This document shows positions 1 through 44,769 of a stretch of 44,769 nucleotides of DNA, one piece after another. Every line of letters starts with the position of its first letter. The first letter of the stretch is position 1. The notes beneath the pieces were generated by a model. That model did not search any database. It worked only from the letters and a program-made list of their open reading frames with translations, and had not been told where the DNA came from. This DNA is from Bigelowiella natans CCMP2755 (Eukaryota > Protista > Cercozoa). The DNA lies in the NCBI GenBank assembly GCA_000320545.1, contig ADNK01001236.1, forward strand, positions 1-44,769. The letters are read 5' to 3'. The position numbers were made by a program, and so were the translations under genes.

Positions 1-165
1 GAGGGAGAAGACGACAACGACGACGATAAGTTTTGCGGTCTGCATGCTCCAGAGCCCGACGCTGACATTTCCGAAATCATCCGGTCCTTCCCCCCCCCCT
101 CCTCTTCCTCTTCCTCCAGCCTACATTGTCGGTAGGGTAGGCTAAGTAATAAATACATGCTTATA

Positions 166-198
<33 letters not shown>

Positions 199-1297
199 CG
201 TTCGGGTAGTTATCGAGCACTGCGGGGATACGGCTTGGATCTAACCGACAACTATTGGATCTCTGTGGAGCTGAAGCAACCGACGCTCATCAGGGTAGTT
301 TCATCCGTATTCGTCTTCCCCATCTTCATCTTCATCGTTGTTGTCGTCGCCGTCGTAGCTCCTGAATTAGCTCCTGCCCTATCTCATGTGTAAAGCTGAG
401 AAGTCTCCTCATACACGTCTCTAACGAGTGCCCGACAAACGCCGAATACTACTTCTTTGTGTTAGCTCTGGTCATGGCTGCTGGAAGTGCAGAAAACTGT
501 GAAACCAATGACCACGCCGGTGCCAGTAGCGGCCATTACTACTACTACGACGACGACGACACCGAACGCAATTTCTTCTTCTTCTACGACTACAACAGCT
601 GCGACAACAGCCGCCGCGGCTGGTGCGGCGACGACGGCGACATCTGCCACTTCCAATCCAACAAATAGCAAGAACGGCCCGAGCGAGACTCACAGGCCCT
701 CCTCCCCTAGCAGCAGGGAGATCTCTGCCCTGCCGCGGGAAGGGGCGCTTGCGCTGATAGAAAGCCAGAGGTCGGTCTTGTTATCTGTTGTTGTCCATCT
801 ACGTGCGTGCGCTAAAAACTACGTTACGTGCATGTGCGTGTGTGTGCGAGCGAGAGATTGCGGACAAACGGGGGGGGAGGGTGCAGAAAGTGTGAAGCAA
901 CCATCACTAAGACGACGGTGATTGGAACTGGTCCTCACTGCGCGTTTGAAATGCGACGATCACCTGAGCTCGATTGGATTCCACCCTTAGAGCTAGTTAT
1001 CATTCCTGATTCTTGGGCAACATTTTGATCGGCAGACATCCGTCGCGGCACGTCACTGCGCCTTCTGCGGTATCGCCAGCGAAGCCTGGGAGCAGCATCA
1101 AAAAGATTCTGGCATCTTCTTCTTCTTCTTCCGGTGTTGGGTCTGGGGGTTGGTTCGTCGCCCATTATACGAGCGAGATTAGAAACCGGTGATAGTACGA
1201 TGGAGGTGGGGGGGGGGGGGGGGGATAGCTGCTCCTCAAACAGCAAAACCAACACACAATCTAGCCACTGGCCACTAAGCACATACAAATGTAGTGT

Positions 1298-1333
<36 letters not shown>

Positions 1334-4168
1334 GATCGATGATTCCACTGATCTCATTCTGAATTACTGATGGTATTGGTTTTGGTAGGGCGTTACGTCT
1401 TTGTGGATGGTGTCCACTCAACGAGAGCGCCGCTATTGAAACCTTACTGCGACGGCTACAGCAACGTCTGTGACCCCCACCCTCCCACTTCCCATCCCCC
1501 GTCCCCCAATTCCCCCTCCTCTCAGCCTGTGATGGTGATTGCGTGAGATCTTTTAGTGCAAGTCATCATCATTATGAAGGAATAGGATGTTTAAGGATCG
1601 GCAGCAACAATAATCTGCAGAAGATCCAACATTCGAGATGTTGCGTTGTCGTTCTTGGTGATTTAAAAAAGAAGAAAATCGCTTTCAAATGACAGCCTCT
1701 TTCCCTCCCCCCCATTCGCCTATTCGATCCCTCCCTTTCCTCCTAGGTGGTCTGTTTCAGAAAGCCGCGGCGTTGGCTTTATTCCATCTCGACGTAACAA
1801 GGGCCATAGGAGCGCTTGTAGATGGCGCCCAGGCCCTGTCAGCGACGGCGGCGACAACGACGACGGCACTCGCAGGGAGAGGGGCGTCTGATTCGAAAGC
1901 CAGTGCCAAGGCGAAGCTCGAGAAAAAGAGTGGAAAGGAAAAGCGAAGGGAAAGGGCGGAGGAGGACGGAAGCCATGTTCGCGCGGATGATCTTCGAATG
2001 GCCGCTATCGCTCTTTCAGGGTACTTTCCGCTCATCGTGATGAAGACATTTTTCTAACTCACTCGCACAGTGTGAGAAAGCAATTCGGTTTCTTTTGACT
2101 TCCTTCGTCGTGAGGCAACGTGAGGCAGCCCGTGCTTCACGGGACATCGTTTCCAGCGCGTCGAGGGGGAAGTGGAGGGGGGGGGGGGGGGGTACATCGT
2201 CAATAATTAAGAAGTGCATGTATTTGAATTCGACTGAGCCTGTCTCACCAAACACAAAAGCCAACGATTCACTTCGAAGCTGACACGACACTCTAGATTT
2301 GCTAAACTCTTCTGCTTTTTGCTTGGGGTTGGGTGTGTGTGGGGGGGGGGGGGGGGGCTTCCACGAAGGTACGGAACGGCGAACAAATTGTGGCGTGCGA
2401 CATGCCAGGGACTGCTACAGCAGCTGAAATCGCCGTATCTCCGTGCGGCACTCGCCTTCCTCTCCGGAGACGACTCCCCTGAGGGCTTGCATGGGGTGCT
2501 GACACAGGTGAAGTTGCTGCCTGCAACCAAATGATGGATAATGATGATGAGGAGGAGGATGAGGAGGAGGATGATGATGTGTACGACGACGATACTGTTC
2601 AGTACTGAGCGCACGCATACGCAGCATAGAAAGACCATGGCTGTTCTTCGCTGTGTTTGAACATCGTAACCATCAGTGCTCTAGTGATGCTGATTTCTCC
2701 CTCTCTCTCCCCTCCCCCCCCCTTCTTCTACGTCGCCGGTGGTCATCACTCTATACATCACTCCCGCTCTCTTCTTACCCTTTATGTTGCTCTTCTTTCT
2801 CTTCTTCACCTTCTTCTTCTTTTACCTTCAAGGTGGGGATGGACCTCCGAGACCGCGTCGGCTTCGCGCTCCGCTTTCTGCCCGATTTGCAGCTCCGGGA
2901 ACATCTCCAGATGTGCGTGAAAGAGGCCGTTCGCGACGGCCTGCTCGAGGGCCTCATCGTCACCGGCGTGTCTGCGGAGAATACGGGCACTTGTGCGTTG
3001 TTGCAGTCCTATATTGACCGCACGGGTGACCTCCAATCGGCGGCTCTCGTTGCGTGCTACGCGGTCAGCGGATTGGGGGGGGGGCGAGCAGGGAAAGGGC
3101 CGGGAGCGGTGAAAAGCGGGGAGAGGGATTGGGTGCTACCCCGGCAGCGACAGCGGGGAGGAGAGGATGTGAAGATGAAAGGAAGAGGAGATAAGGATGC
3201 GAAGATGAATAAGGGTTCCCTCTCCACCACCTCCTCCTCCTCCTCCTCCTCCTCCTCCTCGAAGAAGAGTAAGAAGGACAGGGACATGGTGTGCAGAACA
3301 TTCCTGAATTGGATATCAACCTACCGGGCGCTACTCGACCAGTGGCAGCTCTGGTACGCTACTAAGCACTTCCTCTTATCTCTTTTTTTCCCCCGAGGAT
3401 ATTAATACCGGGGGGGGGCGGTGGTCATTTCCAAAAGTGTTAGCAGCATCCTAACAGCTGCAGCGGCACCGGAGCATGTTTTTGTGCCTCTATACGAATC
3501 ACTAATCCTCTTTTTGATATGTTCTGTCCGGTTGTTTGACCTCTTTCTTGATGTCTGACCCCCCTGCTCTCGCCCCCCCGTTCATCAATTTTACTCTCTT
3601 CATTGCCTCGTCACCTTCCCCACATGGGCGTGTGATGCGGGCCTTTGGCGCATGTTACATTTGGAGGAAAAAATGAAAATATTATTTATATAAATCAAAA
3701 AATCAGGATGCAGCGCGCACGTTTAGACGTCTCTCGCTCCGTCCTAGAGCGCTCGGCCGCAGCGATTGCAGCAGCCCATGGCAGTGGTGGGGTCGGGGCA
3801 GCCTCAGCAGTAGCAGCACAGAGAGGAGGAGGAGGAGGAGGAGGAGGAAGACCCGCAACAACAAAGGGGAAGGGAATTACGCTCGGTAGTAGACCTCCTC
3901 AGATCACAGTTCAGAGCAGTCATCCCCAAGGCCGTCTCAGTGCCAGCAGCAGCAACAACAATGGCGGCGCCAGCAACAGTAGCAGGTCAGCACAGACGCA
4001 CAGACGCCCCTGTGAAGTACTTTCTCACGCATTCACCACACTCGCAAACGCACAGCGGAGAGAGAAGGAGGGGCGGGGACTGAGAAAGCTCTTTCTCTCT
4101 TGAGGGCTATGATTGCATTGGCGTGTCCCCGAACACTTGGAAATTGTTTTTGTCGTTCATATGCGTCG

Positions 4169-4217
<49 letters not shown>

Positions 4218-5138
4218 GGGGGGAGGAGAGAGAGGGGACGGGAATGATGGCCTTGATGGTAGATGCTTTCCTCCTCCTCCTATGTACAACGACGACGACG
4301 ACGACGACACCTGACCCTCCCTTCTCGAGCAAAAAGCTGATCTGCACTGGTTAAAAACCCTAATATTTATTCCCGAATGTTGTCCCACTTGTCCCGCGCC
4401 GGTGCGTCTGTCTCTGCGTCTGTTCTCTTCGTATTCAAAACCGCCCAGACTCTCTTCGGTAGTGCTTCCTCTGGACGACGTGGAACCACAGATATACGTG
4501 CGATGCAAGCGCTGCTCACAGCCGCTCTCGGCTCCGCGTATGCGCTCCACGCTCCCCAGTCGCGGAAAGACAGCGTTCCGCACGCGCAGGTCCCTCAGCT
4601 TCCGTTCAAAGCCATCAGGCTTCGGTGGGGCGGGCAGGTTCGGAGGTGATGCTACGGGAGCGGGCGGACTGGCTAGCAGTGAGAAGAGAGACGAGTTGGG
4701 CGGCGGAGGCGGGGGGGGGGGGGGGCAGCATCGCAACTCAGCCGATCAGGACAATGCCCGAGCTGCAAGCTGCCGTTGCCGCGGTGTGCATTGTGCCTGC
4801 TCACTATGGACAGCTCGACGCCCTATGCTATCACGGCTAGGAAAAGGTCGATGACTGCCGCTGCGAAGGAATCTGGCGGCGGAGGCGGGATCGGGGTTAT
4901 GGGAGGGGGGGGGGGGCGCGGGGGCCCAGGAGGCGGTGACAGCAAAGAGGGCGACTCGATTGATAGCAGCTCTAAACATCCGTTTGGCGAATGGTTCATC
5001 TGGTGCCAGAACTGCCGCCACGGCGGCCACGCCGCTCATGTGTACTCCTGGTTCGAGTCGCACGATGTTTGTCCGGGGGCGCACTGCACATGCAAGTGCC
5101 TCCATCTTGAACGCTCGATCATTCCGATGGCGACCTAG
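1..5138 (+). CDS. MIOS: GATOR2 complex subunit MIOS/Mio/Sea4 (multi-exon, 5' end outside the window)
   Basis: Spliced exons give DISEIIR-YRALRGYGLD (intron 84-209), LWSWL (exon from 466), AAALALFHLDV, LRMAAIALSGY, LKSPYLRAALAFL, LRDRVGFALRFL, GLLEGLIVTG..LLQSYIDRTGDLQSAAL and WISTYRALLDQWQLW-MQRARLDV. The C-terminal zinc/RING region reads CPSCKLPLPRCALCL...WFIWCQNCRHGGHAAHVYSWF..HDVCP..C.C.C, with the stop at 5138. Confidence 0.93.
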
Positions 5139-6481
5139 CGTGGAGGGGGCAGTAGTAGTGGCAAATTTACGGAGGGGTGGGGTTAAAGGGCTTCTAAGCG
5201 TTCGGCAGAGTGGAAGATTTCATTCAGGGACGCGAGTTGCGCTGTCGAATGGCTTGTTCTTCGTAGAGTACCTTCATGTTGTTCTTGCAACTTACTACCT
5301 TGTTTTTGAAGGCTGAGAGAAATTATTGGAAAGCGCAAAACCTCAAGACGGGTTCCATTTACTTTTGGGCAAACTTCAAGAGGTTTTGTCGATGTACACA
5401 ACTGCTAGCGAATCGTGCAAAGTCGCTGGCTAGCTGGGCATATGCGACGTCGCTTGTGCTCCACTGTGCTCACATGTAGCACATGTAATTTTCCATGCTA
5501 GCATGGATCACGGTTTTCTATTCGTACACATGCATGAATGTAGGAAGCTGCATATGTGAAGGTCTTGTGCACAGCAGATCGAACACAAACTGAGACAATG
5601 TCTAGAGACGTTAATGGACATTTCTAGAATTTTTACTTGATTACAGCGAATTTTCTAACGTGACGTGTCTCACGCTTTTGCTCGCTAGCATGGCTCGCAG
5701 ACAGCATGGCTCGCAGACAGTCACACATTGCTCATTAGAGGGAGCATCGCTATGTGCGTAATTGCGCGCACGATATGTTCGTTGCGCTATGCATTGCACA
5801 AATGAAAGACAAAGGTGGTGTCAGCATCACAGTGAATGGGTTTCCAGATGTGCTCAACATTTGCGTACACATAGATAGTAGACAACGGCAGTACAAGCTA
5901 ACAAGCGCACAAGTGATTCACTTTGTAACTCGCACACAACACACACGAGCGAGGATGAACTTCGGCGTCCCTGCCTACACTTAAATGCATGTCTAGATGT
6001 CATGAACGTTAGCTCATGCTCATCGTTCATTCCTGGACACGATGCAATATGCATGAGACCGTACACGCGTAGCATCAGGACCACGCCTAACTGATGATGT
6101 AGCAAGACGTACTTCTATCCATTTAATAAAAATCATGGATTTAATATTTCGCAAGCAATACAAGCATGTTCACTTGCATTCATCTGCTTGCGTTACAAGA
6201 ATCTTGAGCGAAGACGGTGACGACGACAAAGACGACGATAAGGAAGACGATGACGTACGGGCCTGCTTCTGCGGCGGCTTGTTTATTCGGAACGCTCTGG
6301 ATGTGGCCATGTGCGCCAGCGTTATTATCATGGTGACACAAAGGATACCGATGCAGCCTTTTGCTGTCATAATGTTGGTGTCGTGACTCCTGCGAAGAAA
6401 TGGGGGGGGGAAGGGGTATGGTGTGAGAAAACACTAAACATGAAGAAGATGTTGATATCTGCTGTGTGTGATGAATAGACA

Positions 6482-6518
<37 letters not shown>

Positions 6519-6944
6519 GTGAATATGTCATGCAGCTCCAAGATGAAGAGACAGCCAACGGTTAGCGGCCTTTATCTTCTTTCTTGCTTTTTCTTGGTAT
6601 GCTTTTCGCCCTCTCTCCACCCTCCCCCCCCCCGCCCAATTCCTTGCATACACGGCCGTGACCCCCCCCTCCCCCCCTTTCCGACTGCAGTTTCGTGAAA
6701 AAGCAAATTCACCTTCCATCGGCACCGCTATCTACAGTTGCGGCGACGATCGCACATACGCAAACGATCGAGAGCAGTCCGAGGACAGAGAGCATCCCTA
6801 TCGATTCTTACGGGGGGGAAGAGCAAGAACAGATATACCAACAAAAAAGATAGCAGCGACATAGCTGTTAGGTGAGAAATTGATGGATAATAAGTCCAAC
6901 GCATCAACAGCCCGTACACCTTCCCCTCTTCATTCAGGATGAAG

Positions 6945-7354
6945 CTATAATCCCCGAGAAAGCGCCCCTGCCCCTTTGTTCCACTCTCCCTCTCGCTCTC
7001 GCTCTCGCTGGCTGTCTTCTCGAGGCGCTAGCCAAGGCAAAAGGAGGAGGGTCTTTAACACAATGCAAAGAGAAAAGCACTTACTTTCCATCCTTGGAGG
7101 ATACGGAGCTGCATCTCGCTTCAGAGACCGTGGGAAGAAGACAGAGCTTGTCCTCCTCCGACTGCTGCTGCTTCCTCCAAAGAACAACCGTCGTAAGTCG
7201 AGAATCGCCACCGTTCTCCGCTGCTTGACCCGCCTCGATATCAGCACCAGGGATCCCGTGAAAAGCACCCACAGAGCAAACGAGAGCAGAAGCATTCCGA
7301 GCGGGAGACACATCAGCGGCAAAAAGACCAAACTGACGATGCTCTCCTTCAGAC

Positions 7355-7387
<33 letters not shown>

Positions 7388-8831
7388 AACGGTTTGTGCT
7401 GATGTTCGGGGTGCTCCTGCTACTGGGGGAGGTACTTTTTGATAATGAGGGGAGGGGCTGCATTTTCTCCTCTTCTTTGCCGCTCTCAACGCGGTGCGGT
7501 ATCTTGCGCCGCGTGGCTCCTGACAGCATAGAGGAGGGTCTGATGCTCTTTCTGACCGTCATTAATGTTTCTAAAGCCGATGGTGGTGGCGATGATGATG
7601 ACGATGACGATGACGATGATGACGACGTTAGAGAGCAAGTTATGGAGGCTGGGCGGCGGATCCACCACCGGCCAAATGCTTCCTCCAACCGTCGCTGTGC
7701 TGTCATAGGGGAGGCGTCGGTGTGGGTCGGCATCAGAAGGGCCGGTGATAATGATGGGGGGGTGGAGGATGACAATCTGCCGAGATGCTCACGGCGAGGA
7801 AGACGGCGGTTAATTTGATGATGATGATAGTTTGGCTGCTGCTGCTGCTGCTCTGGTAGTAGCAATGACTCGATGGCATTGAGCCATATTTCCCGAGCTG
7901 ACCAGGTTTCCGAGGATAAGAGCAATAGAATATCAGCTGAAGGAAGCTCTGTTGAGGAAGAACCTCTCTTCTTCTTCTTTCTCCCATCCTCGCCTCCCCC
8001 CCCCCCCTCCTCCTTGTTGCTGCTCCTCCTGTTCCCGCTCTTCGTTGTACCATACGCCCTGTGGACGCTAGGCCAGGGCTCACGTAGCCGACCACCTTGA
8101 GAATGATCTTCCTGATTGTGCAGCAAGGCGAAGGTATACGGTGGCAGCAACGATGATGAGGATGACGCTGACGGTGCTGGCGTGGAGAGTGGGGAAGAGG
8201 ACGGTCTCGAATCGCCCAGCAGCAAGCCAGCTCGTAGTCCTCCTCCATCTTCAACTTCTTTCTGTCGGTCACAATATCTAACTACACGCCCCACTTTGCT
8301 TAGAGGGATCATGATGATTCCGTCCCCATCGTCGTCGTAATCACGCTCATCATTCGACCCCGTCGCAGACTTGTTCTCATGTGTTGCCTCTTTCTTCCTC
8401 CTCCGCGCCATCGTCGTCATCATCGGTTGTGGCGCAAGCACGACGAACCACCCCTCAGCATGGCAGGCGAGCGACGCTCTCACAGGGCGTCGGATTCTCT
8501 CCGAGCCCCTCCCATCTACACCATCGTCCAATAACTCCATTGTTAGATAGTGATTCTCCGCACAAATCCTTGAGCTCGCCAGTAGCCACCGGGAAGTGAA
8601 CGACCGCGAGGCGGTGCGTAGCACACGGGCGATATGGATTAGTGGCGAGGCTCCTGGTTGCTGTGCATCTGTACGCGTGGTGAGGCCGCCTTCTTTTCTA
8701 TGATGATAACCGACGCTATCAGCAGCAGAGAAACCACGGCCGTTGTTGCCGTGTTCATTCTGACCTGCCCTTGCGTGAACTGATGATGATGATGATGATG
8801 ATGATGATGCCTCCTTATCAATACACACACA

Positions 8832-8890
<59 letters not shown>

Positions 8891-11689
8891 CAGAGAGAGA
8901 GAGCACAGAGTAGAAATCAACGTCAGGCGTTGGCTTAGATGTAGATGACAATTTGAGAGGCAACAACAACAAAAATCAAGAGCCATATTTCCAATTATTC
9001 GACAAGGCCCTTACTGCATTTATCCGAGACGCCTACAGATTCGCGGTCTTTTCTCTCTTTTCTCCGTCTTATTTAAGCACAATCTATTCCCGCCGTCCGT
9101 CAACACCGTATTACTCGTCTCTCTATCAGCTGCTGCCTGCTATTTCTACTACTCCCCACCACCACCACCATCATCACACCGAAAACACTACTACTCTACT
9201 TCTACTACTGCAACTACACATGTACTACCCGCTGATAGGCCGCGACAATACTCCGTACTCTATGGACTAGATGATGAGCGGCCGCCGAAGTAAGCTTAAA
9301 AGTGTACGATTCCTCTCCACCTTCCTGATTCCTCAACATCCGCGTCTTTGCTTTCATCATGCTCCCCCCCTCCATTAGGACTGCTGCATCGCAACCGCCA
9401 CTCCGACCAGGAACGGGTTCCACAGCTGGCATCGGCTGCCGCAGCGCACGAATACCCACCAGCAGTGTGTGCGAGCTGTTCTGATGGGGGAGGGGTGAGT
9501 AACTGCTAGCCCTGCCGTCATCAGCGTTATATTCCTCCGAGATGCAGGTGCGAGGCGGCGCGATGCTGATGATGTGCGCGGATAGCAGTCGATCGGGCCC
9601 TACACGTAGGAAACTTGCCGCGCTGCAAAACAGAAGCGTGTGGCCTCGCATCAGCATTAAGCCAAGGTAGTCGCAGAGTCCAGTTTCGCGCACGCAGGGC
9701 TCCCAGCACGACGAAATCGCCATTGGATCTGACGATGATGGCGACGGTAACAGCGTCGAGGACGCGATTGGTGGTAGCGAAGATGCTGTTGGGGGTGTTA
9801 TTAGGGGGGGGGTAAGTGCCGGCAACAGAGACATGAAGCCCGATGGAGACGAAGAGGAATGTAGAACTGGGAAGATGGTTAACAGATCACTCTTCGGAGT
9901 TGAAGACATCGACGACGAGTTCATCGGTGACGTTGCTCTCTCCCCACCCCTTCCATAGTATGTTTGCCGCCGCCAGCCACTACGTAGAGGCTCGTTTCGA
10001 CGCCGCTCTCTACGATCGTCAGGATCACCGGGGAGTTCCTCCTCCTCCTCCTCCTCCTCCTCCTCATCCACAAATCCGTTCCTTCCGAGGAGGGTAGCGT
10101 CTGTGATGGGATCGGGGGGGCGGCACACCCCCACCACCAGCACGCCAAAGATGCGGGAGAGTTTGGTGTTGTTGCTGCTGGCCAGAAAGCTCCGCATGAA
10201 GTAGGAAGAGATGTTGCGGCTATTTCCTCCATGGTGAGGACTTTGAAGAGATTGCTGCTCCTGCTCATCAGCTGCCTGCTCCTCCCACACCCTTCCTTCC
10301 TTATGACCGCCTATGTTTCGATCGTCCGTCGTTCTCGGCGAGCGATAGCTGTCTCTCTTCCCCATCATCCCTCCTCCTCCTCCCCTCCCCTGTCGCCTTC
10401 TATTGCCTGATGATGGGGTGGTGGCACCGATCGTGATAAAAAGACGTGTAAGTTGGCGGTGGCTGTGGACGGCTGCTAGATCTACGCACACGAGCCTTTC
10501 CCATCCCGAGTGTTTGGTCCACAGTGCTGCGGCTGCTCCTCCGGCGCCTTGAACAAGGCTGGGGGGGGAGAATTGTCGAGAAGTCCGCCCACGCTGCCGC
10601 CGCCATCGGCGGCGTCGTCCATCGCTATGCTGGCGACGTCGGTGGCTATATCGCTGCTGCTGCTGACGCAAGTCGTAGTAGGAATTGGGAGGGGGGTGGA
10701 AAGGAGGGGATCCACCTCGGAGACGCAGCCCCCCCCCCCCCTCCTCCTCCTCCTCCTCCTCCTCTTCCTCTTCATCCTCCTTCTCGTCGGCATCGTTGCT
10801 GATGACTTCGCCTTCCTCTTTAGCCTCGACTGAGTGATTTTTCTTTTTCTTTTTCTTCTTCTTCTTCTTTCTCTTGGCGTTCGATCCCCCCCCCTTCGTC
10901 TTTCTCCTTCTCTCCTCCTCCTCCATCGCATCTGCCACCCAGGTTCTAAGCCCCGCTCTCAGCTTTTCCTCTAGACTTAACCGGAAACTGACGGATAGAA
11001 GGAAAACATTCAGAATGTGAAAAATCATCGCGGAGTGCTTACAACGAGAGAACATCGAAAGATTTGGTCCTCGGCCCGTGTCGCAGGCCAAGAAATCATC
11101 GATGTTTCCTCAGTCCATCAACAGATTTCACGCACGAGGAGAAGAGCAAGATTGGCAGATGATGTTGTTTCGTGTTGCTAATATGGAAAAAAGCTTTCTC
11201 TCCTAGCGTATGAAGGGGGATAATGATCCTCCCGTTTGTGTTTTAATTTCAATACTTTTCGCTGATGAGATGGCTCGGAAACGACAAGGTCATGGTCGCC
11301 ACGGCTGCAGAGTTAGAGGGGGGAGAGGGAGCAGCTCCAGCCCCAAGACTAGGAGAGGATGGCGGCTGTTTTGACGATGATGCCGACATGAACATGCGGT
11401 CTCTGTTGGTTTTCTTTTCCTTGTACTTGCGATCCTCCTTATCTACCCCGCGGTGGAGGCGAGGGGACGATGAGAGAGCAGTAGGTTGCTTGAGGAGGGC
11501 GGGGGGAAGGCATTGCGCGTCCAAGGCGGACACCACTGTTAGGAGGTGCAGCCATTCGTCCCTCATCGAGTAGGTCGGGAAGAGGAGGGTATACCTGTTA
11601 CGTAAAAATAGTCAGAAAGGGGGAGGAGGAGGAGGAGGAGAAGAACAGCCGCAGCCACAGCAGAAGGAGGGAAGAAGGATATTCTGAGT

Positions 11690-11733
<44 letters not shown>

Positions 11734-12110
11734 ATCACAACCCTAGGCTGCCTTGTGCCATCGACGCAGCCTTTCCCCCGTCGCCAATATTGTAATGAGA
11801 AAACAGCTCCAACACAACCGTCGGGCCCAGACCCCTTTCTATACGCGCAAAAGCAAGCACCAGGACGAGACTCTTCTCCCCCCCTCTCGTTCCGCCCGCT
11901 ACCTCGCCCCCCTCGGGATTCATGTGAAGGCGCACAAGCCAGTGCAACGGCCTTTGGGGAGGGTAGGGGAGGCGCGGGGAGGATGATGAAGAGGATGATG
12001 ACGATATTAATGGTGATTGCTTTCGGGAGTAGCTGCTACTGCCGCAATGCCATGCCTCTCGAGGCACTCCAAGAACCAACCGGAGCCTATAGCAAAAGCA
12101 AAGAATCATT
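6945..12110 (-). CDS. Large multi-exon low-complexity protein with several PH-like domains and a possible C-terminal transmembrane segment
   Basis: Long ORFs 6945-8972 and 9214-11091 plus 11249-11566 and 11735-12109. PH-type C-terminal helices: LLLLSSETWSAREIWLNAIESLL, MRDEWLHLLTVVS and YTFKLTSAAAHHLVHRVRSIV. Hydrophobic stretch LVFLPLMCLPLGMLLLSFALWVLFTGSLVLI. Boundaries, and whether this is one gene, are uncertain. Confidence 0.5.
8780..8900. repeat. Compound intronic microsatellite (TGA)n(CA)n(GA)n, one example of many
   Basis: Directly visible. Similar (CA)n, (GA)n and (TA)n tracts occur near 1300, 4170, 6485, 11695, 12540, 14965, 21105, 22205, 23080, 29222, 40460 and 40990. Confidence 0.95.
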
Positions 12111-12536
12111 CCTCATTAAATAATGAAGTAGCCTTTTTGATGTTGCGGCGCTATTTACGACCCAAAAAATGAAAGCTTTACGCTAATGATTCGTGTCTCG
12201 CGACACATCGCATTGGCGTGTTCCCCTGATTCGCCAAAACAAATGAAACCGCATCGCGACGCGTTGCTCACGATATAGCACCGAGAGATTGCGTCCTATG
12301 ACACACGGCCTCAGGATGGAAAGCTCAGTGGTGATCTTAGATCGTCAGAAAGCTTCACGATATATTGGCACTTCTTTTGCGAACATGTTCCGCTTCCTCG
12401 CCATTTCTCTTCCAGCATCATAAATCGTATATTTTCAAGAAAAGGTGACGATTTCGCGCGGTTCATACGCGATGGTTCCTGGTCTGTGATCCTGCTTTGC
12501 CTCTCACCGACTACGAAACTATCGATCGAAAGCTTT

Positions 12537-12583
<47 letters not shown>

Positions 12584-12614
12584 CTCTTCACTACCGCAAG
12601 GCCACGCTCACAAA

Positions 12615-14960
12615 TTAATCATACCCGTAAGATGGCAAATGGTCCTGATGATGGGGTAGACGGCGATGACGGGTGGAGGGGGAACGATTGAGGAAGTTCC
12701 TGGTGTATGAATCATGTCCCGAGACGCTTCTATGATGGTGAGGTCGCCGTTTGTGCATGAACTTCCTCTTCTTCCTCTTTTCCTTCTTAGTCCTTCTCCA
12801 GCGCCGTGCGTTGGTTTGGAACATATCATCGCGTCCATCTTCGTGGCGCTCCCCCCCCCCTTCTTTCTCTTCTTCTTCTTCTTCTTCTTCTTCTTCTCCG
12901 TCAACCTCCTCCCCAATACCCGTGGCGTAGAAGCCGCCATCGTCGCCTTCATCAGAGATAAACTGCTGTGCACACTCATCTGGAGCCCCTTCCAGCACCC
13001 TCACACCGCTCGCCAAGGCGATTTCTCTCCCTGATGCGGACGTCACGGCATCCCAAGTCTGATTGTTGCCGAAATAGGGGGGAGGGGGTGGGGGGGGGAG
13101 GCCGATATTAGTACTAGCATTATTGTCGTAGACTAATTTAGTAGTTTTGGTAGTAGGAGGTGTAGTTGCTTACGATTTTACCAAGAGCCATGGCATCTTC
13201 TTCTTCAAGAGACTCAGAGCATGAGTCACGAGGGGTATAACGTTGATGTTGACGTTGATGATGATGACGATGCACATGTTTTCGGTCGCTACCGCCGTTC
13301 TTAATCGGTGTTTCGTGCAGCGAGGAGCTGTCCTTTGCAGTAGGCGCCTTTGTTTTGGTGTCGTTGTTTTCCACTTTCGATGAAGAAACCGCAGCAGTAG
13401 TAGTAGCAGCAGCACCACCACCAGCCGTATCGTCAGCATCACCATTTGCTCTGCTAGGCTTGGTAATCTTGGGACTGAGGTGATTCTCCTTTTTCACGGT
13501 TTTCTTTTTTGCCGCTACTACCGCCTGGCCGCTGCTGCTCTTTCCAGGGATTTTCTTTTGAGCAGGAGAGCCAATGGAGGGGGCGGGGGCTGTATCAGGC
13601 ACGGTCGCAGTCTGATCTGCTGCAGCCATCCTCTCTGCAGATGGAGATGCTGGTATATTTAGAGATAGTGGTGGCTCTTTGCAGAGTCGCCCATGCGGCT
13701 GTTGTTGCTGCTTCTGGTCCTCTTCTTCCTCCTCCTCCTGCTTCTGGTGGCGTTGGGGCTGCTGCAAGAAGTTCCTCGTGGGGGTGATATTTCCACTGGC
13801 GTCCTTGTTGGGGGTGATGAAAGGATTGAAGACACGCTGCTGCTGCTGCTGCTGCTGTTGAAGCAGCAGCCCTCCTCGTGTACGGAGTGGATGTGAATTT
13901 GATCGGATGGGAACAGGGCAACTAACTGGCAGCCCAATCACCTGTGATTCGCTCTCGCGACGGGGTCGTCTTGCAGGGGGGGGGGACATTCCGAGTGAAA
14001 CAGTACGTGAAGCCCAACCCTCGTATAGACCATTTGGGTCCCGGCTCTTCGACCTGAAGTAGCCGCTAACATCTCCTCCCCCGCTCCCCCCCGCTTTCGT
14101 TTCTCCTTCCCCTGCTGCCAGTGCTGGTACTGGTGACGCCGTTGTCTTCGCGCTGGTCCCCCTGCCATCTACGAGAACGTTGCTGCGGAGTTGTTTCCAT
14201 ACATCACGCGAGGAAGAAGTTGGAGATCGAACGCCCTCCTTTTGCTGCTGCTGTTGGATGGACCCTACAGTCTGGTGAGAACGGGCAGATGGGCTGCTTG
14301 TCGTGACACCAGTGGCTTTGTTGTAGTCTCTTGCCCTTCTGGAGGAATGATACAGGACGGAAGTGCTGCTACGAGACATGCCATCATGACTTCTGCTGTT
14401 TCCGCCAATACGAAAACCTGGGGGTCCACGTAAGATGCCCGACCCCCTGGGAGAGGAGACAATGGGGGGCGAGGAGATGCGGCGCGTAAAGCTGTCCTGA
14501 AGGGTCCCTTCTTCCACCCCCCTGTCCTTCGTTTTCACCATATCGTCTGTACGGAACCCATTGAAGTCCTTCTGCAACTGCCTCAGTACCACCGTGTCAG
14601 CTTCTCGAATCGACCGAAGATGATGCTGCCCAACCAATCCGCCACCTGCAGAAGTCCCACGGCGTCGCTGTAGTTTCGCAGAGGAGACGAGCCTGCCCCC
14701 CCCCATCGTTCCCATGCTACCACTGCCGCTGCCTCCCATGGCTGCCGGGGGAGTCATTACGTTCCGCCGCGGTCCTGATAGTGTCGAATTCAAAGCTGAC
14801 CGCCTTGAGCTGGAGAGGGTCGATGATGAGGAACCCTGCAATGGCCTATGCTGAGCAGCATTTTGAGCTTGGAACGCCCCTTCATTTTCCCCGTACTTCG
14901 CGATAGTCTGATGAGAAGTAGCATAGTGGCTGGAAGGTGAGGCAAATCCTATCAATGTGG

Positions 14961-15002
<42 letters not shown>

Positions 15003-15361
15003 CGTTTCTCCTGCTTGCATTTGTTTGAATTACCTCCCTAATCGCAACCAACCATTTCTTGGCAACAAAAGATGAATCATTTACATCCGTGGGAACCTGA
15101 GATATTTAGTGGGATTTATTATCTCTTTCTCCCTCTCTTTCTCTCTTTCTCTCGCTATCTTGTGGATGCGTGTCGTAAATAAAACAAAGATTGCGCGGCC
15201 AAAATAGAATGACCTTGAGATTAATAAAAGCTCCGTTGCTAAGTCTCAAATTCAAATGGCGAGTTGTCTTTCCGGGTTTTACATCCAGAACCCCTTTCTT
15301 CATATCTACTACCTGAGAATATCAGAGTAGTGATTAATGCATCTACTCTCGCTCACTCTCT

Positions 15362-15399
<38 letters not shown>

Positions 15400-15774
15400 T
15401 CTTTATACTTATAAGTATATCATGCGTATATGTGTATGCGTATGTGCGTATGTGTGTGCGCGGGCGCGACTTTTGCATACGATCACTGGCGTAGTATGTT
15501 ACTACGATGGTACATCGAATAGATTGATATTTTTTGTGACACCATCGCATCCGACGTGGAGCCCGAGTCCACCCCCGTTTCCCTTTCCTTCCAAAACGTG
15601 AGCGTGTGCCGCTCAATACGGCACTGCCTCAATTTCCATTTGGTATCTCCTCCTTGAAAGCACACACATGCAAGGTTAAAACCTTCCCCACCTGGGAGAA
15701 AAGAAGCGAAAAGCCGAAATACCCGTTGAGGTGGGGAGCTTGATGTAAAGGGCACCTTCCATTACTTCCATCAT
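12615..15774 (-). CDS. Protein with an N-terminal PH domain and a long disordered tail
   Basis: Four small spliced exons give MMEVMEGALYIKLPTSTG-GDTKWKLRQCRIERHTLTFWKE...-VVDMKKGVLDVKPGKTTRHLNLRLSNGAFINLK-VPTDVNDSSFVAKKWLVAIRE. This fits the PH pattern (EGxL.K, WK.R.c.l, terminal W..AI helix). A S/P/G/Q-rich ORF (13138-15051) and a last exon (12615-13046) follow. Confidence 0.7.
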
Positions 15775-16790
15775 GCAATGATTCTACGAGGTTTAAGCAG
15801 GTTGATGCCCTTCAACTTCGGCTCCAGTCATGGCATCCTCCGCTGGCAGAGCCAATCGGCGCTGGTGGTGCTTTTCCCTGGCAATGGGCCCTTCGAGGTT
15901 TGGTGTCGAATTTCGTTCCGACCGAATTTCTTTTATGATCATTGTCTTTGGTAAAAATCGGCATGTATTTTCGTCCCAAATTGCATCTGAGATTCAGAAG
16001 CGAGAACGATGATTTTTCTTGTCTGGGAAACAGGTTTTTGCATCATGCACTAGCTAGCAGCTAGCTAGTGTCTTGTCACACTTTGGAAGTGCAGTTTTTC
16101 ATCATTGTTCATTGTTCATTGTTCATTGCAAGATTGACCACGAGCGTTTCGCGTCTAATCAACATGTTGCTCACGCGTGGACGTTCGTGCGTGAAATTGA
16201 TCTGGAAATCGGTGGCTGCTAGCTGCGCTGCGGACGCTCTGCCGCAGCGCCCCAAACGTCAACCTGCATGATGTGCGACGCCATCACGCTGCATGGCGGT
16301 GGAAGTGCCTGAACGCACCCACAGCGCTGCGCAAAGTCTGCAACTTTCTTGAAACAAAAGCGATGCGATGAACGACCCCGCCACATCGTGACGACTGTGG
16401 CTGCACCCGCCGCCATGCCAGCATGCATGCACACGCATGTGCGTGCTGTCGTGATCTACACGCAGCTAGCAGAACTGCATGCACCTGCGTGCACTTGCAA
16501 GTTGTGGCCGATGCCATGCAAAACGCAAACGTCAGCGCCTCGTCAGCAAGTCGAAGAACGTGTGCATCAAACATCACATTGGAGTGTGCACACACTGGCC
16601 ATGCAAAGATTGCAGAGTGCATCGAATGATGACCAACACATGTAGCCGTGCAGGGGGGTGCTACTAACAACGAACACAATGCAAGATGAGATAAATGAAT
16701 GCCTCACCGATCTTCTGTGCAGAAATGCATCAGTAGGATTGTTGAAACTCACCATCTCTCACTCTGCTTTCCACAAGGGGTATGATTAAA

Positions 16791-19570
16791 TTAGCTAGTT
16801 GTTTTTCCTTCCTCTTTTACTTCCTCCTCAACCTTCTTTTCACTTTCATCGTCATTCTTCTTTTCACTTTCCACATTATCCGCTGTACTTTTCTTGTTAG
16901 CACTCGCATACTTGAAAAGGTATTCCGCCAGGAAATCCACTGGGTCTTCTGGCTGCACCTTACACACCTATTGAAATAGAGAACGAGTTTATGTACCTCT
17001 CTGATCTTTTCGAAGTTTAATCTAGCAAACCTGCAGCAGCCCTTTGGTTATTGGAGGGACAACATTCTTCATGAGGTACCTACGGTACCAAGCACAAAAA
17101 TTTATATGACAATTCGTCGTTGAGGCTCCTTTCCTTACTTTCTCAATGGCATTGAGTAGTTCTCGACAAGAGCTTGTTCCTCAAGAAGCAACTGAGTTGA
17201 GATATAAAATTTTACATACTAGTTTATTGAGCTGAACGTACGATTCCGTCCAAACCTGTTTCCTCCTTTCGGCATCCTCTTTCTCTGTCTCTTCTTTTTT
17301 CTTGACAACCTCTTCGGCTTTCTGTTTAGCATCAGCCTCCTGCAAGTAATGTTTAAACGTAATTAACGAAAAGGTTTGAAGTCTCATAACAACAATGAGG
17401 TGCTTAGGTTACAGTGCACACGTTAGCAGTACCGCTTTATTTTTTGTCTCTAAGATCTTGCTCTCACGCTTGGTCATTGCAGCGTAGGACTCTTCCTCGC
17501 CTGTGGAAAGATCCTTACAGATCGAGATACATCATACTCAGATGGTGTCCATATGTTCTCAGCATGTAATTTTCCACCTTGGGTTTGAACTTTTTGTCAA
17601 TGTATCTTGACACGGAGTCCGGTACATCGCTTTTCTCCTCGAATCCCAACTCCAGTATCGTGGAGCTCTTACGGAAGTATTCAAGAGGATCTGGAACAGA
17701 GTATGGATTACATTGAGAAACTTTGATTACAAAATAATGGCAGCACGTGCTTACTTTTTGTGACATCATCCTGAAGCTTCTCGAATTCTTCGGTCCGTGC
17801 CTTGAACCCCTCCTCGTCGTTATACGCAGCAATTACCTAAAGATTCCCCCACCATTTGTGAATCGACAACTTTTTTTTGAAATCAATGATGCGCCACCTT
17901 GTCCACAGGTATACTATGTATCCTTTTCTCGGCTTGTTCCACGCTGACATGCAAATCTATGATGACATTTGGGGTCTGCGGTTGGTCTACCACACCACTT
18001 CCGTTCTCATCTTTCGAGTCGTCTTTGGAGTCCGATTGAACAGTGAAAAGAGCCTGAAGAACACCATGATCTCTGTGAGAAAAATTCTCCAATTTCCTAA
18101 ACATGTCGAGTGTTATACCTCAGCTGCTTCATGGGTGGTCGGGAATCCATCTAGGACAAAGCCCTACATATTTTCCGAAGAAATTCAGCGTGGTGCTACC
18201 AGCGTATTCTATTATGAGTCACCTTATTCCTAAAGTGCGGAGTCGAGAGGGTTTTCTTAATGATATCCACCGACACTTCAGTGGGCACCATCGTTTCAGC
18301 GTCGGGGGCTTTAGCCTTTTTCGCAGCAGCACGTGCAGCCTCCACTTTTGCCTAGAAATTAACACTGTCAGATTTGCATGAATGAAAGAGGGTGGAAATG
18401 AATGCCACCTTGATTTCCTCGTCCTTCGACATTGCATCCTCGATGATTTCCTTCGTGTCCACGATCAGGATCTTATATTTTTCAGCCAACTTCTTTGCAA
18501 GGAATGTTTTCCCTGCACCAGGTCTTCCATGGATGAACACTTTGATAGTAGGATACAGCCCATTTACACTGGTGTATTCTTTGCAAACCCTACCCGCGTT
18601 TACAGCCAGACCATCTTTGCACTCCCACTTCATCCCCTTCGCCTCGAGGCCATTAACATACCCCAGCTCTATCGGTTTGTTGAACATCGCGGCCTCTAGA
18701 TTTCCCCATTTGCCGGTAAGCGCATCAATAGAATCCAGGGGCAATTGCTTGGTTTCTCCTGACCCCAGTATCTTCGATACTTCCTCTGCAATTTTCTTTG
18801 AATCTCCTTTTGAAGAATCGGTCGCGAGGATGTACGGACTCTCAGGAAATTCGCTTTGAATGTGGAATAATATTTTCGCAAGGTCCATTACGTGCAATGA
18901 GGGTAACACTCCCTTTGACTCGAGAAATTGGACAGGTTTGCAAAGAAATGCATCCCGGAAGTAAGAGAAGAGTCCTTCAGGACTTTTATCCTCTCCATTG
19001 CCATACAGAACTCCAGGAGCAACTATGCAAGGAGAAATCGTGCTTTCCTCGCTTGATTGGGCACAGGCTAAAATCTCATCTTCAAGAGTTTTGATAGCTT
19101 TATATTTGAAAGAGCACTCCCGTGTCTTGTAGTCGGTCTCCTTCAAAGAGCTACTGTTGGATTTATTCCACGATAGGAACGTTGAAACACCAACAACGTA
19201 GAGCGGAGTCTTGTTAACTTTAATTTCTAAAATAATGTCTTTTAGAACGGCAGCGATAATATGCGAGAGAAAAGGTGTAAATTACCTTTAACAGCACCCA
19301 AAAGTTCTTGTACATGTCCTCCATTACGCACAAGATCCACGACAATTAAAGATGCCTTGGAAAATATCCATATTAGTAAACATCGTGGGTGTTACGGATG
19401 ATTTCTTGCTTCACCTTGGCTACAGCACTTTTCAAGTCTAGGCCGGGTTTTGGTTTTAGAACGTTGTGCTTCAGGGCACGACATTGTTCCTCCACCGCAT
19501 TTCCGATGTAAGTATTGCAGTCCTGCCACCACGTAGAGTCAATTAGAACGTTGAACCCACCATCGCTCAT
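16791..19570 (-). CDS. AK7: Adenylate kinase 7 (ciliary; NAD-binding-like N-terminus, ADK domain, Dpy-30 domain)
   Basis: Motifs YVVGVSTFLSW..LKETDYKTR, CIVAPGVLYGNGE, LPSLHVMDLA and P-loop VFIHGRPGAGKT. C-terminal Dpy-30 motif [40 protein letters not shown]. Stop TAA at 16791-16793. Confidence 0.9.
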
Positions 19571-20453
19571 CTTGCAGCAGGTCGTAGCAGAGATGCAGGT
19601 GTGATTCGCGAGCTTCGGGGAAACACTAGTTTGCCAGTGGGAGTATGTGCCGTTTCCTCTGAGCCCAACTATCAGAAAATCGCATGCCTATTCAAACGGA
19701 AAAGAACTAAAAGTGTTGTCGCATAGCTGAAACCCCTTTCCAGATACTGGCTTTCGCAAGCGAAAAACCGCTTCCTGCGAATTTGGGAGATCCATAGCTC
19801 TGAAGTTGGGGTTTCCGATGATCTTTGATCAGCATGTCGTACGGAAAAGGTGTTATCCAATTATTCTGCCTGCATGGGCAAGAAATAATAGTGAAATTCA
19901 CGGTATGGAGCGCATTATTTCAGATATTTTGTAATTTTAGATACAGAGGGGGATGTGGACCGGGAAATCGATTCGATTCTTGCAAAAGAATGCCTCTCAT
20001 AAACCAAGAATAATTAGTCTAAATGATCTAGAAGTAGAACCTTGTGGTAGGTGCGAGCTTCATCATGGTACTTTTACTTTTTTGACAGCATTCTACTATA
20101 AAATACTAAAATTAGCCTACATTCAGAAAAATAATTCAGCAGAAAACATCATAGGTACATCTTGAGATCTCGGGGTGGTCGGCCCACGTCCGACCGATAT
20201 GGAACGAAGGCGAACCAAGTTAGGGCTCAGATGTGCATAGTTTGTTTCACAACCGCCCTCTGAATACATATCATTTTATCTTTAATGATCCCCTGTTAAG
20301 AAGAGCTGTTTTCTTTTTATTACCATCACTAAGAACACCAATTAGTTCGCACATTTAAGCAAGATCGTTCTTTGAAATCGTGGAGACAAGGAGATGTCAT
20401 AAGTCCCAGCAGCAAAGCTCACCCTAAGAACTGCATTCAAGCCAAAACCTACG

Positions 20454-21103
20454 ATGCTGGATTTTCGGCGAGTGTGGGATTCGAAATATGAACGCAAGCG
20501 CTCGCATCATCACTCTTCCGACCCATTTTTCCGCATCGGTCCTGATGCTCTCAGGATAATCTGCCAGATGTCCCGTCCTCGACAATTATGCGCGTAAGTG
20601 CACATATTTGCATCCAACGATGAACATGAAACATCCCTCATCGTCCTAATTTACACACTGCTGCCTCCCTCGCAAATATCCAGCCTCATGGTGGCTTCAC
20701 GTGCCTTCAAGGGCATCGCCGACAATACCCTCCTGTGGACATCATTTATAACGCAAGATTTCCCACTGATAACAGAGCAGCAGTTAAAATGGAGACTGAG
20801 TGGAACGAGTGCGAAGGTCGTCAATTTCACAGAGAAACCGCACCTTCATCTTCTTGCACGTGAAAGAATATGAGATTATTGGCACATCGTTTTTAGGAAT
20901 TCTATCTAGAGATGGCGTACGATGAGACCGGAAAGGATCTCGACTCTATCGATGAACCTGGAACTGACGAGTGCATTCTAGCAGGAAAGGTGGACCGATG
21001 AGCATATGCTATGTGAATTTGTACGATGTAATAATGCTATGATGGCGAAGGAAATAGCGAATTTCATCCTTTAGAAAAATGTGAAAGTAACTATTCAGAA
21101 TCG

Positions 21104-21187
<84 letters not shown>

Positions 21188-21731
21188 CGAAAGAATGGTC
21201 TATTGCTACCCTGCGATATGGCTGATGCCGTCAAAACCGTCGTTGTCTTCAGCGTGTGTGAAAACGTCTTTATATTTTGCTTTCTTCTGGTAGTTATGGC
21301 AATCGTATCATCTTCACATCATTCCCGTTCTGGTTCCATTGTTAACGCTGACCATTACGGCCCTGATTGTATCTCGTTTGGAGCATCAAGAAGCACATTC
21401 TCGAGCTGTCCAACGAGGTGTTCAGGCGTCAAATGTGGAGGCTTTGGTAGGGGATATCGACCACACCTGGGTATGTATATTGTTTTCAAAATCAGCATTT
21501 TTTATGAGGTTCGAATGTGAACCCCCCCAATGGTTTTTATTCTCCTGGGCGTGTTCTTTGTGCCGGACCGTCGCAGAACACAAAATTGTCGTTTTAAGAT
21601 AAACGGTTTTTACGATTTCGACCCGTCAATTTGGCGTGGTTTTCAATGAGAGGGAGAGGGAGGGAGAGAAAGAGAATGAGAGAGAGAGAGAGAGAAAGAT
21701 CCAGTACTTGAATACGCTGAATAATTTGCCG

Positions 21732-21767
<36 letters not shown>

Positions 21768-21942
21768 TTTTTCACCGTCATCTCATCGAATATCGTCTGT
21801 GTGCAGGTTGCTTTGCTCTGGTGGCTGCTCCTTCCAATCATGGGAAGCGGCGGCCTCTCCCTGTGGTATTTCCGAGTCTGGTGGAGGGACTTATACGAGG
21901 ACATCGCGGGGCCATTCAAGGTGATAAAAATGTAGTAGTAGC

Positions 21943-21982
<40 letters not shown>

Positions 21983-22200
21983 ATGGGGTTATTTCCACAT
22001 AAAAACGTTATATTCGGAAGTGGATAACAACGAACCGCCTGTTACGATGAATTTCGGGTCTGATGAAGCACGAACGGGCCTGCAGGTGCAGCAGAGCCCC
22101 CGTGAACCATCAGTTTTTACATTGTCAAATTCATTTCTCCTACCTTCCCCTTTGAGTTGTCGTCGCGAGTGGGGGTTTCATACACATACACACAAAGTAA

Positions 22201-22245
<45 letters not shown>

Positions 22246-22779
22246 TATATATCTGTATATATATTAAATAAATAAATGTTATCGATGGCCATCATCATTC
22301 AGTCTTTCGTCACGACCGTCCTCAACGACAACATTAGCGAGATGCAGTATTTATGTCCTGTTTGGATCCTAGTGCTCCTTGGTATCGGACTGCTTAGCTT
22401 GCGAGGTGTGTGCCCCCATCGCCCACTACAAAGGAGAAATAATATTAAAAGAAATTTATATATATTGGAGAAAAGAGTCCAAGAAATTGCGAGGCTATCA
22501 TTTCTGCTTCTCCTTGTTCTGCTGCTGTCGTCATCGTCATCATCATCATCATCATCGTCTCCTTCTTCCTCTTCTTCATCTTCTTCTATGGTTCTTTCTT
22601 TCAGTGTCCAATCTCGTGTTTAGCTTCTCTTATTGGTGGGTTACCTTCCCCCTCATGATAGCGCCAGCCTTGTTGCTGGGGTGGGCATTCCAGGTCGCCC
22701 TTCCTCCCTCGTCCCCCCACCTCCCCTCAAGCCTTCCTAGAAGACGTGATAACGTGAGACGCGTTTGTGTCTATGTGTG

Positions 22780-22820
<41 letters not shown>

Positions 22821-23075
22821 CTGCAAGGTTGCCTCCAATTGCGAGAATGTCTTCGATGTTATCTTTGCCGTGGGTGTGAGCATGTTCCTCACGATACCGC
22901 TTATCTCGTTCACGACGTTGCTCACCCTCTATCTGGTATATTTGTTAGGGATAGTGGTAGTAGGAGTAGTAGTCGTAGTAGTAGTAGTAGTAGTGGTAGT
23001 AGTTGTTGTGTTAGCAGTAGAAGTATGCGCGAAAGGGGTCTGCAGTAGCATGTTTTGGATTTTGGACAAGTCTCT

Positions 23076-23115
<40 letters not shown>

Positions 23116-23971
23116 TCTCTATTTCTCTTTCTTTTCCTCTTTTTCCTTACAGACACACACACACACACACACGCACACACGCCAACTTGCAAAATCCACC
23201 ACCATTGCTCCCTACGGTCATGCATAGAATGGAAACACGGACGAGGTGGATCCCATCGACATTATGGTTCCACTCTTCATCCTGGAGGGAGTGTTTCTCG
23301 TTGTGCTGTGCGGACTCTTCCTCAACAACGACACGAGAATGTCAGCGAAAGCAAATCAGAATGGCGAGGGGAGAGGGGAGAGGGGAGAGGGGGGGGGGGG
23401 GGGGGTAAATACGCGCGAGAACAGCGAGAATACGTTTTCCTACTCGACTCGGTTGCGTCGTCAACTCACAATACCTTAGATTTTAAAGGGGTCTTATTTT
23501 GTATTACGCTTACACAGACGGCATTTCTACGGCTTCAGCAGCTTCTGCGTTGTCATTCCTCTAATGATTTTCCAGGTCAATGCGCGTGTATGTATAGCTT
23601 CTTCTTGTAGATATTTAAAACATCAACTATTTCTCCTAAAAAAAAAAGAAATCTATTGAAAGCTAGGGCCCGCTACACGGCGCTAGGGGTCGTTGCGGAG
23701 CACAGCAATCTGCGATTTTATCCAATACCAGTGCAAGTCTTTTATGTTCCCGCTCATCATCGTCAATATATGGCGTTTGAAGGTGTTGCTCCTCTTTCGG
23801 GTCGAGAATAATTGGAGCTACGGGCTGACGTTCGCTCCTTGCTTCATTGGAGAGGTAAATCGGTTTTTACAGAACCCATTGCAAGACTCTCCCAGGGAGG
23901 AGATTGGTATCTTTTGCTGCGCGTGGCTTATCTTGCACATATATGGATTTTTCGGCAGGTTTTTCTCTTGA
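20454..23971 (+). CDS. F-box-like domain fused to a multi-pass membrane region (TMEM185/Fragile-X-F-like repeats)
   Basis: Spliced F-box-like segment FFRIGPDALRIICQMSRPRQLCA-LMVASRAFKGIADNTLLWTSFITQDFP. It is followed by many hydrophobic exons with W..vF.Pl motifs (YWWVTFPLMIA, IMVPLFILEG, WSYGLTFAPCFIGE) and ends ...IYGFFGRFFS*. Confidence 0.6.
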
Positions 23972-24371
23972 CGTGTGGATGTCTCTGGACGGCGCGGGAC
24001 CTGAAGCTTATTACCCTTCCCAATGTAGGTTTTCGTAATTTGCTCTGCAAGATGATCCTTCTGTAGGTCGTAGGAGAGAAACCTCCTCTGACAAAATTTT
24101 GTGTGGCTCACCTCGTAATCGGTAGGATGTTGATGTACAAGACACGCCCGTAGACAGCATTCTCTAAGATATGTGCCCAACCAAGAGGGGGCCCGGATAG
24201 CTTGGTGAGTGCCAGGACTTGAGACTTTAGTAAATCTCATCATCTAATCATGTTTTATTTGGCATGGTTGCTTTTGGCCGTCTATTATAGAGAGCCGGAG
24301 GCGGCAGGGAAAGAGATATTGCATGCACGTATATGTCTACTAGTATGCACGCGACGTCGTCATGCATCTCA

Positions 24372-24627
24372 TCGTATGAGACGGATGTAATCATATGATT
24401 AAATCTTTAAATTCAATCGTCATCCTAATGTAGCTATGCAAAGCAGCGGCTGCAGCGCTTATGTGTTGTATCTATTGGTTTCTGCTTTTATGTGTTTTAT
24501 GCATGCAAAGGCTTCCATATCATACATAGCATATATGAGACGGATGTAATGAAGAATTAAATTTTTTCAATGGTCATCCTGATGTAGCTGTGCAATGCAG
24601 CGGCTACAGCGCCAATGTTGCATCTAG
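24372..24627 (+). repeat. Diverged ~95-bp duplication; a third copy lies at ~32616-32672
   Basis: atgagacggatgtaat...ttcaat[c/g]gtcatcct[a/g]atgtagct[a/g]tgca..gcagcggct[g/a]cagcgc at ~24376 and ~24535. acatgagacggatgcaatgaa...ttcaatggtcatcctgatgtagccatgc at ~32617. Confidence 0.85.
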
Positions 24628-25168
24628 CATATATCATAGGGCTGCTAGCTAGCTAACAAGGTACTGGCTCAAAGAGGACGTACGTAATTCAGTAGTGCTG
24701 CGTTAATTGGTTACGTTTTAGCTTAAGCATGTATACATATGTCAATGAACCGTTCGCATTGTTATATAGAGATATAGAGTTAGTTCCGAGGTCAGGCTTG
24801 TTACATGCAGCGCAGACCACAAACAATCAGTCCCAGCAGAAATAAACACAAAATCATATGAGTAGGTTATTACGCGCGCAGCTTTATTGGCATAGCGGTC
24901 GTGTAATATATGCATTGTTTTAATAGCATAGCTACTTATTAGCTACACCGGCGCGGCAGCGATGTGCACTTCTTATAATAATGCATGCATATCGCCGCAT
25001 CGTGCAACATTTGTGAGCCATATGCCATGAAGATCACAATAATGCTAGAATGTACCAGAAACATGCTGCTACTAATTTTCAAATCTCATATTAGTAGCGA
25101 AATTTGTACAAAGTGTCGACGAATTTTTGCTTGTCCGAATGCACTTCATTGCCGCGATTGCTGCCTGG

Positions 25169-28100
25169 CTATTCTTCTTCGTCGGCCTTCTGAGGTTCCT
25201 TCTTTCCAACGTCACTTCTGCGGAAAACTTTGTTAACCTTGCCATCGAGAATGAGAACGTCCTTAATTTTCTTCATCTCGGTTTCAGGTTCAAGGTTTTC
25301 AATGGCAGAAGCGGTCATGACTCTCAAGTTTGGACTCAGCTTGTAGATCTGAACAACTCCGCGCTCATCTCCGACAAGAACGATAGGTTCCCGAGGGTTG
25401 AAAGCCAAATGCGTAAGGTTAGGTGGCTTCTTCTTGTACTTCCGAGTAATCTGCATTTCCCCAACCGGTTCGTGCTTGTTCACGTTCAAGTCGTAAAGCC
25501 GAAGCCAGTTGTCTTCGGTGACACAACCAAACACTGTAGAGGAGTATGGCGCCCATTGGACATCACCGACTGGGCTGCCAAGGTCGAAAGTCATAATCGG
25601 TTCGAAGCAACTTCTATGCCACACCTTTACACACCAATCATGCGATGAAGACAAGAAGACATTCGTGTTGTATTTGTTCCACTTGCAAGCATAAACTTGG
25701 GAGTGGTGCCCTTTGAACTTCTCGAGACATTCCGTGTCGTACTGCTTCGAGTACGTTCGGAGAGCGCCTTCATCAGTTCCGACGACGTATAGGTCTCCAG
25801 AATCGTTAACATCGAAGCATTGGCCTCCCGCAAGAGCCGGGTTGGTTTCCTCATCATCATCGTTATCCTCGCCTTCTAACTTCTCCTTGGCCTTGATTTG
25901 CATCACCTCTACATTCTCCAGCTCCGTTTTGGCCATGACCCAGTCCACAATTCTGCCGTCCGATGAGATGCTCGTGAACACGTTAGGCTTCCCGGGAACT
26001 GTATTCTTCCATCGCACCTGCCATACGGGCTCCCAGTGCTTCTTCCGCGGATCGTCGACAAAGAACAAAGGCTTTCCTGTCTTTGAGGTCATGTCGTACA
26101 CGGAGACCGTTCCATCGTACATCCCGCACGCTAAGAGGTTTGGATAAATCGGATGGAAGTCGATGCTCATCACGCCGCTATGTGTTCGGAATACGAATAT
26201 CGGATAGGAGGTATTCTTCATAGAGAACACACAAATGAGCCCCTTTTGGTTCTTGGGCATGAAATTGTAGCTGCCGTACCCCACCGCGAACATGTCCATG
26301 TATTTTCGGTTCCAGCAAAGAGCCGTCACCGTCTTCCCTTTAGCCTCGTGAAAGCTACACGAGAACAGGTGCTGGAAGGTACCCTTTCCTGTCTTCTTAT
26401 GCTCTCCGCGATGATCCTTCTCATCGCTTTCCGTGGTGTACTTAAACTTCATGAAAGAAGAGTTCTGAGAAGGAAAAAAAGAGAAAATTAGACCAGCGAA
26501 CCCTGCATGTGTATCGACACAGCGAACGATTTCTTATAGCGGAGAAATCAAGCTAACAAGACAATCGCATCTATCTGTCAGCTACAGACATGGAGCTGTT
26601 GCAAAATTATGTGTTTTACCTTTACGTTTTGAACCACGATTCGGTCTAACATATCTGCGAGTATTTTGGCACGAGGATTGTTGAGAATGCGGTCCCTCTC
26701 GATAGATTCATCGGATCCATTGTACGTGAGCACGGTTTGGGTGTTCTGCAGACAGAGAAGATTAACCATTAGCGTCGCATTCAGGGCATACATCGTTTTT
26801 GCTTTGGACCTTTTTCTTCTTGTCTCTTGAGCCCTTCTTCTCTGCAGCATGGCGAGCTGCGACGATCTCCTTGGCCCATTTCACGTACCTATCGTAGATC
26901 GTCCACTGGAATACACTTTTGCAGAACTTGACAGCCGGGGGCATTTTGGTAGCAACCTACAATGGGGAGGAAATGATGTATATTAGAGAACGTGCCGTAC
27001 CATCGTCAGTGAACTAGTAAAAGTCCTTTAAATAACGATAGCTCAAATCTGACTTATTCTCTCGAAATTCAGTTTCGTGGTAGGTGCCGCACCTCTTTAG
27101 TTCGGGATGGGAAGGACACTGTTTGAGATGCTCGATCACTAAAGTTGAACTGGTTCTTGGAATATATATCGTCGCTCTGATATCAAACACATCACAATAT
27201 TATACATATGTAAATGTGTGTGATATTTGTAAATTAAAAAGACGTTTCTGAGAAAAAGCATGCGCGATGATATTCTGTATGAAATTGTTCATTACTATGA
27301 AATTCTCTTGTTTTGTGGAAATTGAGAATAAATCAGAGACTACCTCTTTTTTTCCCTCCTCTTCCTTCTCTTCCTCCTTGCTCTCATCGTCCTCTTTCTT
27401 TTCCTCTTCTTCGTCTTTCCCTTCCTCCTTCTTTTCCTCAGAGGCCGCGAACTCTAGATTGGCATCGATTGCAGCGAATTTTGCCTCGATATCATCAAAT
27501 TGACTTTGGTTGGCCGTCGAAAGCTTCACAACCTTCTCCTCCTCAACAGGGTCCTACAAGAAGTTTTCGTAGCTTAGTCTCAAATTCGTGGATGGGCCAG
27601 TTTCTACATTGTTGCCTTTTCCGTGCTGTTTGTTAGATACTGCTACAATCTAAATTCCGAAAAGGACATTGTGTCCATATAGCTAAGATTATCAACCTTA
27701 ATATTCTGCTCCTTGGCTTCTTCACCATCTTTCAAGATCAGATTTCCCATCATCTTAAAATGGACGCACATGTGCATCTGGGAGTGGAAGAAGATGTTAC
27801 TTTAGGTGCAATCTACCAGATCATTCACCACAATTGGGTACCTGTGCAGCCACATTCTTTGGCTTGTATAATTTATATTCTTTCTCTTTGTGGTGAAAAT
27901 GGCAGATGTTTGGTGGGACATTGGGATCTTTCGCCTCATACGTTGTCTCATACTCTCGATCTGAAAACGTAAGAGATAAATAACACTACCTTTCCACATC
28001 TGATGGAATTTTTTTACCAAGCTCCTCTGGGGAGAGCTCCACGATCTTCTTTTCAGGCTGTAAAAAAAACAAAAATCCATTAGATCGAAGAGCGTGCACA

Positions 28101-28217
28101 TATGGAGCGGTGCACCTCTCCCTCCTCGGCGTCCGCTTCATTCTCAGGCACAGGTTGTGGTTCAGCCTCCTTGGCTTTCTTCTTGTGCCTTCGATTGCGG
28201 TTGAAGGACTTCCTCAT
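25169..28217 (-). CDS. DNAI1: Axonemal outer-arm dynein intermediate chain 1 (IC78/ODA9 type), WD40
   Basis: Motifs KNQFNFSDRASQT, FQWTIYDRY, VTALCWNRKYMDMFAVGYGSYNF, VFSMKNTSYP, SGVMSIDFHPIYPNLLACGMYDG, SISSDGRI, YVVGTDEG and VGDVQWAPYSSTVF. ATG at 28217. Confidence 0.92.
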
Positions 28218-28890
28218 CTTATGTGGATTGGTCAGTTACTACAAGGATGCCCGAAGTAACCACTCTGGGGGGACAGAGATCGCTTGGCTCCAAACGCGTT
28301 GAAACTTGCTCAGTTTAATTCGGCACAGTAATTTCTGTAGAAATGTCCTGCAATATACCTCCTTTCTACAACTTAGGTCCTGCGTATGCAAGCAGATTGG
28401 CGTGCAATGTTTCGTTTTTTGCCTTGGAGAGCATGCCGAGAAGATATATTTTTTATTTTTTTGAATTTGCAAAAATGTACTGGGCTAGCGATGTCTCAAG
28501 TCGAAAATGATGGGTGAGTGGCTTATTTCTTTTCTCTAATGGATGTATGCCACTTTTGACCTGCGGCTGAAAATTTAGACAGAAATTGTTTCGCGTTGCT
28601 GCTGTCCGTTTCGCGAGCTACAGTGCGCTCTACGTGAAAAATATTTAGATGTTCTCCCAGCATAAGATCTAACGAACATCGGAGTATGCGTTTCTGGGAA
28701 CAAGCGTTACAGTTTTCAGAAGACTTAAGTTGAAAACTAATTGGGGGAAGTACCCAGAATCCAGGTCTCCCGATGAGATAGGGGGAAAATCATATTTCTG
28801 GTTTTATAACGTTGTCGCAATTATAAATTATAGTCCAATTTAAATCGGATCGTCGGTTTCTACTTAGACGTTGGCCCTCTCACATCTCAT

Positions 28891-29215
28891 ATGGAGCAGA
28901 AAACGTTGCACCATGCTGGAGGGAAAGAGAAGGGGGATGGGGCGTTTCAAGGCAAGCAGCCGTTGGAACTGGAACATCTTATTGGATACACTTCGAAATA
29001 TCTGAATTCAGTGAAGTTCCATACGCACGAGAAGGACACTGTCGTCTACACCATCGGAATGGTTTTGGCCATAGCAGACCTTAAAAATCCACATAAGCAG
29101 AGGTACTACTGAACGAAATTGCTAAGTCCCCCGATGGGCCGTCCCTTTTTCTATCAAATTGTGCTAAACATTATCTTTCAGGTTTATTTGCGAGTATATC
29201 CTCTCATTCTCATTC

Positions 29216-29267
<52 letters not shown>

Positions 29268-30505
29268 TGTGTGTGTTTGTGTCTCGCATATATTAATTTC
29301 TCAGCATGTGAGACGTGCTGCTGTGTGTGCACTTTTTGTCCATGCACGTCTTCCTTAACCATCGTACTGTGCCACAGGTTTCTACGAGGACATGATTCAC
29401 CCGTGTGTTGCTTCGACATATCACCATGCGGAAAGATGGTGGCATCTGGACAAGAAGGCTCCAAGCGTTTCAAGGGTGATATGGCGCCGGTCGTGATATG
29501 GTCATGGGCCGGCAAAACTCTCGGCCAGTTCCCAGGACTCGTTGGTTCTGTCATTACAATTGCTTTCTCGCCAGACTCAAAGTACGTGGCCGCTAGCGGG
29601 GCCAACAAGATGCTCTACATATGGAGCCTTGAATCTGGGGATGTCGTCATTGCACAGAAGTCAGAAAAGGTTGTTTTTTCATCAACCACGCTTGTTTTGT
29701 TTACTCTGTTTTTCCTTACTTGGATCACAATCTTGGGTTCATCGTGGATTACATACAGAGCCGGAGAGGATTGGAGAGAAACGCCTAGCGATTTACCTAC
29801 TACTCCTCTCTTGTTGAAACCTTAAAAATTGTTCTAATTCTCCTCGCCATCTTTCTCAATCTTCACATTGTACAATTCAGATTGTAACCAGCATCGTATG
29901 GGGCCCGATGTCCCGAGGCCGGTCGCGCCGCAACCCAACCTACTCCCTAGTCACGACGCCATCACCCCTTTTTAGATATCACATCCTCGAGTTCGAGTCA
30001 AGGTCTATGCAGTACGTGCTTAAGACTTATCCCTGCCAGTTTCCAAGCAGAGGACTCTCGCGAACGTACATGTCGACGATAATGGATAATCTTGGTGAAA
30101 GCGCAATATCCGGCACAGAGGTAGTGTTCTACCTAGAAATAATAAAGGCAATGCTTTCTTTGCCCCTTCAGAGTAACCTACCCCACGTTTTCACTTAAAA
30201 TAAAGATGAAGCATCTTGTTCTTTGTTATAACTGTTCGTCTGTTCGTCGTCCTCCTCCCCCTCCTCCTTCCTCCTTCTTCTCTCTCGGTACTACAACTAC
30301 AAAGGCCGGAGATATGTTGGTTTTTAGCATGAGAAACTCTGTTTTTCGCACAAGAATTCCCATCTGTGCAAGCGGGATTAGCTCGGTGGTGAAGGCAAAG
30401 GACAACGTTGTCTACCTTGGAGGAGGGTACAGCTAGCATATTCAATTCAATACGTGCTTTGCCATCCGAATACTGTGTCGGTTGGCGCCTTATTGTACGT
30501 GATGT

Positions 30506-30544
<39 letters not shown>

Positions 30545-32199
30545 TGTATGTATGTGCATGTGAATACATGTTTATATGTGTCTACCACCCTCTCTCGGTT
30601 CCAATGATTTTGTGTTGGGAGTGTAGGAAATGTGTCTTTTCCCCGAGACCGAGTGTGCAACAAGATGTTTGATCGGCCATATTTATCTTTTCGATTAACA
30701 TAGGGACGGAAGCGTGAAGAAGTTGCGTGGGAGCGATCGAGACTGGCAGGTACTCGGTGAGACAAAGATACCAGGTAGAATCGTATCGTTATCTCTCAAC
30801 TCTGATGAGAGCTGCCTGGTTGCTGGGATGGCACACGGCTCCATGTGCATTCTCGACACGACGAGTCTCAAGTAATAATAATGCCACGAAAACAATGGTT
30901 TTCCCTCAAATATATTGGGATTGAGTGAGGAAAGCTCGAGGCACAAACGGGCGGGGCGGGGCGGGGAGGGAGGGATGGAGGAGGGGGAGCACGAAATGTC
31001 GAGTCTAGCTATCAAGATGTGTTTCGACATGTTCGCGTTGTCAGGTATAAAATAGCTGGTGAAAGTCACATGGCTGGGATCAACGACATAGCCTTTGGCA
31101 AGAAGGACTCCTCATATTGCTGCACGATATCCGAGGATAGGCTCCTTCGAGTCTGGAATCTAGGTACTACTGTTGCGGCAGCGGCAAGCTAGTACAATGA
31201 AAACACACGCGGTTGATAGTGAATTGTGTCGTACCGAAGTCATCGCACGGAATATTGGCGACATCGCCTTTTTATTCGTATCCCCTTGGCAAATACAAGC
31301 CTCAAAATAGTTCCGATCCTGCGTTTTATTCACGCGCGCGCACACACACGACACACGACACGCCACACTCCCCCTCCTCCCTTCGTCGCTGATTCCTTGG
31401 TGTGCCCCCCCCAACACAACAAGGCAACTATCACGTCCAGCGAACGATCAAAGGCCAATGCGCAGGGCGGCGGTGCCTGATAGATTCCGTGCGCGGTGAG
31501 ATAATATCTGGATGGTCGAATGGCGCTGTGCGTGCATTCTCGATTGATACAGGGCGTGAGAGCTGGTCGATCGCCAAAGCGCACAAAGGGGCCATTACGT
31601 GCCTCGATATTGGGCAGGGAAACCTCCTAACTGGGGGGGAGGACGGGTCTGTACGAATCTGGTCAACGCCATCGTGCCGATTGGTGACGCAATACCAGGC
31701 CCACCAGGGCGCTGTAGGGGAGGTGCTTGCGGACATCTCGCAGCCACACCTTGTCCATTCTTTTGGCCTCTCGGACCGTGCCATCTCGACGTACAACGCG
31801 AAGAAGGACCAGAAGATCATCGCGCACATGATCCAGAACGGCGGCTTCTGCTCCATGACGCAGCGGATTGACTCGGAGGAGGAACTCGTTACGGGGCTCT
31901 CGCACGGCTACATTCTCTTCTGGGACTGCGACGAGAAGAACCCGGTCGGGAAGGTCCTCGATAGCGGCCGCTCAGCAATCACGGCACTCGCGCTGTCTCC
32001 CGATGGAAAGTACCTGGCGCTCTCGGGCGCCGACTACCGGCTGCGCGTCTACGAGGTCAAGACTATGAAGCTCGTAGCACGGTGTGGCGGTCACGGAGGT
32101 CGTGTGAACAGATTGAGGTTCAGTCCCGATCAGCGGCAGATCGTCAGCGTTGGCGCTGATGCCGCTGTCTGCGTCTGGAACTTCTACCTAAGTCCTTAG
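28891..32199 (+). CDS. CFAP52/WDR16-like ciliary WD40-repeat protein
   Basis: N-terminal LELEHLIGY...VVYTIGMVLAIADLKNPHKQ-RFLRGHD, ASGQ, AHKGAITCL..LLTGGEDGSVRIW, and C-terminal GHGGRVNRLRFSPDQRQIVSVGADAAVCVWNF. Orthology versus paralogy to CFAP52 is not resolved. Confidence 0.8.
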
Positions 32200-32754
32200 A
32201 TAACTAGCCCAGTGGTCTGTGTAGTTAGTTGCGTTTGCGTGTGGCAGTAGTAGTGGAGCAGCAGCGGCAGCGGCAGAGTAGCCCTGCTGCGCGTAGCTCT
32301 CTAGCTTCGATGCCAGGCGCTTCTCCCCTTGGGTCAACAAACAATGCTGTGGATTGTTGCATTTCCATCCATTGTCATTTGCTCAATCATTGATTGAATC
32401 CCAGCGTCTGTTCTCTCACATGTGTCGATGCGATCGCGATGTTCATTGCATGCACTACGCATTGCTGTGTGGCGTGTTCACGATTTTGGGCATCATCATT
32501 GGTAGTCAATCTGTCAATCCCCCCCCCCCCGCAATGAGCCGATCGACGTAAATGCAGAATTTCATTCGGGAAAAATTTTGTGGAGCAACATGATCATTGT
32601 GGACACCAGCGCAACACATGAGACGGATGCAATGAAATGTTCAAATTTTTTCAATGGTCATCCTGATGTAGCCATGCTAGCATGCAATCCACCAGCGTCA
32701 TTTGATTGCACACAATGCACATGTTGCTCTGTGTCTCTGTTGTCACATGATGAT

Positions 32755-33108
32755 GCAGCAGACTGCCACACCACACCCCACATTTGATTTCCCATCTGCC
32801 GTCAGTAGGGGAATGACACAAAATTTTCATTTCAAAAATTCACCTACTGACGACCTACTGCTGAACTGAATTGTTAGAATGACATGGCAAAATTGCACGA
32901 GCATGACATGTCAAGTGTTCGACATTTGATTTCCCATCAGCAATCAGTAGCAAAATGTGCGAAAATGCGCAACATGAAAGCTTCACCTACTGACGACCTG
33001 CTGCTGAACTGAATTGCTATGATGACATGATGAAAATGTTCTACCCATGTGTTTTGTGAAAACAATCTTTGTTAAAAATGACATAGCAAAATCCACAGCA
33101 GAGCATCG
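32755..33108 (+). repeat. Left terminal inverted repeat (354 bp)
   Basis: Reverse complement of 37788-38141, compared line by line. Only 2 mismatches, both near the outer end (gactgcc/gactacc and ccacacc/ccatacc). Confidence 0.97.
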
Positions 33109-33147
33109 TTAAAAACACTGTAAATTTGTTCTCACCTAAAATAATAA

Positions 33148-33879
33148 ATGAGAATATTCAAATCAAAACAAGGAAAACCATTAGATGAATGGCTGACGGA
33201 AGAACAATTTAGATCTTTGAAAAACAAAAGATTTTTGCATGTAATATCATCAAACATGGACACACACAAAAGAAAACCTACTGAAGAACTTGTTGTTAAA
33301 TTTGGGCAAGGTAAGGGAACTCAGCCAGCATCAAGATTAAAAGATTACATATCATATTGTGGATACACTGATAGCAAAAGGCCCTGGATGGGTTGCAAAT
33401 TACATTATTTATTCATCACTGAAAAGAGTAAAAAAGTAGCAGCAATAAACTCTATGGTTCATAAATATGAACTCAAATTAAAACAGTATGCTAAAAAAAA
33501 CAACTTGTTAGTAGACAGAGGCGATGAAAGGATATTGATAAGATTAAGTAAATTAATTAGAATATTAGATTATAAACAATTTAAAAAACTCACAGACATT
33601 GAGTCAAAACCTACATACAATTTACGAAATAAAAAGCAGAAATACATCGTTGAAATATTAGACCATACAAACAAAGCAAAGAAAAATAACCATCAAAAAC
33701 CTACTACCTTCAAAGTGAAATACAGTGATGGTAGTGTAGAAGGAACAATTAGAAATGTATTACCTAATGATGTTAAATCAAAGAATTTTGATAAGTTATT
33801 TAGAGAATATTATGAAAAATCAAATGATAAAGACAATATTAAATTAGAAGATGAATATGTAAAACATCTTGGTATTTAA
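33148..33879 (+). CDS. Element ORF1, Lys-rich 243-aa protein with a C-terminal chromodomain-like segment
   Basis: Intronless AT-rich ORF starting 40 nt inside the left TIR. YIVEILDH...TTFKVKYSDG resembles the chromo consensus Y.VE.ILdh....ylVKW.G. Confidence 0.75.
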   Translation: MRIFKSKQGKPLDEWLTEEQFRSLKNKRFLHVISSNMDTHKRKPTEELVVKFGQGKGTQPASRLKDYISYCGYTDSKRPWMGCKLHYLFITEKSKKVAAINSMVHKYELKLKQYAKKNNLLVDRGDERILIRLSKLIRILDYKQFKKLTDIESKPTYNLRNKKQKYIVEILDHTNKAKKNNHQKPTTFKVKYSDGSVEGTIRNVLPNDVKSKNFDKLFREYYEKSNDKDNIKLEDEYVKHLGI

Positions 33880-34091
33880 TCATCTACTAAAATATCATAC
33901 ACAGCCCATTTTATATCTTTATTAAAATCAAATGGTTTTTTCATAATTTGTAATTTGATAAATAAATCACTATTTTCTGTTATCAGTAATTTATTAATTT
34001 TTTGTAATTTGTTTATCCTTTCTTCTAATTTTTTTAATCGTTTCTCTAATAAAGTGCCGAGTCTTGGAGCAGAGCCCGTCTGTATTCTGTT
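33876..34091 (-). CDS. Possible small coiled-coil ORF convergent with ORF1 (no ATG seen)
   Basis: Stop-free frame LLEKRLKKLEERINKLQKINKLLITENSDLFIKLQIMKKPFDFNKDIKWAVYDILVDD*. Its stop overlaps the ORF1 stop in TTAA at 33876-33879. Confidence 0.4.
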   Translation of the reverse strand, partial: NRIQTGSAPRLGTLLEKRLKKLEERINKLQKINKLLITENSDLFIKLQIMKKPFDFNKDIKWAVYDILVDD

Positions 34092-34182
34092 TTATTTGGA
34101 GGTCCCAGTCGTGATATTGATAAAAAAATAGTTGATAAATACGATATTCCTTTATTGGAATAAAAAAATCTATAGTAATGTA

Positions 34183-34338
34183 ATGTTAAAAAAATTAACC
34201 AAAAGACAGAAAGATTTATTAGCAGCTCATAGCAAGCATCATAGTAAAAAACATGTGGCATCTATGAGAATGAATCTAATGTTAGGTAAAACTTTCAAAG
34301 AAGCACACGAGATAGCAACTAAAAAGTATGGTAAGTAA
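34183..34338 (+). CDS. Small basic His/Lys-rich protein (51 aa) of viral type
   Basis: MLKKLTKRQKDLLAAHSKHHSKKHVASMRMNLMLGKTFKEAHEIATKKYGK. From memory it resembles small hypothetical proteins of marine viruses (unverified). Confidence 0.7.
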   Translation: MLKKLTKRQKDLLAAHSKHHSKKHVASMRMNLMLGKTFKEAHEIATKKYGK

Positions 34339-34360
34339 ATAATTTTTATTATTATTATTA

Positions 34361-36316
34361 ATGATAATAAATCTTATTAAATATTTATTAAAAACAATAG
34401 ATAAATTCATATGTAATAAAATTACAGGACAGCTTGAGAAGAAATACAATCACAAATCAGTGTGTAAAATTTACAAAAATTTGAATGAAGCAAACCATTA
34501 TAAGAAATTATGTGGCGGCGAAATTAACCCTATCAGTGATGATCTATTCTTACTTGTAAGAACCACTAAAAAACTGGTAAGAGAAACATTCAAACCTGTT
34601 AAAGATGTGATGTATGACCTTGTTTCTGTCAAGATGTTTAATTCATGTAACAAATGTTTATCTGTAGGATTACATCCTGTGGCTATTAAAACTGATTGTG
34701 TTATTGTAAGAGATAAAGTTGACAAGATTAAACCTTACTTTGATTTTAATAAAGACATTGGTGGTGTGAAATTGGAGGAAAAAACTAAGGTCATGGGTCA
34801 ATGCTTCATTCCTTTAGAAAATGAAGTGGTAGAACCTAAAACAATCAACATCAATGAGATTGACATTGTGAATGAATGGAACACAGAAGAAATTACAAAC
34901 GTATTTGATAAGTATGATGGAACTCTTGTGAATGTTTTACTACCTGGTAGTGGTAAGAGTTATTCAGTTAAAAAATGCAAAGGTAAAAAAATCTTGTTCG
35001 TAGCACCGTTTAATGAATTATGCCAAAATATTCGTGAGAGCGGACACGATGCTATTACTTATCACAGATTATTTAGCCTTGACATTCATAACAACGAATG
35101 TAAATACATAAGAAAATTTGATATTTCACCATGTGATGTCATGTGCTTTGATGAGGTTTGTGTGTATTCACTACATCAACTATCAAAAATTAAGTCATTT
35201 ATGGATAAGCATGTTGATAAAAAATTTATTGCTACTGGTGATTTAGCTCAATTGGATCCCATTGAAAACGAATGTCTGTTTAACAACATCAAAGACCTTG
35301 ATGTCAGAACAACTGAAGCCATGAATGATATGTTCCCTAATCAAATCACTCTTAAAATCTGTAAGAGAGTAAAAACAGACGAGGAAAGAAACACTCTTGC
35401 ACGATTAAAACAAGAAATATTTGATGTAAAAACTAAACCATTTGATGTGCTAAAAAAATATTTTAAAGTTGTTGAAAGTATGGATGAAGTAAAAACACTT
35501 AATAACATTACCTTCTACAACTTTAGATCCCGTTCAGTAGGCAAGTGCATCCACGGTCTACAAAAGAAACCGAGAAAAAAGGTTTATGTAGATGGTATTT
35601 GCTACTATGCTGGTATGGAGATTGTGTGTAAAAAATGTAATAAGAAACCAAAACTATGTGTGAACTATGCTTGTGAAATTGTTAAAGTAAGTAAAAAAGA
35701 ATTTGTGATACAGGATGTATGTGATGTGGAAGAAATAAGAATTCCTATGGAATTAATTAGTAAGCATTTTAGATCATCATATGCCTCTACCTGTCATAGT
35801 TTCCAAGGATTATCAGTAGATGGCCCTATCACCGCATTCGACACTGACACCTGTAGAATTAATCGCAAGTGGCTCTGGACTGCTATGACTCGTTCAACTG
35901 ACCTATCACAGATACAAATGTGTCAGCACAGCGATAAAGAATGCTACAGATTAAAAGAAAGTATGATTTCTCAAAAACTACGAATGAAAGTATCTTCACA
36001 TGAATCTCAGGACAAAAGAGCTGGTAGAACTTGGAAAGATAAAGAATATATTGATGAGGAATGGATAAAAAGAACTGTTAATGATCATCCACAATGTCCT
36101 GTGTGTAGATGTGGATTTACTGCTGACAATGTTTCTGTGGATAGAATTGATGATGATCTACCCCATCTCTGGAACAACTGTAGATTAACTTGTGTTGGGT
36201 GTAATTTATCTCGCAATAATCAGCAAACTTGTCCAGCATTTGGTGAATACACCCCTCGGGATGTTGATTTTGAAGATGAGGTGAGTGATGAGGACCTCAT
36301 CCATCTTGGGATTTGA
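34361..36316 (+). CDS. Degenerate family-B polymerase fragment fused to an SF1 (RecD/Pif1-like) helicase and a C-terminal HNH-type nuclease/zinc domain
   Basis: PolB motif B-like KFICNKITG and degenerate motif C AIKTDC. SF1 motifs: I PGSGKS, Ia ILFVAPFNEL, Ib AITYHRLF, II CFDEV, III ATGDLAQLDPI, V YASTCHSFQGLS, VI WLWTAMTR. C-terminal CPVC...SVDRIDDDLPHLWNNCRLTCVGCN. Confidence 0.9.
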   Translation: MIINLIKYLLKTIDKFICNKITGQLEKKYNHKSVCKIYKNLNEANHYKKLCGGEINPISDDLFLLVRTTKKLVRETFKPVKDVMYDLVSVKMFNSCNKCLSVGLHPVAIKTDCVIVRDKVDKIKPYFDFNKDIGGVKLEEKTKVMGQCFIPLENEVVEPKTININEIDIVNEWNTEEITNVFDKYDGTLVNVLLPGSGKSYSVKKCKGKKILFVAPFNELCQNIRESGHDAITYHRLFSLDIHNNECKYIRKFDISPCDVMCFDEVCVYSLHQLSKIKSFMDKHVDKKFIATGDLAQLDPIENECLFNNIKDLDVRTTEAMNDMFPNQITLKICKRVKTDEERNTLARLKQEIFDVKTKPFDVLKKYFKVVESMDEVKTLNNITFYNFRSRSVGKCIHGLQKKPRKKVYVDGICYYAGMEIVCKKCNKKPKLCVNYACEIVKVSKKEFVIQDVCDVEEIRIPMELISKHFRSSYASTCHSFQGLSVDGPITAFDTDTCRINRKWLWTAMTRSTDLSQIQMCQHSDKECYRLKESMISQKLRMKVSSHESQDKRAGRTWKDKEYIDEEWIKRTVNDHPQCPVCRCGFTADNVSVDRIDDDLPHLWNNCRLTCVGCNLSRNNQQTCPAFGEYTPRDVDFEDEVSDEDLIHLGI

Positions 36317-36351
36317 AGAAGTTGAGAATGGAAATGCGAAATTCAATTTTG

Positions 36352-36395
36352 CGATTTTTTAATGATGATAAATTGTTATCATCATTAAAAAATCG
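36352..36395. terminator. Perfect 20-bp hairpin (4-nt loop) after the helicase stop
   Basis: cgattttttaatgatgataa-attg-ttatcatcattaaaaaatcg, beginning 36 nt after the TGA at 36316. Confidence 0.7.
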
Positions 36396-36608
36396 GTACA
36401 GCTACGGATGTAACCATTGTTTTTGGGAGAAACGGTACAAGTCTCCTCACATTAGATCTACATGTACATGTCGGTTAAGCGATTTGGCCTTCTCTTCTCC
36501 AATTCGCGACATCAATTTTCGGTTCTTCATGTGGAAATAGTAATGCGTTTTCCCTTTGGCGACGCTTGCATGCTGAACTTGATGATCATTGAACCGTCTA
36601 TCTCAGTC

Positions 36609-37532
36609 ATGGTTCCCGCCTTCGCACTTTTGCTACTCTGGGCATCCACAGCTTTAGCGTCCTGTTATTCCGTCCGAAATGACGCGTCGTGGGTTAAGGT
36701 TCGCACGATCAATTCCAGCGCGGCTGACTGTCCATATTTCACCGACAACCTTGACGGGAGTCAAGCTGTTGGTGCTGTCACAGGCGGCGGCGAAGTCATC
36801 CAAACTTACGACGGCAGCAGCATTGTGGGGTTCAAGTTTGAAACGGGTAACGGAGCGAATTTCCTCATCGCAAGAAGGTTTCAAGTCATCGGGGAAACCT
36901 ACGCTGGTTCACCCCAACGAGACGTTTATTGCAGCAGCTATTCCAACAGTTCCTACACAGCAGAGTGGTACAACCGTGGGAGCAACAACCCAAGCGACCC
37001 TTTGATATTTCTCCGAGGCTACAGCACCACCACCACTTCAAAACAAAATTGTTTCTACTGCGAATATGAAGCTAGTCAAGGCGACCCATTCCAAACGATG
37101 TGGCAGGCCAACGGCGGTATTGACATCTACGTGACCTCCAACCAAGTCTTCCCGACCAGTTCTCCAACAGCCATGCCAACCGCAAGCCCCGCAACCGCAA
37201 GCCCCGCAACCACGAGCCCGACCGCAAGCCCCGCAACCGCAAGCCCCGCAACCGCAAGCCCCGCAACCGCAAGCCCCGCAACCACGAGCCCCGCAACCGC
37301 AAGCCCCGCAACCACGAGCCCGACCTCAAGCCCGACCTCTAGCCCGGATGATGACAATGCCGAAAGCATTGTGGGTCCTGTCGTCGGTGCGGTCTGCGGA
37401 TTCTTGGTGTTGGCAGCTGTTGTTGGATACTGCTACTACCAGCGAGGCAAGCCCAGCGTCGACCAAAATGCGAATGACCAAAACTTCGCTGGAGTAGTCA
37501 ATGACCAAAAAGGGGGAAACAACGCATTGTAG
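36609..37532 (+). CDS. Intronless type I membrane protein (signal peptide, ectodomain, (TASPA)n stalk, TM, short tail) carried inside the element
   Basis: Signal peptide MVPAFALLLLWASTALA from ATG 36609. Ectodomain contains WVKVR...AEWYNRG..DPLIFL. Pro/Thr/Ser/Ala stalk, then TM IVGPVVGAVCGFLVLAAVVGYCYY. Clearly more GC-rich than the other element ORFs. Confidence 0.85.
   Translation: MVPAFALLLLWASTALASCYSVRNDASWVKVRTINSSAADCPYFTDNLDGSQAVGAVTGGGEVIQTYDGSSIVGFKFETGNGANFLIARRFQVIGETYAGSPQRDVYCSSYSNSSYTAEWYNRGSNNPSDPLIFLRGYSTTTTSKQNCFYCEYEASQGDPFQTMWQANGGIDIYVTSNQVFPTSSPTAMPTASPATASPATTSPTASPATASPATASPATASPATTSPATASPATTSPTSSPTSSPDDDNAESIVGPVVGAVCGFLVLAAVVGYCYYQRGKPSVDQNANDQNFAGVVNDQKGGNNAL
37179..37346 (+). 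repeat. Coding 15-bp tandem repeat (accgcaagccccgca) encoding TASPA/TTSPA
   Basis: About 11 directly visible units, some with variant or 12-bp forms. Confidence 0.9.
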
Positions 37533-37787
37533 GCCTAAAAATGGATTGCTGCATCGCTGGGGGATGGCAAGTTGTTTGCTGTTGGCGGGGCTAACGATGA
37601 AGATGTTCCTTGCACATCGGGGAAACATCTTCGCATTGCGATGCAGCCTGCTTTGATTTGAACATTTAATCGTTGTGTCATTTTTTATTTACTTTTTTTT
37701 TTTACAATTGCACTAAAATCTCAAATTAATATTTTGTTAAAAACTTTGTTAAAAAAAAATAATATTACTTTTTAAGAGTAAATGATG

Positions 37788-38141
37788 CGATGCTCTGCTG
37801 TGGATTTTGCTATGTCATTTTTAACAAAGATTGTTTTCACAAAACACATGGGTAGAACATTTTCATCATGTCATCATAGCAATTCAGTTCAGCAGCAGGT
37901 CGTCAGTAGGTGAAGCTTTCATGTTGCGCATTTTCGCACATTTTGCTACTGATTGCTGATGGGAAATCAAATGTCGAACACTTGACATGTCATGCTCGTG
38001 CAATTTTGCCATGTCATTCTAACAATTCAGTTCAGCAGTAGGTCGTCAGTAGGTGAATTTTTGAAATGAAAATTTTGTGTCATTCCCCTACTGACGGCAG
38101 ATGGGAAATCAAATGTGGGGTATGGTGTGGTAGTCTGCTGC
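37788..38141 (-). repeat. Right terminal inverted repeat (354 bp)
   Basis: Runs cgatgctctgctgtggat...tatggtgtggtagtctgctgc and is the reverse complement of 32755-33108. Confidence 0.97.
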
Positions 38142-38675
38142 GAGGCATGCGAATAAGCGCGTACACGAGTAAATCGCAGCACTGCTGATCGAGCACGCCC
38201 GCACGAGCTGTTTCCGATATCGCCGCCGATCGACGTGTCGTATGAACAATGAACCTGCGGTGTTGATTGACCGTACGTACCTGTCTAGCTGTGCGGCGCA
38301 GCACAAACACGAACGAAAGACTGGCGCATGCGTATCGGTGGAATGTCGTGCATCGCGTGCTCCCAGTACGTAGCGTGCGCACCATCAATGAGGCTGACGA
38401 CAAGTGTGCTATGTGCAACAGCAAGCACATTCCTGTACTATTTCACGGCGATGACGACGTCTACAGTCATGGCATTGTATTTCACGACAGCCTGCTGCGC
38501 ACATAGCTAGCATAGATAGTGATAATGCTTAAAGAAGCACGTATAAACGCACAAATAATTCGCTGTTTTCTGCGCAACATGCATCGCATGCTCATATGCC
38601 TGTGCCCTGCTCGGGGATACTGAAGGGGAGACATTATCAATCTATTAAATTCGATAGGAAATATCTTTGCGACAT

Positions 38676-38973
38676 TCACAAATTTTCATTGTACACTACT
38701 GCAAGGGCTACAAGAAATATACCCACAACAGCAAAGAGTAAAACCCCGACAACTAATGTCGTGCGGCCGGTGTCCTCTGATATATGCCGCCCATCATCTT
38801 TGCTAGTGGTGTCAGCGGGCTGTGCAGGCTCTGATGTCGTTTGCTTACCGCTACTAGCTCCATTCGCCTTCTCTACCTCGCTGCTGTTCTTCGGTTCCGT
38901 ACTACTTCTCCTCTCTTCCACCAAATGGGTCTTTCCTTTGGTGTCGGCGGGGGAACTCTTTTCCCTACAATAT

Positions 38974-39011
<38 letters not shown>

Positions 39012-39086
39012 TGTATTGGAATGAACATACGACTCGACGAAGAGATGAGTTCTTCGGGAGGCATCATCCTCCTCCCCCTCCTCCAC
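38676..39086 (-). CDS. Small tail-anchored membrane protein (model uncertain)
   Basis: Charged low-complexity ORF ending in the hydrophobic segment TLVVGVLLFAVVGIFLVALAVVY. It is interrupted by a (CA)n-containing likely intron. Confidence 0.4.
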
Positions 39087-39411
39087 CTCCTCCTCCTCAT
39101 CATCATCATTACCAGCGTATCAGCTTCTCACAAAGCTGGCGGTCGGTTGTGTGTCGTACGAGCTGTTGTTGCGAACATAATACCGTGGAGATGTCGTTAA
39201 TAGCATAACCCAAAATTGCTTATTGCTATTGTTTTCTTTGTTTCAGCAGCAGCCGTCACAATCAAAGCTACTACACATCTCTTTCGACAGCGTGGAGGAA
39301 TGCGATCTGAGCGCACCATCGCCGATGATTTCTCTCGTACGACGCGGCAATACAACGCCGTACACTACCGCGTCGAAGCAACCATCATCAATGTCTTGCT
39401 TTCTGTCATTA

Positions 39412-40455
39412 TTATGGTGTGTGTTCTTTCTGTTGTGCTAGAACCTCATCTAATAACTCCGGTTGATCCTCCAGCTTTTCTTTCAGGTAGCTTACTTGGC
39501 TGCTGACGTAACGTGCATTCACCTGTCGCGTACGTTCCATACCCACACAATTACTACGGCTTTGAGCAATAGACGAAAAAATTTAATCGGAGGTAGAGGG
39601 TAATTAAATCATGAATTAATTTAAATATATGTGAGTGCGTATTGATTCATTACATCTGGAAAATTTTCCTGTTGAAGAAAATCCTTTAATTTTGTTCCCT
39701 TCTGCATCAGCTGTACCCACACCACACACACACACACACACACAAAGCACAAAGCACCACACAACACACAAACACAGGCAAATGTGAGTTTGAATGTCTG
39801 CCAAAGATAGATGCGTCTCCCTTCCATCTTTTCCCGCAAATAATCATCATCATCATCATTCCTCAAAAAGCAAACATCGCACGCACTAACTTCTCGTCAT
39901 TCAACAACCATTGTTAGTCACCACCTTCTCTCTCAAAGACATGAGCTGCGCGACGTAGATGAGAACGTGGTACTTTGGAATACAACAATTATAATTAAAA
40001 AGCATAATTATAATGTCTTCAATACTTCGATAAGATCGAACGGTATCGATATCGTACTTGCATCTATTATCACAAGGGCTCTTGCTTATCAAAGCCCCCC
40101 CCTCCTCCTCCTCCTCCTCCTCTACCACCAGCAGCAGCAGCAGCTACCTGGATCCCCATCGCAAAGACCACATCGAGCAGCAACACGACCTGCATCATCA
40201 TCGCCATCATCATCATCATCCTCAACAACAAACAACAACAACAATAACATCTTGGTAGAAGAAACTCCTTTCAGACTTATCTATTCCTAAACGACGACAC
40301 CAGTAACAACAACGACAACGACAACTCAACTACCACTACTGCTACTATTACTGCTATTACTACTACTATACCTGTTCCAAAGGCTTTGTGCACAATGACA
40401 GGGTCTGCAATTAAGGAGTAGTAGGATGTGAGGTATCTATCAGCACCCCTCAGCA

Positions 40456-40504
<49 letters not shown>

Positions 40505-40985
40505 GCTCACAGATGGGTTGAGAGAGTATTAACATCATCATCATCATCATCATCATCATTATCATCATCATCACAACCTGCATATGACGAAATGTAATTT
40601 GTGTATGAAACCATCTCTCCGTAGGAGACATAGAATTGATTTTTTTCTGTCACAATTATGTAAAGCACATTGTAATGATGGTGAAAAGGAGGTTTTGCAT
40701 TCTTTCCCTATACGTGCACAATTTTTCAATCATCAATCACAGATTATTCCAATGCCACCCCCATTGGTAGAAAGTATGTAATCCAGCTTAGAATCTTGCT
40801 TTCCAACTTTCGCCGCTCACTCACTCTTCTTCCCATGAGATCGCAATCATCGGTGTATTAGTCATGCAGAGAAGACCAAAAAAATGAAAGCTTACGAAGT
40901 TTGCCATCAAAGCTTTGTGCAAGTTGGGGTCTACAACACGAAGGATTCTATCGGAGGAAAAATGAAACACACATCAATGCATGAA

Positions 40986-41062
<77 letters not shown>

Positions 41063-42297
41063 TGTGTGTGCGTGTGTATCTGTGTATGTATGTAACGCGG
41101 AAAGGAGTAGTACTTGTCTGCTATTCTGCAAGCAGCGTTTACTCCCAAATAAGATTGAAAATTTTTCGGGTTTTTCGAACTCGGTTTCATCCAATATGTA
41201 GGCAGCATCTGAGCAAGAATCCATAGAATATGATTGTAAAGAGAAGGAAGAAGGTCTTTCTGCAGCTATTCCGTCACACTTATTACACGGAAAACTGCAA
41301 ACACAGATGTGTTGCGTTTGAACCCGTCCTTGTTCTCTCTCTCTCTCTCTCTCTCTCGCCTCTCTCTCTTTACTAGCTATCAACCTCCACTGAGAGGCGA
41401 TGATAGCTGTGAAAGGCGTCGACTTCGTTCATACAGAGAAGAAACGGTGCGAGGAGAATATTCTGTCCTGCGCTCGGAGAAATGAAATACGAATTCAATA
41501 ACAGCACCAAATCAGAACACAGATTGGGTGCAAACTTAGGTAATACAAAATACCTTGCGTGTACTTAAAATTTGATTTATGTGAAACAGCGTGTAGAATC
41601 CTGGTCATCTGTACGCGAAGCCAGCAGGGGAAAACAAGTAGAAATCACAATCATAATTCCTTTTGTGATCAAGGAAAGAAATTCACGAAAGAGGGACCTT
41701 TCTCTTCTGCGATTCCAAATCAAAAATTTCAAGTTTCGGAAATGTTCTAAACCTTGAGGGATATATGGAGGGGGGAAATTATTTCAATTTCTATGCCAAG
41801 TTTGGAAATGTCAAAGCTCAGCGGGAATGGTGGGGGGGGCGGGGCGATGAGCTTCTTACACATCATGTCTTATAACTTTGCCTTGCACTTTATTCTCCCC
41901 CTTTTTAAGCTGCTCTTTATACTTCTCCAAAGCGGTTCGTGCTCCCCCCTGCATATTCATAGTCTCTGAGAGTCATCGCCTAATATCTTCTTATTGGCAA
42001 GGGCGCTTACCTTTTCTTCGTAGACAACTCCAAGCATTAGCTTCCATAAATTCCCCCTCAAGTTTGTTTTTCCTTCCTTGTTTCTATTTGGCAAGCGCAA
42101 GCCCAGTTTTGTGAGCGCGCCATCAACACGAACAACCTGAGAAAGAAATGTTTGTATTCCCTGCAAAGCTGTAGGGCGAAAGAAAAGGGGGAGGGGAGGT
42201 TGGGTAGGCGGACCGTCTTTAAGTTTTCTAGTTTGGCCGTGAAATCTTCCTCATTTTCTGCCTCGAGCAGTTTCTTGAACTCCTGTTCCACTGACAT
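39412..42297 (-). CDS. TBC-domain GTPase-activating protein, BUB2/Cdc16-like
   Basis: Spliced exons LRGNLWKLMLGV, FRTFPKLE, MTRILHAVSHKSNFKYTQG-QNILLAPFLLCMNEVDAFHSY, ILRVVDPNLHKAL and VLIYVAQLMSLREK match TBC motifs (D..RTF, Y.QG.N). Probable end ...LDEVLAQQKEHTP*. Confidence 0.75.
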
Positions 42298-44436
42298 GCT
42301 CTGGAGGGGGGTGGGCGCGCCGGCACCCGCGTGTCCGGCTGTTGTTAGTTAGTTAGTTAGTTAGTTATTCTTTTCGCGCCCTTGACTTCCCAGCTATGTT
42401 GTTACACCGAAGTGATTTTCATAGTGGATGTTGTCTCATAACGGACATTGCGAAAGTCAAAACTTGCATAGCGAAACATAGCAAAATTTGTGACTTATAG
42501 GACTAATAAACTTTTTTCTTTTGATTTTTAGGTTTGAGCCTTTTTTTTTTTTTTTTTTTAGGTTTGGGGCCTTTATTCTGGTAAATTTAATGATAGGAAT
42601 GTAAGGTGTGCAATTTAAAAGGAAAATTGTTGTTTAATGTTGTCGTGAAGGTTTATCAGGGAGATGGTTGTCGTCTGATTATCTGGAGTAATATGAGATT
42701 TCACAGTAGGTTTTACATAGAGGTTTTCTTGCCAGAATCAGCTCTTGTTGAAGAGTTGCGTCCGGTTGGAAAACCCGACAGCAGATTCATCAATTTCCGC
42801 GAACGGGCAAGCCAGGAATCACCTACATATTCTGACCAAAATGCACGTGGAAAACCTTTCGAGACAACAACAGTAACGGCTCACTTGTGGTTAGTCCTGT
42901 TTCTCCACATAGATCTAGATCTACGATGATCAATTATCTGTTTGTGTGAGGCGGTGGATGTCGTTGTCACACATGGAATTTTCATCGCATTTCTGGAAAT
43001 GTTATTTAGGTAATTTTCCCACCCAAAATTAGACGAATGGAGCTAGTAGCGGAAAACGGCCCGCTGACACAGACACCACTAGCAAAAACGATGGGCGGCA
43101 GGCATCGGGGGACACCGGCCGCGCGACATCAGTTGCAGGGATTTCACGTGCTAGCGTGTGGGGATGTTTCTCGTAGGCCTTGCATCAGTTTGAAATGAAA
43201 GTTTGTGAATGTCCACTGGATGTCCTGATGTCGCAAAGACAATTGCGCAAAGATGGGACAAGCCTTCGAGCTCTCCCGCCTCAGAGTCAAAACAAAAGAG
43301 AGTTCAAGTCCTTCAAACACTGCCGCAGCTTGGGGGATTCAGCCAGTCAGGACCCACCACAGCAGCCAACATGCCCATTTTTCAATCATGTTGGTTGCAA
43401 GCACCAGTTGGCACTCGCTGAAGTTTCAGTTCGAGGCACTAGCTGTGATCGTGCTTTCTGGCAATGAGTGTCACACAACACTTTCTAGCTTTGGAAATGT
43501 GGTCGATGATCAAGTTTTTTTCTTTGTTTCGTGGCGCACATGATCATGTGTGCGAGCATGCAACGTTGTGCAGCAGCCACCGAACACAATGTCTAGATGT
43601 GCTTGCTAGCTAGCTAGCTAGCTACCCAACTTGAGCGCGTCGTTTGCGCACTCTGGCACTTTTGCCAATTGACTGTTGCATGTCTAGATCTGCGCACTTT
43701 TCGCAAAGCATGCAACATCATGTTGGACGTCGCCATCGCAAGAAATGTGAGGAGAATGTGTCTGCGAACATCATCATCAACTAATTCAGTGGGAGGAAAT
43801 GCACGCGCGCATCGCATATGCATGTACGCACCATGTCACATGATTCGTTTGTGCATGTGTTGTGCCGACCGTGGGCTTGCTCACACGATGTGCACATTTA
43901 GACACAGAGTGGCACACAGAATAGAGCGAACCAGTGCCACTGGTCAAGTAGTTTGCCAGCACGCAGCTTCGGCAGATCGTTTGTGCATTAACTGTGGTCA
44001 AATCTTTGCTGGTACGGTTTGTTTAATGTAGCTCATTAAAAGCTCATCAACGATAACACATAAAGACCATAGATAACCATGTACTTGCTGCATGCTTATG
44101 AGTAAATCGTAGACATGATGAGTGTCGAGCAGCTTCTGCGATATAATTCATCTGCCTGGATGGATTGTATTTGATCTGTCGAGTGCTTAATAGCATTCGT
44201 GCAAATTGAAGCAGCCAGTACAGCTATGCTTTAGCATCTCCTGGATGTTCCGGTATGTAGTTTTTCAAGGTTGCTCGGCAGTGCTTTGTAGCGCGCAGGA
44301 CATGATCTTGCTTTACCTCTTGCGCCCTGCGTGACGAAGTTGTCCAGCACAATATTAGTAAGCCGGGAACGTTAATATAAGTTATTGTGAATTGGTAGAC
44401 CAACGGAAACAAGAGCGGTGTTCCGCAGCAAGCACG

Positions 44437-44473
<37 letters not shown>

Positions 44474-44600
44474 CACCAGATTTTCTGCATGCAATGCGGT
44501 ATGTGTGCATGTGCGTGTTTTCCCATATGGTGCCGAAATCTAATAACACTGCGGCTCTCCTTCCTCCTCCTCCTCCTCCTCCTCCTCATTATTATTATTG

Positions 44601-44631
<31 letters not shown>

Positions 44632-44769
44632 CTTTGAACATCCTCCCTCAGTGCGATCATGACTGCCTCTTGGCACAGATTCTGTAGATCCGCCGCTGAG
44701 TATCCCTCGGTCCTCCGTGCGATGCTTCTGTACAACAAATGGTATGTTAGTAGAATGGGGGGGGGGGCG

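What the first reader, a model, noticed from the sequence alone, without database searches (positions are those of the whole stretch)
32755..38141. Integrated capsid-less transpoviron-like/Polinton-derived element with 354-bp TIRs
Seen: near-identical long TIRs enclosing 4-5 intronless ORFs, including a PolB-remnant/SF1 helicase fusion. Known: fusion of an inactivated PolB to an SF1 helicase is a shared signature of Polintons, PLVs, Tlr1 transposons and transpovirons. Transpovirons are small TIR-bounded linear parasites of giant viruses, and such elements have been reported integrated in the Bigelowiella genome. Inference: an endogenous giant-virus-dependent linear replicon, or an internally deleted PLV, with no mobilising enzyme of its own.
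Basis: partly seen in the sequence, partly recalled or inferred. Interest (0 to 1): 0.85.

Follow-up and report, generated by a model that had tools for sequence, protein, structure and literature searches.

The report
Gutted algal virus under host mutation
In the alga Bigelowiella natans this is a real 5.4-kb integrated piece of an already described Polinton-like virus family that lacks capsid genes and half of its replication gene, carries an internal inversion and many TA-to-TG/CA changes, and is likely a dead relic being eroded by a host mutation process reported in 2026, not a new transpoviron.

Summary
The element is real: 354-nt terminal inverted repeats with 2 mismatches, and no target-site duplication found. 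A public gene model matching this locus letter for letter places it on Bigelowiella natans scaffold 26. The helicase end is 71/77 identical to the helicase of PLV-Bnat26, one of the B. natans 'transpovirons' that Krupovic 2016 showed to be capsid-encoding Polinton-like viruses (PLVs).

The 651-aa ORF is not a natural PolB-remnant fusion. It is the C-terminal half of a 1,200-1,400-aa protein, and its start codon comes from another gene through a ~350-bp inversion. No capsid, ATPase or integrase gene was found. The element also holds a GIY-YIG/chromo-like gene, a 51-aa gene and a GC-rich membrane-protein gene.

Differences from sister copies are mostly TpA-to-TpG/CpA changes, graded among copies. 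This is the B. natans hypermutation of a 2026 preprint, which this scan also noted on two other pieces of this genome.

Verdict: a defective, likely dead member of a known PLV family. Still open: whether a capsid-less form spread as a satellite, since other copies also seem to join the repeat directly to the first gene.

The parts
32755..33108 (.). Left terminal inverted repeat, 354 nt, with a 142-nt-period subrepeat; strongly TpA-depleted (rho 0.33)
   Evidence: both mismatches to the right arm (32765, 32774) are TG/CA here where the right arm has TA
33148..33879 (+). ORF1, 243 aa, open; predicted T5orf172/GIY-YIG-like N-domain plus chromo-like C-domain
   Evidence: 8 homologs: 4 B. natans gene models, 1 MMETSP transcript, 3 metagenomic proteins. 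The model is weak (pLDDT 60); best Z 5.5 to a CHD4 chromodomain region, and T5orf172 proteins fill the viral list at E about 0.01-0.1. Same length as BnTV26_14; suggestive only
33876..34050 (-). 3' part of a small minus-strand gene, cut off from its start by the inversion
34051..34400 (.). Segment inverted relative to other copies; holds the 3' fragment of one small gene (34053-34163), the 51-aa ORF and the start of the small minus-strand gene
   Evidence: L007 matches 33355-34050 forward and then 34401-34082 reverse; 2 contigs of run X7 join 34050 to 34398 on opposite strands
34183..34338 (+). 51-aa basic protein, open; phrog_31838 (unknown function)
   Evidence: E 4.5e-6; its 90% cluster holds a B. 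natans scaffold-87 gene model and an identical JGI/IMG protein
34361..36316 (+). 651-aa chimeric ORF: about 12 borrowed residues, then the C-terminal half of a PLV pPolB-SF1 helicase-HNH protein; motif A absent; TpA-hypermutated
   Evidence: 28 longer homologs of 1,178-1,645 aa, none matching upstream of 34391; motif-A pattern in 26 of 28 relatives and not here; 71/77 identical to the Bnat26 C-terminus by eye
36352..36395 (.). 44-nt AT-rich palindrome after the helicase stop, likely a transcription-end hairpin
   Evidence: function inferred
36462..37532 (+). GC-rich intronless ORF (356 aa; likely start 36570 or 36609): signal-peptide-like N-terminus, ~160-aa extracellular domain, Pro/Thr/Ala/Ser repeats, one transmembrane segment
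   Evidence: 93% identical paralog on B. natans scaffold 74; 101 hits for the domain; model pLDDT 85, best Z only 4.4 to intelectin-1; hydropathy
37788..38141 (.). Right terminal inverted repeat
   Evidence: junction to the single-depth flank bridged in 4 of 4 runs

Best explanation
This is an integrated, defective copy of the Bigelowiella natans Polinton-like virus family (PLV-Bnat) that lacks capsid, packaging and integrase genes and the N-terminal half of its PolB-helicase gene, carries a ~350-bp inversion, and is likely dead and being eroded by the host's TpA-specific mutation process. Shown: family membership of the helicase, the truncation, the inversion, the absence of structural genes inside the repeats, and the direction and context of the mutations. 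Inferred: an AT-rich linear PLV genome integrated without leaving a detectable target duplication; one deletion removed the capsid module next to the left repeat; a second deletion with inversion fused the start of a small gene in frame to the helicase half, which is why a 651-aa ORF is open; the repeats were likely the replication ends and could now act only with proteins supplied in trans; the host then changed TpA to TpG/CpA on both strands. This copy has taken fewer such hits than four sister copies, so it is likely younger or only recently targeted.
For: Host and locus: JGI model Bigna1|87971 (scaffold 26) is built from this locus letter for letter. Family: 71 of 77 residues are identical to the Bnat26 helicase C-terminus printed in Krupovic 2016 Fig. 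S4B (by eye); BnTV26 encodes ATPase, major and minor capsid proteins and a 1,268-aa helicase. ORF1 and the 51-aa ORF have paralogs on scaffold 87, and a PLV_Bnat87 capsid protein is shown in the same supplement. Truncation; one X7 contig of 682 nt matches from 34403 on and has 304 unmatched letters upstream. Inversion. No structural genes: the ORFs fill the interior; 0 of 3 Bnat26 capsid motifs and no tblastn hit under E 0.2 for 9 capsid, ATPase, protease or integrase proteins of relatives. Hypermutation: among the 40 of 269 differences shown, 26 of the 27 where the window has G/C and other copies A/T lie in TG/CA (background 0.45, p 1.5e-8). Tyr-to-Cys accounts for 10 of 79 window-specific changes against 0 of 144 in two outside relatives (p 2e-5). 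Conserved ORF1 tyrosines lost: window 4 of 17; paralogs 7 of 11, 11 of 11, 11 of 11 and 13 of 13. Same signature as bioRxiv 10.64898/2026.01.13.699255.
Against: ORF1, the 51-aa ORF and the membrane-protein ORF are open, all SF1 and HNH motifs scanned are present, the repeats are 99.4% identical, and an MMETSP transcript encodes a 94% identical ORF1, so the family is not all dead. Other copies also seem to place the repeat next to ORF1 (one joint with 49 letters on its short side, one contig reaching 23 nt into the repeat), so the capsid-less layout may predate this insertion. That these repeats are the repeats of capsid-bearing BnTV26 was not shown. ORF1 equals BnTV26_14 by length only. Against L007 the TpA signal is moderate: 21 TpA-type changes towards the window, 7 reverse, 48 other transitions, 79 transversions. 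The helicase's TpA ratio (0.69-0.74) is not clearly below that of six relatives (0.73-1.01) or the host median (0.665). The difference tables show only the best-supported rows, which may bias the counts.
Confidence: 0.72

Rival explanations
1. The copy descends from a capsid-less satellite subfamily (repeat, ORF1, small genes, full PolB-helicase, membrane protein, repeat; roughly 7-8 kb) that arose from PLV-Bnat, replicated with a helper and integrated several times: a second, independent route to a transpoviron-like way of life. This copy was broken afterwards.
For: Other copies join the repeat to ORF1. Contigs with 2-6 differences run from the membrane gene 29 nt into the right repeat. Summed depth in X2 is about 100-340 over the interior against 30-37 over the left flank (not a copy number). 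An unmutated relative (L007, TpA ratio 0.95, 82-85% identical) occurs in a metagenome. Size, repeat length and a membrane-protein gene resemble transpovirons. L006 is a TIR-bounded relative with no capsid among the 4 of its proteins scanned.
Against: Both bridging contigs reach fewer than 31 letters into the repeat, below the tool's own threshold. Interior depth is also explained by capsid-bearing copies and fragments. No full-length capsid-less copy was seen. The contexts of the closest outside relatives (P0001, P0002, P0034) could not be fetched.
Confidence: 0.18
2. The repeats belong to an unrelated high-copy host MITE or DDE transposon family that captured, or happens to flank, a PLV fragment and a host gene.
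For: Summed depth over the repeat (3,000-18,000 in X7) is far above the interior (260-2,400). The last ORF has host-like GC and CpG. A separate very high-copy ~55-bp repeat lies 80 nt to the left.
Against: No target duplication at any of 13 possible end positions, no transposase in the element, and long subrepeat-bearing TIRs are the described form of PLV-Bnat. Viral ORF1 lies 39 nt from the left repeat, and likely does so in other copies too.
Confidence: 0.07
3. A bona fide transpoviron of the mimivirus-associated family, integrated in the host.
For: Small, AT-rich, TIR-bounded, no capsid, Tlr1-like helicase.
Against: The helicase is 92% identical over its last domain to a capsid-encoding PLV and has the HNH tail that Krupovic 2016 reports for PLVs. 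No zinc-finger core gene and no intergenic central tandem repeat were found. The helicase is truncated.
Confidence: 0.03

Closest known systems
PLV-Bnat (BnTV26, Bnat13, Bnat87): the B. natans 'transpovirons' of Blanc 2015, reclassified as PLVs by Krupovic et al. 2016 (PMC5499653)
   Same: Same host; helicase-HNH end 71/77 identical to Bnat26; terminal inverted repeats; a 243-aa ORF of the same length as BnTV26_14; paralogs on scaffold 87.
   Different: 5.4 kb; no major or minor capsid protein, no ATPase; half a helicase gene; internal inversion; a GC-rich membrane-protein gene not among the six proteins listed in Table S1. Blanc 2015 was not available, so this locus may already be listed there.
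TpA-specific hypermutation of integrated viral DNA in B. natans (Mettrop et al., bioRxiv 10.64898/2026.01.13.699255)
   Same: A-to-G after T and T-to-C before A, on both strands, in DNA of viral origin.
   Different: The preprint measured it in one giant-virus and one virophage region and found no clear TpA depletion in 197 viral genes pooled; 'polinton' and 'scaffold 26' do not occur in its main text. Here it is shown by polarised comparison in a PLV family, graded from 4 of 17 to 13 of 13 tyrosines lost.
Transpovirons of Mimiviridae (Jeudy et al., PMC7031253)
   Same: Size class, long TIRs, Tlr1-like helicase, no capsid, one membrane-protein gene.
   Different: PLV-type HNH tail, no zinc-finger core gene found, no intergenic tandem repeat, truncated helicase, no evidence of an episome.
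Virophage/PLV contigs L001-L006 (IMG/VR)
   Same: Same helicase family at 27-35% identity.
   Different: They carry full helicases; L001 has Sputnik-type capsid proteins, L002 an rve integrase, L003 and L005 an A32 ATPase.

Membership tests
PLV (PLV-Bnat group) | Tlr1-like SF1 helicase with C-terminal HNH domain | tested here: met
   Pfam UvrD_C_2, AAA_30, weak HNH; motifs; 71/77 identical to Bnat26
PLV (PLV-Bnat group) | Whole pDNAP-like domain (motifs A, B, C) in a 1,000-1,400-aa protein | tested here: not met
   Only the C-terminal half is present; motif A is missing
PLV (PLV-Bnat group) | Major capsid, minor capsid and A32 packaging ATPase genes | tested here: not met
   The interior is accounted for by other ORFs; motif and tblastn searches were negative. 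It is therefore a defective derivative, not a complete PLV
PLV (PLV-Bnat group) | Terminal inverted repeats | tested here: met
PLV (PLV-Bnat group) | Repeats homologous to those of capsid-bearing Bnat copies | not testable with these tools
   No whole genome held
Transpoviron | About 7 kb with TIRs of 380-520 nt and no capsid | tested here: inconclusive
   5.4 kb, 354-nt TIRs, no capsid, but after deletions
Transpoviron | Zinc-finger core gene (Mvtv_7 type) | tested here: not met
   None among the element's ORFs; it may have been lost in the deletion
Transpoviron | Core gene Mvtv_2 and a helicase grouping with transpoviron helicases | not tested
   No transpoviron sequences were in hand; the tree has none
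Transpoviron | Intergenic tandem repeat of 180-600 nt 3' of the helicase | tested here: not met
   The only tandem array there (37135-37348) lies inside the membrane-protein ORF
Transpoviron | Episome carried in giant-virus or virophage particles | not testable with these tools
   Only contigs were available
Polinton/Maverick | rve integrase and complete pPolB | tested here: not met
DDE transposon or MITE | Target-site duplication or transposase | tested here: not met
   No exact repeat over 2 nt at 13 end positions; no transposase in Pfam
Pif1 or Helitron helicase | Helicase groups with Pif1, or has a Rep domain | tested here: inconclusive
   No Pif1 outgroup; the PDB profile search gave only short RecD and TnsC matches. 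Krupovic 2016 places Bnat26 in the PLV clade, sister to PIF1
B. natans TpA hypermutation | A-to-G after T and T-to-C before A, both strands, in foreign DNA | tested here: met
   26 of 27; 23 of 27 changes carried by other copies lie at TpA (from 40 of 251 rows shown); polarity
B. natans TpA hypermutation | Ongoing raised mutation rate at this locus | not testable with these tools
   Needs reads of related lines; only contigs were laid

The most novel reading that the evidence does not exclude
B. natans carries a capsid-less satellite subfamily that arose from its own Polinton-like virus, picked up a cell-surface protein gene and integrated repeatedly with a helper. That would be an independent, recent repeat of the PLV-to-transpoviron step, with copies datable by their TpA mutation load.
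Probability: 0.2. Interest if true: 0.62.

Novelty: new member of a known kind. Interest (0 to 1): 0.3.

Why it matters
On its own this is a decayed copy of a published viral family hit by a published mutation process. Its use is as a test set. Sister copies range from lightly to fully TpA-mutated, and the two arms of the repeat differ only by two TpA changes, so the family could serve as an internal clock and as a substrate series for finding what triggers the host mutator. If the capsid-less layout proves to have spread as a unit, it would show the proposed PLV-to-transpoviron reduction happening again in a cultured alga.

Tried and rejected
No whole genome is held, so copy number, empty sites and the ends of BnTV26 could not be checked. 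Scans for close relatives found nothing with the window helicase, P0002, alignment A3 or A4 in viral contigs or with A3 in metagenome contigs; A4 found one 1-kb contig there. Alignments A2 (for metagenome contigs) and A5 had no stretch conserved enough to search with. The protein atlas gave no answer. No target-site duplication was found; the best candidate is 5 nt with 1 mismatch and is better read as part of the repeat. I first suspected that the true left end lies near 32618. Fine mapping showed a separate ~55-bp repeat there with many different flanks on both sides. No cluster of loose ends at 32755 or 38141 was among the rows shown, so the family's exact terminus is undefined. Dinucleotide composition alone does not reveal hypermutation in the helicase. 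The reverse polarity (RIP-like CpA-to-TpA in the other copies) was rejected by outside relatives. The PDB profile search did not detect the PolB domain; that assignment rests on motifs and on Krupovic 2016. Fold searches for the membrane protein's domain gave no match at Z 5 or more and none at E 0.001 or less; Foldseek on PDB gave none for ORF1. The tree is a quick one without outgroups and shows only that the window groups with P0001 and P0002. Blanc 2015, Fischer 2015 and Desnues 2012 were not held. The preprint's supplementary tables, which may list this locus, were not seen.
Full report
1. Observation. Each arm has a 142-nt-period subrepeat. The interior from 33148 to 36461 is 26-33% GC against 50-53% in the 1-kb flanks; the last ORF is 54% GC. 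Twenty public runs hold the stretch or part of it, 19 of them of one organism. In the 4 DNA runs laid, a difference-free contig crosses the right junction in all 4, and contigs with 0-1 differences tile the helicase-to-last-ORF junction. The left junction was not bridged in the rows shown. No target-site duplication longer than 2 nt was found at 13 candidate end positions.

2. Host. The gene model jgi|Bigna1|87971 (scaffold 26 by its name) consists of pieces of this locus letter for letter. Paralogs of ORF1 lie on scaffolds 6, 37, 75 and 87, of the 51-aa ORF on scaffold 87, and of the membrane gene on scaffold 74. The window is therefore Bigelowiella natans DNA.

3. Family. Krupovic et al. 2016 (PMC5499653; I read parts 1-3 of 5 of the text and the whole supplement) showed that the B. 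natans 'transpovirons' encode major and minor capsid proteins and a packaging ATPase and are PLVs. Their helicases carry an N-terminal polymerase-like domain and a C-terminal HNH domain. The 77 residues of the Bnat26 helicase printed in Fig. S4B match the window at 71 positions (compared by eye), and 3 of the 6 differences fit a TpA change by the window's codons. BnTV26's helicase has 1,268 residues and its ORF14 has 243, the length of ORF1 here. I take 'Bnat26' to mean scaffold 26; it is a different copy, since no capsid motif of it is in this window. Six IMG/VR contigs carry the same helicase family at 27-35% identity, four of them with capsid, ATPase or integrase hits.

4. The 651-aa ORF is a break product. 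All 28 longer relatives (1,178-1,645 aa) match only from 34391 onwards; the two closest (63%) begin to match at residues 630-639. A motif-A pattern is present in 26 of 28 relatives and absent here. A metagenomic contig, L007, follows the window to 34050 and then continues with the reverse of 34401-34082. Two contigs of run X7 make the same joint. So 34051-34400 is inverted here, two small genes were cut, and the start of one now sits in frame with the helicase half. One X7 contig matches from 34403 on and has 304 other letters upstream, as a longer copy would; what they encode was not seen.

5. Other genes. ORF1 is open. A weak model (pLDDT 60) suggests a T5orf172/GIY-YIG-like domain and a chromo-like domain, and a 45% identical relative has a further Pfam chromodomain. 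The 51-aa ORF matches phrog_31838. The last ORF is a predicted single-pass surface protein with an unnamed, widespread extracellular domain; whether it came from the host or from the virus is unresolved. No capsid, ATPase, protease or integrase gene was found.

6. Hypermutation. One search showed 40 of 269 differences to other copies. In 27 of these the window has G/C and the others A/T, and 26 of the 27 lie in TG or CA (background 0.45; p 1.5e-8). Of the remaining 13, 8 are the reverse transition (5 at TpA) and 5 are transversions. Outside relatives give the direction: at 362 columns where P0001 and P0002 agree, the window differs at 79, of which 26 are explained by one TpA change and 10 are Tyr-to-Cys, against 0 Tyr-to-Cys among 144 private changes of the two relatives. 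With more distant copies admitted, 23 of 27 shown A-to-G or T-to-C changes in those copies lie at TpA (40 of 251 rows shown). Conserved ORF1 tyrosines lost: MMETSP transcript 2 of 14, window 4 of 17, scaffold 75 7 of 11, scaffolds 6 and 87 11 of 11, scaffold 37 13 of 13. Both mismatches between the arms are TpA-type, in the left arm. Weaker results: against L007, 21 TpA-type changes towards the window, 7 reverse and 127 others; and the helicase's TpA ratio is not distinctive. This signature is the one reported by Mettrop et al. (bioRxiv 10.64898/2026.01.13.699255; I read parts 1-3 of 5 and searched passages; supplements not seen), who propose an adenosine deaminase as the cause. Two earlier notes of this scan report it on other pieces of this genome; I had found the preprint before seeing them and did not check their loci.

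7. Mechanism. Most likely (0.72) an integrated PLV-Bnat genome lost its structural module and half its replication gene and is now inert. Any copying would need helicase/polymerase and capsid from a complete PLV, and perhaps a giant virus (inferred, untested). The main rival (0.18) is that the capsid-less layout spread as a unit before this copy broke. Other copies seem to join the repeat to ORF1 and the membrane gene to the repeat, but two of these three contigs reach only 23 and 29 nt into the repeat, and summed depth is not a copy number. An unrelated MITE or DDE origin of the repeats (0.07) and a true transpoviron (0.03) fit poorly; transpoviron features are from passages of PMC7031253.

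8. Novelty. The family and the mutation process are in print. Blanc 2015 was not held (I saw only other papers' accounts of it, including passages of PMC6723459), so this locus may already be listed there. Six literature searches (other papers seen as listings only) showed no description of this truncated, inverted copy or of graded TpA loss among PLV-Bnat copies. Verdict: a new, defective member of a known kind; interest 0.3.

Noticed in passing
window 32618-32677: A ~55-bp very high-copy repeat (summed depth about 97,000 against about 90 for the flank in X7) with many different flanks on both sides, several of them TA-rich; likely a MITE-like element separate from the PLV, 80 nt left of the repeat.
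   Followed up: partly
window 32300-32754: The left flank is strongly TpA-depleted (rho 0.18) while the right flank is not (0.95 for 38201-38600): either the mutator spreads into one flank or older foreign debris lies there.
   Followed up: partly
window 33148-37532: The public gene model Bigna1|87971 joins four separate intronless ORFs and a fragment of this element into one 1,043-aa spliced protein; it is likely an annotation artefact.
   Followed up: yes
window 36609-37157: The membrane protein's extracellular domain has no Pfam family but 101 hits among cluster representatives, often repeated or beside collagen, LamG or F5/8 domains; confident model (pLDDT 85) with only weak likeness to intelectin/fibrinogen and TLDc folds (Z 4.4 or less).
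   Followed up: partly
P0001-P0028: Most full-length relatives keep an Asp in both a motif-A pattern (26 of 28) and a KTD motif-C pattern (17 of 28 by the pattern used), so the 'inactivated' polymerase domain may retain activity in this clade.
   Followed up: no
L006:1-17505: A 17.5-kb, 14%-GC contig with ~260-nt terminal inverted repeats, this helicase and a second large helicase-like gene (Herpes_ori_bp); no capsid among the 4 proteins scanned.
   Followed up: partly
L001:60-8276: A contig with Sputnik-type major and minor capsid proteins that uses the PolB-SF1 helicase-type protein as its likely replication gene.
   Followed up: no
window 40335-40368: A second high-depth short repeat with many flanks; looks like a CTA/CTG microsatellite.
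   Followed up: no
window 25169-26452 (-): Host WD40 beta-propeller ORF; ordinary.
   Followed up: no

Follow-up and report, generated by a model that had tools for sequence, protein, structure and literature searches.

The window analyzed here, i.e. the whole stretch of 44,769 nucleotides, is nuclear DNA of Bigelowiella natans. Its positions 32755–38141 (5.4 kb) are what is left of a polinton-like virus from the PLV-Bnat ('transpoviron-like') family after rearrangement and internal deletion, with host genes and microsatellites on the flanks. The remnant is bounded by two 354-bp terminal inverted repeats, the left one at 32755–33108 and the right one at 37788–38141, the latter being 99% complementary to the former. 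No target-site duplication was evident in the flanks (...CACATGATGAT precedes the left repeat; GAGGCATGCG... follows the right one). The nearest relatives of the helicase and of ORF243 are JGI Bigna1 gene models, and such models on at least six scaffolds make this a multi-copy family.

ORF243 (33148–33879, forward strand) is a conserved gene of the element family with no function assigned; its homologs are found in loci L001–L003 and L006 and among the Bigna1 models (P0010–P0013), L006 being the single short locus seen in a metagenome scan. The segment 34056–34383, which contains ORF68 (34132–34338; a weak PHROG match), is inverted relative to loci L001, L002 and L003; thus, the element is rearranged. 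The helicase ORF (34361–36316, forward strand) is followed, directly 3′ of its stop codon, by a perfect 20-bp inverted repeat (36352–36395) that may form a terminator-like hairpin. The last ORF (36462–37532, forward strand, with a likely start at 36570) is richer in GC (0.54); its product is predicted to be a Ser/Thr/Pro-rich single-pass membrane protein with a signal peptide, and a paralog 96% identical to it, P0165, resides on another scaffold. Pfam returned no convincing match to ORF243, to ORF68 or to the membrane-protein ORF, and PHROGs gave no match for the helicase or ORF243.

The helicase is a 5′-truncated Tlr1-like superfamily-1 protein of 651 aa with Pfam matches to AAA_30 and UvrD_C_2 and a Walker A motif, GSGKS, invariant in six aligned sequences. 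It has 1458 homologs, typically of ∼1300 aa, and aligns to residues ∼630–1300 of the full-length ones (P0001, P0015 and others); the polymerase-like N-terminal half of these proteins has no match anywhere in the window. At the C-terminus, a CxxC...CxxC array (C579, C582, C611, C614) is conserved in 94–100% of homologs. B. natans elements with this helicase are known as polinton-like viruses; in PLV-Bnat the helicase is fused to an inactivated protein-primed polymerase N-terminal domain, and its C-terminal Cys domain was named HNH (Krupovic et al. 2016, PMC5499653). Residues 541–651 of the window helicase had no Pfam match to HNH.

The element shares with PLV-Bnat a Tlr1-like superfamily-1 helicase whose Cys-rich C-terminus may be nuclease-like, as well as being AT-rich, integrated in B. 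natans, multi-copy and partly transcribed. It differs in its small size, in the absence of capsid genes, packaging genes and the polymerase-like half of the helicase, and in having the inverted segment and the GC-rich membrane-protein gene. Since none of its four sizeable ORFs had a family match to capsid proteins or to an A32-like packaging ATPase, we characterize it as a remnant; in a related 10.7-kb metagenomic contig, L004, the helicase adjoins a Pox_A32 packaging ATPase. A transcript contig, L005, is 100% identical to positions 33867–35277 (1411 nt), which indicates that the element is transcribed. Host splicing of the helicase was considered for L005 and ruled out: its three 3′ joins lack GT-AG and are not spliceosomal introns.

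TpA-specific transitions in the genes of the family

Substitution spectra of the paralogs were inferred from amino-acid differences together with the window codons, and cover amino-acid-changing sites only. Comparison of the window helicase with P0001 gave 57 differences; of the 56 that one nucleotide change can account for, 55 are transitions. Forty-seven are transitions from A/T in the window to G/C in the paralog, and 37 of these fall at a window TpA, so that 37/86 TpA sites were hit versus 10/306 other A/T sites (Fisher test, p=3e-19). The same counts were 13/71 versus 1/156 for P0010, 33/71 versus 0/156 for P0011, 24/71 versus 5/156 for P0012 and 22/56 versus 2/136 for P0013. Thus, 18–46% of detectable TpA sites in the five paralogs carry A:T→G:C changes, as compared with 0–3.3% of other A/T sites (p from 1e-6 to 3e-20). 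Among all 129 amino-acid differences of the ORF243 paralogs P0010–P0013, 100 are inferred A/T→G/C transitions. Site-based Fisher tests showed no TpA bias in P0007–P0009, relatives known from transcripts or metagenomes.

The window copy was hit too. Its own hits occupy 10/57 TpG/CpA sites versus 1/70 other G/C sites when compared with P0002, and 16/80 versus 5/100 when compared with P0018. When the window codons were aligned to those of the virus contig L004, 20.4% of TpA sites showed A→G as compared with 12.4% of sites elsewhere (p=0.007); changes in the opposite direction showed no effect of context. We estimated ∼30 derived TpA→TpG/CpA amino-acid changes in the window helicase. For ORF243 the inferred number is 5–6 (Y31H, Y40H, I50V, Y71C and Y182H, and also K14E); four-way DNA parsimony found eight window-specific A>G/T>C changes in this gene, six of them at an ancestral TpA. 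We conclude that A:T→G:C transitions have built up in copies of this family nearly exclusively at 5′-TpA-3′, the products being TpG and, on the other strand, CpA.

The load of such hits differs from copy to copy. In the window copy it is light to moderate; the most affected copies, located on other scaffolds, have lost up to ∼45% of detectable TpA sites and nearly all Tyr codons. The same Tyr columns show His in some paralogs and Cys in others; as one Tyr codon had two different fates, the hits must have been independent and must have occurred after the copies separated.

A first-pass annotation of this DNA, made from the sequence alone, proposed that the helicase has Cys where Tyr would fit better, and amino-acid composition agrees with that. 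The ORF has 33 Cys codons (26 TGT and 7 TGC); its Cys content, 5.2%, is above that of every one of the 148 distant homologs (2.9% on average, 4.3% at most), with Tyr at 3.1% versus a family mean of 5.2%. Of 17 columns with a Tyr consensus (≥50%), five are Cys or His in the window helicase, a fraction unmatched by any homolog. Three of the derived changes are Cys residues from the examples in that annotation, and these are Tyr in a paralog. Within CKKCNKKPKLCVNYAC, Cys 426, 433 and 438 correspond to Tyr in P0018, and column 438 is Tyr in 137/146 homologs; within SPCDVMCFDEVCVY, 64% of homologs have Tyr in column 258, and P0001 has Tyr in place of C267.

The direction of change was read from more distant sequences. 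Outgroups and distant homologs have Tyr, Ile or Leu at sites where B. natans copies have Cys/His, Val/Thr/Met or Ser/Pro, respectively; the set of 148 has Tyr at several of the window Cys positions, and the TpA observed/expected ratio (O/E) of related elements from elsewhere is 0.9–1.0. Such comparisons support TA as the ancestral and CA/TG as the derived state in the genes, i.e. the direction TpA→TpG/CpA. Two outcomes that the first-pass annotation had named as fatal to its proposal, CA/TG being ancestral and unmutated homologous helicases having Cys at the key sites, were thus not observed: the outgroups carry Tyr, Ile and Leu, and those helicases have Tyr. Its central claim, a directional TpA→CpA/TpG change in mobile DNA running in reverse to RIP, gains support from both the paralog spectra and the outgroup polarity.

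TpA-poor terminal repeats and host non-coding DNA

The left repeat (GC 0.415) has 10 TpA versus 29.7 expected (O/E 0.34), 39 CpA versus 27 and 37 TpG versus 17 (CpA+TpG O/E 1.74), which bears out the TpA poverty and CA/TG richness noted in the first reading; the right arm has 12 TpA versus 30 expected. Both mismatches between the arms are, as also noted then, of the TA versus TG/CA type: positions 32765 (G on the left, A on the right) and 32774 (C and T) are in TG and CA on the left arm and in TA and TA on the right one (38131 and 38122). By an estimate from dinucleotide counts, the probability that two such mismatches arise by chance is about 0.05 if transitions dominate the spectrum; by themselves they prove little.

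The repeat is the part of the element with the weakest polarized evidence. It contains two diverged direct units with a 142–143-bp period (blocks 32780–32824/32922–32966 and 32834–32895/32977–33038), and its inner ∼190 bp are homologous to L001:2566–2770. Against L001, the only outgroup (∼75–80% identical), there are five TpA→TpG/CpA changes versus one reverse change among 50 differences. In a three-way comparison with the repeat's own internal units other changes dominate, the alignments being too diverged to decide. The TpA poverty of the repeat is therefore not cleanly polarized.

A scan with 354-bp windows and the published genome thresholds flagged three more stretches: 15976–16879, 43126–44029 and the left flank 32226–32754, which separates the left repeat from the stop codon of a WD40-repeat gene. 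The left flank has the same signature as the repeat (TpA O/E 0.38, CpA+TpG 1.73); the right flank is without it (0.93 and 1.34). The AT-rich interior of the element is not strongly depleted as a whole (TpA O/E 0.77 versus 0.71 in the host flanks). The flagged non-coding stretches resemble neither the element nor one another, the only similarities found being a dispersed repeat of 55 bp and a match of 57 bp. Thus, the expectation that unique DNA would be free of depletion held for exons and for most of the window and failed for these three non-coding host stretches.

One could argue that the composition of the repeat is native, either functional or simply typical of non-coding DNA, and that the mutational scar is confined to the coding interior. 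The unrelated host stretches, which equal or exceed the repeat in signature, would fit this explanation, as would the weak polarization against both L001 and the internal units; also, the 99% identity of the arms implies that their depletion did not arise in situ once the element had inserted. On the other hand, TpA O/E in the homologous terminal region of L001 is 0.74 versus 0.35 in the matching part of the repeat, both arm mismatches are of the expected type, the process demonstrably acts on adjacent genes of the same element family, and the genome scan published by Mettrop et al. 2026 (bioRxiv 10.64898/2026.01.13.699255) ties windows of this kind to foreign sequences. We consider a native composition possible, though unlikely. 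The TpA poverty of the repeat is most simply read as the same footprint, which would have been made before the arms were last copied from one template.

One could also speculate, with slightly less confidence than a native composition commands, that the process extends past viral genes: the repeats and the stretches 32226–32754, 15976–16879 and 43126–44029 would be old targets, and a noticeable share of non-coding DNA would be TpA-bleached foreign sequence. With the TpA-depleted arms nearly identical, the element would then have been copied after it was hit, hence the defence would be survivable. If this were true, the process, which makes no stop codons, would leave transcribed 'zombie' ORFs, with Tyr replaced by Cys or His and the like, and these could be raw material for new genes and not just debris.

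Other origins of the coding spectrum and a putative deaminase

The pattern in the genes could be thought of as general drift of AT-rich viral DNA to host GC, through mutation bias or GC-biased gene conversion and with no dinucleotide specificity. GC of the window helicase is indeed 0.33 versus 0.22 in L004, and comparison with this contig gave 189 A→G plus T→C changes versus 64 reverse ones, an excess seen also outside TpA. However, the five paralogs were hit 10- to 100-fold more at TpA than at other A/T sites, and the host background spectrum in mutation-accumulation data is AT-biased (bioRxiv 10.64898/2026.01.13.699255); we regard drift as very improbable.

Just as improbable is A-to-I editing at the RNA level by an ADAR-like enzyme, with edited gene models or transcripts, or with fixation in DNA via an RNA intermediate. 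The element is transcribed, and the 5′-U preference of ADARs, discussed by Mettrop et al., fits the TpA context. Still, the derived states are present in the window genomic DNA itself, the transcript L005 equals the DNA over its 1411 nt, the names of the Bigna1 'aug1' models suggest ab initio prediction (Augustus) on the genome assembly, no reverse transcriptase was found among the element ORFs, and the new mutations reported by Mettrop et al. affected DNA, with the largest group in a transcriptionally silent region (bioRxiv 10.64898/2026.01.13.699255). As for the reverse polarity, with CA/TG-rich copies ancestral and TA made by RIP-like or methyl-cytosine-like C→T changes at CpA/TpG, the two arms alone cannot polarize their two mismatches and background changes in B. 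natans are more often G:C→A:T (bioRxiv 10.64898/2026.01.13.699255), yet for the genes this least plausible option is already contradicted by the Tyr, Ile and Leu and the TpA O/E of distant homologs and free-virus relatives, as well as by the His/Cys alternation at single Tyr columns, which has a one-step origin only from TAT/TAC.

The process is in fact already known in B. natans; whether it had been described in this lineage was left undecided in the first-pass annotation. Mutation-accumulation lines yielded 231 new mutations within two regions of viral origin, a giant-virus insertion of 186 kb and a virophage insertion of 25 kb; A→G or T→C changes made up 230 of them, all at TpA, and in some lines the rate was raised to about 1e-7–1e-6 per site and generation (bioRxiv 10.64898/2026.01.13.699255). 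Our data agree with that study in organism, type of change, strict TpA context, integrated viral target and the predicted long-term footprint of TpA loss and CpA+TpG gain. They differ in that the published mutations are new; here the changes are historical, polarized and followed copy by copy within a polinton-like virus family. For 'transpoviron' genes that study gave a pooled dinucleotide statistic only, with no clear TpA depletion. The locus in the window is a further historical example in a different element class.

RIP requires duplicated sequence and a sexual cycle. Fungal RIP is alike in being a context-dependent transition hypermutation of unwanted nuclear DNA that leaves a dinucleotide footprint and is read as defence; however, RIP changes C→T, mostly CpA→TpA, and makes TpA and stop codons, whereas here TpA is destroyed with no new stops. 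RIP is also repeat-dependent, in contrast to the main target in the mutation-accumulation experiment, a single-copy viral insertion (bioRxiv 10.64898/2026.01.13.699255); the description of the process as repeat-targeted thus finds no support. APOBEC3 and ADAR likewise produce clustered one-directional transitions with nearest-neighbour preference against viruses and mobile elements. APOBEC3, however, deaminates cytosine, and ADAR acts on RNA, so that its edits become heritable only through reverse transcription; the base affected here is adenine (or the paired thymine), in a DNA element and at the level of nuclear DNA.

The natural tRNA target of ADAT2/TadA, A34, follows U33, and relatives of these enzymes acting on DNA include amphioxus BjADAT2 and laboratory adenine base editors. 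This T/U-A target context would fit the window changes by analogy of preference. Adenine in the T-A context of either DNA strand would be enzymatically deaminated to hypoxanthine, the candidate enzyme being an ADAT2/TadA-type deaminase, suggested by its context preference; some signal would steer it to foreign DNA, where it would act as genome defence. As TpA is its own reverse complement, the data are blind to whether A or T is the damaged base. This mechanism is the one proposed by Mettrop et al. 2026, who suggested the ADAT2 homolog Bn78255 (bioRxiv 10.64898/2026.01.13.699255). We consider quite probable the reading as a whole: a PLV-Bnat remnant at 32755–38141 in a family whose copies gained A:T→G:C changes nearly only at TpA, putatively by deamination of the ADAT2/TadA type.

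For work on this genome the locus carries a warning, as TpA depletion alone fails to separate targets from some ordinary-looking B. natans non-coding DNA. It also adds independent evolutionary evidence, with the footprint now seen in a third element class, remnants of polinton-like viruses, where copies of one family differ widely in load and individual Tyr codons were hit independently. Because the TpA process makes no stop from a sense codon, long open reading frames persist even in heavily mutated copies. Transcription of mutated copies is also still possible. The TpA→CpA/TpG rewriting of foreign DNA would be a rare eukaryotic mutational defence, opposite in direction to RIP and to APOBEC-type editing.

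A remnant of a polinton-like virus

The sequence of the window is eukaryotic, with a GC content of 0.45-0.55 and many dinucleotide microsatellites. The element under study (32755-38141) is bounded by terminal inverted repeats of 354 nt (32755-33108 and 37788-38141) that are 99% complementary and enclose 4.7 kb. Its interior is made of an AT-rich part (33109-36316; GC 0.31), with ORF243, a short ORF68 and a 651-aa helicase ORF matching AAA_30 and UvrD_C_2, and a GC-richer part. The latter carries a host-like ORF (36462-37532; GC 0.54) for a predicted mucin-like single-pass membrane protein, Ser/Thr/Pro-rich and with a predicted signal peptide. As a 96% identical paralog (P0165) is situated on another scaffold, this gene appears to travel with the element.

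The nearest relatives of the helicase and ORF243 were JGI ‘Bigna1’ gene models, 74-96% identical, on at least six B. natans scaffolds; also, a transcript contig, L005, was 100% identical to window positions 33867-35277. These matches indicate that the window is B. natans nuclear DNA and that its copy of the element, or an identical one, is transcribed. L005 is identical to and collinear with the window over 1411 nt and then joins three short downstream pieces (L005:1410-1701 against window 35278-36295), with 234, 231 and 256 nt skipped. GT-AG ends were absent from all three skipped stretches, thus splicing was rejected as the source of the joins; they may come from a sister copy with deletions, or be an artefact of assembly or template switching.

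An exhaustive protein search found 1458 helicase homologs, mostly of ∼1300 aa; the window ORF aligned to their C-terminal half only, and no trace of the N-terminal half was found within the window. A homolog with 61% identity, on the 10.7-kb AT-rich metagenomic virus contig L004, adjoins a Pox_A32 packaging ATPase. The segment 34056-34383 has the opposite orientation in three related loci, where it directly follows the ORF243 homolog. The B. natans elements first named transpovirons are polinton-like viruses, with a Tlr1-like helicase that has an inactivated polymerase at its N-terminus and an HNH domain at its C-terminus (Krupovic et al. 2016, PMC5499653). The helicase family, the loss of the N-terminal half and the inverted segment together identify the element as a 5.4-kb remnant of a polinton-like virus, deleted and rearranged, with both terminal repeats retained.

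A 301-aa relative of ORF243 (P0014; 45% identity) has a C-terminal chromodomain (PF00385, E=2.4e-10), lacking in ORF243 of the window; this hints at possible chromatin binding in the protein family.

Directional change at TpA, copy by copy

The first-pass annotation had proposed a TpA→CpA/TpG hypermutation of mobile DNA. We found that copies of this element family in the B. natans nuclear genome were individually altered by a directional, TpA-restricted A:T→G:C process. Wherever the window and a paralog differed in an amino acid, we inferred from the window codon a single nucleotide change with its neighbours; such spectra cover amino-acid-changing sites only. Over 302 aligned residues, helicase paralog P0001 showed 57 differences, 47 of them transitions from A/T in the window to G/C in the paralog, and 37 of these 47 fell at a window TpA. 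A site-based test, path-independent, considered all A/T positions where A→G or T→C alters the residue: for P0001, 37 of 86 TpA positions were changed versus 10 of 306 other positions (p=3e-19). The same comparison, applied to the four paralogs of ORF243 (P0010-P0013), gave 13/71 versus 1/156, 33/71 versus 0/156, 24/71 versus 5/156, and 22/56 versus 2/136. The site-based test detected no TpA bias in the relatives from transcripts and metagenomes (P0007-P0009).

Single Tyr columns contained His in one paralog and Cys in another; both can be reached in one step only from TAT/TAC, and the pattern shows that separate copies were hit independently. P0001 and P0012 are located on one scaffold and both are heavily mutated, which fits a regional process.

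The window copy was hit as well. In a reverse test, we asked whether TpG/CpA sites of the window match TpA in a cleaner relative. This was the case for 10 of 57 such sites against 1 of 70 other G/C sites in comparison with helicase paralog P0002, and for 16 of 80 against 5 of 100 with P0018; on these alignments, window TpG/CpA sites do correspond to TpA in cleaner relatives. The helicase is indeed Cys-rich, as had been noticed (33 Cys codons, 26 of them TGT), with a Cys fraction of 5.2%, larger than in all 148 distant homologs, and a Tyr fraction near the family minimum. The proposed replacement of Tyr by Cys in CKKCNKKPKLCVNYAC corresponds exactly to Y426C, Y433C and Y438C relative to P0018; 137 of 146 distant homologs have Tyr in column 438. 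Among 17 consensus-Tyr columns, 5 are Cys or His in the window, and among 30 consensus-Ile columns 12 are Val, Thr or Met; neither fraction was reached by any of the 148 homologs.

Changes in ORF243 of the window copy were Y31H, Y40H, I50V, Y71C and Y182H. At the DNA level, a four-way alignment of ORF243 placed 6 of 8 window-specific A>G/T>C changes at ancestral TpA (∼30% expected). In the codon alignment with L004, A→G occurred at 20.4% of TpA sites versus 12.4% elsewhere (p=0.007), while changes in the reverse direction showed no dependence on context.

Dinucleotide composition of the repeats and of host DNA

Recounting confirmed that the left repeat is TpA-poor and CA/TG-rich (TpA 10 versus 29.7 expected, CpA 39/27, TpG 37/17). 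The case for hypermutation as the origin of this TpA poverty is circumstantial. The single outgroup was the terminal region of L001, a relative integrated in a genomic contig with many microsatellites. In the part homologous to the repeat, the observed/expected ratio (O/E) of TpA was 0.35 in the window versus 0.74 in L001. TpA→TpG/CpA changes outnumbered the reverse 5:1 and were a minority among 50 differences; a three-way comparison with the repeat's two internal units showed mostly other kinds of change. Both mismatches between the arms are, as reported earlier, TA in the right arm versus TG or CA in the left; they fit the process, though without polarity and with a chance probability near 0.05, estimated from dinucleotide counts. 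Since both arms are depleted and near-identical, the depletion must be older than their last common template, being inherited rather than acquired in place.

L001 as such, with TpA O/E of 1.01, bears no sign of hypermutation. Like the window, the flanks in this 9.6-kb metagenomic contig abound in microsatellites of the types (TA)n, (TG)n and (GA)n (L001:1-2565), which suggests that the relative is integrated in the genome of a related alga.

A 354-bp scan with published genome-analysis thresholds (TpA ratio ≤0.43, CpA+TpG ratio ≥1.52) flagged four regions of the window: the left repeat with 530 bp of left flank, the right repeat, and two non-coding stretches of ∼900 bp unrelated to the element (15976-16879 and 43126-44029; TpA O/E 0.33-0.34, CpA+TpG 1.62-1.68). 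The earlier statement that host DNA is unaffected thus needs qualifying for non-coding stretches. The two ∼900-bp stretches may represent foreign DNA bleached long ago or the native composition of intergenic DNA; CATG/TGCA/GCATGC motifs are abundant in both.

The flanks of the element are asymmetric: the left one (32226-32754), 3′ of a WD40-repeat gene ending at 32199, is TpA-poor like the repeat (O/E 0.38), and the right one (38142-38696) has 0.93. Within the left flank lies a dispersed repeat of 55 bp (32618-32672), which also occurs at 24535-24588 and 24376-24439. TpA O/E of the element interior (0.77) is similar to that of the host (0.71); related elements elsewhere have 0.9-1.0.

Compound dinucleotide microsatellites, such as (CA)n(TA)n, (CT)n(TA)n(TG)n, (CA)n(GA)n and (CT)n(GT)n, are numerous (e.g. 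21098-21190, 41000-41096, 8821-8890, 29211-29285). Those combining CA, TA and TG could in principle have been produced from TA tracts by this process; other combinations cannot arise so. Non-coding DNA of the window repeatedly contains long homopolymer runs of C or G, 12-17 nt in length (32520-32531, 4706-4725, 2180-2192 and others).

Nature of the process

By TpA→TpG/CpA changes no sense codon is converted to TAA, TAG or TGA, and TAA/TAG stops are removed; the sole stop-yielding change is TAA→TGA. For this reason strongly mutated copies (P0001, P0010-P0013) are still predicted as genes with long ORFs, and the decayed helicase ORF of the window is still open. In direction and in stop-codon effect the process is the opposite of fungal RIP; it also differs from APOBEC, which acts on cytosine, and from ADAR, which acts on RNA. 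RNA editing was rejected as the source of the observed states, as they are present in genomic DNA and transcript L005 equals the DNA.

The phenomenon is already described in B. natans and is not new in kind. Of 231 new mutations gained by mutation-accumulation lines in two insertions, one from a giant virus and one from a virophage, 230 were A→G/T→C, all at TpA, with rates ∼1000x background in a subset of lines (Mettrop et al., bioRxiv 10.64898/2026.01.13.699255). According to the mechanism proposed by these authors, adenine in T-A context would be deaminated to hypoxanthine on either strand, putatively by an ADAT2/TadA-type enzyme that would be guided to foreign DNA by some signal; the candidate is the ADAT2-like protein Bn78255. 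The first-pass annotation had called the process repeat-targeted; as the published main target is single-copy (bioRxiv 10.64898/2026.01.13.699255), repetition as such is probably not what is targeted. No further reports of the process were found in the literature searched.

The present analysis adds the caveat that part of non-coding host DNA looks like the footprint. TpA depletion was not clear in the published statistic that pooled genes of ‘transpovirons’, virophages and giant viruses (bioRxiv 10.64898/2026.01.13.699255); what is added here is a polarised, copy-resolved footprint of the process in remnants of polinton-like viruses.
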